Below, piece after piece: positions 1-64,000 of a DNA stretch of 64,000 nt (positions within the stretch are counted from its first letter, which is position 1; each line of letters opens with the position of its first letter). The stretch comes from an uncultured bacterium (GTDB taxonomy: Bacteria; Patescibacteriota; Minisyncoccia; UBA6257; GWB1-50-10). The translations under genes and the position numbers were made by a program. Under the pieces are notes generated by a model. It worked only from the letters and a program-made list of their open reading frames with translations, was not told where the DNA came from and did not search any database. Where the stretch lies: the NCBI GenBank assembly GCA_903827975.1, contig CAIKKG010000005.1, positions 372-64,371 of the forward strand. The letters run 5' to 3'.

Positions 1-330
1 ACTCCAATTGCAACAGAAGTTAAAAAAGCAGAGGCGCCAATAATCAAAACAGTTGCAGAAATTAAAAAACCAGAACAAGGTGTTGTTACTGAGACGCACG
101 CGCCAGAGGTTATTAAACAGGCGCCAGAAGCACATTTTGAGGCCCCGCGAAGATCAGAGGTTGCAAAACAGGTTACTCAGCATCCGGTTGAGATTCCGCG
201 CGTAGTTGAGGTTAGGAAACCAATTCCTCAGGTTCGTGCTCACGTACCACAACCAGTAGAAGTACAAAAAACAACACCTGAGCCGAAGACTATTTCTTCT
301 CGCATAAACACAAAAAGAATTTGGGAACAG

Positions 331-1818
331 ATGAAATTCTTTTTTGGGCAACTCTCATCAGAGCCACGCGTAGGTGGTCTGCATTTAAGTGACTCAGCAT
401 TAATTTATTCAGATATATTTGGTGGGCTTAAAACCTCTGGAGTAAGACTAACACCTGGGATTATTGTTGGTGGAAAGATTGTAGATGGAAATCAGTTTCG
501 TGTTGCATTAAAACAACTTCATCTAGCTATAGATCCAAGCGGAAGAAAAACTATACCGGTATCCGTAGCACTTCCAGCTAGTGGTATCTATACGCAAAGT
601 TTCACTACACCAAATGTTGGTCGTGAAAGACTTAATGAGTCAGCCCTTCTTAATTTGCAGATGATATCACCAATGTCGACCGATACTTATTATATGAGCT
701 GGCAGCTCCTTCAGGAGACTCCAGATCAGTTTGAATTATTGGGAGCATTTGCTGATAAAAAAGCTGTAGATGAATTTAGGGCACCACTTGAAGAATCATT
801 ATTTTCTCCGGTTGCATTTGAATTTCCAAGTTTAGCACTATCTCGTCTAATCGGCCTAATGGGCAGGGGAGATTCTCATCCCGCAATCCTCCTACAAATC
901 TCAGGGGATGGTTTGAATTTTTCAATATTGAGGAATAATGGTTTGTATTTTGATTATTTCCGCTCCTGGAATTCTATTCAAGAGGGGGAGCGACAGATTA
1001 CAAGAGAAAAACTCGAGGAGGTTGTGACAACAGAGGTTCAGAAGGTTATGAATTTCACTGTTAGTAAGTTTAAGGAAAGCCCAGCAAGACTTTTCTTAGT
1101 CGCCCCAGGATTTGAAAAAGACATGCAGGATTTTATAAAAGGACACTTTGGAATTCCTGTTGCTGTTCTTAAGATAACCACATGGGATGTGTCATCACAG
1201 TGGTATGTCGCAATTGGTTCAGCACTTAGAACTAGTGAGGAGGGTAAAAATGAATTCCTTATTAATCTTGCATCTGAGGAGCTAGGAAAGTTTTTCTATC
1301 GTGAGCAGACATTAAACTTTATTAGATTATGGAGAGGCATATTAGTTGGTGTATTCGCTTTATTCTTTATATTGTTTGCAGGTAGCTCATACTCACTTGC
1401 TCGTGAACTAGAGTCAGTTAACAGTGGGTTCTCAATTTTTACCGCAAACTCATCACTCGCAGAGCTTCAGAAATTAGAAGGAGAGGTTCGTGTTTTCAAC
1501 TCATTTGTTTCTAATATGCGCTCAGTAAAATCTGTGGCATCAGCATGGCCAACGCTTTTCAAAAAGGTTAGCAATGTATCATCTGCTAATGGAATAACAA
1601 TTGATAAGCTGGATTCACCATCTATAAGGGACATGATTACACTTGTTGCGCACGCGTCTACAAGAGAACAAATTATTGATTTTAAAAATGCACTATCCGC
1701 TGATACAAGTAATTTTTCTAATGTTGACCTTCTCGTGTCTCAGATATCAACAAAAGAAGATGGCTCATCAATGTTTAATATTACCTTCAGATTTGTTGGA
1801 GTTGCCCCAGCGAATTAA
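331..1818 (+). CDS. Type IV pilus assembly protein, fused PilM(actin-like)/PilN-like (TM helix ~aa 330-355 then periplasmic tail); frame is open to window start so CDS may extend 5'
   Basis: N-terminus VGGLHLSDSALIY resembles the PilM GLDIGSSSIK start; single TM followed by a ~140-aa tail; reading frame 1 has no stop between nt 1 and 331. Confidence 0.5.
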   Translation: MKFFFGQLSSEPRVGGLHLSDSALIYSDIFGGLKTSGVRLTPGIIVGGKIVDGNQFRVALKQLHLAIDPSGRKTIPVSVALPASGIYTQSFTTPNVGRERLNESALLNLQMISPMSTDTYYMSWQLLQETPDQFELLGAFADKKAVDEFRAPLEESLFSPVAFEFPSLALSRLIGLMGRGDSHPAILLQISGDGLNFSILRNNGLYFDYFRSWNSIQEGERQITREKLEEVVTTEVQKVMNFTVSKFKESPARLFLVAPGFEKDMQDFIKGHFGIPVAVLKITTWDVSSQWYVAIGSALRTSEEGKNEFLINLASEELGKFFYREQTLNFIRLWRGILVGVFALFFILFAGSSYSLARELESVNSGFSIFTANSSLAELQKLEGEVRVFNSFVSNMRSVKSVASAWPTLFKKVSNVSSANGITIDKLDSPSIRDMITLVAHASTREQIIDFKNALSADTSNFSNVDLLVSQISTKEDGSSMFNITFRFVGVAPAN

Positions 1819-1822
1819 TCTT

Positions 1823-2392
1823 CTAAATTAACTCCTTCCTAATTACATCAAAAGCATTCTCAAAATGCTTTTTGTGATTTTGTGATAAAGGTTTTAAAAC
1901 GTATTTTTCTGCACGTATCCTTCTCTTTGTGAAAAAAGTTTTTTGTTCAATACCTACTCGAGCTCTCCAAAATTCTTTCGTGCCAATGTGTTTAACAATA
2001 GATTCAATACCATGATGTCCCGCCTCTCCACGCCCAAATTGTATTTTAAGTTCTCCAATTGGAATATCGGCATCATCCTGAATTACAAGCATATGCTCAG
2101 GCTTAACACTGAAGTATTTCAAAGCATCACGAATAGCTATTCCTGACTCATTCATAAAGACAAGTGGTTGAATAAAAATCTTCCCATCATTTTTAAAAAA
2201 TGAAAATGTTCCAGTACTCGCAGTTACAAAATCCGCATTACCTGCGAGATAGTGGAGCCCTAGAAGTCCCGCATTGTGGTATGTGTTTTCATATTCCTTT
2301 CCTGGATTTCCAAGCCCGGCTATCAAGACCACATCTTTTGGTCCAACTCCTTTGTTATTCAATGTTTTTAACCCATTGTGTTTCTCACTCAT
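1823..2392 (-). CDS. pth: peptidyl-tRNA hydrolase
   Basis: LIAGLGNPG...Y..TYHNAG signature of Pth. Confidence 0.9.
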   Translation of the reverse strand: MSEKHNGLKTLNNKGVGPKDVVLIAGLGNPGKEYENTYHNAGLLGLHYLAGNADFVTASTGTFSFFKNDGKIFIQPLVFMNESGIAIRDALKYFSVKPEHMLVIQDDADIPIGELKIQFGRGEAGHHGIESIVKHIGTKEFWRARVGIEQKTFFTKRRIRAEKYVLKPLSQNHKKHFENAFDVIRKELI

Positions 2393-2450
2393 ATTCGTTA
2401 AAATTATCGCATATTTCGGTTTTTGTTTCTATTAGTCATATTTTTTACGA

Positions 2451-2996
2451 ATGAAAGCATTTTTATGGGCAGTATTCGAAGTAGTTGAAACAGTAGTAAT
2501 CGCCGTGGTTGCGGTTATTTTAGTTCGAACGTTTGTAGCGCAACCATTTCTTGTAAGCGGTTCAAGTATGGAGCCCGGATTTCAGAATGGTGATTATTTA
2601 TTAATTGATGAGTTGGTATATCGTTTTCACGAACCAGTACGTGGTGATGTAGTCGTATTTAAATATCCGTTAGATACTCGTTCATATTATATTAAGCGCG
2701 TAATCGGTCTTCCTGGTGAGCGCGTTGTAGTAGATGGTAGCTCGGTCACCGTATATGAGAAAAACGGTAATAAAGAGTTACTAAAAGAGGAGTATGTTGC
2801 TCGCATGAGTGGTATTGATAAGGGTGATTACACGGTTAAGGATGGCGAGTATTTCGTAATGGGTGATAATCGTGATTTCAGTTATGATTCACGAAGATGG
2901 GGGTTGCTTCCAAAAGCAGACCTAGTTGGGTTAGTTCGCTTTAGATTGTGGCCGATAGATAAGGCGATGGCATTCAGCGAGTACGCATATAATTAA
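2451..2996 (+). CDS. lepB: signal peptidase I
   Basis: N-terminal TM, SGSSMEP catalytic Ser box, GDNRDFSYDSR box. Confidence 0.9.
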   Translation: MKAFLWAVFEVVETVVIAVVAVILVRTFVAQPFLVSGSSMEPGFQNGDYLLIDELVYRFHEPVRGDVVVFKYPLDTRSYYIKRVIGLPGERVVVDGSSVTVYEKNGNKELLKEEYVARMSGIDKGDYTVKDGEYFVMGDNRDFSYDSRRWGLLPKADLVGLVRFRLWPIDKAMAFSEYAYN

Positions 2997-3003
2997 TTAA
3001 AAA

Positions 3004-4308
3004 ATGACCACAAAAATACCACCAAAGAAAAAAGTAAAAAAGGCGGGAAAAGCTAATCTTGAGGCACTTGGTGTTAAAGGAATGTCAGACATTCTTCCTA
3101 AAGACGGTGAACTTTGGAAGCTTATTATGGAGACTGGCAGACATCTTAGTGAGTTGTATGATTTTCATTTTATAGAAACACCAACTCTTGAGTCTCCAGA
3201 AATCTTTTTGGCAGGACTTGGTGAGAAGGCAGAGGAGGCAGCTAAGAAAATGTATTCATTTAAAACTCCTGAGGGTGAGGACGTTGCTTTGCGTCAGGAT
3301 CTTTCTGCTCCTGTATTGCGAAGTTACATCGAACATCACCTTGGTTATTTTGCATCACCACTTAAGGTTTATCACACGGGTTCAGTATTTAGATTCGGAA
3401 AATTAGACAACGGTAATAATAGAGAAATACGTCAGTGGGGATTTGATATTATTGGAGACAATGATGCTGTTTACGATATGCAGGTCATTCTCGCCTCACT
3501 CGAGTTTTTAAAGCAACTTAAGTTTCCTAATCTTAGATTAAAAATAAATACGATGGGTTGCAGGGTTTGTAGAAATAATTATCACGAAAAATTAAAGGCC
3601 TATTTCCGTAAGCAAAAAGTTTGTGGAACTTGTAAGGTAAATGTAGAAGAGAGACCTCTTCGCCTTTTCAAGTGTGTTGAGGCTGAGTGCATTGAAGTAA
3701 GAAAGGAGGCGCCAATTATTTTAGACCACCTTTGTCAGGCTTGTAACAATCACTTTAAAGCTGTTTTGGAATTAGTTGAGGATAACGGAGTTCTATATGA
3801 GCCAGACCCATATTTTGTACGCGAGAAGGAATATTACAGCAGAACAGTATTCGAGATTTATAGTGGTGATTATGAACACTCATTAGCTGGTGGTGGTCGC
3901 TATGATTATCTTTCTGAAATGTTATTTAAGAAAATAATTCCTGGTGTAGGATCTGCACTAAGTTTGGATAGAATTCTTGAGCAGGTTAAGTTGAGAAATA
4001 CAATGCCTCGCGCGAGAAATAATAATAGGGTCTTCTTTATCGCTGTGGGGGAGCAGGCCAAAAAAATGAGTGTGCGTTTCATGAATACTCTGCGCATGAA
4101 TAATATCGCTGTTGTAGAGGCGCTTGGTAAAAAGACTCTTACTGCACAAATGAAATTTGGAGAAAGGGTACGCGCACCACTTGCACTTATATTCGGACAG
4201 AAAGAAGCTTTTGAAAATTCTGTGATTGTTCGTGATACAAAGTCTGGAGCACAGGAGACTGTAATTCTGGAAAAATTGGTTGAGGAGGTTAAAAAGCGCT
4301 TACGATAA
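3004..4308 (+). CDS. hisS: histidyl-tRNA synthetase
   Basis: class II aaRS motifs; HisRS-specific regions (ALRQDLSAP, GGGRYD); C-terminal anticodon-binding domain; insertion domain carries 4 CxxC pairs. Confidence 0.9.
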   Translation: MTTKIPPKKKVKKAGKANLEALGVKGMSDILPKDGELWKLIMETGRHLSELYDFHFIETPTLESPEIFLAGLGEKAEEAAKKMYSFKTPEGEDVALRQDLSAPVLRSYIEHHLGYFASPLKVYHTGSVFRFGKLDNGNNREIRQWGFDIIGDNDAVYDMQVILASLEFLKQLKFPNLRLKINTMGCRVCRNNYHEKLKAYFRKQKVCGTCKVNVEERPLRLFKCVEAECIEVRKEAPIILDHLCQACNNHFKAVLELVEDNGVLYEPDPYFVREKEYYSRTVFEIYSGDYEHSLAGGGRYDYLSEMLFKKIIPGVGSALSLDRILEQVKLRNTMPRARNNNRVFFIAVGEQAKKMSVRFMNTLRMNNIAVVEALGKKTLTAQMKFGERVRAPLALIFGQKEAFENSVIVRDTKSGAQETVILEKLVEEVKKRLR

Positions 4309-4311
4309 AAT

Positions 4312-4722
4312 ATGACGGACTGCATATTCTGTAAGATAGCTAATAAGGAGATTCCATCAGAAATTGTGTATGAAGACGCGCACACCACAGCGATGCTGGA
4401 TATAAATCCAATTTCGCCTGGGCACACAATGATTCTTCCAAAGGTTCACGCCGAGAACATCATTGATATAGGAGACGGTGAGATAGAGCCCCTCTTTAAC
4501 GCTGTTAAACGCGTAACAAGCCTTCTAAACGAAGCACTTCACCCTGATGGGTTCACTATTGGTATTAACCATGGTAAGTGGGCTGGGCAGGCGATAGACC
4601 ACATACATGTTCATGTAATACCAAGGTGGAAGGATGACGGCGGGACCTCGATTCATGGTGTAGTTTCTAATCCACCAAAGGAATCATTGACGGAAATTAA
4701 AAAAAAGATTATAAAGGAATAA
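4312..4722 (+). CDS. HIT-family (histidine triad) nucleotide hydrolase
   Basis: HIHVHVIPR histidine triad motif. Confidence 0.85.
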   Translation: MTDCIFCKIANKEIPSEIVYEDAHTTAMLDINPISPGHTMILPKVHAENIIDIGDGEIEPLFNAVKRVTSLLNEALHPDGFTIGINHGKWAGQAIDHIHVHVIPRWKDDGGTSIHGVVSNPPKESLTEIKKKIIKE

Positions 4723-4730
4723 CTAACTAT

Positions 4731-4943
4731 ATGGCAATCGAAGTAAGAAAAAGAGAAAACGAGACGGCTAGCTCAATGCTTTACCGTTTCAGCAAGAGGG
4801 TCCAGCACGGTGGCGTGGTAAAGGAGGCGCGAAAGCGTCAGTTTACTACAAGAACCGCAAACAGCACGAAACGTCGTGCCGCAGCGCTTTATCGCATAGA
4901 GCGACAGACCGAACTACAAAAGACAAAGAAACGCGGAAAATAA
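4731..4943 (+). CDS. rpsU: 30S ribosomal protein S21
   Basis: 70 aa, basic; MAIEVRKRENE...RFSKRV pattern typical of bS21. Confidence 0.8.
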   Translation: MAIEVRKRENETASSMLYRFSKRVQHGGVVKEARKRQFTTRTANSTKRRAAALYRIERQTELQKTKKRGK

Positions 4944-4962
4944 TCCCGCGTTTTTCTTTTTT
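4930..4962 (+). terminator. rho-independent terminator after rpsU
   Basis: acgcgg/ccgcgt stem followed by T-run; stop codon sits in the loop. Confidence 0.6.
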
Positions 4963-4988
4963 ATATTACCTTTGTATACTACTTACAT

Positions 4989-5447
4989 ATGACACTTCAA
5001 GAAAAAATACGAGCAGACTTTATGACAGCGTTCAAAGCCCGAAATACTGATGTTGTTGAAACACTCAGACTTCTTTCTTCAGACCTTCATAATCGCGGAA
5101 TAGAAAAGAAGGGCAAGGGAGGGGATGAGGCGCTTACCGACGAGGAGACTCTAGAAATAATTCGTCGTGAGGCAAAGAGACGCAAAGAGGCTATAGTTTT
5201 ATATACTCAGGGTAATCGAGCTGATCTGGTTGCTCAGGAAGAAAAAGAACTTAAGGTTTTAGAGACATATCTACCTACACTTATGGGAGAGGATGAGATA
5301 AGGGTAGTTGTTGAAAAAGTTGTCGCGGATTATGGAGCTATTGATGCAAAGGACTTTGGTAAGGTTATGGGTGTTGCTATGAAAGAGTTAAAAGGAAAGG
5401 CAGATGCAGCACTTGTTACAAAAATTCTCAAAGAAAAAATCTCCTAA
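4989..5447 (+). CDS. GatB/YqeY-domain protein
   Basis: whole-length similarity to the YqeY family (LKEAMKARDK-type N-terminus, C-terminal GatB-like helix bundle). Confidence 0.8.
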   Translation: MTLQEKIRADFMTAFKARNTDVVETLRLLSSDLHNRGIEKKGKGGDEALTDEETLEIIRREAKRRKEAIVLYTQGNRADLVAQEEKELKVLETYLPTLMGEDEIRVVVEKVVADYGAIDAKDFGKVMGVAMKELKGKADAALVTKILKEKIS

Positions 5448-5460
5448 ATTAATAAACTAA

Positions 5461-5489
5461 ATCCGCCAAACCAGGCGGATTTTTTATTG
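5461..5489 (+). terminator. rho-independent terminator
   Basis: atccgcc-aaacca-ggcggat followed by TTTTTT. Confidence 0.65.
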
Positions 5490-5513
5490 ACCGCATATAT
5501 AAAAAGATGTTTA

Positions 5514-5999
5514 ATGAGCGAAGTAATTTACCACGAAGTGGAGGTGTGTGTGACGCAAGAAAAGCGCATGCCAGGCCTTACACATCTGCCGTTGTGGCAG
5601 GAGTGTTTTTATTGGCTCGTACTACGTGATCCACAAAATGCACGAATTGTTATGCATCGCATTAAGGTAGAGCAACTTGATGAAGCAATTCTCATAAAAT
5701 TTCTTAATTCGGAAACATCAGAGATTCGCGATCTCGGAAGGGAGTTAGTTATCATGAGAGAATTTAAGGAAGAAAAGGCGGGCAGTATCAAGGAGTCGTT
5801 CTTTCGCCTATTTATTTTCGTGAGCATGTGTGTGGCACTCGTTTGGTTTTTTTCTTTTGCATTTGTAAAAAAACCAGACATTGTTTCGACAGGGCAGGGG
5901 GCCGGGTATCTTGCCGGATTCGGCATACTCTTTGGTGTCGCCGCCTTGTGTGAACTCGCCATTCTTTTCTCACACCTTTATCGTCGTATATTTAAGTAA
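5514..5999 (+). CDS. hypothetical protein with C-terminal TM helices (start uncertain; the track ORF uses a TTG inside the upstream terminator)
   Basis: ORF with hydrophobic C-terminal segments; first in-frame ATG at 5514. Confidence 0.35.
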   Translation: MSEVIYHEVEVCVTQEKRMPGLTHLPLWQECFYWLVLRDPQNARIVMHRIKVEQLDEAILIKFLNSETSEIRDLGRELVIMREFKEEKAGSIKESFFRLFIFVSMCVALVWFFSFAFVKKPDIVSTGQGAGYLAGFGILFGVAALCELAILFSHLYRRIFK

Positions 6000-6010
6000 T
6001 TGTTTTACAA

Positions 6011-6033
6011 GCCCCGTTTTCGGGGCTTTTTTG
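6011..6033 (+). terminator. rho-independent terminator
   Basis: gccccg-tttt-cggggc followed by TTTTTT. Confidence 0.6.
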
Positions 6034-6053
6034 TAAAATTACTTATTTTTTCT

Positions 6054-6059
6054 TACAAT
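6054..6059 (+). promoter_or_regulatory. -10 TACAAT 7 nt upstream of ybeY ATG (leaderless)
   Basis: cttacaat aaggcta ATG. Confidence 0.35.
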
Positions 6060-6066
6060 AAGGCTA

Positions 6067-6498
6067 ATGACTCACACTGATAAACTATTAATGAACTTTT
6101 CCGACAAGCGCTTTTCTTCTCGTGCAAAAAAAGTAGAGAAAGTTTTGAGTGATGCTCTACTAATTTTAAAGAAAAAAAATGTTTCACTGGAGGTGCATTT
6201 ATTGACTGATAAAGAGATGAGGTCAGTAAACAAGAAAACGCGTGGTAAAAATGAGCCAACAAATGTACTTAGTTTTGAGACCAATGGGTTTCCGCTTGTA
6301 GATGAGGGTGGGGTTGTATATCTCGGGGAGATTTATCTGGCGCCCGATACAATAACTGCGCGCAAGGAAAACATAACATTTCTAGCAATTCATGGACTTT
6401 TCCACCTTTTTGGATATACGCATGATGAGAAGCGTGATATTATGAAAATGGAAAGAGCGGAAGATTCACTGCTCGCGAAGCTCGCCGAGCGTTTATAA
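6067..6498 (+). CDS. ybeY: rRNA maturation endoribonuclease YbeY
   Basis: HGLFHLFGYTHDE = HxxxHxxGxxH zinc motif of YbeY. Confidence 0.85.
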   Translation: MTHTDKLLMNFSDKRFSSRAKKVEKVLSDALLILKKKNVSLEVHLLTDKEMRSVNKKTRGKNEPTNVLSFETNGFPLVDEGGVVYLGEIYLAPDTITARKENITFLAIHGLFHLFGYTHDEKRDIMKMERAEDSLLAKLAERL

Positions 6499-6520
6499 TT
6501 TTTGTCACTATTTTTGCACT

Positions 6521-7741
6521 ATGTCATCACTCGTCACAAGCTTAGATATCGGCTCATCACAAATTAAGTGTATTGTTACTGCACCAAAAAAAGACGGAAC
6601 ACTTGCTGTTGTTACGGCATTTAAACGACCCTCGGCTGGATTTAAGCGTGGAGTGTTATCAGATATTGATGATGCTACAAATACACTTCGAGAGGTTGCA
6701 ATTGATTTGCAACGCATTTCAAAACGCGCAACAGAAAATGTTGTAGCAAATCTTAATAGTGAACACGTATGGTCCAGGAGTTCTAAAGGAATGGCGGCCG
6801 TTGGTCGCGCAGACCTTGAGATTCAGCAGGACGATATCGATCGCGCAAAACAGGCTGCAATAGCAGGAAAGGTTTTACAAAATCGAATGTTGCTTCACAA
6901 TATTTCGCGCGAATTTTTAGTTGATGGCGTTGGAGATATTGCTGACCCACTTGGTATGTCAGGGAATCGACTAGAGGTTAGTACATTTATAGTAGAAGCA
7001 TTTACTCCACACTACGCAATTCTTACAAAAACATTAGAGCGCGTGGGGCTTTCAATGAATGGAATTGTTTTTAATCCGCTCGCATCTCAAAAGTCTGTAC
7101 TTTCAAAACATAGAAAAGAACTTGGAGCACTTGTAATTGATTTTGGTTTTGGAACAACATCATTTGCTGCTTATGAGGATGGTAGACCAATTCACGCAAA
7201 GAGCATTCCTATCGGCACGAGTCATATTACAAGTGATATTGTTGCAGGATTCACAATTCCATTTGAGGTTGCTGAAAAATTAAAGGTTTCATACGGATAT
7301 GCAATTTCTAAAGATATAGCTCGCAAAGACCTAATAAGACTTTCCGAAGTTGATCCACAAAACAACACTGAAGTTTCTAAAAAGGTATTAAGTGAGATTA
7401 TCGAAGCCCGCCTTGAAGAAATATTGGAACTTGTGAATAATGAGATAAAGGGACTTGGAAGAAATATACAATTTCCTGGAGGAGTGGTAATAACTGGTGG
7501 TGGCGTTAAGATGCCAGGCATGACAGAGTTTGTGAAGCAGGAGATGAAATTTCCCACTCAGGTTGGCTTCCCAGACTTAAAAAACTTTGAAATAACCAAT
7601 CCAGCACACGCAGAATTGCTGGACGATCCTGAATTTGCTGTTGCTGTCGGACTTTTTGGCAACATGGAAGAAAGTAGAAGAGCGGACGGCGGTGGAATGT
7701 TTGAAAAATTCAAGCACATCCTTAGAAATCTTACCCCATAA
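6521..7741 (+). CDS. ftsA: cell division protein FtsA
   Basis: actin-fold ATPase; SLDIGSSQIKCIV N-terminus; located directly upstream of ftsZ. Confidence 0.9.
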   Translation: MSSLVTSLDIGSSQIKCIVTAPKKDGTLAVVTAFKRPSAGFKRGVLSDIDDATNTLREVAIDLQRISKRATENVVANLNSEHVWSRSSKGMAAVGRADLEIQQDDIDRAKQAAIAGKVLQNRMLLHNISREFLVDGVGDIADPLGMSGNRLEVSTFIVEAFTPHYAILTKTLERVGLSMNGIVFNPLASQKSVLSKHRKELGALVIDFGFGTTSFAAYEDGRPIHAKSIPIGTSHITSDIVAGFTIPFEVAEKLKVSYGYAISKDIARKDLIRLSEVDPQNNTEVSKKVLSEIIEARLEEILELVNNEIKGLGRNIQFPGGVVITGGGVKMPGMTEFVKQEMKFPTQVGFPDLKNFEITNPAHAELLDDPEFAVAVGLFGNMEESRRADGGGMFEKFKHILRNLTP

Positions 7742-7746
7742 AACTC

Positions 7747-8964
7747 ATGAAAAAGAAAAAAGTAGAAGTTAAAAAAATAAAACCAAAGCAGGTAAGCGCT
7801 CCAACGAGTCAACCAGCTAGTGCAAAGAAAAAAATTTCTCAGAATTTTGCGAGAATAAAAGTTATTGGTGTTGGTGGTGGAGGAGGTAATGCAATTTCTC
7901 GAATGATGAACTCTGATCGTATTCGTGGTGTTCAGTATATTGCAATAAATACAGATGCGCAGGATTTGGATTATGCATCTGCACATAAGAAAATTTATAT
8001 CGGCAAGGCGCTTACAAAAGGATTGGGCGCAGGAATGAATCCTGAAATCGGTAAGCAGGCAGCAGAAGAGAACCGCTCTGAAATTGGAGAAGAATTAGAT
8101 GATGCTGATATTGTATTTGTAACAGCAGGACTTGGTGGTGGTACTGGAAGTGGAGCTGGTCCAGTTGTCGCTGAAATCGCAAAAGAAAAAGGAATACTAA
8201 CAGTGGGTATCGTTACGAGACCATTTATGTTTGAAGGCGCACAACGAGCAGCGATTGCAAATGAGGCGCTTGGAAAATTTAAAGAAAAAGTTGATGCACT
8301 TGTTGTAATTCCTAATGACAGAGTTTTTGGACTTATCGATAAAGATACTTCTTTGATAAAAGCATACAGCTTTATTGATGAGGTTTTAAAAAATGGTGTT
8401 AAATCTTTGTCCGAATTAATTAATACTCCAGGACTTATCAATGTTGATTTTGCAGATGTGAAAGCAATCTTGCGTGATGCGGGTCAGACACTTATTGGAA
8501 TAGGAATTGCAGGAGGACAGGATCGAAGTATTAAAGCAGCGAACCTCGCAATCAATTCTCCTCTTCTCGAGGTTTCAATTGATGGGGCAAGAAATGTTTT
8601 ATTTAGTATTGCCGGAGGTCGCGATGTTAAAATGTCAGAAGTTAATGACATTGCTAGGGCAGTCGCTTCAAATCTCGATGCAAACGCGCGTGTTATTTTC
8701 GGAGTTTACAATGACAACAGCTTAAAAGATAAAAGTATTAAGGTCACAGTTATTGCAACTGGTTTTAATGGAACATTTTCAACAAGAATTGTAACCCCAA
8801 CACTTTTTATGATGGATGAGATTCCTAGTGCACCAAAAGCTACAGAACCAAAAGAGAAAACTTCGACTCCAACTGTTGAAAAGGACAAAACACCTAAAAA
8901 TATGCCCGATGAGCATGAAGAGTCATGGGACATACCCGCATTTTTGAGAAAAAAGAAGAAATAG
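7747..8964 (+). CDS. ftsZ: cell division GTPase FtsZ
   Basis: GVGGGGGNAI and GLGGGTGSGAGP tubulin signature motifs. Confidence 0.95.
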   Translation: MKKKKVEVKKIKPKQVSAPTSQPASAKKKISQNFARIKVIGVGGGGGNAISRMMNSDRIRGVQYIAINTDAQDLDYASAHKKIYIGKALTKGLGAGMNPEIGKQAAEENRSEIGEELDDADIVFVTAGLGGGTGSGAGPVVAEIAKEKGILTVGIVTRPFMFEGAQRAAIANEALGKFKEKVDALVVIPNDRVFGLIDKDTSLIKAYSFIDEVLKNGVKSLSELINTPGLINVDFADVKAILRDAGQTLIGIGIAGGQDRSIKAANLAINSPLLEVSIDGARNVLFSIAGGRDVKMSEVNDIARAVASNLDANARVIFGVYNDNSLKDKSIKVTVIATGFNGTFSTRIVTPTLFMMDEIPSAPKATEPKEKTSTPTVEKDKTPKNMPDEHEESWDIPAFLRKKKK

Positions 8965-8987
8965 TACTGGAATAAGTGAGTAAATGA

Positions 8988-9015
8988 GCCGCCTTTGACA
9001 GGCGGTTTGTTTTTA
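8988..9015 (+). terminator. rho-independent terminator after ftsZ
   Basis: gccgcc-tttgaca-ggcggt followed by a T-run. Confidence 0.6.
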
Positions 9016-9068
9016 GTCTTTTTGAGCGGCTTATACACAGATTTTTTGCTATTTTTTTATTCTTTTTT

Positions 9069-9077
9069 TGGTATAGT
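9069..9077 (+). promoter_or_regulatory. extended -10 TGGTATAGT 7 nt upstream of nrdJ ATG 9085 (leaderless)
   Basis: TGn + TATAGT. Confidence 0.4.
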
Positions 9078-9084
9078 TTGTGCT

Positions 9085-11835
9085 ATGGCAAACAAAAAAC
9101 CCGATTCAAAGAACCAAAAGATAAAGAGCGAAATCACGTTGCGTAGACTTTTTACGCGAGACGGAACTCATCCTTTTGATTCAATAAATTGGGTTCGTCG
9201 CGATGCTGTTGTTGGAAGTGGAGACAAAAAAGTTTTTGAACAGAAGGATGTTGAGCTTCCAGATTTTTGGTCACAGAATGCCATAAATATTACAGCAGCA
9301 AAATATTTTCGCGGTAAGGTTGGTTCACCTGAAAGAGAAGAAAGTGTTAAACAGATTATTACCCGCGTGAGTTCTACAATGCGTGGATGGGGAGAGAAGT
9401 ATGGTTATTTTAAAGATGAGGATCAAGCGAGGATTTTTGAAGAAGAACTTGCACACATTCTCGTGCATCAGAAGGGTTCATTCAATAGTCCGGTATGGTT
9501 TAATGTCGGAGTAAAAGAAAAACCACAATGTTCCGCGTGTTTTATTTTATCTGTTGACGACGACATGAGTGAGATTTTGAATTGGATTAAAACTGAGGGA
9601 ATGATTTTCAAAGGTGGCTCGGGCGCTGGTGTAAATCTTTCTACACTTCGTTCAAAAACAGAATCACTTTCAAATGGCGGAAATGCATCTGGTCCAGTTT
9701 CATTTATGCGCGGAGCAGATTCTGTTGCTGGAATGATTAAGTCAGGTGGAACAACTCGTCGCGCTGCAAAAATGGTTATTCTAAATGTTGATCATCCAGA
9801 CATAATGGATTTTGTTCGCGCAAAAGCTGAAGAAGAAAAAAAGGTTCGCGCACTCATGGAGGCTGGATACAATATGTTGGATTTGAATAATGAGGCGTGG
9901 AATTCTATTCAGTATCAGAACGCAAATAATTCTGTGCGTATCACTGATGATTTTATGCGAGCAGTTGAGCGTGATGGAATGTGGGAAACAAAGTTTGTAA
10001 GGACTGGGCTTCCAGCAAAAGAATATAAAGCACGCGAACTATTAAATGAGATAGCGCTTGCTGCTTGGGAGTGCGGAGATCCTGGAGTTCAGTTTGATTC
10101 AATAATTAATAAGTGGCATACAATTCCAAACTCAGGAAGAATCAATGGTTCTAATCCATGTTCGGAATATATGAGCATAGATAATTCCGCGTGTAACTTG
10201 GCATCAATTAACCTTGTTAAGTTCCTTCGTCCTGATGGAACATTTATGACAAAGGAGTTTAAACACACAGTTGATGTATTCATTTTGGCCCAGGATATTA
10301 TCGTTGATGCATCAAGCTATCCAACTGAGAAAATCGGCGAGAGTGCCCATAAATTTAGGCAGTTAGGGCTTGGATTTGCCAATTTAGGAGCACTTATAAT
10401 GGCAAAGGGCTTTCCATATGATTCTGAAGAAGGACGTGCCGTTGCGGGCGCTATAGCGTCATTAATGTCAGGTGAGGCATATAGGTTCTCTGCGACCATT
10501 GCAAGGCATCTTGGGGCGTTTGAGGGGTATGAGATTAATCGTGATCCGATGCTTAACGTTATAAGAATGCACGGTGCAGCATCACACAATATTGACGCAT
10601 TTTATTTGAACGATAAGGAGCTTGGTCGCGAGTCTCATGAGGTCTGGGAGGAGGCTTATAAACTAGGTGAGAAATTTGGATTTAGAAATTCTCAAGCAAC
10701 CGTTATTGCTCCAACTGGAACAATCTCATTTATGATGGATTGCGATACAACTGGTATCGAGCCTGACTTCTCACTTGTGAAAATGAAACAGCTTGTGGGT
10801 GGTGGATGGATGAAGATTGTAAATGCGGGCGTTGAACCAGCACTTAAGAATTTGGGATATACAGAAAATGAAGTAAGCGATGTTCTTTCTTGGATTGCAG
10901 AAAAAAATACAATTGAGGGCGCACCAAGTTTAAAGGAGACGCATCTCGCAGTATTCGATTGCGCGGCTAAAGCACAAAACGGAACGCGCGTTATTTCTTG
11001 GAAGGGCCATGTAAAGATGGTTGCTGCAGTACAACCGTTTATCTCAGGAGCAATTTCAAAAACATTTAATATGTTGAATGAGGCGACGAAGGAGGACATT
11101 GTTGAAGCGTACATGATGTCTTGGAAGTACGGAATAAAAGCACTCGCGGTATATCGCGATGGTTCAAAAGCCACGCAACCACTTAGCACATCAGCAACAA
11201 ACAAAAAAGAAAAAGTAGATGCATCTGATGGGGCCATAAGAAGAAAGCTTCCAGCAACAAGAGCTTCTGAGACGCACAGATTTGCAATTGCAGGACATGA
11301 CGGATATCTCACATACAGTATGTATGATGACGGAACTCTTTCAGAGATATTTATTCGAATGGCAAAACAGGGAAGTACTTTGTCTGGTCTTATAGATGCA
11401 TTCGCAATTTCTGTATCAATCGCACTTCAATATGGTGTGCCATTAAAAGATCTTGTTCGTAAATTTGTATATACGCGTTTTGAGCCGGCTGGATTTACAG
11501 AGAACCCAAATATTCGTATTGCAACAAGTATCGTTGATTATATTTTCCGTTATCTTGCATTACGCTTCTTAGGTCCTGATGATTTGTTGGAGTTTGGAAT
11601 GGTTCACGCATTAGAAGGTGCAACAGCAGAGGCACCAAAGGAGACAAGTGAGGTTAAGGCTCCAGTTGTTGCCGCTGTCGTAACTGGCACAAGTGGATTT
11701 GATACTCAGAAGCCAAAGGCAAATGGTTCAGTAATTTCAGATACTGTTTGTCGCAAGTGTGGTGGTATGATGGTGCGCACTGGAACATGTCTGACGTGTT
11801 TGCAGTGTGGTGATTCATCAGGGGGTTGCTCGTAA
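9085..11835 (+). CDS. nrdJ: ribonucleoside-diphosphate reductase, class II (adenosylcobalamin-dependent), monomeric type with C-terminal Cys-rich tail
   Basis: class II RNR core motifs (GSNPCSEY, NLASINL); C-terminal CxxC...CxxC...CxxC; start moved to ATG 9085 (MANKKPD), which follows a TGGTATAGT -10. Confidence 0.9.
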   Translation: MANKKPDSKNQKIKSEITLRRLFTRDGTHPFDSINWVRRDAVVGSGDKKVFEQKDVELPDFWSQNAINITAAKYFRGKVGSPEREESVKQIITRVSSTMRGWGEKYGYFKDEDQARIFEEELAHILVHQKGSFNSPVWFNVGVKEKPQCSACFILSVDDDMSEILNWIKTEGMIFKGGSGAGVNLSTLRSKTESLSNGGNASGPVSFMRGADSVAGMIKSGGTTRRAAKMVILNVDHPDIMDFVRAKAEEEKKVRALMEAGYNMLDLNNEAWNSIQYQNANNSVRITDDFMRAVERDGMWETKFVRTGLPAKEYKARELLNEIALAAWECGDPGVQFDSIINKWHTIPNSGRINGSNPCSEYMSIDNSACNLASINLVKFLRPDGTFMTKEFKHTVDVFILAQDIIVDASSYPTEKIGESAHKFRQLGLGFANLGALIMAKGFPYDSEEGRAVAGAIASLMSGEAYRFSATIARHLGAFEGYEINRDPMLNVIRMHGAASHNIDAFYLNDKELGRESHEVWEEAYKLGEKFGFRNSQATVIAPTGTISFMMDCDTTGIEPDFSLVKMKQLVGGGWMKIVNAGVEPALKNLGYTENEVSDVLSWIAEKNTIEGAPSLKETHLAVFDCAAKAQNGTRVISWKGHVKMVAAVQPFISGAISKTFNMLNEATKEDIVEAYMMSWKYGIKALAVYRDGSKATQPLSTSATNKKEKVDASDGAIRRKLPATRASETHRFAIAGHDGYLTYSMYDDGTLSEIFIRMAKQGSTLSGLIDAFAISVSIALQYGVPLKDLVRKFVYTRFEPAGFTENPNIRIATSIVDYIFRYLALRFLGPDDLLEFGMVHALEGATAEAPKETSEVKAPVVAAVVTGTSGFDTQKPKANGSVISDTVCRKCGGMMVRTGTCLTCLQCGDSSGGCS

Positions 11836-11930
11836 AAAATCTATAACAATAGTTGTTAATAAATATCGCCATCTCATTGATTGGCGATATTTATTTGCGG
11901 AAATTAGTTAACTGTATAAGACTGATACTT

Positions 11931-13061
11931 ATGATACGAAGAGTAGTTACCGCAGCGGTATTAATAATAAGTATATGTATGCCATCAATTTCTTTGGGGG
12001 CTAAATTTTCATATGGCGTATGGGTTCCATATTGGAAAAAGGCAGTTGCAATACCCGAGGTTGTCCAAAATGTTAATTCACTTAAAGAGATAAGTCCGTT
12101 TTCATATGAGGTTCAAAAAAGTGGAATAGTTCGCGATGCAATGAGACTTACTGATGTATCTTGGTTAACTTTGATGGAGACCGCGTACGGAAGTAATATA
12201 AAAATAATCCCAACATTTTCTTGGCAGAATGGAGATGAGATTCATGCGATTCTTTCTTCGAGCACACTTCGCACTGCGCACATTGCCAACATTTTACGAG
12301 TGGTAGATGCAAATGATTTTGATGGAATTGATATTGATTATGAGAACAAGAAAGCCGAAACGAGCACCTACTTTTCTAAGTTTCTAACAGAGCTTTCTAA
12401 AGCAATTCACGCAAAGAAGAAAACACTCTCCTGCACAATAGAAGCAAGAACTCCACCAAGTTCACGCTTTGTTACTGTTCCAAAGGTATTGGAATACGCG
12501 AATGATTTTAAGGTTATTAATACTGTATGCGATGAGGTTCGTATTATGGCGTATGAGCAGGGTAGAGTGGATTTGAAATTAAATAAAACAAAGAGCGCGA
12601 GCGGAAATTACTATGCTCCTATCTCCGATTCAGATTGGGTTGAGAAAGTTATACTTGAAGCATTAAAAACAATTAAGAAAGAGAAAATAATGCTTGGTGT
12701 TGCAAACTTCGGAAGCGAGTATGATGTTCGACTTGTGAATGGAGTGAGTACATATACTGATTTGCGAAACCTTTCATATAACGAGTTCCAAGTACTTGCG
12801 AGTACCACAGCTTCTAAAGTTGTAAGAAATAATGCTGGTGAGAGTGGTTTTATTTATACTGTGAATTCCATAAGTTCCACCAGCACAATAATTGGAACAT
12901 CAACATTAACGAATGCTACTTCAACGCGCTTCGTTACATTAAGCGATTCAAAAGCAATACAGGCAAAAATTACACTTGCTAAAAAATATAAATTAAAAGG
13001 AGTCTTTCTTTTCAAGATAGATGGCGAGAGTGATCCAAATCTTTGGAGTGTATTAAAGTAA
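11931..13061 (+). CDS. secreted glycoside hydrolase family 18 (chitinase-like) protein
   Basis: signal peptide MIRRVVTAAVLIISICMPSISLGA; GH18 catalytic DGIDIDYE (DxxDxDxE). Confidence 0.75.
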   Translation: MIRRVVTAAVLIISICMPSISLGAKFSYGVWVPYWKKAVAIPEVVQNVNSLKEISPFSYEVQKSGIVRDAMRLTDVSWLTLMETAYGSNIKIIPTFSWQNGDEIHAILSSSTLRTAHIANILRVVDANDFDGIDIDYENKKAETSTYFSKFLTELSKAIHAKKKTLSCTIEARTPPSSRFVTVPKVLEYANDFKVINTVCDEVRIMAYEQGRVDLKLNKTKSASGNYYAPISDSDWVEKVILEALKTIKKEKIMLGVANFGSEYDVRLVNGVSTYTDLRNLSYNEFQVLASTTASKVVRNNAGESGFIYTVNSISSTSTIIGTSTLTNATSTRFVTLSDSKAIQAKITLAKKYKLKGVFLFKIDGESDPNLWSVLK

Positions 13062-13073
13062 TTTTCTTAATAT

Positions 13074-13709
13074 TTAAGAACGAAGGAAATTTATTATTTT
13101 TAATATTAAAATAATAAAGAGCTGAATCAAAATATTTGTCAGTATTAGGCTAAGTGCCATTAGGCCAATATTCGTGAAAAAAGTAGACTGAACGAAAAAT
13201 AGTAAGATAATCGGAAACCACACGTTTTTTAGGTCTTTTGCTGATGGTCCGAGCATTGCACCGACGTTAAAAAATAAAAGAATCATTATCCAGCTCTGCC
13301 ATTGAAGTAAGTTAAGCTGCGATAAAAATGCGAATGGTTTTGTAAAAATAGAACCCCAATCAGAAATTTTGGATGCAACAAAGTAATCTCCCAAGGCATA
13401 GTGATTTACAAGATACAGGAATAGTAGTCCGCCCAATATTGGTGCGAATGATATAAGAGCCTCACCAATTAGTGGGATTTTTGATTTTCTGTGTAGGACG
13501 TGAGGCTGTGATGACAAAACTTTGTACTCCTCAATTTTTGCTCCCATAAACAGACAGAGTATTGCATGAGAAGATTCGTGAACAAATGCACCCACGTAAT
13601 ATAGAAGGTGCGTCAGGCGATAATTTAGATAACGCCAATTTAGCCAGTTACTTACGTAGCCGGAAAGAGATATTAGAATTATTACTATTCCAAGACTATT
13701 TGTTGGCAT
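13074..13709 (-). CDS. polytopic membrane protein with HExxH (putative M50/DUF3267-like intramembrane metalloprotease)
   Basis: VHESSHAI HExxH motif inside a TM helix; about 6 TM segments. Confidence 0.5.
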   Translation of the reverse strand: MPTNSLGIVIILISLSGYVSNWLNWRYLNYRLTHLLYYVGAFVHESSHAILCLFMGAKIEEYKVLSSQPHVLHRKSKIPLIGEALISFAPILGGLLFLYLVNHYALGDYFVASKISDWGSIFTKPFAFLSQLNLLQWQSWIMILLFFNVGAMLGPSAKDLKNVWFPIILLFFVQSTFFTNIGLMALSLILTNILIQLFIILILKIINFLRS

Positions 13710-13930
13710 TACAATATTCTATTTATTCGTAATAATTGCACCTTCAAAAGACATCGGTGCGCAATTTCCATACTGAACTAATTCCTGGTATTTAATTCCA
13801 AGATAGAATGCAATAAATGGGAGCGCTATAAAAACTATTAAAGCGACCGTTTTTGAGAGTGTTGTAACCTCATTCCATTTTATTTTCATATTATAATTCT
13901 AGCATTTAAACACACCTGGCCACCCAATGT

Positions 13931-14341
13931 TTATTCCGTGACTTTTATACTGCCTTTCATCATTGGATGAATAGTGCAGTAGTAATCAAATGACCCAATC
14001 TCGGAGAACGTAAAACTAAATGACTTTCCAGTCGTTAGTGTGCCCGAGTTAAGTGGTCCATCAGTATTAGAACTTGTGACTGTGTGTGGCGCCGAATCAT
14101 TATTAGTCCACGTTACTTTTGTACCAACCTTAATTGTTAGCGCGCCAGGATTAAATGAAAAATTCTTTATGTCTACTGTAATACCTGATGTCGATGCGGT
14201 TTCTGTTTGCGGCAACTGTGCACCCTTGATCGCAGAATCTTGAACGGTTGGGCCTGCACTAGGTAAATTTTTAGGAATAATAAGGTAGATTCCTATACCA
14301 ACAATTATCACTACAATGGTGGCTATGATTTTTTTTGTCAT
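13931..14341 (-). CDS. membrane-anchored cupredoxin (plastocyanin/azurin-like blue copper protein)
   Basis: N-terminal TM anchor; type-1 Cu ligands H...YYCTIHPMMKG (C-x2-H-x2-M). Confidence 0.8.
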   Translation of the reverse strand: MTKKIIATIVVIIVGIGIYLIIPKNLPSAGPTVQDSAIKGAQLPQTETASTSGITVDIKNFSFNPGALTIKVGTKVTWTNNDSAPHTVTSSNTDGPLNSGTLTTGKSFSFTFSEIGSFDYYCTIHPMMKGSIKVTE

Positions 14342-14466
14342 ACTCTAATTATATCATCCTTAAAAATAGTAATCTCATTCCTTATACTCATGAAAAATAG
14401 GCGCCTACGGTTCAAATCCTATTCTGTGTGTTTATTTGAAAATTGGAAATTAGACATTGGAAATTA

Positions 14467-14490
14467 AAAAACGCCTGACTGGCGTTTTTA
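14467..14490 (-). terminator. terminator downstream of tRNA-Lys (bidirectional hairpin acgcc-tgact-ggcgt flanked by A/T runs)
   Basis: perfect 5-bp stem with T-run on the minus strand. Confidence 0.55.
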
Positions 14491-14496
14491 TCCGTG

Positions 14497-14570
14497 TGCC
14501 CCCACTAGGATTTGAACCTAGGACCCACTGCTTAAAAGGCAGGTGCTCTACCAGGCTGAGCTATAGGGGC
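14497..14570 (-). tRNA. tRNA-Lys (anticodon TTT); CCA not encoded
   Basis: cloverleaf folds manually: acceptor GCCCCTA/TAGGGGC-like pairing, anticodon loop CUUUUAA, T-arm GGTTCAAATCC. Confidence 0.85.
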
Positions 14571-14697
14571 ATAAGCATCTCAAAGCTTTTGTTTTGAGCG
14601 TTTCTACTATACTAATTTTTTCATTACCTTGCAATATACTTGCCTTTACATCAAGGCTCTTTTTGATACAATAGCTTATGTTCCTTATGAACGGTAT

Positions 14698-14769
14698 TCC
14701 CCGGTAGCTCAGTGGTAGAGCGGCGCGCTGTTAACGCGATGGTCGTAGGTTCGAATCCTACCCGGGGAG
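14698..14769 (+). tRNA. tRNA-Asn (anticodon GTT); CCA not encoded
   Basis: acceptor TCCCCGG/CCGGGGA, D-arm GCTCAGTGGTAGAGC, anticodon loop CTGTTAA, T-arm GTAGGTTCGAATCCTAC. Confidence 0.85.
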
Positions 14770-14771
14770 CA
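14754..14771 (+). repeat. attL core: 3' end of tRNA-Asn (aatcctacccggggagca), repeated exactly at 24181..24198
   Basis: 18/18 identity between the two copies, same orientation. Confidence 0.65.
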
Positions 14772-16326
14772 CGATAGGTTGAGAGGGCACGAAAGTGCTC
14801 TCTTTTCCTTTATTAGAGCCACCTTTCTCCAGTTCGAGAGTTTCATTTACTCGTGGCATCCATTCTGCCAAAAAGCCGAAGGCTTTTGTGTATTCTGGCT
14901 TTATTGTTCCTTGCAAAACAGAGATGTTCGAGAAAGCGTAAGCCAACAGCAATCGGCGCTCTTCCGTAGTTGCTTTATCGCTCTGATAGATCTTCCCAGC
15001 TCTCAATGCCAGCTCGTGAATCGCCACCCCAACTTTGTAATATTCAGTATTGTCCGAATTTAACTTTCTAAGAGATTCAGTTAAGATCTCTCGCTCTTGT
15101 CCAAAACTCTCAACCCTCTGATCATAGAACTCTGTTGAAATTCTGCCATCCAATTTATCTTCGTACATAATCTTTAGACGTTGCTGGATGCGCTGGAGGC
15201 TCGCATTAATGCCATTCACCTGCGCTTCGTGAAGTTCGATCTCCTTGCCGTGGCTCTCCTTTAGGGCTTTGTTGAGAATACCCATAATCCTCTCGTTTTT
15301 AGGCGCTACAGAGCTAATTTGAGCCATTAGGTGGCTTTCTACGTCCTCCTGTCGTATGTACTTCCTGTCGATGGCTAGCTGTGCCTTGCACTGTTTACAC
15401 CCGCCATACCATTGTCCTTTTTGGAGTTCCCAAGTGACCGTCTTTTTACAACTGCCGCAAAAGACTTTGCCTCTTAATTCCTTGATGTGCTTAACGTGGT
15501 AAGGGGCGCTTGATCGGGTTAACTTGGCTTTAACCTGCTCAAACAAATCACGAGAAATAATGGGTTCTTGTTTACCTTCGTACTCTTTATCCTTCCATAT
15601 AAATTTACCGTAATAGAATGGGTCTGAAAGTAGCGCGTGGATTTTACTTTTCACAACTCTGCCACCTCCACGACTACGAAAGCCACTCTCGTACATTTTC
15701 TCTCCCAAAGAAACTGTTGAGTAATTTCCCGTCGCGTAAAGTGTAAACATCTCTCTTATGCGTGGAGCAACATTTTCATCTATCACGTGGATCTTGTGAC
15801 CTTTTTCACCAATGGTTTTATATCCTAACGGTGGTTTAGTTGGAAGCCAACCTTGTGCAGTCTTCTCTTTCTGACCTTTCTTAACTTCTTCCGATAAGTT
15901 ATTGGTATAGAAGCGAGCCATAGCCACTTTCATATCCCATACAAAGTTTTCGTGTGCTCGCGTGTTTTTACTGACAACGAAGTTTTCTTTTACGAAGTGG
16001 ATTTCACGGCTTGCTCCTTCTAATATCCAGTCACTCGCAGTTGCCGCATCCTTAAGATTACGCGTTAAACGATCAATCTTCTCACACAGAATGACATTGA
16101 TGTTTTTATTGGTGACGTATTGGATCATCTCAATAAACATCTTTCTTATTTGTTTTCCACTTGCTGACTCTGTAACTTTGTAGATCTTTACCAGCTCAAA
16201 ACCTTTTTGTTCTGCATAATCCTTCAAGAGTTTTTCTTGCGCCTCCAAAGAATATCCTGTTTCCTCTTGTTCTTTTGAGGATACACGAGCGTAGATTACT
16301 GCTTTAATTTTCTTAGTAGTTTCCAT
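14758..16326 (-). CDS. large serine recombinase (resolvase/invertase catalytic domain + recombinase domain + zinc-ribbon/coiled-coil)
   Basis: N-terminal AVIYARVSSKEQ catalytic-Ser motif; 522 aa; CGSCKK...CKQCK zinc ribbon; 3' end overlaps tRNA-Asn 3' end. Confidence 0.85.
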   Translation of the reverse strand: METTKKIKAVIYARVSSKEQEETGYSLEAQEKLLKDYAEQKGFELVKIYKVTESASGKQIRKMFIEMIQYVTNKNINVILCEKIDRLTRNLKDAATASDWILEGASREIHFVKENFVVSKNTRAHENFVWDMKVAMARFYTNNLSEEVKKGQKEKTAQGWLPTKPPLGYKTIGEKGHKIHVIDENVAPRIREMFTLYATGNYSTVSLGEKMYESGFRSRGGGRVVKSKIHALLSDPFYYGKFIWKDKEYEGKQEPIISRDLFEQVKAKLTRSSAPYHVKHIKELRGKVFCGSCKKTVTWELQKGQWYGGCKQCKAQLAIDRKYIRQEDVESHLMAQISSVAPKNERIMGILNKALKESHGKEIELHEAQVNGINASLQRIQQRLKIMYEDKLDGRISTEFYDQRVESFGQEREILTESLRKLNSDNTEYYKVGVAIHELALRAGKIYQSDKATTEERRLLLAYAFSNISVLQGTIKPEYTKAFGFLAEWMPRVNETLELEKGGSNKGKESTFVPSQPIVLPG

Positions 16327-16356
16327 ATTGGCTCAGTTTAATTTTAACAGTTAAAG

Positions 16357-16587
16357 TTAATCATTAGTAGTATTTTCAGTGATTCCATTTGGCACTCTCT
16401 TGAGTACCTTGTAATAGCAATCTTGAAGAAACATACACATATCCTCCTGAATCTCTTTCTTTACCTCCTGAAAGAACTCGTCTGTCATTTCACCTATGAC
16501 ATCAAGATCTTCTTCTAGGTAATCGCGGCTAAGGATTGCTACAACATCAGGATCACTCCAACGATAATTTTCTCTTTCTTCGGTCAT
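16357..16587 (-). CDS. hypothetical acidic small protein
   Basis: 76-aa ORF tightly spaced between the RHH gene and the recombinase. Confidence 0.35.
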   Translation of the reverse strand: MTEERENYRWSDPDVVAILSRDYLEEDLDVIGEMTDEFFQEVKKEIQEDMCMFLQDCYYKVLKRVPNGITENTTND

Positions 16588-16597
16588 ATTTTTTTAA

Positions 16598-16834
16598 TTA
16601 AGATTGATAATTTGAGAAGAAGTGTTTGCAGATCTCATCGAGTAAGAAAGAGATTATTGTTCCTTCCGACTTGGAGAATTCCTTGAGCTTCTTGTGCCAT
16701 TTTTCACTGACTCGCACCTGCACTGTCTTCCGCTTTTCAGCTTTGCGGGCAAAGTATTTTCTGACTGCTTCGTTGTCCGCTTTTGCCTGTTCTATATCGG
16801 TGGATGTATAGAGTTTTTTCTGCTTTGTCGACAT
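16598..16834 (-). CDS. putative ribbon-helix-helix (CopG/Arc-like) DNA-binding protein
   Basis: basic N-terminus then TVQVRVSEKWHKKLKEFSKSEGTIISFLLDEI beta-alpha-alpha pattern. Confidence 0.4.
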   Translation of the reverse strand: MSTKQKKLYTSTDIEQAKADNEAVRKYFARKAEKRKTVQVRVSEKWHKKLKEFSKSEGTIISFLLDEICKHFFSNYQS

Positions 16835-17136
16835 ATTTTAAGAACACTTCTATTTCCCTCATCCCTGTCCTTGATGAGAGGCTGATAATGCTGTGTACGA
16901 GATATCTATTGGGGTTTCGACCTTTTCACCCTCAAGCGGTGAACGCCCAATACAGTTGCTCCCTGATGTGCAAATGAGGTCGCCCGTTGAGAAGTGTTCA
17001 CTCAGAGCGGGCGCTGGTATTTACACACCAAGCGAGTTGCAGTCGGTTTTTTTCAGGAGACTTACTGACGACTCCTGACATCTCGGTTGTCTCAAGGTTC
17101 AAACACCCAGATCTGCCTCGAATATATCGGGGCAGA

Positions 17137-17361
17137 TTAAGATTTTTGAGGCTCTGGTCGACTGTCAATTTTTGCGAGCAAGTCAAAATACGCCACAGAG
17201 TTCAGCAAGATCTCCGACGCGTCTTTGAGAGTCAGGACTACACCAAATTCTTCTTTGATGGCATCCTGAAATTCCTTAATTGTTTGCTCACTGACCATAG
17301 GATCATTAGACACGTTGACCCTATACGCTTTAAATACGCTTTTAGTATCTTTTGCAGTCAA
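17137..17361 (-). CDS. hypothetical small protein (start uncertain: TTG at 17361 or internal ATG)
   Basis: protein-like composition on the minus strand, versus the Arg/Cys-rich overlapping plus-strand ORF. Confidence 0.3.
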   Translation of the reverse strand: MTAKDTKSVFKAYRVNVSNDPMVSEQTIKEFQDAIKEEFGVVLTLKDASEILLNSVAYFDLLAKIDSRPEPQKS

Positions 17362-17362
17362 A

Positions 17363-17385
17363 AAAAGCCCTATTTAGGGCAATGC
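17363..17385 (-). terminator. rho-independent terminator after the wHTH gene
   Basis: minus-strand gccctaaatagggc followed by TTTTTTT. Confidence 0.55.
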
Positions 17386-17417
17386 GAGGAGGATATTAAC
17401 AGGAGCAAGAGCAGACT

Positions 17418-18044
17418 TTAGACAAAAGTCTTAATTACCTTGTATGGAGATTTTATACCGTATCCACTGCTTGATTTAGATTCAATAATATCTACCTTCA
17501 AAAAGTGATCTATGTTCTTCTTGATTTTACCTATTTCTGACCGTACGTTCTTTAGATCTTTACCGCCCAGATACTCTGAAATATCCTCCGTTCTTTGTAG
17601 ACCTACATTGTCGACAAGGTAGGTTAAAATTTTTAGACGCTCGCTATCTTCTCCAATATGGTAACAAAGTTTACTTTTATCGCCGTGCCAAAGATCTCCA
17701 TTTTTATCTAAATAGAGAATTGTGCTCGTACCATTGTTGGTAAGCCCTATCTCGCTCACTAATTCGGAAGCCCTTTCTCTGAAATAGCTAGAGAACCAGA
17801 TGTTATAGATATCGTAGTCTGGCTCTTCTTCATATTCAGCATCCTTTCCTGACCAGAACTCATATTTCTCAATGAGTCCCTTTTCTTTCAGGTTATCCAT
17901 AATGCGAATGAGATCTGCTCCGCTAACACCCTCACTCAACAGGTCATCTGCCTTAACCTCGATATGCCGCACCGTTTCTGCTCCCAATAAATGGGTTTGA
18001 AGCAGGTTATTGAGAACTATTGATATCTTGGCGTTCGCATCCAT
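17418..18044 (-). CDS. putative transcriptional regulator with C-terminal OmpR/PhoB-type winged helix and no receiver domain
   Basis: C-terminus LKILTYLVDNVGLQRTEDISEYLG...VRSEIGKIKKNI...SGYGI fits the trans_reg_C pattern; 12 nt downstream of the Type IIG gene. Confidence 0.45.
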   Translation of the reverse strand: MDANAKISIVLNNLLQTHLLGAETVRHIEVKADDLLSEGVSGADLIRIMDNLKEKGLIEKYEFWSGKDAEYEEEPDYDIYNIWFSSYFRERASELVSEIGLTNNGTSTILYLDKNGDLWHGDKSKLCYHIGEDSERLKILTYLVDNVGLQRTEDISEYLGGKDLKNVRSEIGKIKKNIDHFLKVDIIESKSSSGYGIKSPYKVIKTFV

Positions 18045-18055
18045 ATCGTTAATGC

Positions 18056-20809
18056 CTAACGGTCATCTTTAACAGAGCTCCGAATTCTGTATAGGTCTAG
18101 TAAAGATTTCTTAATGCTTTCTTTCAAATTAAGAAGATTGATCGGGGTTAAGACAGCAACGTCCAAGGCATCACGATCAGTCTTTGTAAGCTCATCTTCA
18201 AGATTAAAAATACCCCTTCGTTTAATAGCATTAAACTTGTCGAGAATGTCCTTTTTTTGATCCTCGCTATATAGCGATGGATTGAGAATAAATAAATCCT
18301 TCTCTAGTTTGTCCTTACTAAGATCAAGAGCTCCCTCACCTCTGCCTGTGCCTAAAGCCTCAATGTAAAAAAGACCGAGAGTGCTATTCAGTAAGGCGTG
18401 ACAGAGCTCAACATCAGTGCTTAGATCTTTGCGCGTAAAACGAACTAGTCGTTGATTTACGAAGGTTGGTTCTGCAAACTTAGCGAAGAACAATCTATCG
18501 CCAAAGTTAATACTCGTGACAATTTCAGCCATTGTAGTGGGTGTCATTGTGTACCACTCTATATTTGGTCTTCGAAGTGCTAAAGGAAGGGCAATGCCCG
18601 TGCCGTTAGTTTTAGACTCAAAACTCTTTATCCAATTTATAGCCCCACTTTTACCAGCTCTTTCTAGCTCATCAATAGATTCAGTACAACAAAACGCCAC
18701 AGCGTCTGGTTCAGCAGTCAGGTTGGTTATGGATCGAGGGGTTCTTAAAACTGGCTTTAAAAATTCTGGCTCAATCGAGTGTGTTCCTTCGGGATAAAAC
18801 ATATCATCCCAGCCTCTGCGTTCTCCTCTTGCTATCTCAAATAGAGTGGAAGCTTTTACAAGGAACGGCTCGAGAGCAGTGATCCAATTATTATCAGTAA
18901 ATAAACTATTTAAATTTAAGCCAAATTTTTTGAGTGCAGTAATATCGGAATTAGAATACGTATTGATATGAATATCATTTTCATCAACCGCCTCTTTTAG
19001 TGAGACCAGAGCGGTAAGTTCACTCATATCTTGATCGCTTATGTGCTTAAGTGGTCGTTTGGTTACAACAAATTTAGTTTTTAGAGCCTCGTCTTTAGCG
19101 GGCGTTGACTTCTTCTTCAGGATCACGATATTTGTAACGACTTTGGCGTTATCAAACCATCTTCCACTGCCTGAAGTAATCACTGACTCGATGTGATAAA
19201 AAGCACTAAGATTTTCAAAGAAGCCTTCTCCCCATTTCGTTCCAAGCCACGAGTTTGAAATTATGAACGCCAAAGTCCCTTCATTCCTAAGAAGTTTCCA
19301 GAAATAAAATGGTAAATATGCATACAAATCACTCCTGCCATCTAGTGCAGTATTTGAACCTAAGGTAGCTTCTATAAAATCATTGATGCTTGGAGCTTCT
19401 GGATTTAGAACCTCCATATCCTCTTGTTGCACAAATGGTAAATTTGAAATAATGCAATCGAATTCAGGTATCTTTACCTTAAGCAAACTCCCATTGTAAG
19501 GATCGCGTAAATCAATTTCTTTACCGACTTGAATTTTTGTCGCGTCTTCTTTAAAAACCTGCAAGACTTTTCCCATTGCTTCGGGATCAAGCATATTAAA
19601 CATTGCCATCTGCAATGGAAGAGAAAACTTGTCACTTGCCCAAGTTGTTTTTAAGGCATCCTCAACACCCAAAACAGCTTTCTTTTGCACGAGAATCTCC
19701 CTTGCGATTGTTCCACTTCCACAACAAGGATCGATAGCTATCGCATTTTTATTCTTCATCGCAAGACCCACAATGAACTTTGCTAACTCATTTGGGGTTG
19801 TAAACTGTCCTGCAAACTTTCTTTTGTTTCTATATACGGTGTGACCGATTAGATCGTGCAAGAGAGTTTTTTCAATATTCTGGAAGTTCAGTGCCTTCAG
19901 AAAACCATTGAAATCAATCATATCCGCCCAAACTTCTGCGGAGATATATTTTTCGGTTGGCTGTGTTTGAAATATATTCCAAAAATCCACCTTCTGACTA
20001 ATGTCTTGAAAGACCTGCAACCCATCTTGCAAGGAAGTTGTTGAGTCTATTTGGTCAATTTTATTTGCGTCGGATTGGTAAGATTTTAAAATATGAGCAA
20101 AAAGAAATTTGTTTATGAGATAGATTAAGTTCATCCTTGAAAGAACGACAAACTTGTCGGTTTCTTCTGGGTGATCGTTCTTGGCATATCTCCACCACAG
20201 ATTTACCTCTGCTTCGATATCAGAATCCTTCACGGATTCATTTTTTAGATTCTCTATATAGCTTCCAATATTCCTATCAATCAACTTTGAGACTTGTTCG
20301 CTATTTAAAACACTAACTACAGACGTGGCTTTTATTTGTCCGCTTTGGATATAATCGTTTAAATCATTAAGTATTTTATGCAACTCAATCTTGATCTCAT
20401 CAGCTTTTTGCTCAACCTCATCTCGAACGTGAATGTGTGATAGCCCATCCCAAATCTTAACTTTTTCAAGAGATCCATCTTCATTAATTTTGTATAGAAC
20501 AGCAACTGAAACATTCCAAAGCAAGAAGCTGTTGAGAGAAAGTAGATCTGCCTTCTTTTTTGCATTAAGAATAAACTCTTGATCGTTGATATCCGTATCA
20601 GGCATCTTTAACTCCCAGCCTTGTACAATTCTTCCCTTTATTTCATCACCAAAAAGCAATACGTCAGGAAAAAGTGACTTCTTGTTTTCCTTCAACGTGT
20701 TTTCACCGCCCGCACGTTTTATTGAGGTGTTTTTAGTTGAAGCCCAGAGATTAATCTCGCTAATTAGATCTATTGCCCAACTTCTCTCATTGTAATTAAT
20801 TGTTGGCAT
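18056..20809 (-). CDS. Type IIG (MmeI-like) restriction-modification enzyme: N-terminal PD-ExK nuclease + gamma-class N6-adenine methyltransferase + C-terminal target-recognition region
   Basis: 917 aa (MmeI is ~919); N-terminal FPDVLLFGDE...GWELK (PD...ExK); motif X/I FTTPNELAKFIV...IDPCCGSGTIAREI; motif IV IISNLPFVQ (non-canonical NLPF). Confidence 0.65.
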   Translation of the reverse strand: MPTINYNERSWAIDLISEINLWASTKNTSIKRAGGENTLKENKKSLFPDVLLFGDEIKGRIVQGWELKMPDTDINDQEFILNAKKKADLLSLNSFLLWNVSVAVLYKINEDGSLEKVKIWDGLSHIHVRDEVEQKADEIKIELHKILNDLNDYIQSGQIKATSVVSVLNSEQVSKLIDRNIGSYIENLKNESVKDSDIEAEVNLWWRYAKNDHPEETDKFVVLSRMNLIYLINKFLFAHILKSYQSDANKIDQIDSTTSLQDGLQVFQDISQKVDFWNIFQTQPTEKYISAEVWADMIDFNGFLKALNFQNIEKTLLHDLIGHTVYRNKRKFAGQFTTPNELAKFIVGLAMKNKNAIAIDPCCGSGTIAREILVQKKAVLGVEDALKTTWASDKFSLPLQMAMFNMLDPEAMGKVLQVFKEDATKIQVGKEIDLRDPYNGSLLKVKIPEFDCIISNLPFVQQEDMEVLNPEAPSINDFIEATLGSNTALDGRSDLYAYLPFYFWKLLRNEGTLAFIISNSWLGTKWGEGFFENLSAFYHIESVITSGSGRWFDNAKVVTNIVILKKKSTPAKDEALKTKFVVTKRPLKHISDQDMSELTALVSLKEAVDENDIHINTYSNSDITALKKFGLNLNSLFTDNNWITALEPFLVKASTLFEIARGERRGWDDMFYPEGTHSIEPEFLKPVLRTPRSITNLTAEPDAVAFCCTESIDELERAGKSGAINWIKSFESKTNGTGIALPLALRRPNIEWYTMTPTTMAEIVTSINFGDRLFFAKFAEPTFVNQRLVRFTRKDLSTDVELCHALLNSTLGLFYIEALGTGRGEGALDLSKDKLEKDLFILNPSLYSEDQKKDILDKFNAIKRRGIFNLEDELTKTDRDALDVAVLTPINLLNLKESIKKSLLDLYRIRSSVKDDR

Positions 20810-21626
20810 ATGTTTTGATTTTCAACTTCGGATTTACTTCCTTGATGCGTTTTTCAGTAATAGAGATCAAATCTACTTTCTTTTTTTGATGCAGATCGGT
20901 CTCTTTATTTAGCTCTATTCCTACAAACTTTCTATCCTCCAAAGCAGCAGAGACCAAGAAACTTCCACTCCCAGAAGTATTATCTAGCACCAACTCACCT
21001 TTATTTGTGTATGTCCTGATCAAATACTGACCCAATTCAACTGGCTTTTGCGTAGGATGGTACACCTCACCTTCGCTTTCTGCTGTCTTAAAGTAAATAA
21101 CATCACTAGGGTAGCGCTTACCGTCACTTTTAACTTCTTGCGAGTTAAAATCACCATAACTGCCAGTAAGCTGGTTTTTCCTAAAGCCTTTGTTATACGG
21201 CTCACCCTCTGACATTTGAGGGTTGTAAGTAGGTTGGTATATTTTGTTTCTATAAAAAATACAAACATCCTCGTGTTTTCGTAGAGGCTGCTTTTTTGCA
21301 TTTAAGAAATTAGTCGCCTTGGATTTTACCCAAGAAAGTTTGTACTTAAATAGTGTTGTATTGCTCATAATAAGTTGAGCCGTAAAAACACCTTGTGAAG
21401 TAAGAGCGATGACGCCATTAGGCTTTATTATTCGTTCGTACTCCTTCCAAAGTTCTTCAAGGGGTATTATGCTGTCCCATTTGTTTTGGGTTGTACCGTA
21501 AGGCAAATCACACAAAATCATATCCACACTCTTATCTGGAAAGCGTGACATCACGCTCAAACAATCACCCTCAAATAGGCTGTTCTCTATTTGTTTTTTT
21601 GTAAGCTTTTTAGTTGGCATAATCAT
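20796..21626 (-). CDS. beta-class DNA methyltransferase (N6-adenine or N4-cytosine)
   Basis: motif IV DLPYGT precedes motif I NTSGSGSF (IV-then-I order means beta class); 276 aa. Confidence 0.8.
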   Translation of the reverse strand: MIMPTKKLTKKQIENSLFEGDCLSVMSRFPDKSVDMILCDLPYGTTQNKWDSIIPLEELWKEYERIIKPNGVIALTSQGVFTAQLIMSNTTLFKYKLSWVKSKATNFLNAKKQPLRKHEDVCIFYRNKIYQPTYNPQMSEGEPYNKGFRKNQLTGSYGDFNSQEVKSDGKRYPSDVIYFKTAESEGEVYHPTQKPVELGQYLIRTYTNKGELVLDNTSGSGSFLVSAALEDRKFVGIELNKETDLHQKKKVDLISITEKRIKEVNPKLKIKTYANN

Positions 21627-21796
21627 TTGATTGTTGTCTTTTTGAGAAAAATCTCAAACTCACTCTTGCCAATCCTGAACTCTTTTCCTATTTTATGAGC
21701 TCTAATTTTGTGGGCTTTGATGTAGCGATAAATGGTCATTATATTGACCTGCAACTTGTCCGCTAAATCTTGAGCTGTATAAAATTCTTTATTCAT
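21623..21796 (-). CDS. excisionase-family HTH DNA-binding protein (57 aa), possible R-M controller or Xis; not in the ORF track
   Basis: own translation MNKEFYTAQDLADKLQVNIMTIYRYIKAHKIRAHKIGKEFRIGKSEFEIFLKK matches the excisionase/MerR-type HTH pattern; ATGA overlaps with both neighbours. Confidence 0.5.
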   Translation of the reverse strand: MNKEFYTAQDLADKLQVNIMTIYRYIKAHKIRAHKIGKEFRIGKSEFEIFLKKTTIK

Positions 21797-22557
21797 ATTC
21801 TCTTGAGCTGTTCCATAACTCTACCCGCTAAATCCCTCTTATCAATCATAAATGCGTCCCACTTATTACTATCCTTCTTTTGCTTTCCAGAAACAAAACC
21901 GAGTAAGTCGTTTTTGTCTTTGTGCGCCATACGAATGAAGTCTGGAGCTGGCACAAACCAGACATAGTCGTGGACATCGCCCTTAGACGTGTCGAACAGA
22001 CAAAAAACAAAAGCCATTGAATAATTGTCTACTGCGCTTCGCTGTTTAACCGTTGCAACAAACGGACGACTAAAGTCTTCGCTAAAATTACTTTTAATCT
22101 GTATGTAAATAGATTTTAGACTCCCTTTTTCTTTTACAATGAGATCTATACCTTCGTCATCAGAGAGGGGGCGGTAGCACGAAAGATTAGTGCCATAGAG
22201 CAGGACTAGTTCCGAGACACGCGCTTCAACAATGTTTCCTTTTTGCACAGACATCAAAGTGTCTGAAACTTTATATTCTTTTTCTTCGTGCTCTTCGCTA
22301 AGTTCCTCCTCTTGCTTTATTGTCTTTATTGTCTCGTTTAGTGCAAAAGTACTTGGAGCTGTTTTAATAAAAAGTGAACCTGATCCTTTTTTATTTACAT
22401 CCACTACAAGTTGGGCGTTCATTGTAGCCGCAGGAGTTTTGCCAGCAGTTTTAAGCCAACCACGCTTTAGGGCAATTTTTGTAATCTCCTCGTAGTGGAG
22501 TGGTTTATCAGCTTCTTTGAGGATTTCATAGGCAACGCCCTTAAACGTGTTTACCAT
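21793..22557 (-). CDS. HARE-HTH domain fused to a PD-(D/E)xK restriction-endonuclease-like domain
   Basis: N-terminus FKGVAYEILKEADKPLHYEEITKIALKRGWLKTAGKTPAATMNAQL = HARE-HTH pattern; C-terminus DDEGIDLIVKEK...IQIK nuclease-like. Confidence 0.5.
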   Translation of the reverse strand: MVNTFKGVAYEILKEADKPLHYEEITKIALKRGWLKTAGKTPAATMNAQLVVDVNKKGSGSLFIKTAPSTFALNETIKTIKQEEELSEEHEEKEYKVSDTLMSVQKGNIVEARVSELVLLYGTNLSCYRPLSDDEGIDLIVKEKGSLKSIYIQIKSNFSEDFSRPFVATVKQRSAVDNYSMAFVFCLFDTSKGDVHDYVWFVPAPDFIRMAHKDKNDLLGFVSGKQKKDSNKWDAFMIDKRDLAGRVMEQLKRI

Positions 22558-22619
22558 AGATTTAATTATACTTTACAATGCTTTACACAACAATTAGATA
22601 TGTGGATAATGATTGATAT

Positions 22620-23435
22620 ATGGCACTTATAGCATCAAGAATATTGAGTGATCGGCTAGATTTTGAAACTCATCTCAAATACGCTTCTCGACTCGCCAAG
22701 CTTACAACAGGACTTTCTGTTACTTGTTCTATAAAACCTCTCTTAGTCAAATCAAAAATTACAAATCTTCAAAATAAATCAAAACTGATTGAGCTTACAA
22801 AAAAATCAATAAAGGATGAGCACGAGATAGTTCAGTTTGATAAGGAGTATTCCACTGCTTCGGTATTATGGTTACCCATTAAAACTTATTACTTAACCTA
22901 CCACCTGCTCTGCACAATCGAGTACCTTTTGGGTGGGAATGAGGGATCTTTGTCAGAAAAGCATTACAAGTGTATGGATATTTTCACAAAAAGGCTCTCG
23001 GATGGAACTTTAAAATTCAGTGAACCATTACTAAATAGTGTTTTTGATAAATCAATTCTAAATTTTCGAACAACATCAGGTGAACACCTAAGAACAGGTG
23101 TTTCGGATGAGATTATCTACAAATTGCTAATGAAAAAAGTTGCCAACGACAAGATAGAGAATTTTAAGGTCGCCAATGGCATACCAGACGTGAGAAGCCT
23201 TAAGAATAAGGAACGAGTGGAGAAATTTAAAAACTCTTTAACAGTATCCGTGTTCGACTTTTTTCACCTGATGCGACTAAGAATGAATTACCGAAACTTT
23301 GATTTTGTTGATTCTGTAACGTCATCGAATACAAAGGCGTATTTTGAGGAGTATTACAAAGCGTCAGGTTATTTCTATACAGCCCTCAATAACCTAAAAA
23401 ACAAGATAATAACTGACATTTCAGTTGGAAGCTGA
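22620..23435 (+). CDS. hypothetical protein (Lys-rich, helical; candidate abortive-infection/defence accessory)
   Basis: 271-aa ORF divergent from the R-M operon; N-terminal R-x5-H (RLDFETH); no confident family assignment. Confidence 0.35.
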   Translation: MALIASRILSDRLDFETHLKYASRLAKLTTGLSVTCSIKPLLVKSKITNLQNKSKLIELTKKSIKDEHEIVQFDKEYSTASVLWLPIKTYYLTYHLLCTIEYLLGGNEGSLSEKHYKCMDIFTKRLSDGTLKFSEPLLNSVFDKSILNFRTTSGEHLRTGVSDEIIYKLLMKKVANDKIENFKVANGIPDVRSLKNKERVEKFKNSLTVSVFDFFHLMRLRMNYRNFDFVDSVTSSNTKAYFEEYYKASGYFYTALNNLKNKIITDISVGS

Positions 23436-23939
23436 ATGTTCTAATTCGGTATACTTTTTCGCAAAATTACCCATCGCTCTTTTGATAAGTGCTATCTGTT
23501 CTGGGTCAATACTGTGTCTGTCTGATACTTCACCTGTGTGATGCACCTGCGCCCGTGTTGAGAACTCTAGGGGACGCTTACGTTCAAGATACTTTAAAGC
23601 AAGGTCAGCATCGTGCTCTGCCGCGGCTACAACACGTTTACGTAGGACAAAAGAGACTGCGTGCCGTAACTGATCAATTCTGTCCGAAAAGTCGGAGTTT
23701 TGCTTACAGAAATCGTAGTACGTATTTCTTGAAATGCCCGCGTAAAGACAGGACTCTTCAACCGTACAGTCATATACAAAAGCGTGTTCTAGTTTTCGGA
23801 CAACCTCCTGCGTCATTACAGTAGGTCTTCCTGTCCTACCGTGTTTCGGGGCAATCTTGCCCTTAAGCACATAGGCATTGCGCTTGGCGTACTGCTCAAC
23901 CTCACTTACTTTTGGAAATATTATCTTTTTTCTCGTCAT
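23421..23939 (-). CDS. phage terminase small subunit-like (HTH) protein
   Basis: GRPTVMTQEVVRKLEHAF...GISRNTYYDFCKQNSDF matches the TerS GRPTKYT...GIS..T.Y.W pattern. Confidence 0.5.
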   Translation of the reverse strand: MTRKKIIFPKVSEVEQYAKRNAYVLKGKIAPKHGRTGRPTVMTQEVVRKLEHAFVYDCTVEESCLYAGISRNTYYDFCKQNSDFSDRIDQLRHAVSFVLRKRVVAAAEHDADLALKYLERKRPLEFSTRAQVHHTGEVSDRHSIDPEQIALIKRAMGNFAKKYTELEHSASN

Positions 23940-24034
23940 ATAAAATTAGTTCGCCAAAGCCAACAACCTACCTATGGTTGCCACGTGATAGTCAGGATTA
24001 GGGTAGATACTGACCCAATCCATAGTTCGAAAAG

Positions 24035-24146
24035 CGTCCCTCCACGCGAGCTAATGAAAATTAAAACGGCATAAATGCCGTTTTAGTTTTTATCTCGGGT
24101 AGTATTCGAACCGAAGGTGCCCAAAAACAAAGAGCTGAGCGATTAT
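24035..24146 (+). repeat. ~110-bp repeat, copy A (inside island, next to attR); contains hairpin aaaacggcat..atgccgtttt and an inverted tRNA-Asn 3'-like segment ctcgggtagtattcgaacc
   Basis: near-identical to 25006..25140. Confidence 0.65.
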
Positions 24147-24180
24147 GTTTTTGGCGCATCTCGACCGAAGAGAGAGGCGA

Positions 24181-24198
24181 AATCCTACCCGGGGAGCA
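24181..24198 (+). repeat. attR core: exact copy of tRNA-Asn 3' 18 nt
   Basis: aatcctacccggggagca. Confidence 0.65.
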
Positions 24199-24261
24199 AA
24201 ATTTTAAACCATATTTTATAATGGTTATTTTTTGGAGGTTAGTAGAAGCTCGAACCTAGTA

Positions 24262-24267
24262 TATAAT
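24262..24267 (+). promoter_or_regulatory. -10 hexamer TATAAT 7 nt upstream of ATG 24275 (leaderless start)
   Basis: spacing -10 to ATG = 7 nt, no SD. Confidence 0.4.
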
Positions 24268-24274
24268 ACATGGT

Positions 24275-24967
24275 ATGACAAAAAATAATAAAATAATTTA
24301 TTTGATAATTGTAATTGCGATATTTGCATTTACTTTTTTAATTTGGAGAACTGGAGTTTTTAATAATTATCTTCCATTTTTTCTTACTACTGACGGTTGG
24401 AATAAAAATGAACGTGAAATAAATAAACTAAATAATAATTTAGAACCCTCAAGAGAACCTTATCCAGATTGTAAATGGAAAAAAGTAATTGGTGCTGGTC
24501 TCGAAATTTGGGGTCAATCTTGTGATTATGGAGATAAAAAATTAGAAGTTAATGCAAGTGAGACATTGCCAGGAATGTTTTTGGAAGATGTTACCAAAGG
24601 AAGCCCTGTTGCAATAGAACAATTAATTCAAATTTTTAATTTAGAAAATAAATCTATTGATAGTGTCATTCCATTATTATCTGATAGTAAAGATTGGAAA
24701 GTTACAGATAAATGTATTTTTACAAAAGTTTCTATTAATCGAAGTGACGTCGCTAGGTATACATTAATGCCAACAGGGGCTGCTTTAAAAAAATTCGAGA
24801 GTGACGGTAAGAATGAACCCATAACAAGTACTTGTGCGGGATACGGTATGGGTAACAGTGGGGTTCAGTATTTTGAAATATATAATTCAAACCCTAATAA
24901 AGTTTTATTTATAAATGCTGGACAAGAACTACCTATGTTTGATGAAAATACTATTGTTGTTAAATAA
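24275..24967 (+). CDS. hypothetical membrane-anchored/secreted protein, very AT-rich (likely acquired cargo)
   Basis: N-terminal TM IIYLIIVIAIFAFTFLIW; flanked by repeats A and B. Confidence 0.45.
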   Translation: MTKNNKIIYLIIVIAIFAFTFLIWRTGVFNNYLPFFLTTDGWNKNEREINKLNNNLEPSREPYPDCKWKKVIGAGLEIWGQSCDYGDKKLEVNASETLPGMFLEDVTKGSPVAIEQLIQIFNLENKSIDSVIPLLSDSKDWKVTDKCIFTKVSINRSDVARYTLMPTGAALKKFESDGKNEPITSTCAGYGMGNSGVQYFEIYNSNPNKVLFINAGQELPMFDENTIVVK

Positions 24968-25005
24968 TTATGTACTATTGTTCTTCAACAATACTTTTCC
25001 GAACA

Positions 25006-25140
25006 TCGTCCCACTTGCGGAGCTAATGAAAATTAAAACGGCATTTACGCCGTTTTAATTTTTATCTCGGGTAGTATTCGAACCTTTTACAGTAGTACTT
25101 GAAGATTGGGTGAATTGTACCAATAGAGCTGAGTGATATA
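25006..25140 (+). repeat. ~110-bp repeat, copy B (outside island)
   Basis: shares agctaatgaaaattaaaacggcat and tttttatctcgggtagtattcgaacc blocks and the downstream agagctgag[c/t]gat block with copy A. Confidence 0.65.
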
Positions 25141-25142
25141 CT
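25134..25142 (+). promoter_or_regulatory. extended -10 TGATATACT 6 nt upstream of ATG 25149 (leaderless)
   Basis: TGn + TATACT; no SD. Confidence 0.4.
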
Positions 25143-25148
25143 CATATC

Positions 25149-25361
25149 ATGCAAAAGATAGCCACAAATGTATTTATCTACTCATCAATTGTTTTTGGTA
25201 TTGTTGGAGTTTTAATGATTTTGACACTGCCTGATGGTGGTGATGCCGCGAAATCGGGCCTGAACCTAATACTATCAAGACTTCTATCTGCAACAGTTTT
25301 TGTTATTTTACCGTCATTTGCGCTTAGTATTGCTGGTAAGTACCTGGGTGATAAATCATAG
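25149..25361 (+). CDS. small membrane protein (2 TM)
   Basis: 70 aa, two hydrophobic helices; leaderless promoter context. Confidence 0.4.
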   Translation: MQKIATNVFIYSSIVFGIVGVLMILTLPDGGDAAKSGLNLILSRLLSATVFVILPSFALSIAGKYLGDKS

Positions 25362-25469
25362 TTTTGTGAAGGTATATTGAGGAGGGGGTAATAATGAAAT
25401 AAAGTGCGTGTTTCTATTGTATTAGTAGTAGAAAGGTCGTAAGTACGATTAATCAATAAAAATACAATT

Positions 25470-25856
25470 ATGAACAATACAAAAAAAGCACTTATTATTT
25501 CAGCGTTTGCAGTGGTTGCAGTTGTCGGTTTTTCATCAGTAAGTTCAGCTCTTGCTTATAAGGGAAATTATTCAGTAAAAGGGCCTCAATATACAGCAGA
25601 GCGACATGATGCAATGGAGAAGGCATTTGAGAATAATGACTACACAGCATGGAAAAACTTAATGCAGGGCAGTGGTAGAGTAAGTGATGTCATTAATAAA
25701 GATAATTTTGCACAATTTGCAAAAGCCCATGAGTTGGCAGAACGTGGAGATGTTGCTGGAGCGAATGCTATTCGCACATCACTAGGACTCGGAATAGGTA
25801 ATGGTGGGTGTGGTATGAGCGGAAGGACTGGTGGACGCGGTCAGGCTGGACGATAA
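25470..25856 (+). CDS. small secreted protein with Gly/Arg/Met-rich C-terminal tail
   Basis: signal peptide; C-terminus GLGIGNGGCGMSGRTGGRGQAGR. Confidence 0.45.
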   Translation: MNNTKKALIISAFAVVAVVGFSSVSSALAYKGNYSVKGPQYTAERHDAMEKAFENNDYTAWKNLMQGSGRVSDVINKDNFAQFAKAHELAERGDVAGANAIRTSLGLGIGNGGCGMSGRTGGRGQAGR

Positions 25857-25928
25857 TACATATTATTCCCTCATTTGAATTACAGATGAGGGAATAATAT
25901 CTTAGAAAATAAAATTTAATCACCACAA

Positions 25929-26477
25929 ATGGAAGATATTACACATTACACTGACGCGCAGGTGGTTAAATATGTGCGCACGGTAGATCAGGAGGCATAT
26001 CGTGAAGTAGTGAGTAGGTATCAGGAGAAGCTACTCAGGTATGCATATTATCTTACGCAACAAGAACTAGAGTCTGCTGATATAGTTCAACGCTCATTTA
26101 TAAATGCTTTCATTAATCTAAATAGCTTTAATGAAAAGATGAAGTTTTCTTCGTGGATATATCGCATAGTTCACAATGAGGCGATTAATTCACTTATTAA
26201 ACACAAGAGCGAGACGCCTATAGAAGATGGAATGGATTTTGAGGGAGGTGAAAGCAGCGAGGAGATTTTTTCAAAAAAAGAGAATCTAGAGCTTGTAAGT
26301 TCGTGTCTTTCGAGGATTCCATTGATTTACGCTGAGCCGCTATCTCTTTTTTTTCTTGAAGAGAAATCATATGAAGAGATAAGCGATATCTTAAGAATTC
26401 CGGCAAGTACAGTTGGTACAAGAATTAGTCGAGCAAAAGTATTTATGAAAAAAATATGTCAAACCAAAAACAAATAG
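25929..26477 (+). CDS. ECF-type RNA polymerase sigma factor (sigma-70 family)
   Basis: region 2 (SWIYRIVHNEAIN) and region 4 HTH (YEEISDILRIPASTVGTRISRA). Confidence 0.85.
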   Translation: MEDITHYTDAQVVKYVRTVDQEAYREVVSRYQEKLLRYAYYLTQQELESADIVQRSFINAFINLNSFNEKMKFSSWIYRIVHNEAINSLIKHKSETPIEDGMDFEGGESSEEIFSKKENLELVSSCLSRIPLIYAEPLSLFFLEEKSYEEISDILRIPASTVGTRISRAKVFMKKICQTKNK

Positions 26478-26974
26478 AAACTCAGGATAATATTTCATCA
26501 CTTATTAAAAGTGGGAAGATAAAAATGAAACCCAGGTGGTACTTTTTACTTGGCTCAATCGCAATGTTTTCAGGACTTTTTGGTATTGCAACGCTCTCCA
26601 TATTTTTAACAAGTTTAATAACATTCTCACTTCGTACGCACGGGCCAATGGGGGAGATTAGATATGAGCAGTTGCTTTCAAGCTTTCCATGGTGGGCGAT
26701 TCCAGTTGTGATTCTTGGAATTGGGGTTGGTATATGGATTTTGCGTGAGTACGATTTTTCATATAAACATAATTTTTTATATATAGTCATTGGTGCTGTG
26801 GCAGCAATACTTTTTATCGGTTGGAGTATTAATTATTTCGGATTTGATAGTGGGTGGATGGGGCGTGGAGGTATGCGTGGATTGTATCAGCAATATGACG
26901 GTGGAATGATGCGTAGTGGTGGACGTGGCATGCAGCGCGCTATGTATGATGGCAGTCAGATATATTCAAGATAA
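26456..26974 (+). CDS. membrane protein overlapping the sigma gene by 22 nt (candidate anti-sigma factor); Gly/Met/Arg-rich tail
   Basis: 3-4 TM; position and overlap typical of anti-sigma partners; tail GWMGRGGMRG...GGMMRSGGRGMQRAM. Confidence 0.4.
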   Translation: MSNQKQIETQDNISSLIKSGKIKMKPRWYFLLGSIAMFSGLFGIATLSIFLTSLITFSLRTHGPMGEIRYEQLLSSFPWWAIPVVILGIGVGIWILREYDFSYKHNFLYIVIGAVAAILFIGWSINYFGFDSGWMGRGGMRGLYQQYDGGMMRSGGRGMQRAMYDGSQIYSR

Positions 26975-27017
26975 GAAAAATATAGCGGTGTATTTTTATA
27001 AGTGGTAGGATTTAGAT

Positions 27018-27209
27018 ATGAACATCTTTAAGCCATACACCTTGAATTGGCAGCATGGGAGTATTTTTAAGATCTCTATGATTTCTGGGGGGATAGCAAT
27101 CGGGACATACTGGTATCAATTTTTTACCCAGTTTATTTTGTTATTTGTAACCATCGCAGTCATTGGTGGATTATATGTCAGCTATGATTGGTGGAAGCAA
27201 ATAAAATAA
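27018..27209 (+). CDS. small membrane protein
   Basis: 63 aa with 2 TM. Confidence 0.3.
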   Translation: MNIFKPYTLNWQHGSIFKISMISGGIAIGTYWYQFFTQFILLFVTIAVIGGLYVSYDWWKQIK

Positions 27210-27321
27210 AAAACCTTGGTATTATATTTCTCGGTAAAAAAATATAGAACCGCTGACATGGTTTCAGCGGTTCAGTCATATAAAAGTTGGATTAAAATGA
27301 GTAATAATATATTCTAATTTT

Positions 27322-28407
27322 ATGAGCACAAATGTGGCACAAGCTAATGTAAGGAAGTTTAATTTTCACGTTTCATACCTGAATGGATTCGCTCTTATTA
27401 GCATTATTTTTATTCATCTTATTGATTGGTCTAATCTATCAATCTCTCCAAGCGCTCAGATAATAAAAGATTTTCTTCGTGCTGGTGTGATATTGTTTGT
27501 TTTCGTTGCTGGGGCAGTTACATTCATGGCCTATGAGGGCCGAACTCTTATAGAGTCTACAAAACGCTTATTGCGTAGAGGTATTGAGACGCTCTTTTTT
27601 TATTATCTTTATAGTCTAATAAAACTATTTATTTTTAATTTTTCTACACAACCATTTTACGAACAGTTTATAGGAATAGGTAAGTTTAGTTTTTTGGACA
27701 TTCTTAAATTCCGTAGCTTCTCAGTTCCAATAACAATTCTTATTACATTTGCCTTCCTCTTTATGTTCTCCCCAGTGCTTCTCTATATACATAAGAAAAC
27801 GAAGAGTCCGATTCGTAATATCGCGCTACTCATTGCGGGACTTCTAGGTATTAATTATCTAACCTCTATTCCATCATTAAATAATCCTATAATTAAGTTT
27901 TTATATTCAGATGGATTTGTGCTTTTCCCGCTCGCGCTCTGGATTGTTCCATTCGCACTCGGCTTTTTTGTCGCGCAGAACGGATTTGAAAAGCAGAAGA
28001 AAAAGGTTCTTATTGTGAGCGGGTTAATCACGTTTTTTTACGGAGTGATATATTTTGTGCAACAAAAGTCACTTCTCCCATATGACTATGAGTTTCCACT
28101 CTCACTATATTTTATATCCTCTGGTATATTCTTTGCCTCATTACTCCTTTATTTATTCTGGTATTTAGAGCACGTACATAAGACTTGGATTATGAAAATA
28201 ATGGCTGGACTTAGGTTGCTCGGCGATAACACGCTTAACCTATATCTTTTTCACTGGATTGTTATTGATTGTACGATTTGGATGTTTTCACCACACACAG
28301 ACCTTATACTTGTTTCCGTACCTCTATTTTTCGTATTATATTTTATATTTAACAGAGAGAAATATGCCAAGTATTATATTAGTCAGAAAGGTTTGTCTAC
28401 GTCTTAG
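27322..28407 (+). CDS. acyltransferase family 3 (OafA/OatA-like) integral membrane protein
   Basis: ~10 TM; N-terminal YLNGFALISIIFIHL like the acyltransferase_3 start. Confidence 0.5.
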   Translation: MSTNVAQANVRKFNFHVSYLNGFALISIIFIHLIDWSNLSISPSAQIIKDFLRAGVILFVFVAGAVTFMAYEGRTLIESTKRLLRRGIETLFFYYLYSLIKLFIFNFSTQPFYEQFIGIGKFSFLDILKFRSFSVPITILITFAFLFMFSPVLLYIHKKTKSPIRNIALLIAGLLGINYLTSIPSLNNPIIKFLYSDGFVLFPLALWIVPFALGFFVAQNGFEKQKKKVLIVSGLITFFYGVIYFVQQKSLLPYDYEFPLSLYFISSGIFFASLLLYLFWYLEHVHKTWIMKIMAGLRLLGDNTLNLYLFHWIVIDCTIWMFSPHTDLILVSVPLFFVLYFIFNREKYAKYYISQKGLSTS

Positions 28408-28458
28408 CATCATGATAGTCTGATTTTAGTTCATCCTATATTAAAAAAAGGAGGGGGT

Positions 28459-28815
28459 ATGCGGCTTTCTGTCGTGTGTATTGTTCTAGCACTTATTCTC
28501 TATACCGTTGCAGTTTGGTCTGAATGGGCGAAGCAACGTCTGAAATTCTGGATGGTCGCTTTATTCACTTTTGGATTTGTGTTTGATCTTATTGGAACAT
28601 CACTCATGTTTCTTAGGGCTACACGTATATTTGTATTTAGCGTTCACTCCTTTTTTGGGCTCTTAGCGCTTCTAATAATGCTCCTTCATTTACTCTGGGC
28701 ATTACTTGCTATTACGAGGCAGGGAATTGCAGAGGCATATTTCACAAGGTTTTCCAGATTCGCCTGGGTATTGTGGCTTATCGCATTTATAAGTGGAATT
28801 CCCAAGGGTATGTAA
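28459..28815 (+). CDS. small 4-TM membrane protein
   Basis: strong SD aggaggggg; four hydrophobic helices. Confidence 0.45.
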   Translation: MRLSVVCIVLALILYTVAVWSEWAKQRLKFWMVALFTFGFVFDLIGTSLMFLRATRIFVFSVHSFFGLLALLIMLLHLLWALLAITRQGIAEAYFTRFSRFAWVLWLIAFISGIPKGM

Positions 28816-28821
28816 ATTACA

Positions 28822-28860
28822 AACCGCCAGTCATACGTAGACTCGGCGGTTTTTATTTTT
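28822..28860 (+). terminator. rho-independent terminator
   Basis: accgcc...ggcggt stem followed by a T-run. Confidence 0.6.
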
Positions 28861-28922
28861 ATGTGAATAAATGGGTATTGACTGGATGTGAGGGCTGATA
28901 TATCATTCAAACATTCATTTGA

Positions 28923-29213
28923 ATGAATATGCGTACAAAAAAGGACATAAAAGATATTGCAAAGCTTTTGCGCACCGCGGGAGATATTGGTCGATTAAAT
29001 ATTCTTTGCGTAATTTTTGATAAAAAAGATATTTGCGTTTCTGATATTGCAAAGCAACTTGGTCTAAGCGTGGCCATTACCTCGCATCATCTGAAAGTCA
29101 TGGCAAAAATAGGCCTACTGATTTCAAATAGATCAGGAAAGAAAATCTGTTATGAGCTTCCTAAAACGCCATTCGTTCGAGATCTGAAGGGTTTCATCTG
29201 TAAATATAAATAA
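28923..29213 (+). CDS. ArsR/SmtB-family transcriptional regulator
   Basis: HTH VSDIAKQLGLSVAITSHHLKVMAKIGLL. Confidence 0.75.
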   Translation: MNMRTKKDIKDIAKLLRTAGDIGRLNILCVIFDKKDICVSDIAKQLGLSVAITSHHLKVMAKIGLLISNRSGKKICYELPKTPFVRDLKGFICKYK

Positions 29214-29232
29214 ATAATTAACATATAAAAAC

Positions 29233-29472
29233 ATGAGCACACATTCTGTAACAGTATATTCAACGCCAAGCTGCCCATACTGCGTTATGGCGAAAAACTA
29301 TTTTAAGAAAAACGGAGTAGAGTTTAATGATATTGATGTGAGCATTGATACAAGTGCAGCAAACGAGATGGTGAGAAAGAGCGGACAGATGGGAGTTCCA
29401 GTTGTTGAGATTGATAACCAGATTGTTATTGGGTTTCAGCCAGACGCATTTGAGGAACTTCTTTCAGCATAA
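29233..29472 (+). CDS. glutaredoxin-like protein (NrdH/Grx fold)
   Basis: VYSTPSCPYCVMAK CPYC active site; 79 aa. Confidence 0.8.
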   Translation: MSTHSVTVYSTPSCPYCVMAKNYFKKNGVEFNDIDVSIDTSAANEMVRKSGQMGVPVVEIDNQIVIGFQPDAFEELLSA

Positions 29473-29480
29473 GTCTGAGA

Positions 29481-29505
29481 AAAACGCCCGATGGGCGTTT
29501 TTTAT
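29481..29505 (+). terminator. rho-independent terminator
   Basis: aaaacgccc-gatg-ggcgtttttt. Confidence 0.65.
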
Positions 29506-29531
29506 TTAGATATGTTTAATAAAATATCTGG

Positions 29532-29540
29532 TGGTATAAT
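29532..29540 (+). promoter_or_regulatory. extended -10 TGGTATAAT 7 nt upstream of ATG 29548 (leaderless)
   Basis: consensus TGnTATAAT. Confidence 0.45.
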
Positions 29541-29547
29541 TCTGCAT

Positions 29548-29967
29548 ATGGACACACACATTCCAAACCCACGTATTGAGGAGCGCTCTCAGTCAGGTCC
29601 GCACCTAACTACACATGAGCACACAGGTTTTAATGGTCGCTTAGCACTTCTTATTACCAATATGGTAAGTACGATGTGGTGTGCATATCTTTTCGCGCTT
29701 CTAGCTCTTATAAGTCTTCCAGAGGCCCTAAATGGTGGAACCTCATCAATAATTTCATGGGTCGCACAGACATTTCTCCAGTTGGTTCTTCTCTCGGTTA
29801 TTATGGTTGGTCAGAAGGTTGCAGCAAAGGCTTCAGATAAACGTGCAATACAGACATATAAGGATACTGAGGCATTACTTAAAATGCAGGATGAAGTATT
29901 ACAACTTACAAAGGCAAACAGTGAACTTACTAAGCAGATTCATGATTCTTTAATAAAAAAGGCCTAA
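29548..29967 (+). CDS. DUF1003-like membrane protein (paralog of 43992..44501)
   Basis: start moved downstream of terminator/promoter; two TM and a coiled C-terminus similar to 43992 ORF. Confidence 0.5.
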   Translation: MDTHIPNPRIEERSQSGPHLTTHEHTGFNGRLALLITNMVSTMWCAYLFALLALISLPEALNGGTSSIISWVAQTFLQLVLLSVIMVGQKVAAKASDKRAIQTYKDTEALLKMQDEVLQLTKANSELTKQIHDSLIKKA

Positions 29968-29974
29968 GCCGAAT

Positions 29975-30472
29975 ATGGAGAACCCGGAACACGCACAGAG
30001 AGAAGAAAATATAGAAACAAAAGAAGCCCAGCAAAACCCAAACAGGATTGGGGAGCTTTTAAGTGTTGGCACTGATTTAGCAACCTCTCCTGATAAGGTC
30101 TATAGAAGTGTCGGTGATATTGGCGCAATAAATGATTTAAAAGAAAGCGGTATTGTTAGAAACGCCAAGTCCGCTGGAGTTAAGGAGAATAGCAGATGGG
30201 GAGATGCGGTTTTTTGGAGTCGTGGCAGAGACGGAGGGTATCACATTGTTTCACAGGGCGGATTTGTCATTGAGGCGCCATTTTCTGTTGCAAGTGAGAG
30301 GGCGGTTACAAGCGAAGATATTACGGCAATTTATACAAAAAATGAAAAAGGAGAGGTCTCGAACACATTAGCAGTGGAACGCGCGAGCGAGGGGTTAATC
30401 AAAAGTGAGCGGGAAGCGTCCGATATCAAGCACTTAGAAGAAGTAAGAAGAAGTCTCGGATTAATAGAATAA
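29975..30472 (+). CDS. hypothetical protein
   Basis: 165-aa ORF; no recognisable motifs. Confidence 0.4.
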   Translation: MENPEHAQREENIETKEAQQNPNRIGELLSVGTDLATSPDKVYRSVGDIGAINDLKESGIVRNAKSAGVKENSRWGDAVFWSRGRDGGYHIVSQGGFVIEAPFSVASERAVTSEDITAIYTKNEKGEVSNTLAVERASEGLIKSEREASDIKHLEEVRRSLGLIE

Positions 30473-30540
30473 GTGTGTTTTGCCTGATGCACAAAATCAG
30501 TAATCTGGTATAATGAATCTGTTAGTAAAAGTAGTTTAAT

Positions 30541-30577
30541 AAAACCCCTTGTGAGGAGGGGTTTTATTGTTTTTTTG
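30541..30577 (+). terminator. rho-independent terminator
   Basis: aaaacccct-tgtgagg-aggggtttt followed by a T-run. Confidence 0.6.
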
Positions 30578-30618
30578 GGTGGGTTGAGTCGCACGCCGCA
30601 AAGTGGCAAAATTAATAC

Positions 30619-31005
30619 ATGGGAATATATTTAACATCACTAGTTTCATTACTTGTACTCGACGGGCTTTGGATTACGGTTATTGCAAAATCTTTTTATA
30701 AGAAATATCTCGGGTATATTTTTGCAGAACAGTTTGTCTTGTGGCCGGCTGCGTTATTTTATCTACTTTATGCATTTGGCATCTTTTACTTTGTTGTAAC
30801 CCCAGCGATAGAAGCGAAGTCATTATCAGTTGCGCTTTTTCGCGGTGCACTTCTAGGGTTGTTGGCATATTCAACTTATGATTTAACAAACCATGCAACG
30901 ATTGCAAGGTGGCCACTTATTATTACGCTCACAGACATTGCGTGGGGAACCTTCGTTACTGCTGTTGTAAGTGCCATCGCATATTTTGTCGCTACAAAAT
31001 TTTAA
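30619..31005 (+). CDS. DUF2177-like 4-TM membrane protein
   Basis: 128 aa, four TM. Confidence 0.4.
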   Translation: MGIYLTSLVSLLVLDGLWITVIAKSFYKKYLGYIFAEQFVLWPAALFYLLYAFGIFYFVVTPAIEAKSLSVALFRGALLGLLAYSTYDLTNHATIARWPLIITLTDIAWGTFVTAVVSAIAYFVATKF

Positions 31006-31031
31006 TTTTCATATATCTCGCTTATTAATAT

Positions 31032-31547
31032 ATGAAAAAAGAAACCATTGTTACGGTGCGCGACAAAATGCAGAATAGCTACCAGTATAAACTAACCGAG
31101 CCCATCGGAAAGAACTTCACACCAGATTTTAAACCCGATCTTACACCTAAGGAGATGCTCGCACTCGGCGTATTTGGGGGGAAGTATATGACTGATTGTG
31201 GAAAGGAGTTTCCACTTAGTTGGTTTTCGCACGCAAAATTCTCCCCTGAATTTTATGATAAAAAGCTAAATTATTTTCATGTGCGTGCGAGTCAGCCTCT
31301 TAAGGTATGGCGTGAGAATGGTTGGATAAATGAGGAGCATGATCCACGCGGATGGTTTCAGTGGTATTGCAGATATTATATGGGGCGACGACTTCCTGAT
31401 GAGGACGTGCATCAAATTAAGAGATGGCGGGCAATGCGCCGACACGTTTCGCAGGTCATGAAGTATTGTAGGCCCGGAGAATTAGAGTGCAGACCCGTTC
31501 AACGACAGGCTCTTTTGCACTGGGCATACGATTCTAGAAATATATAG
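31032..31547 (+). CDS. hypothetical protein (Trp/Arg-rich, soluble)
   Basis: 171-aa ORF; no recognisable family. Confidence 0.4.
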   Translation: MKKETIVTVRDKMQNSYQYKLTEPIGKNFTPDFKPDLTPKEMLALGVFGGKYMTDCGKEFPLSWFSHAKFSPEFYDKKLNYFHVRASQPLKVWRENGWINEEHDPRGWFQWYCRYYMGRRLPDEDVHQIKRWRAMRRHVSQVMKYCRPGELECRPVQRQALLHWAYDSRNI

Positions 31548-31640
31548 ATAATTTTCCAGGAAAAATTATACACAGTTAGATTTAATACCTTAATCAGGTG
31601 GTATAATATATATTAGGAAGAAATTAAATATATAAAATAA

Positions 31641-34295
31641 ATGGCCATACAATCAGAAGAAAATATACAAAAAGAATTAACTGCTTCCGAACTACGTTAT
31701 CGTAGTTTATTCGATTCCTCACAAAATGGAATTCTTTTGCTTGATTTTGAGACTGGGGTTATTACAGATGTAAATAAGTTCCTCATTGATCTACTAGGCT
31801 TCTCTAAAGAAGAGCTTCTAAAAAAGTATATCTGGGACATAGGTGTTTTTAAGGATGTAGTTGAGTCAAAAGATAACTTCCAAAAACTGCGGGAAAGTGG
31901 GTATATTCGTTTTGAAAACCTTCCACTCGAAACAAAGGTTGGTAAGAAAATTTCCGTCGAGTTTATTTCAAGCGTGTACTTTGTTGCGAATAAAAAAATT
32001 ATTCAGTGCGATATTCGCGATATTTCTGATAGAGTCAGGGCAGAAAATAAACTTGCTTTTGCGAATTCTAAGTCTCTCGAGATGTTTGAAGCATTGAATG
32101 AGGGATTTATTAATGTTGATGATAGTGGAAACTTTACGCAGTTCAATAAAGCTGTGCTAAATATTCTTAATGTTACTGAGTCTCAGTTTAAAAGTAGGTC
32201 AGCCACAGATCCGATTTGGAAATCATATCGCCTTGATGAAACTAACTTTCCGTTAGATGAGCAGCCAGTCCCGATTGCTTTTAAAACCGGCAAAAAGAAT
32301 TCTGCAGTAATTGGAGTAGAGTCAATCGCTGGGGATATTCGCTGGATTAACGTTATTGCAACTCCATATTTTTTAATTGATGAATTAACCGGAAAAGAAA
32401 CAAATGTACGTAACGTGCTTGTTATTTTTGACGATGTAACCCGGTTGAAAGTGCAGTCAGACGAGATGTCAATTTTGAATGAACAGTTTATTTACGCTCA
32501 GAAAATTTCAAAAACAGGAAGCTTTTCTCTCGATTTTCATACAAACAAAGCGACACTATCTGATGAGGCTTTAGAAATATACGGTCTTCCAAAAAATGAG
32601 CGAACAATAACAAATGAGCATTTTTTGAAACTGGTTAAGCCGAGCGATAGAGAAAGGATTATGAGTGAGATTCAGGCAGTAATAAATAGTGGTGAAAGTA
32701 GAAAAAGCATATACAGTGTTTTTGCAGAAAACGATGGCGAGAAAATAATTAGTGCTAAAGTAAATGTAACTAGTGCTAAAATCGGCCACCCAGCAAAACT
32801 TGTCGGTGTATTTACTGATATTACAGAGGAAGAAAAAGCAAGGATTGAATTAGAATCAAGTAAGATGCGCTATAGGCGACTATTTGAAACCACGGAAGAT
32901 GGTATTTTGCTTGTTGATTTAAATACAGGAATTATTGTGGATATTAATCCATTTCTTTCTAAAATTCTTGGCTACTCAAAAGATGATTTAATTGGAAAAC
33001 ATCTATGGGAAATAGGTTCTTTTAAGGATACCATCGCATCGCAAGAAAACTTCAAGAAATTGCAGGAAAGCGGACATATTCGTTTTGAAGATCTTACTCT
33101 TGAAACAAAAATGGGTGGAATATTAAGTGTTGATTTTTTGGCAAATTCATTTATTTCAGATGACGAGAAAATTATTCAGTGTAATATTCGCGATATCACA
33201 CAAAAGAAAAAAAGTGATTTTTTAATTTCTGAATTAGTAAATGCAGTAAATGCATCTGGTGAGGCAATCTTTATGACGAATGCCAATGGTACAATCTCTT
33301 TTATTAATGATGAATTTATAAGGCTTTACGGATATACGAGAGAAGAGGTTTTAGATAGGACAACGCCACGCATATTAAAGAGTAGTGGTAGAAAGCCTGA
33401 GGAGCATGCAGAGCTTTGGGGTAAATTAATTAGCGGTGAGATAGTTAGAGAAGAGCATATAAATAAGGCAAAAGATGGGAGATTAATAACTGTTGATAGT
33501 GTTTCAAGTCCAATTTTTGATAATGATAAAAATCTCGTTGGCTTTTTTTCAATTCAGCGTGATATTTCAGATCGCGCGATTTCAGAAGCTCGCATTAAAC
33601 AATTGAATGAGTTGCGTGGAAGATTTCTTAATATTATTGCTCATCAACTAAGAACTCCACTCTCATCAATCAACTGGAATCTTGAAATGTTGATTGATGG
33701 TGATATGGGCAAGATGCAGGAATTGCAGAAGAAATTTATTCAGGTTACTCATGCAGAAAGCAAAAAGATTTCAAATAGACTCAACGAGCTCCTATCTGCA
33801 ATAGACATTGAAGACAATAAAGTATCCTTAATTAAAGAAAAAACGCCATTTGAAAGCATTTTAGCCTCAGCATTTAGTGAGCTAAAGGATAGGTTTAATC
33901 AGAAAGAGTTAAAAGTTAATTATGATGTGCCAATTACTTCTTTGCCATTGATCGAAGTTGATTCAGAAAAAACCAGGTCGGCCATTCTCGCAATTCTCGA
34001 GAACTCAGTTGATTATACGAAGGAGGGTGGCTCTGTTGTGATTAAGCTTTCTCAAGAGGGTGATGTTATTCACCTTGATGTGACGGATACTGGAGTTGGT
34101 GTGCCAAAAGCGGAACAGGACAGGGTTTATGAGCGTTTTTACCGCGCATCTAATGCCTCCGTTATGCATCCTGATGGCTTTGGTCTTGGTCTTTATGTTG
34201 CAAAGAGCTTTGTTGAATTAAATGGTGGCAAGATTGGATTTGAAAGTGAGGAGAACAAGGGAAGTAGGTTTTGGATTGAGTTTCCTCATAAATAA
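31641..34295 (+). CDS. multi-PAS sensor histidine kinase (cytoplasmic)
   Basis: several PAS units including two paralogous ~115-aa repeats; HisKA IAHQLRTPLSSI; HATPase_c DTGVGVP...GFGLGL. Confidence 0.85.
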   Translation: MAIQSEENIQKELTASELRYRSLFDSSQNGILLLDFETGVITDVNKFLIDLLGFSKEELLKKYIWDIGVFKDVVESKDNFQKLRESGYIRFENLPLETKVGKKISVEFISSVYFVANKKIIQCDIRDISDRVRAENKLAFANSKSLEMFEALNEGFINVDDSGNFTQFNKAVLNILNVTESQFKSRSATDPIWKSYRLDETNFPLDEQPVPIAFKTGKKNSAVIGVESIAGDIRWINVIATPYFLIDELTGKETNVRNVLVIFDDVTRLKVQSDEMSILNEQFIYAQKISKTGSFSLDFHTNKATLSDEALEIYGLPKNERTITNEHFLKLVKPSDRERIMSEIQAVINSGESRKSIYSVFAENDGEKIISAKVNVTSAKIGHPAKLVGVFTDITEEEKARIELESSKMRYRRLFETTEDGILLVDLNTGIIVDINPFLSKILGYSKDDLIGKHLWEIGSFKDTIASQENFKKLQESGHIRFEDLTLETKMGGILSVDFLANSFISDDEKIIQCNIRDITQKKKSDFLISELVNAVNASGEAIFMTNANGTISFINDEFIRLYGYTREEVLDRTTPRILKSSGRKPEEHAELWGKLISGEIVREEHINKAKDGRLITVDSVSSPIFDNDKNLVGFFSIQRDISDRAISEARIKQLNELRGRFLNIIAHQLRTPLSSINWNLEMLIDGDMGKMQELQKKFIQVTHAESKKISNRLNELLSAIDIEDNKVSLIKEKTPFESILASAFSELKDRFNQKELKVNYDVPITSLPLIEVDSEKTRSAILAILENSVDYTKEGGSVVIKLSQEGDVIHLDVTDTGVGVPKAEQDRVYERFYRASNASVMHPDGFGLGLYVAKSFVELNGGKIGFESEENKGSRFWIEFPHK

Positions 34296-34353
34296 ACTGT
34301 TTATTGGATGACTTACCGCATCGCCTAGTTTTGGCGTATAATAATTAATACAC

Positions 34354-34857
34354 ATGCGTAAGTTTTTCAGAAAACATTCATATCAGTTATTTAAAGCTGG
34401 AATATTTATTAAAGCCGGAATTGCAATTGCCGAGATTATAGTAGGCGTCGCATTTTATTTCCTAAGTTACGAGACAATGAATGCTATTCTTACATCTGTT
34501 TTACAGATTGTTGTAAAAAACCCAGAAAGTGGTATCTGGAGCATGGTAAACTCAGGGTTTAGAGATTTAATTATTTACTCAACTTCATTCTGGGCATTTA
34601 TATTCCTTTCTCACGGCATTACGAAAATTCTACTTACTAGAGGCCTATTAAAAAATAAGGCGTGGGCATATATTGCATCATTGGTCGTATTTTCCTACTT
34701 TATTATTAATCAGATTTATCAAACACTGCAACACCCATCATTTGCACTCGAGTTAATTACTGTGTTCGATATTATCGTGGTCTACTTAATATTTTACGAG
34801 TATAGGAGGAGTATATCGAGGAGAAAGTCTGAAGATGTGTCATTGCAACAGAATTAA
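34354..34857 (+). CDS. DUF2127-like membrane protein
   Basis: 4 TM. Confidence 0.4.
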   Translation: MRKFFRKHSYQLFKAGIFIKAGIAIAEIIVGVAFYFLSYETMNAILTSVLQIVVKNPESGIWSMVNSGFRDLIIYSTSFWAFIFLSHGITKILLTRGLLKNKAWAYIASLVVFSYFIINQIYQTLQHPSFALELITVFDIIVVYLIFYEYRRSISRRKSEDVSLQQN

Positions 34858-34871
34858 AATATCAAAAATAG

Positions 34872-34877
34872 TATAAT
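34872..34877 (+). promoter_or_regulatory. -10 TATAAT 6 nt upstream of ATG 34884 (leaderless)
   Basis: no SD. Confidence 0.4.
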
Positions 34878-34883
34878 AAACAT

Positions 34884-35390
34884 ATGGAGAAAGAAATAAA
34901 AAACTCAAAGCATAAATTCGGAACATGTGGTATGGCATGCGGGAGCGTATGGTGTACTGCAGTTAAGTGGTTGATACTTGTTGTTGCATTCGCAATTGTC
35001 TTTGTTCTAGGAATGATTAACGGAGCAGTGCGCACAGCTAATTATTATGAGCTAGACACACTAACAAACGCAGGCACGGGATTGCGCTATGGAATGATGA
35101 ATGGATATGGGGCTGAGCGTGGTGGATTCGGAATGATGCGCGGATATAAGGATGATACAAGAAGTCTTGAAAAGGTATTTGGCTCAATTACAAACATAAC
35201 TGGAAATACTATAAGTATTTTAGATAATGGTGGAAATACTGTATCAATATTTTCTTCTGCTAATACTGCTATTTTTTCTGGTCAGAGCGAGACGAGTATC
35301 AACTCTCTTGTTGTCGGGCAGGACGCATCAGTCTTCGGCACTCGTGATTTAGATGGAAGGATGAGGGCACAGTATATTTACACCAAATAA
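34884..35390 (+). CDS. membrane-anchored protein with Gly/Met-rich segment (RYGMMNGYGAERGGFGMMRGY)
   Basis: one TM; low-complexity G/M motif shared with the 25470 and 26456 ORFs. Confidence 0.45.
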   Translation: MEKEIKNSKHKFGTCGMACGSVWCTAVKWLILVVAFAIVFVLGMINGAVRTANYYELDTLTNAGTGLRYGMMNGYGAERGGFGMMRGYKDDTRSLEKVFGSITNITGNTISILDNGGNTVSIFSSANTAIFSGQSETSINSLVVGQDASVFGTRDLDGRMRAQYIYTK

Positions 35391-35404
35391 GCAGTAAAAT
35401 AGAA

Positions 35405-35436
35405 CTCCACCACTCATTTGAGTGGTGGTTTTTATT
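35405..35436 (+). terminator. rho-independent terminator
   Basis: ccaccactc-attt-gagtggtgg followed by TTTTT. Confidence 0.65.
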
Positions 35437-35462
35437 ATTAGCCAGAGTTTGCTGTGTTGGTA

Positions 35463-35468
35463 TATACT
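35463..35468 (+). promoter_or_regulatory. -10 TATACT 7 nt upstream of ATG 35476 (leaderless)
   Basis: preceded by tgttgg. Confidence 0.35.
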
Positions 35469-35475
35469 TAAGTAT

Positions 35476-35694
35476 ATGAGAAAAAGGCTTTGGAAATGGT
35501 TCATGTATCTAACTAATAATGAGGAGGTCTCGCGTCACGAGGAGCACTTTGATGTTGTTTTCTTTGTGGTAAACACAATAGCGGTCATGGTTGGTGTCTA
35601 CCTTTTTATTTCAAAGGGTGAGGCTCAGTGGATTCCAGTTCTTGTAATCGAATATGCGTGGGCACTTGATAATATGCGCCACAATAGGCCATAA
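35476..35694 (+). CDS. small membrane protein (start moved to MRKRLWKWF)
   Basis: upstream part of the track ORF overlaps the terminator/promoter. Confidence 0.35.
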   Translation: MRKRLWKWFMYLTNNEEVSRHEEHFDVVFFVVNTIAVMVGVYLFISKGEAQWIPVLVIEYAWALDNMRHNRP

Positions 35695-35703
35695 AGCGTA
35701 ATA

Positions 35704-35737
35704 AAAAAATCCCCGCGTAAATGCGGGGAGTTTTTTA
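35704..35737. terminator. bidirectional rho-independent terminator
   Basis: aaaaaaa-ccccgc-gtaaat-gcgggg-ttttt. Confidence 0.65.
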
Positions 35738-35743
35738 ATATGA

Positions 35744-37147
35744 TTATTTTATATAAGAAAGTAAAAGATAGGCGATAAAGTACCAGTAGAAAACGGTTGC
35801 TCCACCCATCATTATATTGGTGAATATCCCAGGTCTCAGTTCTTTTTCTAACTTAGTATTATTTAAGTAGATAAGAACAGGCGTATATATTCCCATTGTT
35901 ATTCCTCCAAGCGCTGCGCTTATTGTGAGAAGTACAAGTGGCTGTTGCATCGGAAGTAGAAGCGCACTTGTAAATACAAGAATCACAATTGATGAGTAGT
36001 ATAATTTGCTCGCAGGTATTTCTTTGAATAATGTAAGATATTTTTTAAATGGACCTATATGAGAGTTTACATATATGATGTCGCTCACAATGCGAGTGAA
36101 TGCATCGAGTACTGTCCACATAACAGAGAAGAGCATTAAGAATGCCATTATGAGAAATACATTTGCACCAATTGGTCCCATAGAGTCTCCGAATATATGT
36201 GCCTGCACTACAGCAATATTTAATCCGTCAGGCACCAATCCTTTTGGAGTTAGTGTCGCATACGCATTTACACTTAAGAGTAATAGAGTTGTAAGTCCGA
36301 GAAACCAGAAAATAATTCCCTGATCTATGCGTATAAAGCGCATCCACTTTTTCCAACGTGAAATATTCTCATCATTTATATCGAACCTATAACTTGTTAT
36401 GGATACTGATTCGTTTTTCCCAGTAATCGGATTAATTATGCGCCCGACGTATTTTCCCATACCAGTCTGCTTATCCCTGTACCAGAGTGATGTGCATAGA
36501 TTTAACATTCCTCCCGCACCCGCAAATACTATTGCACCAAGGAAGACCGCCATATCAATTCCCTTTGGAAAGAAACCAAAATTTAATATTCCTTTGAACA
36601 TTCCACTGAAGTCTGTTGTTGATACGTTATAGAAACTAGAAACAAGAAGAAGTAGAAAAAATGTCGGGACAATTATTTTTAGGGTTTTTTCAAGTATCTG
36701 ATACGCAATTTTTCCTGAGAATGTTAATACGAGCACACCAAGAAGACTTACGAATGCCCAAGAAATATAATTTCCAAATCCGAAGAGTTCTTTAAGTATT
36801 GTGCCTATCGTGCTTGCCCAACCTGGCCAGACATAAAGCATTACGCTTGATATGATCCAGAACGGTGCAAACCACTTGAGCATTCTTGAGGTTGATGTAA
36901 AGAAGCTCTCTCCAGTCGCAATCGAGTGTCTAGCAACCTCCTGATTGATAAAGTATTGAAATGTAATTCCAAGAAGTGCTGCCCACAATACACCAAATCC
37001 AAACTTGGTCACTAGGTGTGGCCACATAATAAGCTCACCCGTACCAATTGAGAGGCCAACAATCACAACGCCAACACCAAGCGCATCCTTCCAGTGCGGT
37101 GGTGGTGGAAGTTCTCTTGTTTCAAATTCTCCATAATCCTGAGTCAT
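35744..37147 (-). CDS. polytopic transporter, Nramp/MntH-like superfamily
   Basis: ~11 TM; GLSIGTGELIMWP resembles the Nramp TM1 region. Confidence 0.45.
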   Translation of the reverse strand: MTQDYGEFETRELPPPPHWKDALGVGVVIVGLSIGTGELIMWPHLVTKFGFGVLWAALLGITFQYFINQEVARHSIATGESFFTSTSRMLKWFAPFWIISSVMLYVWPGWASTIGTILKELFGFGNYISWAFVSLLGVLVLTFSGKIAYQILEKTLKIIVPTFFLLLLVSSFYNVSTTDFSGMFKGILNFGFFPKGIDMAVFLGAIVFAGAGGMLNLCTSLWYRDKQTGMGKYVGRIINPITGKNESVSITSYRFDINDENISRWKKWMRFIRIDQGIIFWFLGLTTLLLLSVNAYATLTPKGLVPDGLNIAVVQAHIFGDSMGPIGANVFLIMAFLMLFSVMWTVLDAFTRIVSDIIYVNSHIGPFKKYLTLFKEIPASKLYYSSIVILVFTSALLLPMQQPLVLLTISAALGGITMGIYTPVLIYLNNTKLEKELRPGIFTNIMMGGATVFYWYFIAYLLLSYIK

Positions 37148-37193
37148 TTCTTTATTATAAACTATGCCAAATAGTGGAAATTATTTTTTCTGG

Positions 37194-37202
37194 TGGTACA
37201 AT
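37194..37202 (+). promoter_or_regulatory. extended -10 TGGTACAAT 7 nt upstream of ATG 37210 (leaderless)
   Basis: TGn + TACAAT. Confidence 0.4.
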
Positions 37203-37209
37203 GGCGTTA

Positions 37210-37896
37210 ATGAAAAAAGTTGCCATATTCGACATTGACGGGACTATTTTCCGCTCAAGTCTACTGATAGAGATTACAGAGGCTCTTATCCAGGAGGGGA
37301 TTTTTCCTGAGAAAGCAGAAAAGATTTATTCTGGCGCATTCAAGAATTGGTTGGATAGAAAGGGAAGCTATGATGAGTATATTCATGGAGTTATTGATGC
37401 GTTTGAGAAGTATATTGTAGGAATCAAGGAGTCAGATTTTTCCCGAATTGCAAAACGCGTTGTAGCATTTCATAAAAACAGAGTTTATAGATTTACACGA
37501 GACCTTGTTGCTGAATTACATGAGAAAAATTATTACATCATAGCAATCTCAAACTCACCAAAGGAGACGGTTGATGAGTTCTGTAAGACGATGGGTTTCG
37601 ATAGATCATATGGGCGTATTTATGCAACAGACAAAAACGGAAAATTAAATGGTGAGACATTGCACCTTGAATTAATGAGAGATAAGGCGAAGCTTCTTAA
37701 ATTTATTGCGAAGGAACATGGTTTTTCTCTAAAGGGTTCTGTGGGTGTGGGTGATTCAGAAGCTGACATTCCATTTTTGAAACTTGTAGATAGACCGATA
37801 TGTTTTAACCCTAACAGTAAATTATATGCGCATGCGCGCCGAGCAGGTTGGGAGATTGTGGTTGAGCGCAAGGATGTCGTTTATCATCTCCAATAA
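37210..37896 (+). CDS. HAD-superfamily subfamily IB hydrolase (phosphoserine phosphatase-like)
   Basis: motif I VAIFDIDGTIF, motif IV GDSEAD; start moved to MKKVAIFDIDGT. Confidence 0.75.
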   Translation: MKKVAIFDIDGTIFRSSLLIEITEALIQEGIFPEKAEKIYSGAFKNWLDRKGSYDEYIHGVIDAFEKYIVGIKESDFSRIAKRVVAFHKNRVYRFTRDLVAELHEKNYYIIAISNSPKETVDEFCKTMGFDRSYGRIYATDKNGKLNGETLHLELMRDKAKLLKFIAKEHGFSLKGSVGVGDSEADIPFLKLVDRPICFNPNSKLYAHARRAGWEIVVERKDVVYHLQ

Positions 37897-37916
37897 TTTG
37901 TAATAAATAAAACTAA

Positions 37917-39761
37917 TTAATGCGCCCTAAAAAGGCGCATTGAGTTTGCTATTGGTATAAAGTCTGTCATGAAGTTATATGCAGCCGCGCCCTCGGGTCC
38001 CAAAATATGCATTGATACAAGTACAAGGCCAACTATATTTACAGAGCCCCATATCGCAAAATTTTGTTTTACAACACGCATAGTGTCGCGTCCGAGTTCT
38101 ATCATCTCAGGGATTTTTGCAAAGTCATCCTTCATTAGTGCAACGTCAGCCGCCTCAATTGCTGAGTCTGAGCCAATCGTTCCCATCGCAATTCCAATAT
38201 CAGCAAGAGAAAGTGCAGCTGCGTCGTTTACGCCATCTCCAACCATAGCCAATCTTTTTTTAGGGTTTGCACTTAGCTTTACATACTCAAGTTTTTCTTC
38301 TGGGAGCATGTGCGCGTGGTACTCTGTTATTCCTACGCTTGATGCTATGCGCGAAGCGACATTCTCATTGTCTCCCGTAAGCATAACGATTGACTCAACG
38401 CCAAGAGTTTTTAGTTTCTGAATAGCAGTTTTTACATCTGGACGAAGTTCGTCTGCTGATGTTATTATTCCGACAACCTTTGAGTCTAGTCCAAATATGG
38501 TTACGTTTAATCCAGCCTTTTCAGCCGTAATTAGTCTTTCTCGAATCTCAGCATCAAATACGACACCCGTCGATTCTACGAATAAAGCATTTCCTGAGAC
38601 TATTGTTTTGGTTCCGAGCTTGGCCCGCATTCCTTTACCTGGAAGTTCCTCAACATTGTCAGGTTTTTCAATTTTTGTTTTCTCACGTTTTAAATATTCA
38701 ACAATCGCACGGGACACCGGGTGACTTGAATAGACCGCGGTCATCCCAGCATATTTAAGAAGCTCTTCTTTTGTTATGCCATTAAATGTGTGTACCTCAT
38801 GAACAATTAATTTTCCAAAGGTTAGCGTGCCAGTTTTATCAACGATTATTGTTTTAACATTTGCGAGTCCTTCCAAGAAATTACTTCCTTTTATTATGAC
38901 TCCACGGTGCGCCGCGTTTGCAATGCTTGCTAGGAAGCCCATCGGTATTGCTATCGCAATATCATCAGCACATGCAACAAGTAGAAGTGAGAGAAGTAGG
39001 GGAATGTCCTGAAATATTATGTATACGGCAACTGAACAGATAAGGGTGAAAATTATATACCACTTAGCAAATGAGTCTGCGACTGTTTTTATTCGCGCTT
39101 TATTTTTTTGAGCATTTTCTATAAGAGATATTATGTGTTCAAGTGTAGTATCTTTTCCGACACGTTCCGCACGAACCGTGAGCGTTCCTGAAGAAAGTAG
39201 TGTTCCACTCCAGACCTTCTCACCGATTATTTTAGTAATTGGAATTGACTCGCCCGTAAGAGATGACTGATCAACCTCACCGGTACCGTCCACAACAACA
39301 CCATCAATCGCAATTCGTTCTCCCATCTCTATAATTACCACATCACTTAATGAGACTGATTCTGTTGGAATATCTTCAACTGAATCACCACGCCTCACTC
39401 TTATTGTTTTTGGGCGAAGTTTTAGAATACTTCTAATTGCACTATGTGTGCGCGCTGCGGTGTAATAATCAAAAAGACGCGCAGAGGTGAGCATTAGGTT
39501 TATGAATGTGGCAGAACCCCACTCGTTAGATAGGATTGCAGCAATAAGGGCTACACTAGCAAGAAGGTCAACTGAAACAACCTTATTTTTTAGAGATTTA
39601 AAAGCGCTAAAAGCAACCGGAATAAGCCCACTAAGGGAGGCAATAAGAAGTATCGCGCTATCTATTGAGGGCGGAATTACTTTTAGTGAGTGAAGTATTA
39701 AAAGTATTAAAAAAGATACGAAGAGTGATATATCAAATAGTGGTTTTTTTGGTTCATCCAT
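37917..39761 (-). CDS. P1B-type heavy-metal P-type ATPase lacking N-terminal metal-binding domain; TM6 motif is CAD instead of CPC
   Basis: TGES, DKTGTLT, GDGVNDAAAL motifs; 614 aa; VACADDIAIAIP aligns to ACPCALGLATP. Confidence 0.8.
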   Translation of the reverse strand: MDEPKKPLFDISLFVSFLILLILHSLKVIPPSIDSAILLIASLSGLIPVAFSAFKSLKNKVVSVDLLASVALIAAILSNEWGSATFINLMLTSARLFDYYTAARTHSAIRSILKLRPKTIRVRRGDSVEDIPTESVSLSDVVIIEMGERIAIDGVVVDGTGEVDQSSLTGESIPITKIIGEKVWSGTLLSSGTLTVRAERVGKDTTLEHIISLIENAQKNKARIKTVADSFAKWYIIFTLICSVAVYIIFQDIPLLLSLLLVACADDIAIAIPMGFLASIANAAHRGVIIKGSNFLEGLANVKTIIVDKTGTLTFGKLIVHEVHTFNGITKEELLKYAGMTAVYSSHPVSRAIVEYLKREKTKIEKPDNVEELPGKGMRAKLGTKTIVSGNALFVESTGVVFDAEIRERLITAEKAGLNVTIFGLDSKVVGIITSADELRPDVKTAIQKLKTLGVESIVMLTGDNENVASRIASSVGITEYHAHMLPEEKLEYVKLSANPKKRLAMVGDGVNDAAALSLADIGIAMGTIGSDSAIEAADVALMKDDFAKIPEMIELGRDTMRVVKQNFAIWGSVNIVGLVLVSMHILGPEGAAAYNFMTDFIPIANSMRLFRAH

Positions 39762-39814
39762 TGTTATATTTTACATCTTTCTCTTTTTTGATGCGATGAT
39801 ATAATGGAAGGATA

Positions 39815-40126
39815 ATGGATACAATCTACAATATAAGAGATATAAAAGGGCATAACATCGGAAGGGTGGATGATAATTGCATTGTATTTGATTTGCACGG
39901 CAAGAAGGTTGGTCATATTTCAAATGATGGATATGTGTTTGATGCAAAGAACGATAAGGCTGGGCACGTTGGACCTGACGGCAAGGTGCATGACGATATG
40001 ATGAAGCACGTTGGTATTGTTCGAGATGACGGTTCAGCACTTGATATGATGGGTCATGTTGTTGGTAAGGCAATTCCTCCGCATATGCAGTTTGCTGGCG
40101 CGGCCTTCCTACTCCTTTTTAGATAA
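39815..40126 (+). CDS. His/Met-containing tandem-repeat protein (about six ~11-aa G-H-x-G/V repeats)
   Basis: KGHNIGRVDDN / HGKKVGHISND / KAGHVGPDGKV / MMKHVGIVRDD / MMGHVVGKAIP. Confidence 0.45.
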   Translation: MDTIYNIRDIKGHNIGRVDDNCIVFDLHGKKVGHISNDGYVFDAKNDKAGHVGPDGKVHDDMMKHVGIVRDDGSALDMMGHVVGKAIPPHMQFAGAAFLLLFR

Positions 40127-40193
40127 AATAAAATCCGGCAGAAATGTCGGATTTTTTTGTTATTTGGGTTGGTGGTATTATGCATACATATAT

Positions 40194-43175
40194 ATGCAAG
40201 GAGATGAATTCGAAAAACGATATAGTTTATTAAATACGGAGCAAAAGGAGGCGGTGGATGCTGTTGAGGGTCCTGTTATGGTTGTCGCGGGTCCTGGCAC
40301 TGGCAAGACACAGATACTCACGCTTCGAATCGCCAACATTCTTAGAAATACAGACACTAACCCTGGGAATATTTTAGCGCTAACTTTTACAGAGGCTGGA
40401 GTAAGTACTATGCGCCGAAGGCTTTTAGAATTTATCGGGGCTGACGCATATTCAGTCGGCATTAATACATTTCATGGATTTTGTAATGGAGTAATTAAAG
40501 AGTACCCAGAAGAGTTTCCACGCATCATAGGCTCAGAGAGTATTACAGAAGTTGATCAGATTTCACTTATTGAGGAAATAATAACTTCTACAACCTTACC
40601 GATATTAAAACCTTTTGGCGAGCCACTTCATCACGTGCGCGGAATTTTGAAAGCAATAAACGATTTGAAGCGCGAGGGAATAGATCCAGAGCAGTTTATT
40701 GAGATTATAAAAAAAGAGAAAGAACGATTTTTTGAAACACCAGATCTATATCACGAGAAAGGTGTACACAAAGGTAAGATGAAGGGCGAGTTCAAAGATG
40801 AGTTAAAACATATTGAGAAAAATGAAGAGCTTTGTATTTTGTATGGCGCTTATGAAGAAAAACTTAGCACGCGTCGGATGTATGACTATGGGGATATGAT
40901 TATGGAGGTTCTTCATGCGCTTACAAATAATGGTGATTTGCTTTTAATTTTGCAGGAAAAACATCAGTATATTTTGGTTGATGAGCATCAGGACACAAAC
41001 AACGCGCAAAATAAAATTCTTGAACTTCTTGCCAACTTCCATGAGAATCCGAATATATTTGTAGTGGGTGATGAGAAGCAGGCAATTTTTAGATTTCAGG
41101 GCGCCTCATTACAGAATTTTTTGCATTTTAAAGAACTATATCCGGAGGCTAAGCTTATTGTCCTTCAGGAAAATTACAGGTCTTCTCAACTTATATTGGA
41201 CTCAGCACACTCACTTATTGAGAGTAAAAAAGTATTGCATGCAAATACAACTAATAAGAATGAGTTGGTTCATCTTTTTGAATTTTCAAGGCCTGAGGTT
41301 GAGTCACATTTTTTGGCCGAGGATATAAGAAAGAAACTTGATGCTGGGTGTGCGCCGTCAGACATAGCAGTTTTGTACAGAAATAATCGTGACGCACTTC
41401 CGCTCGTTCCAGAACTTGAGCGAGCTGGTGTGCCTTTCGTTATTGAGTCAGACGAGAATGTTTTAAGTGATCTTGATATACGCAAGATAATTGTATTGTT
41501 AAGAGCGATAAATGAGTTCGGTGAGGATTCGCGTGTTGCCGAGGCAATGCATATAGATTTCTTAAAGCTTGATCCACTTGATGTGTACAGGGTTATACGA
41601 GCCTCACGTGATTTACGCGCACCACTTTACGACGTTCTTCGCTCAGAGAAAGTTTTGCGCGAATTAAATCTTGAGAATGCTGACGCAATAAAACTTTTTT
41701 ACGGTAAGTTGAAAGAACTTTCAGTTGCTGGGAAAAACAAAGGGCTTCAGGAATTTTTTGGAATGGTTTTGCGCGAGTCAGGATTTTTGTCATATGCGCT
41801 TGGTCATGAGGACATGATTCAGAAAATGGAGAGGGTTAATGGATTTTTTGATGAGATACAGAAGTTAACAGAAAGAAAGCCAGACACAAAGCTTAGCGAG
41901 TTTTTGTCTTACATTGCTACAATTGAGGCTAATAAAATTCTCATTAAGAAAAGTTCGTTCTCCGCATTTGGGAATCGTGTCCGTCTTATGACCGCACACA
42001 AATCAAAAGGGCAGGAGTTTGAGTATGTATATATGATAGGTGCGTTTGATGGTCACTGGGGTAATAAAAAAAATAAGGATTCAATTAAATTGCCGGGTTC
42101 CGTGTTCTCGCTCTCTCAAGATTTAAAAATTGAAAATAATTCTATAGACGATGAGCGTAGACTTTTCTATGTCTCTCTAACGCGTGCAAAAAAGTCCGTC
42201 ACTATTTCGTATGCAAAAGAAAGTATATCTGGACGAGAGCAGCTGCCGACACAATTTCTTAGTGAGATGAAGGCGGAACTTATTGAGAATTGCGATACAA
42301 GTAATTTTGAGAAAGAGTTTTCAGATCATAAGGAGTTATTATTTGCACCAACTGCGCCGTCACACGCGAGTATAAAAGATAAGGAATTCATTCGTAATCT
42401 TTTTGCTGAGCGTGGACTCTCTGCGACAGCTCTTAATAATTATCTTGATTGTCCTTGGAAATATTTTTATCAGAACCTTATTCGAATTCCTTCGGCCAAA
42501 GAGCCACATCAATTATTTGGAACCGCAATTCATGCGGCACTTGATGATTTTTTCAGCTCATTTTCTGAGGGTGGTAAATCAACAAAGCAATATTTATTGG
42601 ATAGATTTGCATTCCATTTTGATAGGCAGTCATTTTTGGAGAGTGATAAGGCTGATTATATGGCGCGTGGTGAGAAGGCACTCTCTGGTTATTTTGATTC
42701 ATATCACGCAACCTGGGCAACAAACGTAAAGACGGAGTTTGATGTTAAAGGTATTCTATTTACGCCAGAAATTGCTCTTTCTGGAAAGCTAGATAAATTA
42801 GAGTTTGCTGATGATATGCGCGAGGTTAACGTTGTTGATTATAAAACTGGCAAGCCAAAGACGCGCGGAGTTATTGAGGGAACGACAGAGAGTTCAAATG
42901 GAAATATAAAGAGGCAGTTAGTTTTCTATAAAATTTTATTAGACCGTTATGAGAAAGGAAAATATCATATGGTTTCGGCTGATATTGATTTTGTTGAGCC
43001 GGATGATAAGGGACGTTATAAGAAAGAGCGATTTTACGTGACTGACGAGGAGGTGAGTGAATTGAGTGATACTATTACTCGCGTAGTTGCAGAAATCCAC
43101 GCACTTTCATTTTGGGAGACTCGATGTGGAGAAGAAAAATGTGAGTTTTGTAAGTTGAGAGATATGATGGGCTAA
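40194..43175 (+). CDS. UvrD/PcrA-family helicase fused to C-terminal PD-(D/E)xK (Cas4/AddB-like, Cys-cluster) nuclease
   Basis: Walker A AGPGTGKTQ; UvrD motifs; C-terminal DYKTGK...CGEEKCEFCKLRD. Confidence 0.8.
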   Translation: MQGDEFEKRYSLLNTEQKEAVDAVEGPVMVVAGPGTGKTQILTLRIANILRNTDTNPGNILALTFTEAGVSTMRRRLLEFIGADAYSVGINTFHGFCNGVIKEYPEEFPRIIGSESITEVDQISLIEEIITSTTLPILKPFGEPLHHVRGILKAINDLKREGIDPEQFIEIIKKEKERFFETPDLYHEKGVHKGKMKGEFKDELKHIEKNEELCILYGAYEEKLSTRRMYDYGDMIMEVLHALTNNGDLLLILQEKHQYILVDEHQDTNNAQNKILELLANFHENPNIFVVGDEKQAIFRFQGASLQNFLHFKELYPEAKLIVLQENYRSSQLILDSAHSLIESKKVLHANTTNKNELVHLFEFSRPEVESHFLAEDIRKKLDAGCAPSDIAVLYRNNRDALPLVPELERAGVPFVIESDENVLSDLDIRKIIVLLRAINEFGEDSRVAEAMHIDFLKLDPLDVYRVIRASRDLRAPLYDVLRSEKVLRELNLENADAIKLFYGKLKELSVAGKNKGLQEFFGMVLRESGFLSYALGHEDMIQKMERVNGFFDEIQKLTERKPDTKLSEFLSYIATIEANKILIKKSSFSAFGNRVRLMTAHKSKGQEFEYVYMIGAFDGHWGNKKNKDSIKLPGSVFSLSQDLKIENNSIDDERRLFYVSLTRAKKSVTISYAKESISGREQLPTQFLSEMKAELIENCDTSNFEKEFSDHKELLFAPTAPSHASIKDKEFIRNLFAERGLSATALNNYLDCPWKYFYQNLIRIPSAKEPHQLFGTAIHAALDDFFSSFSEGGKSTKQYLLDRFAFHFDRQSFLESDKADYMARGEKALSGYFDSYHATWATNVKTEFDVKGILFTPEIALSGKLDKLEFADDMREVNVVDYKTGKPKTRGVIEGTTESSNGNIKRQLVFYKILLDRYEKGKYHMVSADIDFVEPDDKGRYKKERFYVTDEEVSELSDTITRVVAEIHALSFWETRCGEEKCEFCKLRDMMG

Positions 43176-43221
43176 TTGGTTTTAGTTTTCTTATGATTGT
43201 TTTTGTGGTATTAGTGTATGT

Positions 43222-43980
43222 ATGAATGGTAAGAAAAATACGTCATGGGGTGGGGTCGCCGAATGGTATAGCGAACTTCTTGGTAAGGAGGGGACATATC
43301 AAAAAGAGGTGGTTCTACCAAATCTTTTGAGAATGATGAATCTCCAAAAAGGCGAGACCATACTTGATCTTGCGTGCGGAGAGGGATTTTTTTCGCGCGC
43401 ATTTGCCGAGTTTGATGTTAAGATAATTGGCGTTGATGTTGCAAGAAATTTAATTGATATAGCAAAGAAGACACCAAGTAAACGAATTGCATATAAGGTT
43501 TCAGCCGCACACAAGCTTGAATTTTTAGATTCTGGAAGTATTGATAAGGTAGCAATCATACTATCTGTTCAGAACATGGAGGATATACAGAAAGTATTTG
43601 CCGAGTGTGCGCGCGTTTTGAAGGTTGGCGGAACAATGCACATGGTTATGAATCATCCAGCCTTTCGCGTTCCAAAGCGTTCAAGTTGGGGTTGGGATGA
43701 GAAGGAGCTTGCACAGTACAGGAGACTAGATGCATATATGTCAGAAAGCACCGAGAAGATTCAGATGCATCCTGGAGATAAACCGTCTGAGTACACGTTG
43801 TCATTCCACAGACCGCTTCAGGTGTATTTTAAAAATTTAAAAAAGAGCGGACTTCTTGTCCGTGGATTAGAAGAGTGGATTTCAAATAGGAAAAGCGAGC
43901 CCGGTCCAAGAGCAGGTGAGGAAAATAGAATCCGTAAGGAGATACCACTTTTTCTTACATTAGAAATTGTAAAGGTGTAA
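43222..43980 (+). CDS. class I SAM-dependent methyltransferase
   Basis: motif I ILDLACGEGFF. Confidence 0.75.
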   Translation: MNGKKNTSWGGVAEWYSELLGKEGTYQKEVVLPNLLRMMNLQKGETILDLACGEGFFSRAFAEFDVKIIGVDVARNLIDIAKKTPSKRIAYKVSAAHKLEFLDSGSIDKVAIILSVQNMEDIQKVFAECARVLKVGGTMHMVMNHPAFRVPKRSSWGWDEKELAQYRRLDAYMSESTEKIQMHPGDKPSEYTLSFHRPLQVYFKNLKKSGLLVRGLEEWISNRKSEPGPRAGEENRIRKEIPLFLTLEIVKV

Positions 43981-43991
43981 TATATAAATAT

Positions 43992-44501
43992 ATGAGTGAG
44001 ATAGAAAATAAAAACGAAAAAACGAAAGCCGAAGAAGTTTTCTCGGAAAAGGTTACTAGGTTGATTGGTTCAACTGGTTCTCTTGTCGTACATACAATTC
44101 TTTTTGCTGGAGCGATAGGTCTAATATTTTTTGGAGTCTCAACCGACTCAGTTCTTTTAGTATTAACGACAATCGTCTCACTGGAGGCAATTTATCTTTC
44201 CATTTTTATTCAGATTACAGTTAATCGTCATGCAGAAAGTTTGGAGGATGTTGAGGAAGATTTGGACGAGATTCAGGAAGACGTGAAAGAAATTTCCGAA
44301 GACGTTGATGAGATTTCAAAAGATATTGATGAGATTCAGGAAGACGTTGATGAGATTTCAAAAGATATTGATGAGATTCAGGAAGACGTTGATGAGATTC
44401 AGGAGCATGATGAGGAGGAGGAGAAAGCATCTTTTGATAAGATTGAGACACTTCTTAAAAAAGCTGTTGAGGATTTAGAGAGACTTAAAAAACAGCAGTA
44501 A
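43992..44501 (+). CDS. DUF1003-like membrane protein with acidic tandem-repeat C-terminus
   Basis: SLEAIYLSIFIQITVNRH core; EDVDEISKDIDEIQ repeats. Confidence 0.5.
   Translation: MSEIENKNEKTKAEEVFSEKVTRLIGSTGSLVVHTILFAGAIGLIFFGVSTDSVLLVLTTIVSLEAIYLSIFIQITVNRHAESLEDVEEDLDEIQEDVKEISEDVDEISKDIDEIQEDVDEISKDIDEIQEDVDEIQEHDEEEEKASFDKIETLLKKAVEDLERLKKQQ
44256..44402 (+). repeat. 42-bp tandem repeat (~3.5 copies) inside the CDS
   Basis: unit gaagacgttgatgagatttcaaaagatattgatgagattcag; two perfect copies at 44298..44381. Confidence 0.75.
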
Positions 44502-44521
44502 TAATTTGCAATAGAGTTAAT

Positions 44522-44550
44522 AAAAACCCCCGATATTTTTCGGGGGTTTA
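44522..44550. terminator. bidirectional terminator
   Basis: aaaaa-cccccg-atattttt-cggggg-ttta. Confidence 0.6.
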
Positions 44551-44555
44551 AGTAT

Positions 44556-45035
44556 TTATTCATCGTCTCTTACAATAACAATATAGTCTTCTTTTGCTTC
44601 CCAGACTTTTTTACTGCCGAGAGGGTCTACAAAAACGCTCGCCGCGGTATTTGCATCAATAAGGACCATGGCAACAAAGTAATTTTGTGCATCTCTGAAA
44701 AGGAAGAAGGCCATGTTGCAGTTTTTTGACATCCACTTTCGATTATCCCTCACAAACTCAATAATCTGATTTTGTGTTAAACAAAGTTGATCAAGATTGC
44801 ACGAGATAGATGTAAAAATCTGAACGAATTTGGAGTCGCGCACAAGCTTGAATCCCGCCGTTTGAGTTTTTTCGTTTGAAAAAGACTCCTCGAAGTCAGT
44901 AAAATTCTTGAAATCATCCTCTTTATAAAGAAAAACATCAGAGTCTAATATTTTCTTCTCACCACGAGTTGCTCGAATTACCTTACCGCAACCAAGTATT
45001 GGAGCGACCATGCTCTGCGCAGATTTCCCGTTCAC
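44556..45035 (-). CDS. hypothetical protein
   Basis: 159-aa ORF; no family recognised. Confidence 0.4.
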   Translation of the reverse strand: MNGKSAQSMVAPILGCGKVIRATRGEKKILDSDVFLYKEDDFKNFTDFEESFSNEKTQTAGFKLVRDSKFVQIFTSISCNLDQLCLTQNQIIEFVRDNRKWMSKNCNMAFFLFRDAQNYFVAMVLIDANTAASVFVDPLGSKKVWEAKEDYIVIVRDDE

Positions 45036-45155
45036 GACAATCTCCTTTTGATTAAGTTTCTATAAAAAGTTTTATCACTAAAAATGATATGTGTCAACGA
45101 ATAGTTTGACAAAGCCTGTATTTATGCGTATTCTTAGGAAGGATAAATTTGGAAA

Positions 45156-45178
45156 GGCCTCGCGCGAGGCATTTTTAT
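45156..45178 (+). promoter_or_regulatory. hairpin (gcctcg-cg-cgaggc) + U-run abutting the typA start codon; sequesters AAGG
   Basis: perfect 6-bp GC stem immediately 5' of ATG 45179. Confidence 0.3.
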
Positions 45179-47029
45179 ATGGATACAATACGAAAAGACA
45201 TAAGAAATATTGCTATTATTGCGCACGTCGACCATGGAAAGACAACGCTTGTTGACGCACTTTTAAAGCAGTCTGAGAACTTCCGTTTGAAGGCAGATGA
45301 CGATAAGGATTTGATAATGGATTCAAACGAACTCGAAAGAGAGCGTGGAATTACTATTTTTTCAAAAAACGCGACAATTCACTACAAGGGTGTGAAGGTT
45401 AACATTGTTGATACTCCAGGACACGCTGATTTCGGTGGAGAGGTTGAGCGAATCATGCGTATGGTTGATGGTGTTTTGCTTTTAGTTGATGCAAAGGAGG
45501 GCCCGATGCCGCAGACAAAATTTGTTTTAAGAAAAGCTATTCAGGCAGGACACAAGGTTATTGTAGTTGTGAACAAAATTGATAAGCCCGATGCACGACC
45601 AATGTGGGCACTTGATCAGACATTTGATTTGTTTATTGAGCTTGGTGCTTCTGATGAGCAGTCAAATTTCCCAGTAATTTATGCAGCTGGCTCACAAGGT
45701 AAGGCTGGATTAGTACCTGAGCTTGATACGATGAATGACGTCATTCCACTTTTTGATGCAATTTTGCGTTATATGCCCGGTCCAAGAATTTCAGAGGTAA
45801 ATCCACTTCAGATGTTAACGGTCAGTTTGTTTTATGATAACTATAAAGGAAAGATTGCAATTGGACGTTTGTACTCAGGAACTCTAAAAAAGGGAATGCG
45901 TGTTATGCACGTAAACCGCAAGGGCGAGATGAAGAAAGTTGAGATTGCTTCCGTTTTGGGTTTTGACGGAATGAAGCGTATTGATGTAGATGAGGCAACG
46001 GCCGGAGATATAGTGTGTATAAGCGGAATTTCTGATGTATCTATTGGAGAGACAATTACTGATATTGAGAATCCGATGCCATTGCCACCAATTGAGATTG
46101 ATGAGCCGACAATCAAAATGGTTTTTGGTGTTAACACATCACCATTTACTGGTAAGGAGGGTTCATATTCAACATCACGCAATTTGCGCGAAAGATTGAT
46201 GCGTGAGCTAGAGACTGATGTAGCACTTTCTGTAACAGCAACTGATTCGCCAGATAAGTGGACTGTAGCAGGACGCGGAGAGTTACACCTCTCAATCATC
46301 ATTGAGAAGATGAGACGTGAGGGATTTGAACTTGAGGTTTCTAAGCCACAGGTTATTTTTCATGAAACAGATGGTAAGAAAAAAGAACCAGTTGAACTTG
46401 TCTCATTTGAGGTTCCCGAGGAGTTTGGTGGAACTGTTATCGAAATGATGGGACGTAGACTCGGCATTATGAAAGATATGCGCGTGGATCGTGGAACAAC
46501 GCACATGGACTTTAATGTTCCGACAAGAGGTCTTATTGGAATTAGAAATGCATTCCTTACAAGTACAAAAGGAAAGGGTATTATGAATAGCATCTTTTTG
46601 GGATATGAGGATTATAAAGGTGATCTTCCACCAGAACTTCATGGCTCTCTTGTATCATCTGATAATGGCGAATCTAATAGTTATGGTCTTATTACTGCAC
46701 AGGGCAGAGGAAGGCTTTTCATCGGCCCAGCAATACAGGTGTATGAGGGTATGGTTATTGGTCAGAATGCAAAAGCGGATGATATTTTATTGAACATTTG
46801 TAAAACAAAAGAGCTTACCAATTTTAGAACAAAAAACTTCGGTATTCAGGAAACTCTTGATGTGCCAAAGGAGATGGGACTTGAGGACGCACTTGATTAT
46901 ATTGCGGACGATGAGCTTGTAGAGGTAACGCCAAAGACCATTCGCATTAGAAAAACTTTCCTTAGGGAGAGTGATAGAAAGAAGTTTGATAGGGATTCAA
47001 AGAATTCAAAGGCTGAGCAGGTAATATAG
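45179..47029 (+). CDS. typA: translational GTPase TypA/BipA
   Basis: [19 protein letters not shown]; EF-G-like domain order; 616 aa. Confidence 0.9.
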
Positions 47030-47137
47030 GCTTTAGGATTACCTCTAAAATAATGATATAATTTACACATAAAGATGTGTGATGCATTTTCGCGTTACAA
47101 ATCTGAAAAAAAGTCGCTTATAAAAAATTATTTTTAG

Positions 47138-47473
47138 ATGAAAATAGATATTTCGTGTGTGGGACTGGATCTAACACAGGCATTTAGTGATTATGTTGAG
47201 GAGAAGATTGGTTCATGCAGTGATTTCGTAAAGCGATTTGAAGAAAAAGGAGAACTAAATTTATTCTTTAAAATTGCAAGAACAACAAAGCACCACATAC
47301 ATGGAGATGTGTTTACTGCGGAGGCAATGATTCAACTTCCTGGAAAAATGGTTCATGCTAAGTCAATAGGTTCCGATGCACGAGCAGTTGTTGATGAGTT
47401 GAAGGATGAATTGAAAATTGAATTAAGAAAACAAAAAGAAAAGGCCGTTTCAAAATCAAAAGGGAGAAAATAA
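47138..47473 (+). CDS. hpf: ribosome hibernation promoting factor (short HPF/RaiA)
   Basis: 111 aa; MKIDISCVGLDLTQAFSDYVEEKI...KSIGSDARAVVDEL pattern. Confidence 0.75.
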   Translation: MKIDISCVGLDLTQAFSDYVEEKIGSCSDFVKRFEEKGELNLFFKIARTTKHHIHGDVFTAEAMIQLPGKMVHAKSIGSDARAVVDELKDELKIELRKQKEKAVSKSKGRK

Positions 47474-47483
47474 ATTTAAAATA

Positions 47484-49046
47484 ATGAAAAAATCAAAAAG
47501 AAAATATGTATGGCTCTCCATTCTACTGGTAATATTATCAATCGGTGGATTTTTTTGGATGCGCGCAAATAGCAAGCCAATATATGAAAAAGCAACAGTT
47601 ACGCGTGGTGATATAACAGAAAATGTTTCAGTAACTGGAAGAGTTAAATCTTCTGAGAGCGTTACGCTCGCATTTGAGAAGGGTGGCAAGGTTGCAAATG
47701 TAAATGTAAAAATTGGTGACAAGGTTTCTGCTGGTCAACAACTAGCTCGCCTTGATTCAACAGATCTTTCGGCACAATTACTTCAGGCAGAAGCTAATGT
47801 TGATATGCAGAGAGCAAAGCTTGAAGAATTGAAGAGCGGTACTCGTCCTGAGCAGATTTCAGTAAAGCGTGCGGAGCTTCAGAAGGCTGAGCGGGATCTT
47901 ACCAATCTTTATTCAAGTGTTCACGATGTTATAAATGATGCATATGTGAAGGCGGACGATGCGGTTCGTTCAAAGGCTGACCAGTTATTTACAAATGCTG
48001 ATACCGAAGTATTACAACTTGCGATTTCAGTTTCTGATTCTCAGGTACAGGTTGATGCGACTAACCTAAGACGTCAGTCATCAGTTCATCTTGCTGATTG
48101 GAAAAGGGAGTTAGCATCTTTTTCATCTTCAACAACCCGCACGGAATTAGATTCCATGTTAAAGGGTAGTGAGGCACATCTCAGCGTTATCAGAAATTTT
48201 TTGGCTAGAGCGTTTGATGTGGTTGATAAGTCTGTTGGTATTTCTCAAACAAGTATTAGCACATTTAAATCGAATATCGGCATTGGTAGGGCTAATGTGA
48301 GTCTTGCGATTTCTGCAATAACCGGACAGGAGCAGGCGATCTCAGCACAACTTACAACCGTTGAGCGTGTTAATAATGAATTAGCTCTTTTAGAGGCTGG
48401 CTCTACCCCGCAGAGCATTTCTGCTCAAGATGCTCAGGTAAAACAGGCTGAGGCGAGCGTCTCATCTATAAATGCGCAAATAACAAAAACATTTTTGTAT
48501 TCACCGATTTCAGGAATTGTTACAAAGCAGGATGTAAAGACTGGCGAGATTGCTGTTCCAAATATTGCACTTGTTTCTGTTATGGCTGAGGCCAGTCTTG
48601 AGATTGAGGCAAATATTCCGGAAGTTGATGTTGGTCGCATTGCTGTTGGAAATGTTGTTAGCATCACACTCGACGCATTTCCAGGGGAGACTTTTGCTGG
48701 AAAGGTATCTTACATTGACCCAGCAGAGACAATCATTGATGGGGTTGTAAACTTTAAGATCACAATATTATTTAATGAGATGAATGCGAAATTCAGAAGT
48801 GGTCTTACAGCAAACCTTGAGATTGAGAGTGCTAAGAAGATGGGGGTTTTAATACTTCCTGAATTTGCTGTCGTAGAAAATGACAATGGTAAGTTCGTTC
48901 GAAGATTAAATGTAGATGGTACAACAACAGACATTCCTGTAAAAATTGGAATTCGAAGCAGTGACGGATTTGTAGAGATTAAGGATGGAGTTGTGGAGGG
49001 CGCCTCATTTATAAATGTAGGTCTGAAGACTAGCACGGCTAACTAA
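47484..49046 (+). CDS. HlyD/MacA-family periplasmic adaptor (membrane fusion protein)
   Basis: N-terminal TM, lipoyl-like hairpin, long coiled coil, beta-barrel. Confidence 0.75.
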   Translation: MKKSKRKYVWLSILLVILSIGGFFWMRANSKPIYEKATVTRGDITENVSVTGRVKSSESVTLAFEKGGKVANVNVKIGDKVSAGQQLARLDSTDLSAQLLQAEANVDMQRAKLEELKSGTRPEQISVKRAELQKAERDLTNLYSSVHDVINDAYVKADDAVRSKADQLFTNADTEVLQLAISVSDSQVQVDATNLRRQSSVHLADWKRELASFSSSTTRTELDSMLKGSEAHLSVIRNFLARAFDVVDKSVGISQTSISTFKSNIGIGRANVSLAISAITGQEQAISAQLTTVERVNNELALLEAGSTPQSISAQDAQVKQAEASVSSINAQITKTFLYSPISGIVTKQDVKTGEIAVPNIALVSVMAEASLEIEANIPEVDVGRIAVGNVVSITLDAFPGETFAGKVSYIDPAETIIDGVVNFKITILFNEMNAKFRSGLTANLEIESAKKMGVLILPEFAVVENDNGKFVRRLNVDGTTTDIPVKIGIRSSDGFVEIKDGVVEGASFINVGLKTSTAN

Positions 49047-49759
49047 TGATTCATCTAAAGAATTTAGAGAAAAAATATGTTGATGATGGCGAGACGACCA
49101 ATGCGTTGCGCGATGTTTCGTTTGAAATTAAAAAAGGAGAGTTTGTCGCTATAATGGGTCCGTCAGGTTCTGGAAAATCTACGCTTCTTCACATACTAAG
49201 TTTTTTAGATAGACCGACTAACGGAGAATACGTATTTAACGGGAAAAGTATTTCAGAATTAACGGATAAGGAGATGGCTCATATTCGAAACAAGGAGATG
49301 GGGTTCGTTTTTCAGTCTTTCAATTTGTTATCGAGGCTTTCCGTGTTTGAAAATGTGTCTATGCCACTTATGTATTCACTCGACATAACAATTGCAAAAA
49401 GAAAACACCTTGTTGAAAAAGCAGTTGCAAGTGTGGGACTTACTGAAAAACTGTATGCGGAGGCTGGTAAGCTTTCTGGTGGTCAGAAACAACGCGTAGC
49501 AATAGCTCGCGCACTTGTTAATGACCCAGATGTTATATTTGCTGATGAGCCAACAGGCAATTTAGACTCTAAGTCAGGAGCCCAGGTAATGGAGATTTTG
49601 CACGACTTACATGAAGATGGGCACACAATCATACTTGTTACACACGAGACTTATACTTCTGAATTTGCTAACCGCTTAATTCATATTAAGGATGGCCTCG
49701 TTGAGTCTGATGAGCCAATTAAGAAGACAAGAAAAGCAAGGTCAGAATTTTTCAAATAA
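49046..49759 (+). CDS. ABC transporter ATP-binding protein (MacB/LolD type)
   Basis: Walker [10 protein letters not shown], signature LSGGQKQR, Walker B. Confidence 0.85.
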
Positions 49760-51003
49760 TGAGAACCCAAGATTCAATAAAAATAGCACTATCAAGTGTT
49801 CAACACGCAAAGACAAGATCATTCTTAACAATGCTCGGAATTGTTATTGGAATCTCCTCGGTTATTTTACTAATGTCTATCGGTAATTCAGCGCAAGCTC
49901 TCATTGTTAATCAGGTTAAGGGTGTAGGATCAAATCTCATATTCGTTATTCCAGGTGGTTCAAAGAGTGGAAGATTTTCTGCGCCAGCATCATCACAAGG
50001 CGTAATTATTAAAACATTGGTTAAGGATGATATATCAACACTTGAGAGGAATGCTGCAATAACAGGCGTTGAGCCTGAGGTACGTGGTCAAGCAAAGATT
50101 GTTTATGGAAACAATGATACAACTGTTACATTTTTAGGTGTGCGAGGAAATTTCTTTAATATTCGTAGTTACAATGTTGATAGGGGGCGACCATTTACTA
50201 ATAGTGATGTTGAGTCATATGAGCACGTTGTTGTATTGGGCTCAGAGACCGCAAAAACTCTTTTTGGTAATTATGACCCAGTTGGAAAATCTGTTCGTTT
50301 AAAAGATATATCATTTCGCGTTGTCGGGATTCTTGAGAAGAAGGGGGTTGGCGCTTTTGGTATAGATCAGGATAATCTCGCAGTTGTTCCTCTTACTGTT
50401 GGGCAGAAGCAGTTACTTGGAATAGATTATTATAATGCGATTACTGTTCAGGCAAGTGATGCATATACACCAGAGTTTGTAAAAGCACGAGTAACTTCAA
50501 TAGTTCGCGAGAGTCATAGAATTACAGATCCAAATAAAGACGACTTCACGGTTAGAACGCAGGAGGACATCCTATCGCTTTTGGGTAATATTACTTCAAT
50601 TCTTACATTGTTCCTTACATCCATCGCATTTATTTCTCTTGTTGTTGGAGGCATAGGAATTATGAATATCATGTTGGTCGCTGTTATTGAGCGAACTAGA
50701 GAGATAGGATTACGCAAAGCAGTTGGTGCAACAAACTCCGATATTTTACAACAGTTTTTATGGGAGTCTGTTATCCTTACGTTTTTCGGTGGATTGATAG
50801 GAATATTTTTCGGAGCACTTTTTACTGTCGTACTGTATTTTATTCTTGTGTACTTCGTTCAGATTGATTGGGTTTTCGCATTACCAATGTCTGCAATTTG
50901 GCTCTCGGTCGGCGTATCAACGTTTACTGGAATTTTGTTTGGTATCTACCCATCGCGAGAAGCAGCGAAGAAAAATCCTATTGAGGCATTGCGATACGAG
51001 TAG
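49759..51003 (+). CDS. ABC transporter permease, FtsX/MacB-like
   Basis: N-terminal TM + large periplasmic domain + 3 C-terminal TM. Confidence 0.8.
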   Translation: MRTQDSIKIALSSVQHAKTRSFLTMLGIVIGISSVILLMSIGNSAQALIVNQVKGVGSNLIFVIPGGSKSGRFSAPASSQGVIIKTLVKDDISTLERNAAITGVEPEVRGQAKIVYGNNDTTVTFLGVRGNFFNIRSYNVDRGRPFTNSDVESYEHVVVLGSETAKTLFGNYDPVGKSVRLKDISFRVVGILEKKGVGAFGIDQDNLAVVPLTVGQKQLLGIDYYNAITVQASDAYTPEFVKARVTSIVRESHRITDPNKDDFTVRTQEDILSLLGNITSILTLFLTSIAFISLVVGGIGIMNIMLVAVIERTREIGLRKAVGATNSDILQQFLWESVILTFFGGLIGIFFGALFTVVLYFILVYFVQIDWVFALPMSAIWLSVGVSTFTGILFGIYPSREAAKKNPIEALRYE

Positions 51004-51024
51004 AAAAAAGAATCTAACAAATCT

Positions 51025-52314
51025 ATGAAAATAAAATCTATTCACGCACGAGAAATATTAGACTCACGAGGAAATCCAACCATTGAGACAGATGTTATAT
51101 TGGAGGATGGAACGCCTGGAAGGGCATCTGTACCCTCAGGTGCATCTACCGGGGCACACGAGGCTCATGAGCTAAGAGACATAGATTTAAAAAGGTTTAA
51201 TGGACTTGGTGTATTGCGTGCAGTAGAAAATGTAAATAATGAGATTGCGAATGCACTTATTGGTATGGAAGCTGATAATCAGAGTGCAATCGATGAGAAA
51301 TTGATTGCTCTTGATGGTACTGAGAATAAAGAAAGATTGGGCGCAAATGCAATTCTATCAGTTTCGCTTGCTGTGGCACACGCAGTCGCGCATTACAAAA
51401 AGCTGCCATTATTCGCATATATACAAACGCTCTCAGATATTAAGCGCGATTTTATATTACCACTCCCGTTATGCAATGTTATAAACGGTGGCGCTCATGC
51501 AGAAAATTCAACTGATATACAGGAGTTTATGATTGCTCCTGTGGGATTTACCTCATTTCATGAGGCGCTTCGCGCATCTTCTGAGGTATTTCATTGTTTG
51601 AAAAAAGCATTATCAGACCGTGGGTATGCAACAACAGTCGGTGATGAGGGTGGTTATGCTCCTAACCTGAAAAATGGAAACGCAGAAGCACTAGATTGTA
51701 TTTCAGAGGCGGTTACATCGGCTGGATATGAACTTAAAAAGGATTTTGTGCTTGCGCTTGATGTCGCATCATCCGAATTTTTTCATGATGGAAAATATAC
51801 ACTCAAACAGGAGGGGAAAGTGTTTTCTTCTGATGAGATGATTGATTGGGTTTCCGATTTAAGAGAAAAATATGAGATAGCTTCTATTGAGGACGGACTT
51901 TCCGAGGATGACTGGGCCGGCTGGACTAAGCTTACCGAGTCACTTGGGTCCACAACACAATTAGTAGGTGATGACCTTCTTGTAACTAATACTAAATTTT
52001 TGGAGCGAGCAATAAGAGAAAAATCTGGGAACGCTATTCTAATTAAAATGAATCAGATAGGGACACTTACAGAAACGATTAGAGCAATTCGCATGGCTCA
52101 AGAGGTTGGGTGGAATACAATTATTTCACATCGCTCTGGTGAGACAGATGATACTACCATTGCACATCTATCAGTTGGATTGGGAGTATTAGAAATAAAA
52201 ACTGGTTCATTGAGTAGGGGCGAGAGAACTGCAAAATATAATGAGTTATTGCGTATTGAGGAGGCACTTGGCAATAATGCGCGGTTTGCGGGAGGTAGCG
52301 CGTTTACTAAGTAA
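51025..52314 (+). CDS. eno: enolase
   Basis: IHAREILDSRGNPTIE; full-length match. Confidence 0.95.
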   Translation: MKIKSIHAREILDSRGNPTIETDVILEDGTPGRASVPSGASTGAHEAHELRDIDLKRFNGLGVLRAVENVNNEIANALIGMEADNQSAIDEKLIALDGTENKERLGANAILSVSLAVAHAVAHYKKLPLFAYIQTLSDIKRDFILPLPLCNVINGGAHAENSTDIQEFMIAPVGFTSFHEALRASSEVFHCLKKALSDRGYATTVGDEGGYAPNLKNGNAEALDCISEAVTSAGYELKKDFVLALDVASSEFFHDGKYTLKQEGKVFSSDEMIDWVSDLREKYEIASIEDGLSEDDWAGWTKLTESLGSTTQLVGDDLLVTNTKFLERAIREKSGNAILIKMNQIGTLTETIRAIRMAQEVGWNTIISHRSGETDDTTIAHLSVGLGVLEIKTGSLSRGERTAKYNELLRIEEALGNNARFAGGSAFTK

Positions 52315-52412
52315 TTTTATATATGAAACATTTTGAATTTATTTTATTTGCTATATTTGCAGTCGGTTTATTATATATTGGGTATTCAATGCTAGGTGCT
52401 AGATAATATGAC

Positions 52413-53054
52413 ATGCCCAACCAAGCAGAAGAAAAGAATTTAAAAAAGAGAGCATTAAAAATAGTTACGACTTTAAAGAAAATTTATCCGCGTGAGCGTG
52501 TTTTTTTGAACTTTAAAACACCGTTAGAACTTCTTATTGCTGTGATTCTTTCTGCACAGTGTACAGACAAAAAGGTTAATGAGGTAACTGAAAAATTATT
52601 TAAAAAATATAAGACCCTAAATGCATATTTAAATGCTGATAAAACCGAGTTCGAAAATGACATTAGGCCCACCGGGTTTTATAAAACAAAAGCAAAACAT
52701 ATTTTAGCAACGGTTAAATTAATAAAGTCACAATTTCGAGGTTGCGTTCCAAATACAATGGAGGAACTTTTAACACTTAAGGGTGTTGGTAGGAAAACTG
52801 CAAATATAGTTCTTGAAAGCGCTTACGGCATCATAGTCGGGATTCCCGTTGATACTCATGTTCGGCGTCTCGCTAGGATTTGGGGTCTTACAAAAGAGAG
52901 TAATCCTGTAAAAATCGAAAAAGACCTAATGGAACTTATCCCCAGGAAGGAGTGGGCTGGGCTTTCATATAGGATAATCGCATACGGGAGAGAGCATTGC
53001 CCGTCAAAAAAGCATCAGCATAAAGAGTGTCCAATTTCAAAGATAGCAGTATAA
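52413..53054 (+). CDS. nth: endonuclease III (HhH-GPD glycosylase); C-terminal cluster is C-x4-H-x-H-x2-C rather than 4Cys
   Basis: LKGVGRKTANIVL, VDTHVRR; only two Cys in the C-terminal loop. Confidence 0.8.
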   Translation: MPNQAEEKNLKKRALKIVTTLKKIYPRERVFLNFKTPLELLIAVILSAQCTDKKVNEVTEKLFKKYKTLNAYLNADKTEFENDIRPTGFYKTKAKHILATVKLIKSQFRGCVPNTMEELLTLKGVGRKTANIVLESAYGIIVGIPVDTHVRRLARIWGLTKESNPVKIEKDLMELIPRKEWAGLSYRIIAYGREHCPSKKHQHKECPISKIAV

Positions 53055-53061
53055 TATATAC

Positions 53062-53949
53062 ATGAAGTCGCACATTGTTGTATTCGGAATGGGCGATATA
53101 GGAAGTGCAATCGCATCTATTTTGCGGAAAAATAAGCACGCAGTTAATCCTTGGGACAAGTCTCCAGGGAGGGTTAGTGGGCAGAAATCACTTTTTGAAA
53201 TTGTTCCACGCGCTGAAATTATATTTTTATGTGTACCATCGTGGTGTCTACCATCAGTAGTGCGTTCAATAAAACCATTTGTTCATAAGCAGACGATTCT
53301 CGTAAGTCTTTCAAAAGGACTTCAGGCAGACAGTAAGAAAAATGCACATGAGTTTCTTTCCGATGCATTCCCTGATAATCCTATAATGTATTTTGGCGGT
53401 GCGATGCTTGCAAACGAGCTTAAGGCTGGAATGCCTGGATTTGGTGTTTTAGCCGGAAAAAATTCCGTAGCAAGAGAGCGAGTCGCAAATCTTTTTAAAG
53501 GCTCACCACTTAAGGTAACAACTTCTAGTGATATTGTTGGTGTTGTGTCTTCTGGTGTTTTGAAAAATATATACGCGATAGGTTTAGGAATGGCAAAGGA
53601 ACTTAATTGGGGGGAGAATGCCCGTGCATGGTTTGCATTTAATGCGAATAGTGAGATGGAATTAATTGTTGCACATTTGGGTGGTAAAAAGGGCACGGCA
53701 AGTGGTGTTGCTGGAACAATTGATCTTATCGCAACTGGTTTTAGTACATATTCAAAAAATGTTGAGGCTGGAGAGATGATTGTGAAGAAAAATAAATCAA
53801 TTCCACAGACCGAGGGAGTATTATCCATTGAACCACTATCTAAAATTCTAAAATCAGAAATTAATAAATTTCCTTTTTTGCGCGCAGTTTATAGAGCATC
53901 AACAAATAAAGAAGAGCCACAAGAAGTTTTTCGTAAATTATTAAAATAA
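53062..53949 (+). CDS. gpsA: NAD(P)H-dependent glycerol-3-phosphate dehydrogenase
   Basis: Rossmann FGMGDIG; LKNIYAIGLGMAKEL...ENARAW matches GpsA core. Confidence 0.65.
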   Translation: MKSHIVVFGMGDIGSAIASILRKNKHAVNPWDKSPGRVSGQKSLFEIVPRAEIIFLCVPSWCLPSVVRSIKPFVHKQTILVSLSKGLQADSKKNAHEFLSDAFPDNPIMYFGGAMLANELKAGMPGFGVLAGKNSVARERVANLFKGSPLKVTTSSDIVGVVSSGVLKNIYAIGLGMAKELNWGENARAWFAFNANSEMELIVAHLGGKKGTASGVAGTIDLIATGFSTYSKNVEAGEMIVKKNKSIPQTEGVLSIEPLSKILKSEINKFPFLRAVYRASTNKEEPQEVFRKLLK

Positions 53950-55022
53950 TGCGTATTGTTGCACATATAGATATGGATGCTTTTTTTGCGTCTGTGGAAG
54001 AGCGGGATAATGAGAGATTTGTCGGACTTCCTATTGTGGTTGGCTCGGATCCAGAGGGTGGTAAGGGTAGGGGTGTTGTTTCAACCGCAAATTATAAAGC
54101 ACGTGAATATGGAATTCGCTCAGCACTTCCAATATCCAAAGCATGGGAGTATTCGGAGAATGCAAAGCGAGCTGGAAAACCACCGGCAATTTTTTTAGGT
54201 GTAAACATGAGGCTTTATTCTGATGTATCAAGTCATATTATGGAGATTGTTGAACAATACTCAGAAGAATTTGAACAGGCGAGCGTTGACGAGATGTATT
54301 TTGATTTAAGCCATCTTGGTAGTTTTGAAGAGGCAGAGAGGGCGTGCAAAAAACTAAAAAAAGAAATAAAAGACAGAGAGCGCCTATCATGCTCAATAGG
54401 TATTGGGCCAAACAAACTTATTGCAAAAATTGCTTCAGATTTTCAAAAACCTGATGGACTAACAGTTGTAACAAATTCTGAGGCCGAGAAGTTTCTAGAG
54501 CCGCTAACAATCCGGAAAATTCCTGGCATAGGCCCAAAAACCGAGGAGATACTAAATAATAAGGGAATTAATAAGGTTAAGGATTTAAAGAAATTTGAAT
54601 TAGGCGAGCTAAAGGAACTACTTGGTAAATTTGGCGGTGATCTATATCTAAAGGTTCGCGGAATTGATAACACTGAGATTGTCGAGGAGCATGAGGCTAA
54701 ATCAATAGGCGAGCAGGAAACATTTATGCAAAACACACTTGACGCGAATGTTATTACTGAAAGATTAAATCACTTGTGCACGACAGTCTTCAAAAGGTTC
54801 GCTAAAAGCGGATTTAAATATTTTCGTACAATCTCAATAACTGTTCGCTTTGGTGACTTTGAAACTAAATCTCGAGCACATACATTTAGTGAAAACGTGA
54901 AAGAATTAAGTGTTCTTGAATTTGAGTCGTTGAAACTTCTCTTGCCTTTTTTTGATGCGCGTGAGAATCCTAAGAGAAAAGCAATACGTCTTGTCGGTGT
55001 GAAGGTGGAAAAACTATCTTAA
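53949..55022 (+). CDS. dinB: DNA polymerase IV (Y-family)
   Basis: IAHIDMDAFFASVEER; SIDEMYFDL; HhH. Confidence 0.85.
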   Translation: MRIVAHIDMDAFFASVEERDNERFVGLPIVVGSDPEGGKGRGVVSTANYKAREYGIRSALPISKAWEYSENAKRAGKPPAIFLGVNMRLYSDVSSHIMEIVEQYSEEFEQASVDEMYFDLSHLGSFEEAERACKKLKKEIKDRERLSCSIGIGPNKLIAKIASDFQKPDGLTVVTNSEAEKFLEPLTIRKIPGIGPKTEEILNNKGINKVKDLKKFELGELKELLGKFGGDLYLKVRGIDNTEIVEEHEAKSIGEQETFMQNTLDANVITERLNHLCTTVFKRFAKSGFKYFRTISITVRFGDFETKSRAHTFSENVKELSVLEFESLKLLLPFFDARENPKRKAIRLVGVKVEKLS

Positions 55023-55098
55023 TAGTATAACGTTTGATTATTCTGTTGTGCGTGAATACAATGAACTTAACTAACAAGTATAGTAACCGATTTCAGAA

Positions 55099-56937
55099 TT
55101 GAAAATAAACATGAATAAGAAAAAAAGTAAAAATCCATTTAGTAGTAAAAAATTGATAGGAACGCTTGGCGTTACCAGAAAGTTATTTGGCCTTTTGTGG
55201 CAGTGGGAGCCAAGTATAGTTATTCAGAGTTTTATTACATATTCGATACCGGCGATTTTACCTTTTATAAATGCTTATATTTATAAACTTATTATTGACC
55301 TTGTTATTGCTTCAGTTGGATCGGGCTTAGTTGATTACAAGCAATTAGCCATATATCTAATATTTCGTTTCATCTCACTTCTCGCTTTAGATGTTTCATA
55401 TACGTTCCAGGACATAATAGATAAAAAGCTATGGATTAGGTTTCCAGCAAAGTTTTACACGATGATTCTTTCTAAGATTTCCTCGTTGGAGCTTGAATAT
55501 TTTGAAGACCCTGAATTTCGTAATAAGCTTCAGAATTTGCGCGAGAGTTATATAACTAGGCCAATAAATACAATCTCATTTGTTTTTTACCTTTGGCAGT
55601 CATTTCTGCAGTTTTGTATTGCCATAGCCGCACTTTCTCTACTTAACTGGTGGATTCTATTTCCAATACTTCTAACGGCTGTGCCAATTTTTCTTACTCG
55701 TAAATCACACTCAGAGTTTGCTTGGGGAATCTGGAATGGAAACTCACCTTATCGTAAGAAGTTTTGGTATCTATCTGAACTTATACAGGGTGGCGAAGGT
55801 ATTAAGGAGATTAAAATTTTCCAACTCAGCAAGAAGTTTATTGGTGAGCTACACAGCATGTATGAGCGTTTTTTGAAGGAGAACGAGGTTGTTTTAAAGA
55901 AGTATCTAATTTCAAACAACCTACTAAATGTTTTCTCAAATATTGTATATGGTGGTATTGAGATATTCATTATTTATCTTGCAATATTAAAGACAATCAC
56001 TATTGGTAGCATCAGCTATTATACGAGCGTTATGAATAATCTGCAGAATGGTGTGAGTGGTATGCTGAGGAACGCTGCGCGGCTTTATGAAAATGCAATG
56101 TATATCGTTGACATGTTTGAGGTTCTAGAATCGCCAAGTAAAATCATTGTTCCAGAGAGTCCAACAAAAATTGATTATTTATCCGCACCAAAAATCGAAT
56201 TTAAAAATGTAACATTTAGTTATCCAAAGGCATCGAAAGCTTCGCTGGAAGATTTCTCAATGGTTATTGAACCAGGTGAAAAAATTGCTATTGTCGGAGA
56301 GAATGGTGCAGGTAAGACAACATTAATTAAGTTACTCGCGAGACTATATGATGTGTCTTCAGGAGAGATATTAATTAATGGTGTTAATGTAAGGGAACTT
56401 GATCTTGATAGGTGGCATGCTGCATTGGGAATACTGCTTCAAGACTTTATAAAATACGAATATTCGATTAAGGATAATATTTATTTTGGGAATACAGAAT
56501 TTAAAGAGGACATTGAGAAAATTAAAGAGGCGGCAAAGAATTCAGGCGCAGATTCTGTAGCGTCTAATTATAAAGATGGTTATGATCAGATGCTTGGAAA
56601 GACATTCGAAAATTCAGTTGAGCTTTCCGCTGGGCAGTGGCAGAAGGTTGCACTAGGGCGCGCATTTTTTAGAAATTCACCAATACTCATATTGGATGAG
56701 CCAACTGCTTCTGTAGATGCGAAAGCCGAGGCCGAGATTTTCGAGCATGTTGAGAGATTGGCTAAGAATAAGACTGTTATCATTATTTCGCACAGATTTT
56801 CAACTGTTAAAAATGCTGATAAAATATTTGTTATTAATGAAGGAAAGATAATTGAGGCGGGGGCACATAAGGAGCTAATTAAGAAAAAGGGGACATATGC
56901 AACTCTTTTCAACTTGCAGGCAAAGGCATATAAATAA
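55099..56937 (+). CDS. ABC exporter, fused permease/ATPase (MsbA-like)
   Basis: 6 TM + Walker A GENGAGKTT + LSAGQWQK + ILDEPTASVD. Confidence 0.85.
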   Translation: MKINMNKKKSKNPFSSKKLIGTLGVTRKLFGLLWQWEPSIVIQSFITYSIPAILPFINAYIYKLIIDLVIASVGSGLVDYKQLAIYLIFRFISLLALDVSYTFQDIIDKKLWIRFPAKFYTMILSKISSLELEYFEDPEFRNKLQNLRESYITRPINTISFVFYLWQSFLQFCIAIAALSLLNWWILFPILLTAVPIFLTRKSHSEFAWGIWNGNSPYRKKFWYLSELIQGGEGIKEIKIFQLSKKFIGELHSMYERFLKENEVVLKKYLISNNLLNVFSNIVYGGIEIFIIYLAILKTITIGSISYYTSVMNNLQNGVSGMLRNAARLYENAMYIVDMFEVLESPSKIIVPESPTKIDYLSAPKIEFKNVTFSYPKASKASLEDFSMVIEPGEKIAIVGENGAGKTTLIKLLARLYDVSSGEILINGVNVRELDLDRWHAALGILLQDFIKYEYSIKDNIYFGNTEFKEDIEKIKEAAKNSGADSVASNYKDGYDQMLGKTFENSVELSAGQWQKVALGRAFFRNSPILILDEPTASVDAKAEAEIFEHVERLAKNKTVIIISHRFSTVKNADKIFVINEGKIIEAGAHKELIKKKGTYATLFNLQAKAYK

Positions 56938-56957
56938 GCAATTATTAATTAAACATC

Positions 56958-57704
56958 ATGAAGCACCCATTAAGAACAAGAATTAAAAAAGACATCGTTT
57001 CTGAGTTTGTTCCTCCATCGGTTCGAACTTCTGATGTAATTATTTTATGTTCTGGAATGCCCGGATATCCCGCTCAGAGCGAACTTATGTTTTTGCTCGC
57101 AAAACTGGGGTACTGGGTTTTTCTACCTAGATATCGCGGAAGTTGGGAGAGTGGAGGCTCACTTCTTAAAATTTCACCACATGAAGATATACTTGATTTA
57201 ATAGATTCACTTTCTGATGGGTTTACGAGTATTTGGGATGGTAAGGTATATAAAATAAATAATCCAAAAGTTCGAATAATTGGTTCAAGTTTTGGAGGGC
57301 CAGCGGCAATTCTTGCCTCAACACATAAAAACGTTAAGAAGGTTGTTGCACTTTCTCCAGTTATCGATTGGCGTATTGAGTCTGAGACTGAGCCACTAAA
57401 CAAATTAAAAGATTTTACACTCGGGGCATTTGGTAATGGGTATCGCGTAAATATAAAAGATTGGAATAAACTAAAGTCAGGCTCATTTTACAATCCTATT
57501 TCTGTTGTCGGGTCTCTTAATAAAAAAAAGATTTATGTAATACACGCAAAAGATGATGATGTCGTGTATCCAAGCGGTTCAATATTATTTGCAGAGAAGC
57601 TTGGGTGTTCATTTACGTTGCTAAAGAGTGGTGGGCATCTTTCTCTTTCAGATATATGGAGAAATGCTTCTATGAGAAAAAAAGTTCTAGAATTTTTGGG
57701 TTAA
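56958..57704 (+). CDS. alpha/beta hydrolase (dienelactone hydrolase/S9-like)
   Basis: IIGSSFGG nucleophile elbow. Confidence 0.55.
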   Translation: MKHPLRTRIKKDIVSEFVPPSVRTSDVIILCSGMPGYPAQSELMFLLAKLGYWVFLPRYRGSWESGGSLLKISPHEDILDLIDSLSDGFTSIWDGKVYKINNPKVRIIGSSFGGPAAILASTHKNVKKVVALSPVIDWRIESETEPLNKLKDFTLGAFGNGYRVNIKDWNKLKSGSFYNPISVVGSLNKKKIYVIHAKDDDVVYPSGSILFAEKLGCSFTLLKSGGHLSLSDIWRNASMRKKVLEFLG

Positions 57705-57728
57705 TATATTTGGTGCTATACTTTACTT

Positions 57729-58148
57729 ATGTGGCTTTTATATGCATTTTTATCTGCGCTTACAGCATCGCTTGTTGCGATTTTTGGTAAGTTGGGCCTT
57801 AAGGGGATTGACCCCACGCTAGCTACTACAATTCGCTCAATAATAATGGCTGGGTTTCTTGTATTAACCAGTTTATTCCTGAAAAAATTTAATGGGTTTT
57901 CATTTGATTCATTCAGCTCAAGGGACTGGACACTTATTATTTTGTCCGGCATTGCGGGCGCACTCTCGTGGTTATTTTATTTTTTTGCACTTAGATCGGC
58001 AGACGCTTCAAAAGTTGTTGCTGTAGATAGGATGAGTATAGTTTTTGTTGTTCTCCTAGCGGCAATATTTTTAGGGGAGACGCTTGGGTGGAAATCTGTA
58101 CTAGGAGCACTTTTAATGGTTGCCGGGGCGATAATGATCTCGCTTTAA
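57729..58148 (+). CDS. EamA-domain small transporter (DMT superfamily)
   Basis: 4 TM; EamA-like pattern. Confidence 0.7.
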   Translation: MWLLYAFLSALTASLVAIFGKLGLKGIDPTLATTIRSIIMAGFLVLTSLFLKKFNGFSFDSFSSRDWTLIILSGIAGALSWLFYFFALRSADASKVVAVDRMSIVFVVLLAAIFLGETLGWKSVLGALLMVAGAIMISL

Positions 58149-58190
58149 AAATTTACTAATTACGCGTTTTTAATTATATTTTCTAAATAT

Positions 58191-59201
58191 ATGGGAATTG
58201 AACAAATACCACTATCTCAAGCAAAGTTACCAGAAAAGGATTTTAGATTTGAGGAGAAATTTAAAGAACGTGAAGTTATTAAATTGCCAGGTGGCGATAT
58301 TAAGGTTTTAGACGTATCACCAGAGCATCTTCTACATGAAAATCCGACACTTCTTATTCCAGGATATAGTGACAATGCTCCAGAAAGTAGGAAGGCAAAT
58401 ATAAGTACTTTATATGAAGAGGGGCGAAGGGCACTTATGGTGGAGAGCGCAAGTGGTGCCGATGTAGAAATTTCGGACCCTAAAGTAAATGAATTTTCCG
58501 ATTCGCTTCTTCGCCAAGTAGCCGCTATTGAGCCAGTATTAGAGCAAAAAAATATTAAGGTTGATGCTATTGGTGAATCGCGTGGTGGCGTTGTAGTACT
58601 TTTGGCTGCATATCTATATCCTGAAAAATTTAATAATATCGTTCTTATTGACCCCGCTGGAATGGTTGAATCTATGAATGCTGCAAAGCTTACCATGAGA
58701 TTTATTATGACTGGGATAGCCGAGGGTAGAATTTTTGCAAAGCGTGAAAAAATGGGTGATGTTTCAGCAATGGCTAAAGAGCAGGTTGTGTGGGGAACCG
58801 CAAATTTTGTGAAATGGGTTGCGAGCAACCCAATGAAAAGAGTTGAAGAAATAAAAGACCTATCTCACGTAGAGGTGGCACATTTGTTATCAGAAATTAA
58901 AGCACTGGGAATTGGAATTTCAATTATACACGGTGTTAATGATAAGGTTTTTCCAATGGAGGACATGCAAGCAAGTATAACGAATGAAATAAATAAAGTT
59001 AGAGAAAAAATGAAAAATGAAGGAGCTCATGAGGATGAAATTGCTAATGCCTATAAAAAGGTTGTTGATGGGTTTTATTCTGTTAGGGGTGGGCATGGTG
59101 ATTTTAATACAAACCCTGAAAAATATACCTGGTTAGCATCTAATGCGCTTACCGCATTAGAAGAGAAGAAGAAAAACAAAAAAGCTGATAAACCGCAATA
59201 A
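58191..59201 (+). CDS. alpha/beta hydrolase fold protein
   Basis: GESRGG elbow; 336 aa. Confidence 0.5.
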   Translation: MGIEQIPLSQAKLPEKDFRFEEKFKEREVIKLPGGDIKVLDVSPEHLLHENPTLLIPGYSDNAPESRKANISTLYEEGRRALMVESASGADVEISDPKVNEFSDSLLRQVAAIEPVLEQKNIKVDAIGESRGGVVVLLAAYLYPEKFNNIVLIDPAGMVESMNAAKLTMRFIMTGIAEGRIFAKREKMGDVSAMAKEQVVWGTANFVKWVASNPMKRVEEIKDLSHVEVAHLLSEIKALGIGISIIHGVNDKVFPMEDMQASITNEINKVREKMKNEGAHEDEIANAYKKVVDGFYSVRGGHGDFNTNPEKYTWLASNALTALEEKKKNKKADKPQ

Positions 59202-59202
59202 A

Positions 59203-59232
59203 TAAAACCCCCTAATTTCGCGAGGGGGTTTT
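59203..59232. terminator. bidirectional terminator
   Basis: aaaa-ccccc-taatttcgcga-ggggg-tttt. Confidence 0.65.
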
Positions 59233-59237
59233 AAGTA

Positions 59238-60257
59238 TTACCAACTAGCTTCTTCTAGGAATTTCAGCGTCTTCTCATTCGTAAGCATCTCTTCTATGTA
59301 ACTCCTAAATGCTTCTGGGTTTGTGTCTGTGTAGTGGGTTGCTGCATGTTCCACTTCTTTTTCTACTTCTTTTTCGTCTGCTTTTATACCTTCTTTTGTT
59401 GCAATTGCTTTCAATATGAATTTTGTTTTGAATTGGCGCTCAATCGCTTCTTTCCTTTCCTTCATATATTCCTCCTCAGTTTTCTTTATTAGTTTAAAGT
59501 AATCCTCCTCACTCATCTTCCTTTTCTCAAGCTCGCGGTGTAGTCTTCCGTGTGCGGCATACATCTCATCTTCAACAAGAAGTGATGGAAGTTTAATTTT
59601 TGATTCATCTGCGAGCTTTTTCGCAAGCTCCTCATATCGCATGCGAGCTGATTCCATTTCTTTCTCGGCTTTAATATTTGTTTTTAGTTTTTCCTTGAAA
59701 TCAACAACATTTTCAAATTTACCAATTGTTTTTACAAAATCATCAGTTAGTTCAGGCAATTTACCATCCTCGCCTTGGCGCATTGTTAATAACTGCTTAA
59801 TTATTTCTTCCACCTCTTCGTCGGTTGCCTCGGCTTGTTTTTTTGTATCTTTTACAGCTTTAGCAATTTTCTTGTAATTCGGAAGATCCACTTCTGGCTC
59901 AACCGCTATACTAATTTTAAATTCGAGTGGGCTACCAAGCGCAAGTTTTACAAATGTTACGCGTGGTGAGCTTATCGGTACAATATGATTATCATCAAGT
60001 ATTGCTGGATAGGCGATACTAAGGGCTTCCTCAGCTGCATCCTCAAGAACATGATTCATGTCTAATTGCTTAAGAACCATTTCTTCTGGGGCATTTCCTT
60101 TGCGGAATCCGGGTATCTCAGCCTCCTGTTTTACCTCATCAAGAACTTCTTGTCGGTGAAATTCAATTATATTTGTAGGAATTTCTCCTTCAATTTCAAT
60201 AACACTGTCTTTTGGCTTTCCGACTTTGAGATTTGTATAGAGTTTTTTGTCTTCCAT
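59238..60257 (-). CDS. tig: trigger factor, short form lacking PPIase domain
   Basis: N-terminal ribosome-binding GFRKGNAP motif followed directly by C-terminal chaperone arm; 339 aa. Confidence 0.7.
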   Translation of the reverse strand: MEDKKLYTNLKVGKPKDSVIEIEGEIPTNIIEFHRQEVLDEVKQEAEIPGFRKGNAPEEMVLKQLDMNHVLEDAAEEALSIAYPAILDDNHIVPISSPRVTFVKLALGSPLEFKISIAVEPEVDLPNYKKIAKAVKDTKKQAEATDEEVEEIIKQLLTMRQGEDGKLPELTDDFVKTIGKFENVVDFKEKLKTNIKAEKEMESARMRYEELAKKLADESKIKLPSLLVEDEMYAAHGRLHRELEKRKMSEEDYFKLIKKTEEEYMKERKEAIERQFKTKFILKAIATKEGIKADEKEVEKEVEHAATHYTDTNPEAFRSYIEEMLTNEKTLKFLEEASW

Positions 60258-60328
60258 AAGTCAATAGATTACTACACGAAACGCGTATCGGCAAGTATAA
60301 AAAAATCGTCTATAATTAGATTCATTAT

Positions 60329-61525
60329 ATGCAGATTAATAGGACACAATTTAGTTTTTTTGGAAGGCGGGAGGTAAAGGCACTTTATGGAACACTAGCT
60401 CTCATTACGTTTGGAGAGGGTCTTATTAATATATTCGTGCCTATTTTCTTATGGAAAATGGGGTTCGCAATTTGGCAGATTCTATTTTTTTACTTTCTGC
60501 ATTCTGTTTATTTTGTTATATTAACATTCGCTACACTACCAATTCTTGATAGGATGAGTGACAAAATGATGATGTTCCTTAGTGTGCCACTCATGATTCT
60601 TTATTTTTTTGGCTTGAATTACATAGCGGAGATTCCGTATTTATTTCTAATACTCCCACTTATACTTGCCCTGAATACGTTGTTTTTTGATGTTGGATAT
60701 AACCTCGATTTTTCACAAACCGTTGATGATAAGAAGATTGGTCGTGAGATTGGAACAAGAAATACGATTTCAGCACTTGTACATTTCAGCGCACCATTTA
60801 TAGGAGGGGCGCTCATCGTTTTTTACGGTTTTTCAGTAACTTTTTTTATAGCATCATTAATTCTTTTTGGTGCCGTTGTTCCCTTGTTCTTTTTCCCGCA
60901 TCGCCACCTAGCAACAAATCTAAAGAGAGGGCAGATTTTAAGATTCCTTTTTGGGCGCGGTATTCAGAATTTTAATATTTCTGGTATCGGATATTCCACA
61001 GAGTTGATAATAGGAGGCCTACTTTGGCCAATGTTTATATTTTTCGCAGTTAATAACATAGAATCTTTAGGCGGTATAATTTCAGTCGGCTTATTTGCCT
61101 CAGCTATTACAACATATTTTGTTGGCCTTCTCTCGGATTCTGGGGACAGAAGAAAAATATTAAGCATAACCACAATTCTTTTCGCGACTATCTGGGCAAC
61201 AAGAATTTTTACAACAAGTCCTAACGCAATTATTATTTCAAATGTTATTGGGAATATTATTGCCGCCGCACTGATGGTCGCTTGGTCTAGTCAGTTTTAT
61301 AAAATTGCTAAGGCTGTTACACACCCAAGTCTATTTATTTTAAGTCGCGAGGTCCTTTATTTTTTGTCGCGAATCGTGTTTTTACCAATATTAATGGTTC
61401 TATCATGTGTCCTAACAATACAGAATTTTTTCATGGTAAGCTTCGGTCTGGCCGCACTTCTTCAGCTCCTATTTCTTTTTGCAAACAGGTTCCATCTTAA
61501 TGACCTTACTGCAATGAATGAATAG
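60329..61525 (+). CDS. MFS-like polytopic membrane transporter
   Basis: ~12 TM. Confidence 0.5.
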   Translation: MQINRTQFSFFGRREVKALYGTLALITFGEGLINIFVPIFLWKMGFAIWQILFFYFLHSVYFVILTFATLPILDRMSDKMMMFLSVPLMILYFFGLNYIAEIPYLFLILPLILALNTLFFDVGYNLDFSQTVDDKKIGREIGTRNTISALVHFSAPFIGGALIVFYGFSVTFFIASLILFGAVVPLFFFPHRHLATNLKRGQILRFLFGRGIQNFNISGIGYSTELIIGGLLWPMFIFFAVNNIESLGGIISVGLFASAITTYFVGLLSDSGDRRKILSITTILFATIWATRIFTTSPNAIIISNVIGNIIAAALMVAWSSQFYKIAKAVTHPSLFILSREVLYFLSRIVFLPILMVLSCVLTIQNFFMVSFGLAALLQLLFLFANRFHLNDLTAMNE

Positions 61526-61552
61526 TGGTAGACTTTTTAAACAATTATTTTT

Positions 61553-62875
61553 ATGACAGCTAAAAAAACACAGGATTTGTTTTCAGAATTTGAGCCGGAG
61601 CGCGAGATTAAAGAGGAGCTTGAAAAAGTTTTCTCAGTTTCAGAATTCGTTGATTTTTTAAATGAATATCTTAAGCCAGCAAAGGTTATTGTTCATGGTG
61701 AGATAGGCGAGAAGATGAGCACATACCCTGGGTTCACCTTTCTTAATTTGTTAGATACAGAGGACAAGTCATCTGTTCAATGTTTTGTTACTAGCGATGT
61801 GCTGAGAGCTCTCGGCATTAGTCTTCAGCCTGGAATGGCAGTTAAGATTCACGGATATCCATCAGTCTTCAAGAAGAATGGAGGATTAAATCTAAGGGTT
61901 ATGCGTATTGAGCTTGTTGGTGAGGGAATGCTAAAGAAACAGTTTGAAATTCTAAAAAAGAAACTTGGTGATCTTGGGTTATTTGATATAAAAAGGAAGA
62001 GGGTATTACCGCAATTTACAGAGAGTGTGGGTTTGATTACTTCAAAATTTGGTAGGGGTGCGCTAAAAGATTTTGTAACTAATTTAGATAATTTTAATAT
62101 TTCACTTTTTTTGTATCCTGTTAAGGTTGAGGGTGCTTCTGCTGTTGGTGAGATTACGGATGCAATCAAATGGCTTAATGAAAATAAACCTGAGCTGAGT
62201 ATAATTGTTCTTGCTCGCGGCGGAGGAAGCTGGGAGAGCTTACAGGCTTTTAATAGTGAGGATGTTGTTCGTGCAATTGCTGCATCAAAAATTCCAGTTC
62301 TTACCGGAATTGGTCATGAGGATGATGTAACACTAGCTGATCTTGTTGCAGATTTTCGTGCTTCAACCCCGACACATGCTGCAAAAGTTCTAAGTGATCC
62401 GTGGGTACTCGCAAGAGAAAATGTTTTACAGTCTGAAAGAGCTATTGCAATGGCAATGCGTACGAGTCTTCGTACTGCTCTAGAGTCATTGAAGAGTGCC
62501 GAGTCATCAATAACAACACTTGTAAGTAAGCAGATATCTGAGCCTAAGCGCTCACTAGACACTAAACTAAGATTCATTTCTGCAAGATTTCAGGAATTTC
62601 CAAAACAGTTCTCCTTACAGGAGAAAAACTTTTTCGATAATTCTCAAAAGTGGCTCATACATCTTAAACGAATTCTTTTTCAGCATGAAGAAAAACTCGG
62701 GCTTTCAAGTCCTCTTTTCAAATTGCGACAAGGGTATACAATTACCACAACAGAGTCGGGTGAAGTTGTTAAGGATTTAGAAAAGTTGAAGAAATCAGAT
62801 ATAATCACAACTAGATTTACTAAAGGCAGGATAACGTCGAAAATAGAAGAAATAAAAATTCAAAACAATGGCTGA
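61553..62875 (+). CDS. xseA: exodeoxyribonuclease VII large subunit
   Basis: N-terminal OB fold; LARGGGSWESL...TGIGHEDD core. Confidence 0.85.
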   Translation: MTAKKTQDLFSEFEPEREIKEELEKVFSVSEFVDFLNEYLKPAKVIVHGEIGEKMSTYPGFTFLNLLDTEDKSSVQCFVTSDVLRALGISLQPGMAVKIHGYPSVFKKNGGLNLRVMRIELVGEGMLKKQFEILKKKLGDLGLFDIKRKRVLPQFTESVGLITSKFGRGALKDFVTNLDNFNISLFLYPVKVEGASAVGEITDAIKWLNENKPELSIIVLARGGGSWESLQAFNSEDVVRAIAASKIPVLTGIGHEDDVTLADLVADFRASTPTHAAKVLSDPWVLARENVLQSERAIAMAMRTSLRTALESLKSAESSITTLVSKQISEPKRSLDTKLRFISARFQEFPKQFSLQEKNFFDNSQKWLIHLKRILFQHEEKLGLSSPLFKLRQGYTITTTESGEVVKDLEKLKKSDIITTRFTKGRITSKIEEIKIQNNG

Positions 62876-63077
62876 TAAAAAAATTAATTTCACAGAGAGT
62901 TATAAGGAGCTTGAGAAGATAAATGAATGGTTTCAGAGCGAGAATATAAACTTAGATGAGGCACTAGAAAAATATGAGAGAGGTTTAGACCTTATTAAGA
63001 AGTGTAAGGAGCGATTGAAAGAAGCTGAGAATAAGTTCGAGGAAATAAAAAGCAAGTATGCAAGTGGTGATGAGTAG
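62868..63077 (+). CDS. xseB: exodeoxyribonuclease VII small subunit
   Basis: 69 aa; FEESLKELEEI-like helix; overlaps xseA by 8 nt. Confidence 0.8.
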   Translation: MADKKINFTESYKELEKINEWFQSENINLDEALEKYERGLDLIKKCKERLKEAENKFEEIKSKYASGDE

Positions 63078-63134
63078 AATATTTTAGATAAATATTTATT
63101 CACAGGCTTGTGCTGACATATTAATTTTATTTGA

Positions 63135-63140
63135 TATAAT
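63135..63140 (+). promoter_or_regulatory. -10 TATAAT 6 nt upstream of ATG 63147 (leaderless)
   Basis: gatataat then ttttcac ATG. Confidence 0.4.
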
Positions 63141-63146
63141 TTTCAC

Positions 63147-63320
63147 ATGATTCATTACGTATGTTTGGGGGATTGCGGTAGCGTGATAGATGAGTTTGGT
63201 CTATGTGAGTCCTCAGATTGTTCACAAAACGGCCTTCCTCTTGAAAAATGTAAGTGTTCAGATGGTCTTCATAGCTCGCTTTTCGATGATTTAGGTGAGG
63301 AAACAGACAATAACATGTAG
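63147..63320 (+). CDS. small Cys-rich protein (57 aa, 6 Cys), not in the ORF track
   Basis: own translation MIHYVCLGDCGSVIDEFGLCESSDCSQNGLPLEKCKCSDGLHSSLFDDLGEETDNNM; leaderless promoter context. Confidence 0.35.
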   Translation: MIHYVCLGDCGSVIDEFGLCESSDCSQNGLPLEKCKCSDGLHSSLFDDLGEETDNNM

Positions 63321-63474
63321 ACTGTCTAAGTTTGGTTTGTTGGGGGTTGCTTTTTTTCTACGATATGGTATAAATACAGCGTCAGTAGGTTTCTCAGTTG
63401 GGGTAATCCTTTTGCCACGTTAAGTGTGTAAGGAGCCAAGTGAGTGGTCGCCCTACGAAGCAAAATACACACAA

Positions 63475-63771
63475 ATGGCAAAGAGATTATATATTGGAGG
63501 TTTGCCGTACTCTTCCACAGATGCTGACATGAAAGCAGCATTTGAGAAGGTGGGACCGGTTACGTCTGCAACGATCATCATCGATAAGATGACAGGTCGC
63601 TCACGCGGATTCGGTTTCGTCGAAATGGAAAACGAGGCAGATATTTCAAAGGCTATCGAGATGTGGAACGGAAAAGATTTTGACGGTCGCACGCTTACGG
63701 TAAACGAGGCGCGCCCGATGGAGTCACGTCCTGCACGCGGTGGTTTCGGAGGAGGAAGGAGAGACTACTAA
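63475..63771 (+). CDS. RRM-type RNA-binding protein with Gly/Arg tail
   Basis: RNP-2 LYIGGL and RNP-1 RGFGFVEM; SD aggag 63444. Confidence 0.8.
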   Translation: MAKRLYIGGLPYSSTDADMKAAFEKVGPVTSATIIIDKMTGRSRGFGFVEMENEADISKAIEMWNGKDFDGRTLTVNEARPMESRPARGGFGGGRRDY

Positions 63772-63879
63772 ATTTCTCAATCTAACTTGGACAAAAATCC
63801 CCTTAACGGGGATTTTTGATTTTATGTCATTAAATTAAATTAGTGCCGAGCAGTTAAAACGGTGGTATTATTTATATAT

Positions 63880-64000
63880 ATGTATAGTCCACCAAGAGTG
63901 CAAAATATGTTTAATCCAGACTCAACACAGCCATTTAAGTTGAGTCGCAGTAAGATAGAAAATTTTATTAGATGTGAGAGATGCTTTTATTTGGATCGTA
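63880..64000 (+). CDS. 5' fragment of a Cas4/RecB-like PD-(D/E)xK nuclease (runs off window)
   Basis: SRSKIENFIRCERCFYLDR resembles the Cas4 N-terminal Cys motif. Confidence 0.35.
   Translation, partial: MYSPPRVQNMFNPDSTQPFKLSRSKIENFIRCERCFYLDR

What the first reader, a model, noticed from the sequence alone, without database searches (positions are those of the whole stretch)
14754..24198. ~9.4-kb integrated island at tRNA-Asn bounded by exact 18-bp direct repeats of the tRNA 3' end
The last 18 nt of tRNA-Asn (aatcctacccggggagca, 14754-14771) recur exactly at 24181-24198. The 9.4 kb in between is transcribed leftwards and is unrelated to the plus-strand housekeeping on both sides.

The cargo, from the attL side to the attR side, is:
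- a large serine recombinase abutting attL, an RHH protein and a winged-HTH regulator;
- an MmeI-like Type IIG enzyme and a beta-class methyltransferase;
- an Xis-like HTH, a HARE-HTH nuclease and a TerS-like gene;
- one 271-aa unknown protein on the plus strand.

This is a compact, defence-loaded mobile element in what looks like a CPR genome.
Basis: partly seen in the sequence, partly recalled or inferred. Interest (0 to 1): 0.75.

Follow-up and report, generated by a model that had tools for sequence, protein, structure and literature searches.

The report
Self-splitting serine-integrase defence island at tRNA-Asn
A 9.3-kb mobile island carrying restriction-modification genes sits at the end of a tRNA-Asn gene in a tiny CPR bacterium, but it is bounded by a 4-base crossover site rather than by the 18-base repeat, and inserting there cuts the last 33 codons off the island's own integrase gene, something so far described only for archaeal integrases.

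Summary
The 18-bp repeat is real and exact (14754-14771 and 24181-24198), and an island is there, but the repeat does not bound it. Contigs from near-identical strains (flanks 99.9-100% identical) carry the empty site. In them tRNA-Asn up to 14770 joins directly to 24048, with a 4-nt overlap GAGC. The island is therefore 14771-24047 (9,277 bp). The second 18-bp copy lies 130 bp outside it and is also present in empty sites. It belongs to a neighbouring 972-bp cassette.

The host is a Candidatus Jorgensenbacteria (CPR). The gene calls are mostly confirmed: large serine recombinase (LSR), Arc-like protein, Type IIG enzyme (not MmeI family), beta-class methyltransferase, HTH_17, HARE-HTH nuclease, TerS homologue and a 271-aa unknown. 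The winged-HTH call is not confirmed.

The new point is that the attP crossover lies inside the LSR gene. Integrated, the LSR is 522 aa and stops inside the antisense tRNA. In the excised circle it would be 553 aa, regaining a 33-aa tail encoded at the far end of the island (23946-24047). This tail is conserved under purifying selection in relatives and is contiguous with the gene in a 7.67-kb circular contig.

The LSR family is large, mostly from Patescibacteria, and uses the same GCTC core at tRNA-Asn or tRNA-Gln. At least three different islands occupy this same site in this species.

The parts
14698..14770 (+). tRNA-Asn (GTT), the integration target. The mature sequence is unchanged by integration.
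   Evidence: ARAGORN and Rfam, 71 bits. It is identical in empty-site contigs up to 14770.
14767..14770 (.). attL crossover core GAGC (GCTC on the LSR strand). It covers the acceptor-stem end, the discriminator and one further base of tRNA-Asn.
   Evidence: 4-nt overlap between the two junctions and the empty site. The same GCTC, with an invariant Leu codon CTC, sits at the same offset from the tRNA 3' end in 29 related loci.
14781..14804 (+). Island-supplied terminator-like hairpin that replaces the native tRNA-Asn terminator. It lies inside the LSR coding region (peptide ESTFVPS).
   Evidence: Terminator scan. The native terminator at 24062-24085 is displaced to attR.
14758..16326 (-). Large serine recombinase, integrated isoform (522 aa). 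Its last 4 codons and the stop lie in the antisense tRNA.
   Evidence: Pfam Resolvase 4e-26, Recombinase 3.7e-14, Zn_ribbon_recom 3e-4. phrog_95 integrase 1e-76. The AF2 model of a homologue matches full-length serine integrase structures, E about 1e-17.
16357..16587 (-). 76-aa unknown protein, weakly conserved in related islands.
   Evidence: No family hit. 37% identity over 40 aa in L111.
16598..16834 (-). Arc/RHH-like small DNA-binding protein; a backbone gene.
   Evidence: phrog_3180 Arc-like repressor 2.9e-6. Homologues sit next to the LSR in L003, L015-L023 and L111, at 47-74% identity.
17137..17361 (-). Small protein p74 (conserved part is residues 22-74). It is the most widespread partner of this LSR family and a candidate accessory or directionality factor.
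   Evidence: Homologue just upstream of the LSR in 30 of 79 genome loci, in the circular and putatively circular contigs L094 and L096, and in the inovirus-like L103-L105. No family hit.
17418..18044 (-). 208-aa backbone protein of unknown function.
   Evidence: No Pfam, PHROG or PADLOC hit; only a sub-threshold Csa3 HTH match. Conserved in L015, L016, L021-L023 and L111.
18056..20809 (-). Single-chain Type IIG restriction-modification enzyme (917 aa): N-terminal PD-(D/E)XK-like motif, gamma N6A methyltransferase, TaqI_C-like target-recognition domain.
   Evidence: PADLOC REase_MTase_IIG PDLC03606, 1021 bits over its full length. Pfam N6_Mtase and Eco57I. No MmeI match.
20796..21626 (-). Beta-class N4/N6 DNA methyltransferase. 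It overlaps the start of the IIG gene.
   Evidence: Pfam N6_N4_Mtase 3.8e-25. PADLOC MTase_II 4e-65.
21623..21796 (-). HTH_17 (excisionase/MerR-like) 57-aa protein; a backbone gene.
   Evidence: Pfam HTH_17 5.7e-11. 72% identity in L009, L018 and L111.
21793..22557 (-). HARE-HTH protein with a weak PD-(D/E)XK nuclease match. Putative restriction nuclease; cargo specific to this island.
   Evidence: HARE-HTH 2.9e-20; PDDEXK_5 0.0044, below cut-off. Not found in related loci.
22620..23435 (+). 271-aa backbone protein of a CPR-restricted family. Function unknown.
   Evidence: 77 homologues, none with a Pfam domain. 83% identity in island L111, next to HTH_17. Promoter-like site at 22582-22610.
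23421..23939 (-). Terminase small subunit (TerS) homologue.
   Evidence: phrog_4102, 6e-23. Best tblastn hits are Streptococcus satellite prophages and phages, where the gene lies immediately upstream of a 464-aa protein, a portal-sized protein and a Mu F-like protein, which is the usual terS position.
23946..24047 (-). Detached 3' end of the LSR gene ('tail exon'): AWRDAFRTMDWVSIYPNPDYHVATIGRLLALAN plus stop. It joins Leu520 only in the excised circle, and it is also the P arm of attP/attR.
   Evidence: Reconstruction. The same detached tail is found in 8 related integrated islands with dN/dS 0.13-0.3. It is contiguous with the gene in L094 and L096.
24048..24051 (.). attR crossover core GAGC.
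24048..24112 (+). Host flank R65a: native tRNA-Asn terminator (24062-24085) plus an inverted tRNA-Asn 3'-end fragment (24096-24110). It is the B' arm of attB.
   Evidence: Directly follows tRNA-Asn in empty sites. Terminator scan. Fragment search.
24181..24198 (+). Second copy of the 18-mer. This tRNA-Asn 3'-end fragment is part of the neighbouring 972-bp cassette and is not an att site of the island.
   Evidence: Present in empty sites B and C, absent in E.
24975..25023 (-). Relic attR of an older LSR element: remnant tail LRKWDDVRKSIVEEQ plus stop, then the core GAGC at 25020-25023.
   Evidence: It matches the short-tail LSR type (P0065 and L086, LLRTWDDVR).
25020..25084 (+). R65b, a direct repeat of R65a (94% identity). 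Together the two repeats bound the 972-bp cassette carrying the 230-aa gene (24275-24967).
   Evidence: BLAST, alignment.

Best explanation
This is a 9,277-bp integrative island (14771-24047) of a Candidatus Jorgensenbacteria bacterium.

How it integrates. Its own large serine recombinase inserted it at the 3' end of tRNA-Asn by conservative site-specific recombination within the 4-nt core GAGC. The tRNA is left intact and receives a replacement terminator from the island.

The split gene. The attP crossover lies inside the recombinase gene, at the invariant Leu520 codon. Integration therefore separates the gene from its last 33 codons, which end up 9.3 kb away at attR. The chromosome encodes a 522-aa enzyme that stops in the antisense tRNA. 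The excised circle would encode a 553-aa enzyme followed, 6 nt later, by the TerS-like gene.

Backbone and cargo. The island has a conserved backbone: LSR, Arc-like protein, p74, p208, HTH_17, p271 and the tail. It also has an exchangeable cargo slot. Here the slot holds a Type IIG restriction-modification enzyme, a beta-class methyltransferase and a HARE-HTH nuclease.

Shown: the boundaries, the empty site, the split gene, conservation of the tail, family-wide tRNA targeting, and alternative islands at the same site.

Inferred: that the two isoforms differ in activity or direction; that p74 and/or HTH_17 act as accessory factors; that the restriction-modification genes protect the host or stabilise the island; and that TerS allows packaging by a helper phage.
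For: Boundaries:
- Empty-site contigs from two samples and two assemblers join 14770 to 24048 with flanks 99.9-100% identical to the window.
- Three further contigs (L012-L014) show the empty site without the neighbouring cassette.
- Contig L008 ends, and L102 starts, within about a base of the core.

Recombinase:
- Pfam, PHROG and NCBIfam matches.
- The AF2 model of the 58%-identical full-length homologue P0076 has the catalytic, recombinase, zinc-ribbon and coiled-coil parts. It matches serine integrase-att complexes 9dxd/9dxh, Bxb1 9iu2 and LI 4kis.

Split gene:
- The reconstructed circle gives a 553-aa ORF.
- The tail motif L-A-W-R-D-A-F-R-T-x-D-W...LLAL is contiguous with the gene in homologues P0076, P0097, P0102 and P0113.
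- It is also contiguous in L094, a contig with a 127-nt terminal overlap (a 7,671-bp circle) and no tRNA.
- Detached tails are intact in the window, in island D and in L015, L016, L017, L020, L023, L027 and L037. dN/dS is 0.13-0.22 among the closest pairs and the median is 0.28.
- A TAG immediately precedes the tail frame in the integrated state (read directly from the sequence at 24048-24056).

Family:
- 2,580 homologues at E<=1e-20.
- 99 of the 120 closest have C-termini that are antisense tRNA sequence.
- In 29 genome loci (19 tRNA-Asn, 10 tRNA-Gln) the Leu codon CTC, preceded by G, sits at the same offset from the tRNA 3' end.

Hot spot:
- Island D in GCA_026396755.1 is about 15.8 kb, has a 77.5%-identical LSR and different cargo, and uses the same core.
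- Island F is represented by L099/L100.
- A relic attR lies at 25020.

Backbone versus cargo: L111 shares LSR, Arc, p74, p208, HTH_17 and p271 but carries a different restriction-modification system. Cargo in other relatives is mostly defence genes.

Composition: tetranucleotide distance z=3.8.
Against: - No excised circle or attP junction of this particular element was found. All six contigs carrying its TerS are integrated, and the junction is absent from JGI metagenome contigs.
- No experiment shows that either LSR isoform is active. The tail is short, is joined by a low-confidence linker (pLDDT<50 over residues 500-520) and has only moderate model confidence.
- The tail DNA is also the P arm of attP, so part of its conservation could be at the DNA level.
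- No dyad symmetry was detected in the reconstructed attP.
- Presence/absence between strains could in principle arise by homologous exchange through the identical flanks rather than by the LSR.
- The promoter and terminator scans are consensus matches for sigma-70 type signals and may not apply to CPR bacteria.
Confidence: 0.8

Rival explanations
1. One reading: a classical tRNA-integrating island spanning 14754-24198, whose attL and attR are the 18-bp direct repeats of the tRNA 3' end, as for tyrosine-integrase elements.
For: The 18-bp repeat is exact and non-random. tRNA 3' ends are the usual targets of tyrosine integrases (Mageeney 2020, PMC7192596).
Against: - Empty sites keep 24048-24198, including the second 18-mer.
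- The integrase is a serine recombinase.
- The last base of the left 18-mer is island DNA.
- Island D ends at the same GAGC core and has no second 18-mer in the sequence retrieved (L003, L009).
Confidence: 0.02
2. A locked-in, no longer mobile remnant. Because integration truncates the LSR, the island cannot excise by itself. Presence/absence among strains then reflects old integration events, or homologous replacement through the identical flanks.
For: - No circle of this element was found.
- In archaeal SSV-type systems a split integrase blocks self-excision unless an intact copy is supplied in trans (PMC8371274).
- Flanks are 99.9-100% identical, so homologous exchange is feasible.
Against: - All island genes and the tail are intact.
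- The truncated LSR keeps every canonical domain.
- At least three different LSR islands (A, D, F), a relic attR and at least two empty alleles occur at the same core in strains with about 99.7-100% identical flanks, which points to frequent site-specific turnover.
- A relative exists as a circle.
Confidence: 0.15
3. A phage satellite (PICI-like). The island excises when a helper phage infects and uses its TerS to redirect the helper's packaging to itself; the defence genes are cargo. This adds to the best explanation and does not replace it.
For: - The TerS homologue has its best matches in 8.7-11 kb Streptococcus satellite prophages and in the terS position of Streptococcus phages.
- Satellite-like size, with the integrase at one end and terS at the other.
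- There are no capsid, tail or large-terminase genes.
- In the circle terS would lie 6 nt after the LSR stop, whereas in the chromosome it is preceded by a terminator-like hairpin and no promoter-like site.
Against: - No replication module (primase/Rep) was detected.
- TerS is absent from every related island examined, so it is cargo rather than backbone.
- No helper phage is known.
- The integrase is not of the tyrosine type used by described PICIs (my own knowledge).
Confidence: 0.3
4. A decayed inovirus-like prophage that kept only its integration module and picked up defence genes.
For: The three close IMG/VR relatives of the LSR (47-49% identity) appear inovirus-like. Zot and Rep G2P were confirmed individually in L103, and each family was matched by three proteins of the pooled relatives' set. 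All three carry a p74 homologue.
Against: No Rep, Zot or coat-like gene is present in the island. Closer relatives (L015-L023, L111, island D, circle L094) also lack them.
Confidence: 0.05

Closest known systems
Large serine integrases of temperate phages and integrative elements (Bxb1, PhiC31, TP901-1, Listeria A118/LI, SCCmec CcrAB)
   Same: - Resolvase catalytic domain, recombinase domain and zinc ribbon with coiled coil.
- A minimal identity block between attP and attB (4 nt), consistent with a 2-nt staggered cut.
- The integrase gene lies next to one end of the element.
   Different: - The target is the 3' end of a tRNA gene. In 2020 this was described for serine integrases as 'not reported previously' and was predicted for only 14 of 297 elements (PMC7192596). 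tRNA is not mentioned at all in the 6,207-LSR survey PMC10083194.
- attP lies inside the integrase ORF.
- Sequence identity to solved LSR structures is only 10-18%.
Archaeal 'suicidal' SSV-type tyrosine integrases (SSV1, pTN3, pT26-2)
   Same: The recombination site lies within the integrase gene, so integration partitions the gene and the intact gene exists only in the free element. The target is a tRNA gene. The module is a compact integrase plus att unit (PMC8371274).
   Different: - Unrelated enzyme family: serine, not tyrosine.
- Bacterial host. [quoted passage not shown]
- Only a 33-aa C-terminal tail is detached. The catalytic and DNA-binding domains stay in one piece, so the integrated copy may remain active.
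Integration-dependent immunity of mycobacteriophages such as BPs (Broussard et al. 2013; recalled from my own knowledge, not read here)
   Same: attP lies inside a phage gene, so integration changes the C-terminus of its product. This yields different protein isoforms in the free and integrated states.
   Different: There the split gene is the repressor and the integrase is a tyrosine recombinase. Here the split gene is the serine integrase itself. No degradation-tag function has been shown for the tail.
PICI-type phage satellites and tycheposons carrying terS
   Same: An island of about 9 kb at a tRNA gene, with an integrase at one end, small regulators, a lone terS and adaptive or defence cargo.
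   Different: No replication module was found, the integrase is of the serine type, and terS is not part of the conserved backbone of this island family.
Type IIG restriction-modification enzymes (Eco57I type; MmeI as an architectural analogue)
   Same: A single polypeptide with an N-terminal nuclease motif, an N6A methyltransferase and a target-recognition domain. It gives a full-length match to PADLOC model PDLC03606 and is accompanied by a separate methyltransferase, as in Eco57I systems (the Eco57I system organisation is from my own knowledge).
   Different: No match to the MmeI-specific Pfam families or to the MmeI structure. The only PDB sequence match is M.BseCI.

Membership tests
Large serine recombinase (serine integrase) | N-terminal resolvase-type catalytic domain | tested here: met
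   Pfam Resolvase 4e-26 over residues 9-159. TP901-1 integrase catalytic domain 3bvp, 1e-8.
Large serine recombinase (serine integrase) | C-terminal recombinase domain plus zinc ribbon with an inserted coiled coil | tested here: met
   Pfam Recombinase 3.7e-14; Zn_ribbon_recom 3e-4, below cut-off. The AF2 model of homologue P0076 shows long helices at 345-448 inside a beta-rich domain and matches full-length LSR-att complexes at E about 1e-17.
Large serine recombinase (serine integrase) | Short att sites sharing only a few bases around a central dinucleotide | tested here: met
   attL, attR and the empty attB share only GAGC. The exact cleavage dinucleotide was not determined.
Large serine recombinase (serine integrase) | Excision requires a recombination directionality factor | not testable with these tools
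   The candidates are p74 (present in 30 of 79 loci and in the circular contigs) and HTH_17. No interaction or activity test was possible.
Classical tRNA-integrating genomic island (tyrosine integrase type) | Tyrosine integrase gene in the island | tested here: not met
   No Phage_integrase hit among the island proteins.
Classical tRNA-integrating genomic island (tyrosine integrase type) | Island bounded by direct repeats that duplicate the tRNA 3' part | tested here: not met
   The second 18-mer lies outside the island and is present in empty sites.
Suicidal (SSV-type) integrases | attP located within the integrase gene, so the gene is split on integration | tested here: met
   The crossover is at the Leu520 codon and the tail is at the other end of the island.
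Suicidal (SSV-type) integrases | Tyrosine recombinase of the Phage_integr_3 type, split into two fragments thought to be inactive, Int(N) and the catalytic Int(C) | tested here: not met
   The enzyme is a serine recombinase and only 33 C-terminal residues are removed.
PICI / phage satellite | Integrase, small regulators and a packaging-hijack gene (terS) in an island of about 10 kb without structural genes | tested here: met
   LSR, Arc-like protein, HTH_17 and a TerS homologue; no capsid, tail or large-terminase hits.
PICI / phage satellite | Own replication module (primase/replicase plus origin) | tested here: not met
   No such family matched in Pfam, PHROGs or NCBIfam. p208 and p271 remain unknown, so a novel replication protein cannot be excluded.
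PICI / phage satellite | Induction and packaging by a helper phage | not testable with these tools
   No helper phage was identified.
MmeI family (Type IIL/IIG) | MmeI-specific domains (MmeI_N, MmeI_hel, MmeI_Mtase, MmeI_TRD, MmeI_C) | tested here: not met
   None matched the 917-aa enzyme, and there was no PDB match to MmeI. The 1003-aa enzyme of island D does carry MmeI_hel and MmeI_Mtase, both weak hits.
Type IIG restriction-modification enzyme | Nuclease and methyltransferase in one polypeptide | tested here: met
   PADLOC REase_MTase_IIG, 1021 bits, residues 3-915 against 3-933 of 935 profile positions. A PD...ELK motif is seen at residues 48-68. Activity not tested.

The most novel reading that the evidence does not exclude
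These CPR elements carry the first bacterial, and first serine-family, self-splitting integrase module. Because attP lies inside the gene, the full-length enzyme (with a conserved C-terminal helical tail) and the downstream TerS gene are made only from the excised circle, while the chromosome makes a tail-less enzyme. The tail would then act as a built-in state sensor that sets the direction of recombination or the stability of the enzyme. It would replace or supplement a separate directionality factor. It would also explain the rapid swapping of defence islands at tRNA-Asn and tRNA-Gln across Patescibacteria.
Probability: 0.4. Interest if true: 0.85.

Novelty: new variant of a known kind. Interest (0 to 1): 0.7.

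Why it matters
- Serine integrases are the main tools for inserting large DNA segments. What sets their direction is an active question, as the serine integrase-RDF complex structures released in 2026 show.
- A natural family in which integration itself removes a conserved C-terminal segment gives a directly testable pair of isoforms, 553 aa versus 522 aa.
- The family also supplies a short, highly conserved, ready-made target: the GAGC end of tRNA-Asn or tRNA-Gln.
- For CPR/Patescibacteria biology, it identifies a common vehicle that moves restriction-modification and other defence systems between strains of organisms with very small genomes and few known mobile elements.
- It extends the 'integrase split by its own att site' arrangement, thought to be exclusive to archaea, to bacteria and to an unrelated enzyme family.
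- It is a practical warning as well. Direct repeats of a tRNA end near an integrase are not necessarily the att sites, and automated annotation of these integrases reports proteins whose C-termini are antisense tRNA sequence.

Tried and rejected
- Dyad symmetry in the reconstructed attP: no centre gave 12 or more of 25 complementary positions.
- An excised circle of this element: the TerS look-up returned only integrated contexts, and the 24-nt attP junction is absent from JGI metagenome contigs. The samples that hold this strain are ENA and Logan samples and could not be searched at read level.
- MmeI membership of the Type IIG enzyme: rejected.
- Functions for p76, p74, p208 and p271: nothing above threshold in Pfam, PHROGs or NCBIfam for any of the four, nor in PADLOC, where all but the Arc-like protein were scanned. 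The p271 homologues are all unannotated.
- The 24090-24198 stretch as a tRNA pseudogene or small RNA: Rfam and ARAGORN find nothing there. It is better explained as tRNA-end fragments within a cassette.
- The resemblance of the P arm to the tRNA T-arm (TTCGAA): explained instead by the tail codons F-R-T (TTT CGA AC).
- A fully resolved history of the 972-bp cassette. The best fit is Campbell-type insertion of a circle [R65-X-18-mer-230-aa gene-relic tail-core] into an E-type site. DNA downstream of the TspO gene in the TspO variant (configuration C) was not available to test this.
- Inovirus origin: rejected for this island.

Full report
**1. The observation**

ARAGORN and Rfam place tRNA-Asn(GTT) at 14698-14770 on the + strand and tRNA-Lys at 14496-14570 on the - strand. 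The 18-mer AATCCTACCCGGGGAGCA occurs exactly twice, at 14754-14771 and 24181-24198. None is expected by chance.

- LSR of 522 aa: Resolvase 4e-26, Recombinase 3.7e-14, phrog_95 1e-76.
- Arc-like protein of 78 aa.
- A 208-aa protein with no supported fold. The 'winged HTH' call is unconfirmed.
- A 917-aa Type IIG enzyme that matches PADLOC PDLC03606 over its full length (1021 bits). It matches no MmeI family and no MmeI structure.
- A beta-class N6_N4 methyltransferase.
- An HTH_17 protein.
- A HARE-HTH protein with a sub-threshold PD-(D/E)XK match.
- A 271-aa unknown on the + strand.
- A TerS homologue (phrog_4102, 6e-23).

The host is a Candidatus Jorgensenbacteria, a CPR bacterium, judging by the name a public record gives to the window's FtsZ.

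**2. The true boundaries**

Exact-protein look-ups of the flanking genes returned contigs from other samples.

- L001/L011 (ERZ18667937) and L002 (ERZ27313599) are 99.9-100% identical to the window on both sides. They join 14770 directly to 24048, and the two junctions overlap by GAGC.
- The island is therefore 14771-24047, which is 9,277 bp.
- attB reads ...CCCGGG-GAGC-TAATGAAAATTAAAACGGCAT...
- attL reads ...CCCGGG-GAGC-ACGATAGGTTGAGAGGGC...
- attR reads ...CCCTCCACGC-GAGC-TAATGAAAA...

The second 18-mer lies 130 bp to the right of the island and is present in these empty sites. The final A of the left 18-mer is island DNA, so the 18-bp identity is partly coincidental.

A 4-nt overlap is what a serine integrase produces. 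An 18-bp duplication would suggest a tyrosine integrase, and the island has none.

The island differs from the host in tetranucleotide usage: distance 0.198 against 0.124 +/- 0.019 for host windows of equal size, z=3.8. GC content barely differs, 0.396 against 0.384.

**3. What the 18-mer belongs to**

The stretch 24048-24112 (R65a) is the native tRNA terminator plus an inverted tRNA-Asn end fragment. It recurs at 25020-25084 (R65b) with 94% identity.

Contigs L012-L014 show tRNA-Asn followed directly by one R65 copy and then the 70-aa gene. They have no second 18-mer and no 230-aa gene. So 24048-25019 is a separate 972-bp cassette bounded by 65-bp direct repeats.

Its right end, read on the minus strand, encodes L-R-K-W-D-D-V-R-K-S-I-V-E-E-Q-stop immediately before a GAGC core. 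That is a relic attR of a 'short-tail' LSR, compare LLRTWDDVR in P0065 and L086.

In another strain (L007) the same position holds a TspO gene behind an exact copy of the 18-mer. The 18-mer is thus one of several tRNA-Asn end fragments left at a recombination hot spot.

The layout fits insertion of a circle [R65-X-18-mer-230-aa gene-relic tail-core] into an empty site. This history is inferred.

**4. The integrase gene spans attP**

The LSR ORF runs across attL and ends ...P-I-V-L-P-G-stop. The TAG stop is at 14758-14760, inside the antisense tRNA.

Joining the island ends gives a 553-aa ORF...P-I-V-L-AWRDAFRTMDWVSIYPNPDYHVATIGRLLALAN-stop. The stop at 23946-23948 lies 6 nt before the TerS start codon at 23939.

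In the chromosome a TAG directly precedes the tail frame (CAT TAG CTC), so the tail cannot be read from the host side.

Island D in GCA_026396755.1 uses the same tRNA position and the same stop codon. Its detached tail is LEWRSAFRMFDWQGEFSNYEFHLRNIANLISLAK.

**5. This is a family property**

The LSR has 2,580 homologues at E<=1e-20. The named ones come from Paceibacterota, Nomurabacteria and Kaiserbacteria.

Of the 120 closest homologues:

- 99 end in sequence that is antisense tRNA (...LLRG, ...VLPG, ...LLRRQDSNLRPID).
- 11 end in a tail. Four of these carry the long motif L-[AT]-W-[RQ]-D-x-F-R...LLALV.

A scan of one genome per species gave 79 loci. Among the 50 loci whose alignment reaches residue 520, 29 have an ARAGORN-called antisense tRNA at that position (19 tRNA-Asn, 10 tRNA-Gln). 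In those 29 the invariant Leu is CTC preceded by G, at a fixed offset from the tRNA 3' end.

Detached tails, each preceded by GCTC and a host terminator, were found 5-10 kb upstream of the LSR in L015, L016, L017, L023, L027 and L037, and about 1 kb upstream of a disrupted LSR in L020. All are intact ORFs of 33-34 codons. dN/dS is 0.13-0.22 among the closest pairs, with a median of 0.28 over 24 pairs.

Contig L094 (7,798 nt) has a 127-nt exact terminal overlap, so it is a 7,671-bp circle. It has no tRNA and carries a contiguous LSR with ...TGG CTC GCT TGG... at the junction. L096 is similar, with a 24-nt terminal overlap.

Homologues in Bacteroidota-labelled contigs also have the tail contiguous with the gene. 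So the tail is an ancestral part of the protein.

An AF2 model of the full-length homologue P0076 (pLDDT 84) shows the canonical LSR domains. A low-confidence linker (residues 500-520) ends at the crossover Leu, followed by short helices at 522-551 with pLDDT 64-80. The model matches serine integrase-att complexes, Bxb1, PhiC31 and LI integrase.

The linker peptide KESTFVPSHP is conserved yet predicted to be disordered. Its DNA is the P' arm and the replacement terminator hairpin (14781-14804). Its conservation is therefore probably at the DNA level; this is inferred.

**6. Backbone and cargo**

Homologues of p74 lie just upstream of the LSR in 30 of 79 loci, in L094 and L096, and in three IMG/VR relatives. 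One of these, L103, was confirmed to carry Zot and Rep G2P.

L111 shares these genes with the window island:

| Gene | Identity |
|---|---|
| LSR | 67% |
| Arc-like | 74% |
| p74 | 60% |
| p208 | 48% |
| HTH_17 | 72% |
| p271 | 83% |

L111 carries a different restriction-modification set: two C5 methyltransferases and a BpuJI_N/NOV_C nuclease.

Island D carries an MmeI-like enzyme, a PLD-SNF2 helicase, an HNH protein and a tyrosine recombinase. Other relatives carry HpaII restriction-modification, a reverse transcriptase, an OLD-type nuclease, AbiEii-like and STAND ATPases.

The family is therefore a conserved vehicle with an exchangeable slot that mostly holds defence genes.

TerS and the HARE-HTH nuclease are specific to this island. 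The best TerS matches are Streptococcus satellite prophages (46% identity over 105 aa) and the terS position of Streptococcus phages.

In the chromosome, TerS is preceded by the host's bidirectional terminator and by no promoter-like site. This fits expression from the LSR operon of the circle. The evidence for that is weak.

**7. Comparison with what is known**

- Mageeney et al. 2020 state that use of a t(m)RNA gene by a serine integrase 'has not been reported previously'. They predicted it for 14 of 297 elements (PMC7192596).
- The survey of 6,207 LSRs by Durrant et al. does not mention tRNA at all (PMC10083194).
- Searches for bacterial or serine-family counterparts found none. The searchable library is incomplete.

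The island itself is a new member of a known kind, a serine-integrase defence island. The integration module is a new variant: it targets a tRNA end and splits its own gene.

**8. Verdict**

The boundary claim is wrong, and the more interesting feature was missed.

Confidence in the boundaries and in the split gene is about 0.9. Confidence that the isoform switch has a regulatory role is about 0.4. Confidence in the satellite reading is about 0.3.

Noticed in passing
window 24048-25084: A 972-bp cassette sits next to the island. It holds R65a, the second 18-mer, a terminator and the 230-aa secreted or membrane-looking protein gene (24275-24967). It is bounded by 65-bp direct repeats and ends in a relic LSR tail plus a GAGC core. 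It is present in some empty-site strains and absent in others.
   Followed up: partly
L007:1-700 (ERZ27313599 k141_87483): In another strain the slot behind the exact 18-mer holds a TspO/MBR gene instead of the 230-aa gene. The 130-bp stretch between the tRNA and the 18-mer is noticeably diverged there; only its last 47 nt give a BLAST match (91%). DNA downstream of the TspO gene was not retrievable.
   Followed up: partly
L003:1-9571 and L009:1-9092 (GCA_026396755.1 JAPLWF010000009.1, about 69449-85211): A different island of about 15.8 kb sits at the same tRNA-Asn core in a 99.97%-identical genome. It carries an LSR (77.5% identity), an MmeI-like 1003-aa enzyme, a PLD-SNF2 1160-aa helicase, HTH_17, a 695-aa unknown, an HNH_5 protein, a tyrosine recombinase and DUF488.
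   Followed up: partly
L099/L100:1-3880 (GCA_037131435.1; SRR12676967): A third island type sits at the same site. Its attR side encodes a short tail (L-R-M-L-D-E-V-R), and its cargo includes a 1174-1197 aa protein with a LexA_DNA_bind domain.
   Followed up: no
window 14373-14421: A tRNA-like 3'-half fragment (GGCGCCTACGGTTCAAATCCTA...) lies between the cupredoxin gene and tRNA-Lys. It resembles a segment of L007 in the opposite orientation and may be another relic of integration.
   Followed up: no
window 16987-17421 (+) versus 17137-17361 (-): The gene calls returned with the encoding-contig look-ups list a 144-aa ORF on the + strand here. The conserved gene is the small one on the - strand (p74), which is called as a 57-58 aa gene in L094, L111 and L003. 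The 144-aa ORF is probably a mis-call.
   Followed up: partly
L094:1-7798 (JGI 3300042261 Ga0451520_0018642): A circular 7,671-bp element with a full-length LSR, a p74 homologue, DUF2726 and otherwise unknown genes. No replication protein is recognisable.
   Followed up: partly
L103-L105 (IMG/VR UViGs): The same LSR family (47-49% identity), together with p74, appears in three IMG/VR viral contigs. L103 was confirmed to carry Zot and Rep G2P genes, and L103 and L105 carry a D12 methyltransferase and a reverse transcriptase respectively.
   Followed up: partly
L036, L068, L081, L089 and L048, L066, L069, L087: Family members occur in MAGs labelled as archaea (Pacearchaeota, Methanoperedens, Bathyarchaeia, Nanoarchaeia) and as Bacteroidota/Chitinophagaceae. 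This could be binning contamination or real cross-phylum spread. The Bacteroidota-labelled copies have the tail contiguous with the gene.
   Followed up: no
window 31833-31936 and 33006-33109: Two 104-nt segments, 75% identical, lie inside the 884-aa PAS histidine kinase gene. They are probably internal PAS-domain repeats.
   Followed up: no

Follow-up and report, generated by a model that had tools for sequence, protein, structure and literature searches.

In MmeI-type (Type IIL) systems there is no separate methyltransferase and the host is protected by the one-strand methylation of the enzyme itself; BpuSI, which recognises GGGAC, has two partner methyltransferases. The textbook form of methyltransferase motif IV is (N/D/S)PP(Y/F). 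This motif is a canonical NPPY in BpuSI (PMC3817140). BseMII and BspCNI both recognise CTCAG (PMC3949710; bioRxiv 10.1101/2022.11.07.515285), and BseMII is an enzyme of the m6A type for which both activities have been proved in one chain and which is accompanied by a separate M gene (PMC3039593, Table 2).

We analysed a stretch of 64,000 nucleotides from an uncultured bacterium (hereafter the window), which encodes a 917-aa protein (18056..20809, minus strand). An earlier note on this DNA had listed the 917-aa ORF, its PD...ExK, DPCCGSGT and NLPF motifs, an overlapping beta-class methyltransferase gene and a neighbouring 208-aa gene, and all these features are real. The 917-aa protein is very probably an ordinary Type IIG (IIS/IIC) enzyme of the BseMII/BspCNI family, of a working type and encoded in a conserved restriction-modification (RM) cassette that is carried as cargo by a mobile island. 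Like BseMII and BspCNI, it is a single chain in the range of about 910-935 aa in which an N-terminal PD-(D/E)XK nuclease is joined to a gamma-class m6A methyltransferase, a small separate methyltransferase gene adjoins it, and the cassette avoids CTCAG. Unlike them, the system of the window resides in a low-GC genome, the closest relatives of which are from Patescibacteria (CPR), and it is located on an element inserted at a tRNA-Asn gene.

Family placement of the 917-aa enzyme and its motif IV

By sequence, the 917-aa enzyme falls into the BseMII/BspCNI family, a link drawn from a REBASE-derived profile and from similarity-based names given by MAG submitters rather than from the prototype sequences. 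The Type IIG profile of PADLOC (PDLC03606, REase_MTase_IIG, derived from REBASE) matched with 1021.7 bits, residues 3-915 being aligned to positions 3-933 of the 935 in the profile. Among the 1746 homologues returned by our search, a relative named 'Restriction endonuclease BseMII' is aligned over the full length (100%), with an identity of only about 45%. Pfam profiles for N6_Mtase and Eco57I also matched, together with a weak TaqI_C match at residues 750-836. The Type IIG placement proposed in the earlier note holds.

In the chain, an N-terminal PD-(D/E)XK nuclease is followed by a helical linker and then by a gamma-class N6-adenine methyltransferase, with a TaqI-like target-recognition domain at the C-terminus. 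We aligned its motifs in 117 full-length homologues, down to 42% identity. The residues P48, D49, E66 and K68 of the nuclease motif (P48-D49...E66-L-K68; 20606..20668, minus strand) are invariant in 117/117 sequences. In motif I of the methyltransferase (DPCCGSGT, residues 360-367; 19709..19732, minus strand), D, C, G, G and I never vary, while the proline is present in 115 and the threonine in 116 of the 117 homologues. The AlphaFold2 model of the enzyme (pLDDT 86.5) has BpuSI (3S1S) as its top match in the PDB (E 9e-25). The structural match covers the whole chain, i.e., nuclease, helical linker, gamma-class methyltransferase and recognition domain, despite a sequence identity of 13%.

MmeI resembles the 917-aa enzyme in size and in its single-chain succession of nuclease, methyltransferase and recognition regions. 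Every Type IIG class has this layout, which is not diagnostic of MmeI.

The protein had been assigned to the MmeI class, its NLPF tetrapeptide had been regarded as aberrant and possibly defective, and the adjacent beta-class methyltransferase would then be needed to rescue the host. It is true that the tetrapeptide departs from (N/D/S)PP(Y/F) and that a separate methyltransferase adjoins the enzyme. However, none of the Pfam profiles MmeI_N, MmeI_hel, MmeI_Mtase, MmeI_TRD and MmeI_C matched the 917-aa enzyme even at E<=10, whereas MmeI_Mtase and MmeI_hel were both detected in our positive control, a methyltransferase encoded by a related island (locus L013). The MmeI structure (5hr4) ranks only 50th among the PDB matches of the model (E 3e-12), far behind BpuSI, and MmeI differs further from our enzyme by its NPPY motif and by the conserved separate methyltransferase present here. 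Enzymes of the BseMII type are, moreover, reported to be bifunctional chains accompanied by a separate M gene as their normal design (PMC3039593).

The homologues also speak against a lesion in motif IV (residues 456-459, codons AAT TTA CCA TTT; 19433..19444, minus strand). N456, L457 and P458 are invariant in 117/117 sequences and position 459 is a phenylalanine in 114 of them and a tyrosine in three. The leucine codon TTA is two substitutions away from any proline codon, therefore a single read error, which had been considered as a way back to NPPF, cannot restore that sequence. TFB1M and DIMT1, adenine-N6 methyltransferases of the KsgA/Dim1 type that are active, have NLPF or NLPY cores (PMC10915109). 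Judging from this conservation, NLPF is a family signature under selection and the normal catalytic motif of these enzymes, and we consider a defective member of the MmeI family extremely improbable.

The three-gene cassette and its predicted target site

The companion of the enzyme is a 276-aa beta-class N6-adenine methyltransferase (20796..21626, minus strand; Pfam N6_N4_Mtase, E 4e-25; PADLOC MTase_II, 218 bits), whose gene overlaps the 917-aa ORF by 14 nt. Its motif IV, DLPY (residues 40-43; 21498-21509, minus strand), precedes motif I (DNTSGSGS, from residue 215), an order that places the protein in the beta class, in agreement with the earlier note. DLPY is kept in 120/120 homologues and is the normal, invariant catalytic motif of this family. 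Relatives with 84% identity bear the name 'M.BspCNI'.

A small gene upstream of the methyltransferase, absent from the earlier note, encodes a 57-aa HTH_17 protein (21623..21796, minus strand; Pfam HTH_17, E 6e-11). It is 67% identical to the product of the gene located upstream of the methyltransferase in locus L018; in L018-L021 such a domain is encoded either upstream of the methyltransferase or, as in L020, in fusion with it. The methyltransferase gene adjoins a homologue of the enzyme gene in 6/6 distinct related loci (L001, L002, L004, L018, L020 and L022). The conserved order of the cassette is thus HTH_17, beta-class methyltransferase and, in last position, the Type IIG enzyme, and the 57-aa protein is likely to be its transcriptional controller. 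On its other side, the HTH_17 gene is flanked by a gene whose 254-aa product combines HARE-HTH and PD-(D/E)XK-like domains (21793..22557, minus strand; Pfam HARE-HTH, E 3e-20; weak PDDEXK_5). This gene was not found in the related loci; it is a separate cargo gene outside the conserved cassette.

By analogy with M.BseMII, the 276-aa protein would methylate both strands of the target site and protect the host. The 917-aa enzyme, if it behaves like R.BseMII, would require AdoMet, cut about 10/8 nt downstream of its site and methylate one strand.

A different division of labour has to be weighed here: the 917-aa enzyme would no longer methylate, its methyltransferase domain merely serving as an AdoMet-binding allosteric switch of cleavage, and protection would come solely from the 276-aa methyltransferase. 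The latter is always present and, in the same loci, has diverged less than the enzyme (63-88% versus 38-72% identity), and AdoMet binding stimulates Type IIG cleavage independently of methyl transfer in RM.BpuSI (PMC3817140). On the other hand, motif IV never varies in its Asn and Pro and always ends in an aromatic residue, none of which AdoMet binding alone would need; NLPF and NLPY are catalytically active in TFB1M and DIMT1, as mentioned above, and BseMII itself is listed as proved for both activities (PMC3039593). A domain reduced to an AdoMet sensor is therefore very unlikely, and we favour an enzyme that would both cleave and methylate.

The composition of the DNA points to a target site. 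CTCAG and its complement CTGAG do not occur in the methyltransferase-enzyme gene pair of the window (0 observed versus 6.4 expected) and occur three times in the whole element, versus 18 expected (P 1.7e-5); this depletion is not seen in the host flanks of the element. In seven pooled cassettes, four sites were observed versus 31.8 expected (P 7e-10), making CTCAG the third most depleted of the 512 pentamers; the distant cassettes L002 and L004 retain 1-2 CTCAG sites. From this indirect evidence, CTCAG is the most likely candidate for the recognition site of the 917-aa enzyme. Part of the signal could reflect a general avoidance of sites, the element being also devoid of CATG, CCGG and GGCC (zero occurrences each).

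An integrative element at the 3' end of tRNA-Asn

The cassette lies within an element of 9.4 kb (approximately 14754-24198) integrated at the 3' end of a tRNA-Asn(GTT) gene (14698..14770, plus strand; detected by ARAGORN, Rfam tRNA score 71.1 bits). The borders are marked by two exact copies of an 18-bp direct repeat, AATCCTACCCGGGGAGCA, one at 14754..14771 (attL core, plus strand), which includes the 3' end of the tRNA gene, and the other at 24181..24198 (attR core, plus strand). The two copies are the only ones in the window and none was obtained in 100 shuffles. The composition of the element is foreign: the sign of the GC skew flips across 14-24 kb of the window, and GATC has a normal frequency in the element and is depleted in the host.

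At the left end, the element encodes a large serine recombinase of 522 aa (14758..16326, minus strand; Pfam Resolvase and Recombinase, E 4e-26 and 4e-14; weak Zn_ribbon_recom; PHROG integrase, E 1e-76), the 3' end of its gene overlapping the tRNA-Asn gene and the att core. We found related elements (L005-L017) whose recombinases are 54-81% identical to this one, with a tRNA/recombinase junction of the same kind in L008-L010, L013 and L014. Upstream of the recombinase gene, three small core genes are present on the minus strand. The first ORF (16357..16587) encodes 76 aa and is 58% identical in L005. The second (16598..16834) encodes a 78-aa Arc-like ribbon-helix-helix protein (PHROG Arc-like repressor, E 3e-6) conserved in L005-L017, and the third (17137..17361) a 74-aa protein with 45-63% identity in all related elements. 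The first gene of the core encodes the 208-aa protein (17418..18044, minus strand), so that the conserved order reads winged-helix protein, 74 aa, Arc-like 78 aa, 76 aa and recombinase. None of the four proteins preceding the recombinase gave a family match in Pfam, NCBIfam or PADLOC, and only the 78-aa protein matches a PHROG; our search recovered no published description of this core gene set.

At least six types of cargo are associated with the same core. Besides the cassette described here, they include Type I RM genes with a KAP NTPase, OLD with UvrD, large helicases, and a PLD-SNF2 protein with an MmeI-like methyltransferase. The RM cassette of the window is the cargo of a 9.4-kb integrative element, which its large serine recombinase would move. 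The part of the element most distant from the recombinase contains an ORF for a 271-aa protein (22620..23435, plus strand), with no family match in Pfam, NCBIfam, PADLOC or PHROGs, and a gene encoding a 172-aa protein resembling the terminase small subunit (23421..23939, minus strand; PHROG 4102, E 6e-23).

In its general organization, the element resembles tycheposons, SCC-like elements (with Ccr serine recombinases and defence genes) and phage satellites: it is small, sits between direct repeats at a tRNA 3' end, encodes a large serine recombinase at one extremity and combines a conserved core with an adjacent, variable defence cargo. A terminase-small-subunit-like gene at the far end is a further point in common with phage-inducible islands. 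Unlike these described elements, the island of the window has no evident replication or relaxase gene, and its mobility is predicted.

The 208-aa winged-helix protein at the junction of core and cargo

The gene encoding the 208-aa protein is located downstream of the enzyme gene, as previously noted, and in the same direction; the gap between the two ORFs is 11 nt rather than the 12 nt given before. The AlphaFold2 model (mean pLDDT 84.8) contains an OmpR/PhoB-type winged helix in the C-terminal ~100 residues (about 106-206; nt 17427-17729, minus strand). In the predicted fold, three helices are combined with a beta-sheet platform and with a wing formed by a C-terminal beta-hairpin. In a Foldseek search against the PDB, nearly all top matches were OmpR/PhoB effector domains (probability 1.00; 1kgs included), and the model superposes on the C-terminal domain of NsrR (5dcm) with a TM score of 0.77 and an rmsd of 1.8 over 97 residues. 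The Pfam profile Trans_reg_C did not match the 208-aa protein itself and matched two of nine homologues (E 0.0025). No Response_reg domain was detected by Pfam and residues 1-100 do not have the (beta-alpha)5 topology, which agrees with the receiver-less protein of the earlier note; these residues are predicted to form a small domain of helices and strands, which is not the same in all subgroups of homologues. The DNA-binding fold recalls other receiver-less Trans_reg_C proteins, such as ToxR and regulators of the AfsR/SARP type. Unlike those, the 208-aa protein remains under the Pfam Trans_reg_C threshold, the alpha/beta domain of its N-terminal half is small, variable and of no known family, and the protein is tied to mobile elements, not to two-component systems.

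No terminator was predicted in the 11-nt gap, and a GC hairpin that resembles a terminator, with a T run behind it, lies just 3' of the 208-aa gene (17367..17380, minus strand), so that the proposed co-transcription of the 917-aa and 208-aa genes is plausible. Such a winged-helix protein had been presented as an unusual partner for a Type IIG enzyme, a pairing that does not recur in the other loci examined. In L005-L017, the homologues of the 208-aa gene are followed by those of the 74-aa and 78-aa genes and then by the recombinase gene, and in 18 further metagenome loci of the 208-aa family a serine recombinase is present in 8/8 of those with at least 2.5 kb of downstream sequence. The winged-helix gene thus co-occurs with the serine recombinase. 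The enzyme family is found beside 208-aa homologues in none of these 18 loci and in none of L005-L017; reciprocally, the 208-aa gene is absent from every locus of the enzyme's homologues that we examined. The two genes are neighbours in the window because of the layout of the island, in which cargo is inserted at that junction. The 208-aa protein would most likely be a DNA-binding regulator of the core or excision genes of the element itself.

Alternatively, the 208-aa protein could be a dedicated controller of the adjacent defence cargo, timing restriction versus modification, instead of a regulator of the element. Its gene is always located at the junction between cargo and core, and the short gap without terminator, followed by the hairpin, fits such a role. 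In L013/L014 and in L016/L017, there is also an overlap between the start of the 208-aa homologue and the stop of an MmeI-like methyltransferase gene, and in L008-L010 the homologue and hsdM diverge from a short intergenic region. Yet elements with unrelated cargo, including OLD/UvrD and helicases that are not RM systems, share a conserved C-terminal DNA-binding domain in this protein (about 50-55% identity), which makes operators shared by these cargo genes unlikely. It is with the other core genes and the recombinase that the 208-aa gene co-varies; a conserved HTH_17 gene already belongs to the RM cassette, and the enzyme homologues examined outside this element do without a 208-aa gene. We therefore regard a dedicated cargo controller as unlikely and prefer a regulator of the element, which may nevertheless have some functional coupling to the cargo, as suggested by the overlaps and by the 11-nt spacing of co-directional genes.

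A broader and still rather doubtful proposal is that the 208-aa family marks a group of undescribed, phage-satellite-like islands with a tRNA-Asn target, a large serine recombinase and defence cargo swapped at a fixed junction, in which the 208-aa protein would couple expression of the cargo to the excision or transfer state of the island. The cargo coupled to this protein would then often contain a methyltransferase and be translationally coupled, and the terminase-small-subunit-like gene would make the island a hitchhiker of the phage-satellite kind. Such islands would span relatives of the ultra-small bacteria (CPR) and a Woesearchaeota MAG, the latter being the organism name attached to related island loci.

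Family placement and motif IV of the Type IIG enzyme

The 917-aa protein encoded on the minus strand at 18056-20809 contains, exactly as described in the earlier note, a nuclease motif (P48-D49...E66-L-K68), a motif I (DPCCGSGT, residues 360-367) and a motif IV reading NLPF (residues 456-459; 19433-19444, minus strand, codons AAT TTA CCA TTT), all recovered by ORF calling and translation. In Pfam, it matches N6_Mtase, Eco57I and, weakly, TaqI_C. The Type IIG assignment is upheld by the PADLOC profile PDLC03606, derived from REBASE, which covers the protein end to end with 1021.7 bits; this full-length match and the nuclease motif argue against a fragment of a Type I HsdM or BREX PglX protein. 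Membership of the MmeI family, as first proposed, is not supported: no MmeI-specific Pfam family was detected even at E<=10, in a search that did recover MmeI_Mtase and MmeI_hel for a control protein, the methyltransferase of a related island. A sequence search of the PDB retrieved M.BseCI alone, with an E-value (5.5e-5) too weak to place the enzyme, and we therefore turned to structure prediction and Foldseek. The top match of the AlphaFold2 model (58 homologues, mean pLDDT 86.5) is the Type IIG enzyme BpuSI (E 9e-25). CamA and M.BseCI, both gamma-class methyltransferases, rank next, before DrdV and PglX; MmeI itself is matched at E 3e-12 only.

At least 1746 relatives were found in the protein database. 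The best 120 of these, one identical entry aside, are mostly 906-936 aa long with 42-72% identity; many originate from Patescibacteria MAGs, others from Bacillaceae, Sulfurospirillum and an Altiarchaeia MAG. A scan of the genome collection with the single protein as query yielded four loci only, and the phage collection gave distant matches to the methyltransferase domain only, in haloviruses. One full-length relative (45% identity) is named 'Restriction endonuclease BseMII', and relatives of the neighbouring methyltransferase at 84% identity are named 'M.BspCNI', both names having been assigned by MAG submitters from similarity. The prototypes of the BseMII/BspCNI-type family are characterised enzymes on commercial sale. 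In BseMII, both activities have been proved in one chain, with methylation of the m6A type and a separate M gene (PMC3039593), and the nuclease site has been assigned to the PD-(D/E)XK type, closely resembling that of Eco57I (PMC3045609). Judged from these comparisons, the 917-aa protein adds a new member to a known enzyme family and is carried on a small mobile island.

The NLPF tetrapeptide had been regarded as aberrant. Aligned across 117 full-length homologues, N456, L457 and P458 never vary (117/117) and position 459 is F in 114 proteins and Y in three; the same invariance holds for P48, D49, E66 and K68 of the nuclease and for D360, C363, G364 and G366 of motif I. The corresponding motif of the partner methyltransferase, DLPY, is present in 120/120 of its listed relatives. 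Such invariance marks the leucine as a selected signature of the family in both enzymes. A sequencing error having replaced NPPF is excluded by this conservation and by the Leu457 codon, TTA, from which any proline codon requires two substitutions. The leucine of NLPF and DLPY is thus, from sequence conservation, neither a lesion nor an error, and annotators should not mark N-L-P-(F/Y) in this Type IIG family, or D-L-P-Y in its partner, as defects. Cores of the NLPF/NLPY type support catalysis in TFB1M and DIMT1, two adenine-N6 RNA methyltransferases (PMC10915109), the sole precedent found in a literature search on NLPF in DNA methyltransferases. The enzyme as first posed matters little, considering the size of the family and the fact that the 'odd' motif is its norm. 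Two unrelated folds predicted to act on one site deviate here from the PP consensus in the same way, with DLPY in the beta-class protein (21498-21509, minus strand) and NLPF in the gamma-class one.

Cassette organization and predicted target

The adjacent beta-methyltransferase invoked in the earlier note is indeed present: a 276-aa protein is encoded at 20796-21626 (minus strand), with a 14-nt overlap with the start of the 917-aa gene. Its motif IV (residues 40-43) precedes its motif I (DNTSGSGS, from residue 215), which identifies it as beta-class. A 57-aa gene absent from the earlier note (21623-21796, minus strand) encodes an HTH_17 protein (Pfam E 6e-11) and shares 4-nt overlaps with the methyltransferase start and with the stop of the gene upstream. 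The methyltransferase gene lies directly upstream of the enzyme homologue in the related loci L001, L002, L004, L018/19 and L020/21, and is convergent with it in L022, a Neobacillus chromosome. In L018/19 the HTH_17 gene (67% identical) precedes the methyltransferase gene, and in L020/21 the two are fused. The methyltransferase is the better conserved protein, with identities from 63 to 88% versus 38-72% for the enzyme.

BseMII and BspCNI are isoschizomers sharing the target CTCAG (PMC3949710; bioRxiv 10.1101/2022.11.07.515285), and this target, taken from the names of the relatives, was fixed as the hypothesis before sites were counted. CTCAG/CTGAG is absent from the methyltransferase-enzyme gene pair of the window (6.4 expected) and occurs three times in the whole island (18 expected, P 1.7e-5), versus 102 times in the host flanks (74-120 expected), which are not depleted. 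In seven non-redundant cassettes pooled, four sites were counted for 31.8 expected (P 7e-10), and only two of the 512 pentamers are more depleted than CTCAG. These counts lend indirect support to CTCAG as the predicted target of the restriction system. The cassette would then work like BseMII: the small methyltransferase would protect both strands, and the large enzyme would bind CTCAG, cut at a fixed distance downstream in an AdoMet-dependent manner and methylate one strand, with the HTH_17 protein probably controlling expression of the cassette.

More generally, the island and the host flanks carry distinct restriction-avoidance signatures. The island (14772-24180) lacks CATG (28 expected), CCGG (11.5), GGCC (14.2) and CCAGG, and has normal GATC (46 versus 34 expected), whereas in the flanks GATC (70 versus 193) and TCGA (100 versus 188) are strongly under-represented, as is GTCAA/TGACA.

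The minus-strand gene string that includes the cassette is opened by a 254-aa gene (21793-22557), the stop of which overlaps the HTH_17 start. Its product combines an N-terminal HARE-HTH domain (E 3e-20) with a PD-(D/E)XK-like C-terminus (weak PDDEXK_5 and PHROG 29029 matches); it is absent from the related cassettes and is possibly a nuclease in its own right that senses modification.

Large serine recombinases (L018 9751-11253 and L020 13161-14717) also adjoin the cassettes most closely related to that of the window (72% and 63% identity). These recombinases share only 27-31% identity with the one in the window and lack the winged-helix core described below, which indicates that the restriction-modification cassette has been captured by different recombinase-borne islands.

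Boundaries and gene content of the tRNA-Asn island

The last 17 nt of a tRNA-Asn(GTT) gene (14698-14770), the integration target, plus one flanking base (AATCCTACCCGGGGAGCA) are repeated exactly at 24181-24198, and no comparable match was obtained in shuffled sequences. The segment enclosed by the repeats has a single plus-strand gene, the others running on the minus strand, and shows an inverted GC skew. From the left, the island encodes a serine recombinase, a 76-aa protein, an Arc-like 78-aa protein and a 74-aa protein, followed by a terminator-like hairpin, the 208-aa winged-helix protein, the Type IIG enzyme, the methyltransferase, the HTH_17 and HARE-HTH/PD-(D/E)XK proteins, a 271-aa protein (plus strand) and a 172-aa protein preceding attR. 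The 3' end of the recombinase gene overlaps the end of the tRNA gene, a junction also found in L008-L010, L013 and L014, and the island would integrate and excise at tRNA-Asn through this recombinase.

The 172-aa protein (23421-23939, minus strand) matches PHROG 4102 (E 6e-23), a family of phage terminase small subunits, and its gene lies at the end opposite the recombinase, which is also where terS is found in phage-inducible chromosomal islands; the island showed no further gene for packaging or replication. Public gene calls of an identical contig include a 144-aa plus-strand ORF at 16987-17421. This call is probably spurious, since it is the 74-aa ORF on the opposite strand (17137-17361) whose protein sequence is conserved throughout the related islands (45-63% identity). 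The adjoining ~300 nt (16835-17136) contain no conserved ORF. Apart from the att repeat, a search for candidate operators in the island returned short, low-identity repeat pairs of doubtful meaning only, and Rfam detected only two tRNAs. About 85 nt inside the right end, a 17-nt stretch (24096-24112) repeats the T-arm region of the tRNA-Asn gene (14748-14764) in inverted orientation, with 94% complementarity, and may be part of the attachment-site architecture of the recombinase.

The winged-helix gene and its association with the recombinase core

The 208-aa gene (17418-18044, minus strand) is located just downstream of the enzyme gene as previously noted, at a distance of 11 rather than 12 nt. 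The AlphaFold2 model (pLDDT 84.8) bears out the proposed receiver-less OmpR/PhoB-type winged helix: PDB matches of the C-terminal domain are nearly all OmpR/PhoB effector domains, and no receiver domain is present. At the sequence level, the protein does not reach Pfam Trans_reg_C, and larger proteins sharing the domain have no Pfam match either. It has only nine close relatives, none was found in a viral-contig scan, and a profile search collected 528 cluster representatives, most of them sharing only the C-terminal ~100 residues and having variable N-termini. A response regulator that recently lost its receiver was rejected, the N-terminal half being a distinct small domain conserved within homologue subgroups.

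The earlier note took this gene for an unusual partner of the enzyme, a pairing that its genomic distribution contradicts. In L005-L017, the homologue is followed at fixed spacing by homologues of the 74-aa and Arc-like 78-aa genes, then by a large serine recombinase that shares 54-81% identity with that of the window. The other side differs fully by locus, with cargo such as Type I RM and a KAP NTPase, OLD and a UvrD helicase, very large AAA_11/12 helicases, or a PLD-SNF2 protein and an MmeI-like methyltransferase. More distant relatives occur in another 18 metagenome loci; a serine recombinase is found on the same strand in all eight that extend at least 2.5 kb downstream, and none encodes a BseMII-type enzyme; conversely, the 208-aa gene is missing from the loci of enzyme homologues. 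Travelling with the recombinase core and never with enzyme homologues, it belongs to the island backbone, and its product most likely regulates the island core genes. Less probably, it may act on expression of the cargo: the winged-helix gene is translationally coupled to a methyltransferase gene in two further types of island, and in the window its co-transcription with the enzyme gene is probable, given the 11-nt gap without predicted terminator and the hairpin following the 208-aa gene (17367-17380). Regulation of the core remains the preferred reading.

The core (winged helix, small genes and serine recombinase) recurs with at least six defence cargos, and this family of islands, with its fixed core and interchangeable cargo, is a more interesting by-product than the enzyme. 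The precisely bounded 9.4-kb tRNA-Asn island provides an entry point to the search for defence genes and mobile elements in lineages that have received little study.

Two related islands (L013 3323-10004 and L016 2-6023) carry a two-gene cargo that encodes a ~1160-aa PLD-nuclease/SNF2-helicase and an MmeI-like methyltransferase of 1020-1068 aa lacking a nuclease domain. An HTH_17 gene precedes the methyltransferase gene, whose stop is overlapped by the start of the winged-helix gene. The version with Type I RM and KAP NTPase (L008-L010), which adjoins tRNA-Asn(GTT), was deposited under a MAG of Candidatus Woesearchaeota, a DPANN archaeon, a label that could reflect either a binning error or cross-domain spread.

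What the first reader, a model, noticed from the sequence alone, without database searches (positions are those of the whole stretch)
20796..22557. Compact three-gene R-M operon (HARE-HTH nuclease, Xis-like HTH, beta-methyltransferase) with ATGA start/stop overlaps and an unannotated 57-aa middle gene
The nuclease stop overlaps the start of a 57-aa ORF (21623-21796, below the track's 60-aa cutoff). That ORF's stop in turn overlaps the methyltransferase start. Both overlaps are ATGA, implying strict translational coupling.

The small protein is an excisionase/MerR-type HTH (TIYRYIKAHKIRAHKIGKEFRI) rather than the usual XRE-type controller protein.

The nuclease carries an N-terminal HARE-HTH, a domain known to be fused to restriction nucleases, and a PD-(D/E)xK-like core with a possible QxK variant (IQIK).
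Basis: partly seen in the sequence, partly recalled or inferred. Interest (0 to 1): 0.55.

Follow-up and report, generated by a model that had tools for sequence, protein, structure and literature searches.

The report
Accessory nuclease cassette on Type IIG operon
The three overlapping genes are real, but they are the front of a five-gene operon in which a portable "extra nuclease plus small regulator" cassette sits ahead of a complete two-gene restriction-modification system, all on a small mobile island.

Summary
**Observation: confirmed.** On the minus strand, a 254-aa HARE-HTH/PD-(D/E)xK protein, a 57-aa HTH_17 protein and a 276-aa beta-class methyltransferase are joined by ATGA overlaps.

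**Interpretation: only partly right.**
- The operon continues. A 917-aa Type IIG restriction-methylase overlaps the methyltransferase by 14 nt, followed by a 208-aa unknown gene and a terminator-like hairpin.
- The methyltransferase and the IIG enzyme form a self-contained R-M unit. The same pair occurs on two plasmids with no 254-aa or 57-aa gene.
- The 254-aa protein is not the cognate nuclease. More than 600 relatives at 55-91% identity sit tightly next to Type I, III, IIB, IIG and IIS R-M systems, GmrSD and Shedu.
- In close relatives, a roughly 1-kb cassette (conserved promoter, nuclease, 57-aa gene) precedes at least six different kinds of cargo. DNA homology stops at the end of the 57-aa gene.
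- The promoter looks leaderless and carries TGTAAAG direct repeats that occur only where the 57-aa gene is present.
- The whole region is a 9.4-kb island in tRNA-Asn with a serine recombinase.

**Best reading:** an auxiliary, probably modification-discriminating nuclease plus an HTH_17 regulator, fused upstream of a Type IIG system. This is a known kind of association, first described computationally in 2012, here in a new modular form.

The parts
22601..22609 (-). Box A, TTATCCACA (identical to the DnaA-box consensus), 8 nt upstream of the -35 element
   Evidence: This is the only exact copy in the 64-kb window. The same box at the same 8-nt distance, with a variable spacer, occurs in L068, L070, L072 and L074. 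Variants occur in L069, L076, L001 and L067. It marks the 5' limit of nucleotide homology to related loci. Its function is unknown.
22565..22593 (-). Conserved promoter: -35 TTGTTG (22593-22588); a 17-nt spacer holding two TGTAAAG direct repeats (22587-22581 and 22577-22571, 10 nt start to start); -10 TATAAT (22570-22565). Only 7 nt and no Shine-Dalgarno sequence lie before the ATG at 22557.
   Evidence: Alignment A4. TTG, the repeats and GTAT are conserved in all 17 loci that carry the 57-aa gene and have upstream sequence. The repeats are absent or degenerate in relatives without that gene. Promoter function, a leaderless transcript and operator function are inferred, not shown.
21793..22557 (-). 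254-aa accessory nuclease: HARE-HTH (residues 4-74, nt 22336-22548) plus a PD-(D/E)xK domain (about residues 100-254). Predicted catalytic residues are E111, D138 and Q153-x-K155.
   Evidence: Pfam. AlphaFold2 model with pLDDT 94.1. Foldseek hits to the SPARDA DREN nuclease, Hjc, I-Ssp6803I, EcoRV, NhoI and DpnI. Invariant residues. 634 homologues.
21623..21796 (-). 57-aa HTH_17 (excisionase/MerR-type) DNA-binding protein; probable transcription regulator of the operon
   Evidence: Pfam HTH_17 5.7e-11, TIGR01764 9.2e-11 and PADLOC mad1 7.6e-11. Conserved in 19 other loci with the ATGA overlap. Its presence coincides with the promoter repeats.
20796..21626 (-). 276-aa beta-class N6A/N4C DNA methyltransferase (motif IV DLPY, then motif I GSGS); companion methylase of the Type IIG enzyme
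   Evidence: Pfam N6_N4_Mtase at 89.6 bits and PADLOC MTase_II 4.2e-65. It is 60-62% identical to methylases that overlap IIG homologues on two plasmids and 69% identical to the one in L033.
18056..20809 (-). 917-aa Type IIG restriction-methylase: N-terminal PD-X16-ELK nuclease motif (P48-D49...E66-L67-K68), a gamma-class N6A methylase (DPCCGSG, NLPF) and a TaqI_C-like target-recognition region
   Evidence: PADLOC REase_MTase_IIG PDLC03606 at 1021.7 bits over residues 3-915; Pfam N6_Mtase, Eco57I and a weak TaqI_C hit. The motifs were read from the translation. It overlaps the methylase gene by 14 nt.
17418..18044 (-). 208-aa protein of unknown function, last gene of the operon
   Evidence: It starts 11 nt after the IIG stop. 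No hit in Pfam, NCBIfam-independent PADLOC, PHROGs or PDB searches. No homologue in the related loci.
17367..17380 (-). Terminator-like hairpin GCCCTAAATAGGGC followed by TTTTTTT
14758..16326 (-). Large serine recombinase (522 aa) of the island
   Evidence: Pfam Resolvase, Recombinase and Zn_ribbon_recom. Homologous recombinases close the equivalent islands in L004, L093 and L094, and lie beside the nuclease gene in L089.
14754..14771 (.). Left copy of an exact 18-nt direct repeat, AATCCTACCCGGGGAGCA, at the 3' end of tRNA-Asn (14698-14770); putative att site
24181..24198 (.). Right copy of the 18-nt repeat; putative other end of the 9.4-kb island
   Evidence: The enclosed region has the opposite GC skew to its flanks.

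Best explanation
The locus is a mosaic five-gene defence operon carried on a 9.4-kb island. The island is bounded by an 18-nt repeat, sits in tRNA-Asn and encodes a serine recombinase.

**Module B (21626-18056)** is an ordinary, self-sufficient Type IIG R-M system. A beta-class methyltransferase pairs with a 917-aa nuclease-methylase-specificity fusion enzyme, as in Eco57I-type systems, where a separate methylase accompanies the RM fusion.

**Module A (about 22609-21623)** is a portable cassette of roughly 1 kb. It supplies:
- the operon's promoter, which is apparently leaderless;
- a 254-aa accessory endonuclease (HARE-HTH DNA-reading domain plus a PD-(D/E)xK/QxK catalytic domain);
- a translationally coupled 57-aa HTH_17 protein.

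**Inferred mechanism**
- The 57-aa protein binds the TGTAAAG direct repeats in the -35/-10 spacer and sets expression of the whole operon. Its role would resemble that of R-M controller proteins or MADS Mad1, but with a different fold.
- The 254-aa enzyme acts independently of the neighbouring methylase's sequence specificity, as an auxiliary or backup nuclease.
- Its HARE-HTH domain discriminates DNA by modification state. This would make it Type IV-like, as Mrr is beside EcoKI. It would catch invaders that evade the sequence-specific Type IIG enzyme.

**Shown:** gene structure, folds, conserved catalytic residues, modular mosaic, association with many R-M types, promoter conservation, island boundaries.

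**Inferred:** nuclease activity, what HARE-HTH reads, operator binding, the leaderless start.
For: **Operon anatomy:**

**The IIG enzyme and its methylase form a unit**
- PADLOC IIG model at 1021.7 bits.
- The same pair with overlapping genes on plasmids pDC05 and pCBA3606-1, with no homologue of the 254-aa or 57-aa gene.
- The same pair in L033, with the nuclease homologue on the other side.

**The 254-aa protein is a nuclease**
- AlphaFold2 pLDDT 94.1.
- Foldseek probability 1.0 to the SPARDA DREN nuclease, Hjc, I-Ssp6803I, EcoRV, NhoI and DpnI.
- E111, D133, D138, Q153 and K155 are at least 90% conserved across 70 homologues down to 21% identity.

**It is an accessory, not a cognate enzyme**
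- 634 homologues, mostly 55-91% identical.
- They sit within a few nucleotides of Type I HsdRMS, Type III Mod/Res, BcgI-like, AlwI, IIG, GmrSD-HNH and Shedu genes.
- 34 of 53 loci have recognised R-M genes within 5 kb.
- It also occurs with no R-M nearby (L089).

**Cassette modularity**
- Nucleotide homology to 12 loci runs from 22615/22576 only as far as 21634-21795.
- Six kinds of cargo follow the 57-aa gene.

**Regulator inference**
- The promoter and repeats are conserved in all 17 loci that carry the 57-aa gene.
- They are missing or decayed in relatives that lack it, including L002, whose nuclease is 84% identical.

**Literature**
- HARE-HTH fused to REase domains in N6A-methylase neighbourhoods, predicted to read modified DNA (PMC4738411, citing Aravind & Iyer 2012).
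- HARE-HTH-REase downstream of Dnd modification genes, proposed there to discriminate modified from unmodified DNA as a restriction enzyme (PMC10853773), and listed among the auxiliary/backup effectors of BREX systems (PMC12839542).
- The ASXL1 HARE-HTH domain bound 6mA DNA in pull-downs (PMC6591016).
- MADS Mad1 is a small, dispensable regulator-like protein (bioRxiv 10.1101/2023.03.30.534895).
Against: - No experiment exists on any member of this 254-aa family, and public records call them hypothetical.
- What HARE-HTH reads is disputed: 6mA or cytosine modifications (PMC11037411).
- A 6mA-dependent nuclease co-expressed with N6A methylases of many specificities risks self-cleavage.
- Gaps of 1-5 nt to hsdS or res genes in many loci could instead mean the protein is a physical subunit of R-M complexes.
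- The promoter scan did not score the proposed -35 element, which matches 3 of 6 positions. Promoter rules in candidate-phyla bacteria are poorly known.
- The match between repeats and the 57-aa gene rests on related sequences, so the loci are not independent events.
Confidence: 0.6

Rival explanations
1. The 254-aa protein is the cognate Type II restriction endonuclease of the 276-aa methylase. The 57-aa protein is its controller. The Type IIG gene is a second, unrelated system that happens to follow.
For: - The gene after the 57-aa gene is a methyltransferase, or a methyltransferase-containing protein, in all 13 loci where sequence is available.
- The ATGA coupling is real.
- The nuclease fold resembles EcoRV and other Type II enzymes.
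Against: - Those methylases belong to different classes and system types (beta, gamma, D12, EcoRI-like; Type I-like, III, IIG). Meanwhile the nuclease stays 80-90% identical.
- Wherever enough sequence is held to see it, a dedicated nuclease follows; in L068 and L074 the contig ends first.
- The 276-aa methylase travels with the IIG enzyme and without the 254-aa gene.
- Nucleotide homology breaks exactly between the 57-aa gene and the methylase.
Confidence: 0.06
2. A generic methylation-reading restriction subunit. HARE-HTH recognises N6-methyladenine (or its absence) largely independently of sequence. The same nuclease can then use whichever adenine methylase lies next to it as the self mark. 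This would add a second, sequence-independent restriction layer.
For: - Operon mates are dominated by N6A-type methylases: N6_Mtase 12, N6_N4_Mtase 8, D12 6. No C5 methylase appears among families with two or more members.
- Coupling to hsdS, res and methylase genes is very tight.
- The ASXL1 HARE-HTH domain bound 6mA DNA (PMC6591016).
- Iyer et al. describe these fusions as restriction enzymes of N6A-modifying systems (PMC4738411).
Against: - The family also occurs with no methylase nearby (L089, L008, L034 and others).
- It also sits beside GmrSD, Shedu and RelA/SpoT-like genes.
- No known mechanism lets a reader-nuclease cut only DNA that lacks a mark without recognising a sequence.
- The list is truncated, so single C5 methylases cannot be excluded.
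Confidence: 0.14
3. Island housekeeping rather than defence. The 57-aa excisionase-family protein is the recombination directionality factor of the serine recombinase. The nuclease serves island maintenance or homing, given the I-Ssp6803I-like fold.
For: - The small protein matches the TIGR01764 excisionase family and PHROG 'excisionase and transcriptional regulator'.
- The cassette and a large serine recombinase bracket the cargo in the window, L004, L093 and L094.
- In the window the island is bounded by a repeat in tRNA-Asn; in L004 and L089 the recombinase gene abuts tRNA-Asp and tRNA-Glu.
- Foldseek hits the homing endonuclease I-Ssp6803I.
Against: - The 57-aa gene and the recombinase do not track each other. 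L089, L090 and L078 have the recombinase and the nuclease but no 57-aa gene. L092 and L003 have the 57-aa gene but no serine recombinase in view.
- More distant nuclease homologues sit at the ends of Type I and III operons with no recombinase.
- The 57-aa gene lies inside the operon, and its presence matches the promoter repeats.
Confidence: 0.12
4. The 254-aa protein is a catalytically inert DNA-binding regulator, and its PD-(D/E)xK domain serves only for dimerisation.
For: - It is the first gene behind a conserved promoter.
- HARE-HTH also occurs in non-nuclease proteins such as the RNA polymerase delta subunit and ASXL (own knowledge).
Against: The catalytic constellation E111/D138/Q153-x-K155 is at least 90% conserved across homologues down to 21% identity. 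That is not expected for an inactivated domain.
Confidence: 0.03

Closest known systems
HARE-HTH + restriction-endonuclease-fold fusion proteins of R-M, Dnd and BREX neighbourhoods (Aravind & Iyer 2012; PMC4738411, PMC10853773, PMC12839542)
   Same: - Same two-domain architecture.
- Same genomic habit, next to N6-adenine methylases and other modification-based defence systems.
- Same predicted role as a modification-discriminating or backup nuclease.
   Different: - This clade is unusually conserved (55-91% identity) and is centred on Patescibacteria.
- Here it heads the operon with its own promoter and a coupled HTH_17 gene, forming a swappable cassette.
- No member has been tested experimentally.
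- I could not read the 2012 paper, so I cannot say whether this exact clade was listed there.
E. coli Mrr (Type IV enzyme beside the EcoKI hsdRMS genes)
   Same: An N-terminal winged-helix-type DNA reader plus a C-terminal PD-QxK nuclease, located next to a Type I R-M system and independent of its specificity (own knowledge of Mrr).
   Different: - The Pfam Mrr_cat hit is below threshold: 16.3 bits against 21.
- The best fold matches are DREN (DUF4365), Hjc and I-Ssp6803I rather than Mrr.
- The N-terminal domain is HARE-HTH, not Mrr_N.
- The protein is co-transcribed with the R-M genes rather than separately.
Eco57I-type Type IIG systems (an RM fusion enzyme plus a separate methylase)
   Same: - The 917-aa enzyme has a nuclease motif, a gamma-class N6A methylase, Eco57I and TaqI_C-like regions, and a full-length PADLOC IIG match.
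- A separate methylase gene overlaps it, and the pair is conserved on plasmids.
   Different: - The companion methylase here is a small beta-class enzyme, not the gamma-class M.Eco57I type seen in L092.
- There is no sequence match to the solved IIG structures; the only PDB hit is M.BseCI at 5.5e-5.
- The recognition sequence is unknown.
Controller (C) proteins of Type II R-M systems, and Mad1 of MADS
   Same: A small HTH protein encoded inside a methylation-based defence operon, next to a promoter with repeated motifs and a very short or absent leader. The PADLOC mad1 model matches over its full length at 7.6e-11.
   Different: - C proteins are XRE-type and lie upstream of the R gene. This protein is HTH_17/excisionase-type and lies between an accessory nuclease and the methylase.
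- The NCBIfam MADS1 score is 29.3 against a cut-off of 80.
- No other mad genes are present.
DREN nuclease domain of SPARDA short-Argonaute systems (DUF4365)
   Same: It is the best structural match to the catalytic domain: 9qcc, E 2.7e-5, probability 1.0. Four family members hit DUF4365.
   Different: No Argonaute or APAZ partner is present. TM-scores are modest (0.37 on the query). The similarity is at the level of fold, not system.

Membership tests
HARE-HTH domain (PF05066) | Profile match above Pfam's gathering score | tested here: met
   72.9 bits against 25.9, residues 4-74. 19 of 70 distant homologues also match.
PD-(D/E)xK nuclease superfamily | The alpha-beta-beta-beta-alpha-beta core with an acidic residue on strand 2 and (D/E/Q)xK on strand 3 | tested here: met
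   Model pLDDT 94.1 with helix 103-121 and strands 125-128, 139-143 and 149-159. Foldseek probability 1.0 to Hjc, I-Ssp6803I, EcoRV and DREN. E111, D138 and Q153-x-K155 are at least 90% conserved.
PDDEXK_5 (PF11645) / Mrr_cat (PF04471) | Profile match above the gathering score | tested here: not met
   For the window protein: PDDEXK_5 at 17.5 bits against 26.1, and Mrr_cat at 16.3 against 21. Many homologues of 60-65% identity carry a precomputed PF11645 hit, so the family borders on PDDEXK_5.
Cognate Type II restriction endonuclease of the adjacent methylase | Co-inheritance of the nuclease with one methylase lineage of matching specificity | tested here: not met
   The nuclease is found with at least six R-M types. 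The methylase is found with the IIG enzyme and without the nuclease.
Cognate Type II restriction endonuclease of the adjacent methylase | Cleavage of a defined sequence that the methylase blocks | not testable with these tools
   Needs enzyme assays.
Type IIG restriction-modification enzyme | A single polypeptide with nuclease, gamma-class N6A methylase and target-recognition regions | tested here: met
   PADLOC PDLC03606 at 1021.7 bits over residues 3-915. Pfam N6_Mtase at 52.1 bits, Eco57I at 37.7 bits and a weak TaqI_C hit. PD...ELK, DPCCGSG and NLPF motifs. Activity was not tested.
Beta-class N6A/N4C DNA methyltransferase (PF01555) | Profile match, with motif IV (DPPY-like) preceding motif I | tested here: met
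   89.6 bits against 26.7. DLPY at residues 40-43 and GSGS at about residue 219.
C-protein-controlled R-M system | An XRE-family controller protein | tested here: not met
   The small protein is HTH_17/TIGR01764, with no HTH_3 hit. XRE-type genes do head other operons that contain the nuclease homologue (cluster c4).
C-protein-controlled R-M system | Operator repeats at the promoter, bound by the controller | tested here: inconclusive
   Direct TGTAAAG repeats in the spacer occur where the 57-aa gene occurs. Binding was not tested.
MADS (methylation-associated defence system) | The mandatory mad6, mad7 and mad8 genes (MacSyFinder model in bioRxiv 10.1101/2023.03.30.534895) | tested here: not met
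   Only mad1-like and partial mad2-like hits were found. No other mad model matches any operon or flanking protein. The NCBIfam MADS1 score is below its cut-off.
Integrative island in a tRNA gene | A recombinase gene, plus a direct repeat that duplicates the 3' end of a tRNA | tested here: met
   Exact 18-nt repeat at 14754-14771 (end of tRNA-Asn) and 24181-24198, with a serine recombinase at 14758-16326. Excision was not tested.

The most novel reading that the evidence does not exclude
The promoter/HARE-HTH-nuclease/HTH_17 cassette is a universal plug-in front end for adenine-methylase-based R-M systems. Its nuclease would read the N6-methyladenine state of DNA largely without regard to sequence. 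Any neighbouring methylase would then license self DNA for a second, shared restriction activity, while the small HTH protein times expression when the island enters a new host. If so, a single conserved protein would convert many unrelated methylases into two-layer restriction systems.
Probability: 0.14. Interest if true: 0.75.

Novelty: new variant of a known kind. Interest (0 to 1): 0.45.

Why it matters
**Annotation.** The true restriction enzyme here is the Type IIG gene just outside the flagged coordinates.

**An uncharacterised nuclease family.** The 254-aa protein belongs to a large family of more than 600 sequences, highly conserved and concentrated in Patescibacteria. It is wired into many different R-M systems. 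Testing it would give the first biochemical answer to what bacterial HARE-HTH domains read. That question also bears on the disputed 6mA-sensor role of human ASXL1.

**A natural example of modular defence-operon assembly.** The roughly 1-kb cassette has sharp boundaries, a conserved leaderless-type promoter and a candidate operator. It could also serve as a compact regulatory part.

Tried and rejected
- **First AlphaFold2 run.** Using 25 close homologues gave pLDDT 56 for the nuclease domain. I replaced it with a deeper alignment drawn from the representative search.
- **PDB sequence searches.** The 254-aa protein, its profile, the 57-aa protein and the 208-aa protein gave nothing usable. The 917-aa enzyme hit only M.BseCI.
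- **Family libraries.** PADLOC and NCBIfam have no model for the 254-aa protein. PHROGs gave only a weak hit to a family of unknown function.
- **Viral sources.** One relative was found in 2.9 million viral contigs, and BFVD gave only generic PD-(D/E)xK hits. The family is not typically a phage gene.
- **MADS membership.** Considered because of the mad1 and mad2 hits, then rejected.
- **The 57-aa protein as the recombinase's excisionase.** Considered and judged unlikely, because the two genes do not co-occur consistently.
- **The upstream 375-400-aa gene (c12).** It precedes the nuclease gene in other islands but has no hit in Pfam, PADLOC or PHROGs. It is absent from the window.
- **Access problems.** Aravind & Iyer 2012 (PMC3272235) is not held. 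One context look-up failed for lack of capacity.

Full report
**1. The observation**

The minus strand carries three ORFs: 22557..21793 (254 aa), 21796..21623 (57 aa) and 21626..20796 (276 aa). Both junctions are ATGA overlaps. The methylase could alternatively start at the next ATG (21620), which would leave a 2-nt gap.

- HARE-HTH at 72.9 bits.
- HTH_17 at 42.9 bits and TIGR01764 'excisionase family' at 41.9 bits.
- N6_N4_Mtase at 89.6 bits.

The operon does not stop at 20796:
- A 917-aa ORF (20809..18056) overlaps the methylase by 14 nt.
- A 208-aa ORF follows after 11 nt.
- A hairpin followed by a T-run sits at 17380..17367.

**2. The fourth gene is the restriction enzyme**

The 917-aa protein matches PADLOC's Type IIG REase-MTase model end to end at 1021.7 bits. 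It also hits Pfam N6_Mtase, Eco57I and, weakly, TaqI_C. Its translation shows P48-D49...E66-L67-K68, DPCCGSG and NLPF.

tblastn against plasmids found homologues in two records:
- Rhizorhabdus wittichii pDC05, 38% identity.
- Lactobacillus pCBA3606-1, 28% identity.

In both, a methylase 60-62% identical to the 276-aa protein comes immediately before the homologue and overlaps it. Neither record has any match to the 254-aa or 57-aa proteins.

In L033 the same pair occurs, with the methylase 69% and the IIG enzyme 45% identical. There the 254-aa homologue lies after it rather than before.

The methylase therefore belongs to the Type IIG enzyme.

**3. The 254-aa protein is a nuclease, but not a cognate one**

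A shallow alignment gave a poor model. A 70-sequence alignment that included distant representatives gave pLDDT 94.1.

Foldseek finds PD-(D/E)xK nucleases at probability 1.0:
- the DREN domain of SPARDA;
- archaeal Hjc;
- the homing endonuclease I-Ssp6803I;
- EcoRV, NhoI and DpnI.

G107, E111, D133, G136, D138, Q153, K155 and P203 are at least 90% conserved down to 21% identity.

The family has 634 hits, mostly 55-91% identical and all annotated as hypothetical. It is concentrated in Patescibacteria but reaches many other phyla and one archaeon.

**4. Context analysis**

I analysed 86 loci plus four more with precomputed Pfam calls. The homologue lies within a few nucleotides of very different partners:
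- Type I HsdR/M/S.
- Type III Mod/Res.
- BcgI-like A + S.
- AlwI with two D12 methylases.
- Type IIG enzymes.
- GmrSD-HNH.
- Shedu.
- A RelA/SpoT-like gene.

Among 125 operon mates, the commonest families were N6_Mtase (12), Methylase_S (10), ResIII (9), Eco57I (9), N6_N4_Mtase (8) and D12 (6).

Recognised R-M genes lie within 5 kb in 34 of 53 loci. This is a lower bound. Some loci have no R-M at all, for example L089.

A protein this conserved cannot share sequence specificity with all these methylases.

**5. A portable cassette**

In relatives of at least 80% identity, a 57-60-aa HTH_17 gene follows the nuclease gene in 19 other loci. The ATGA overlap is kept in 17 of 20 loci, counting the window.

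Six kinds of cargo follow that gene:
- a beta-class methylase plus a IIG enzyme (the window);
- an Eco57I-like IIG enzyme plus an M.Eco57I-like methylase (L092);
- a BcgI-like A subunit (L004, L068, L071), with its S subunit where the contig continues (L004, L071);
- Type III Mod + Res (L003, L072, L073, L085, L093);
- two D12 methylases (L074);
- an EcoRI-methylase-like gene plus GmrSD/HNH (L094).

blastn shows where nucleotide homology runs:
- Between the window and these loci it runs only from about 22615-22587 to 21634-21714.
- With L002, which lacks the small gene, it stops at 21795, the nuclease stop codon.
- L033 matches only the methylase-IIG part.

The module boundary therefore falls at the 57-aa stop and the methylase start.

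**6. Promoter**

Immediately 5' of the nuclease ATG, all 17 loci that carry the small gene and have upstream sequence share one layout:
- TTG (the -35 element);
- a 17-nt spacer holding TGTAAAG-N3-(T/A)GTMAAG;
- TATAAT or TATACT (the -10 element);
- 7-8 nt without a Shine-Dalgarno sequence, then ATG.

In the window these elements lie at 22593-22565. This layout predicts a leaderless or near-leaderless mRNA.

Relatives without the small gene lack the repeats. L002, whose nuclease is 84% identical, retains only a decayed version. I infer that the HTH_17 protein binds the repeats. This is untested, and the loci are phylogenetically related rather than independent.

A further box, TTATCCACA, sits 8 nt upstream of the -35 element. 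It is identical to the DnaA-box consensus and is the only exact copy in the window. It is conserved in position in several loci despite a variable spacer.

**7. The island**

An exact 18-nt repeat occurs at 14754-14771 and at 24181-24198. The first copy is the 3' end of tRNA-Asn. Between the two copies lie:
- a large serine recombinase;
- the operon;
- a divergent 271-aa unknown gene;
- a terminase-small-subunit-like gene.

The enclosed region has inverted GC skew. Equivalent islands in L004, L093 and L094 end with homologous recombinases. In L004 and L089 the recombinase gene abuts tRNA-Asp and tRNA-Glu.

The small HTH protein does not track the recombinase, which argues against an excisionase role:
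- L089 has the recombinase but not the small gene.
- L092 and L003 have the small gene but no serine recombinase in view.

**8. Comparison with what is known**

HARE-HTH fused to restriction-endonuclease folds beside N6A methylases was described computationally in 2012 and has been cited since as a candidate reader of modified DNA (PMC4738411, PMC6591016, PMC11037411). The same fusion is proposed as a modification-discriminating restriction enzyme in Dnd neighbourhoods and listed among auxiliary or backup effectors of BREX systems (PMC10853773, PMC12839542).

The architecture parallels Mrr beside EcoKI (own knowledge), but the Pfam Mrr_cat and PDDEXK_5 scores are below threshold for this protein.

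The small protein resembles MADS Mad1 in PADLOC (7.6e-11) but not at NCBIfam's cut-off. No other mad genes are present. Mad1 deletion had little effect on defence (bioRxiv 10.1101/2023.03.30.534895).

**9. Verdict**

The sequence-level observation is right. The functional reading is partly wrong.

The locus is a Type IIG R-M system, with a beta-class companion methylase, behind a portable cassette of an accessory nuclease and a regulator, all on a tRNA-integrated island.

The kind is known. Three things appear new:
- the sharply bounded cassette;
- its conserved leaderless-type promoter with repeats linked to the small gene;
- its use in front of at least six kinds of cargo.

The biochemical role of the nuclease remains inferred.

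Noticed in passing
window 14754-14771 and 24181-24198; tRNA-Asn at 14698-14770: An exact 18-nt direct repeat duplicates the 3' end of tRNA-Asn and brackets a 9.4-kb segment with inverted GC skew. The segment holds the serine recombinase and the whole operon, so it is probably an integrated mobile island.
   Followed up: partly
window 23421-23939 (minus strand): A 172-aa protein inside the island matches phage terminase small subunit families (phrog_4102, 6.1e-23). No other phage structural genes are nearby. This suggests a satellite-like or remnant element.
   Followed up: no
window 22601-22609 (minus strand): TTATCCACA, identical to the DnaA-box consensus, is the only exact copy in 64 kb. It sits 8 nt upstream of the -35 element, and its position is conserved in several related loci. 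It is unknown whether DnaA, the HTH_17 protein or the HARE-HTH domain binds it.
   Followed up: partly
window 24028-24112 and 25000-25084: An 85-nt element is repeated at 86% identity. Each copy contains a perfect hairpin (AAAACGGCAT...ATGCCGTTTT) that looks like a bidirectional terminator. The copies lie just outside and beyond the island's right end.
   Followed up: no
L068 1931-3118, L004 4858-5985, L074 461-1585, L076 3773-4975, L093 4779-5981, L094 4856-5998: A conserved 375-400-aa protein with no hit in Pfam, PADLOC or PHROGs comes immediately before the nuclease gene in many sister islands. It is absent from the window, where a divergent 271-aa unknown gene occupies that side.
   Followed up: partly
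window 17418-18044 (minus strand): A 208-aa protein is co-transcribed after the Type IIG gene. It has no detectable homologue in any library or related locus searched.
   Followed up: partly
L004 10280-11838; L089 4183-5654: In sister islands the 3' end of the large serine recombinase gene overlaps a tRNA gene (tRNA-Asp, tRNA-Glu), as in the window. These recombinases appear to target tRNA genes, which is more usual for tyrosine integrases.
   Followed up: partly
L094 6941-9230: One sister island carries an EcoRI-methylase-like gene paired with a GmrSD_N/HNH protein as its cargo. This is an unusual methylase-plus-GmrSD-like combination.
   Followed up: no
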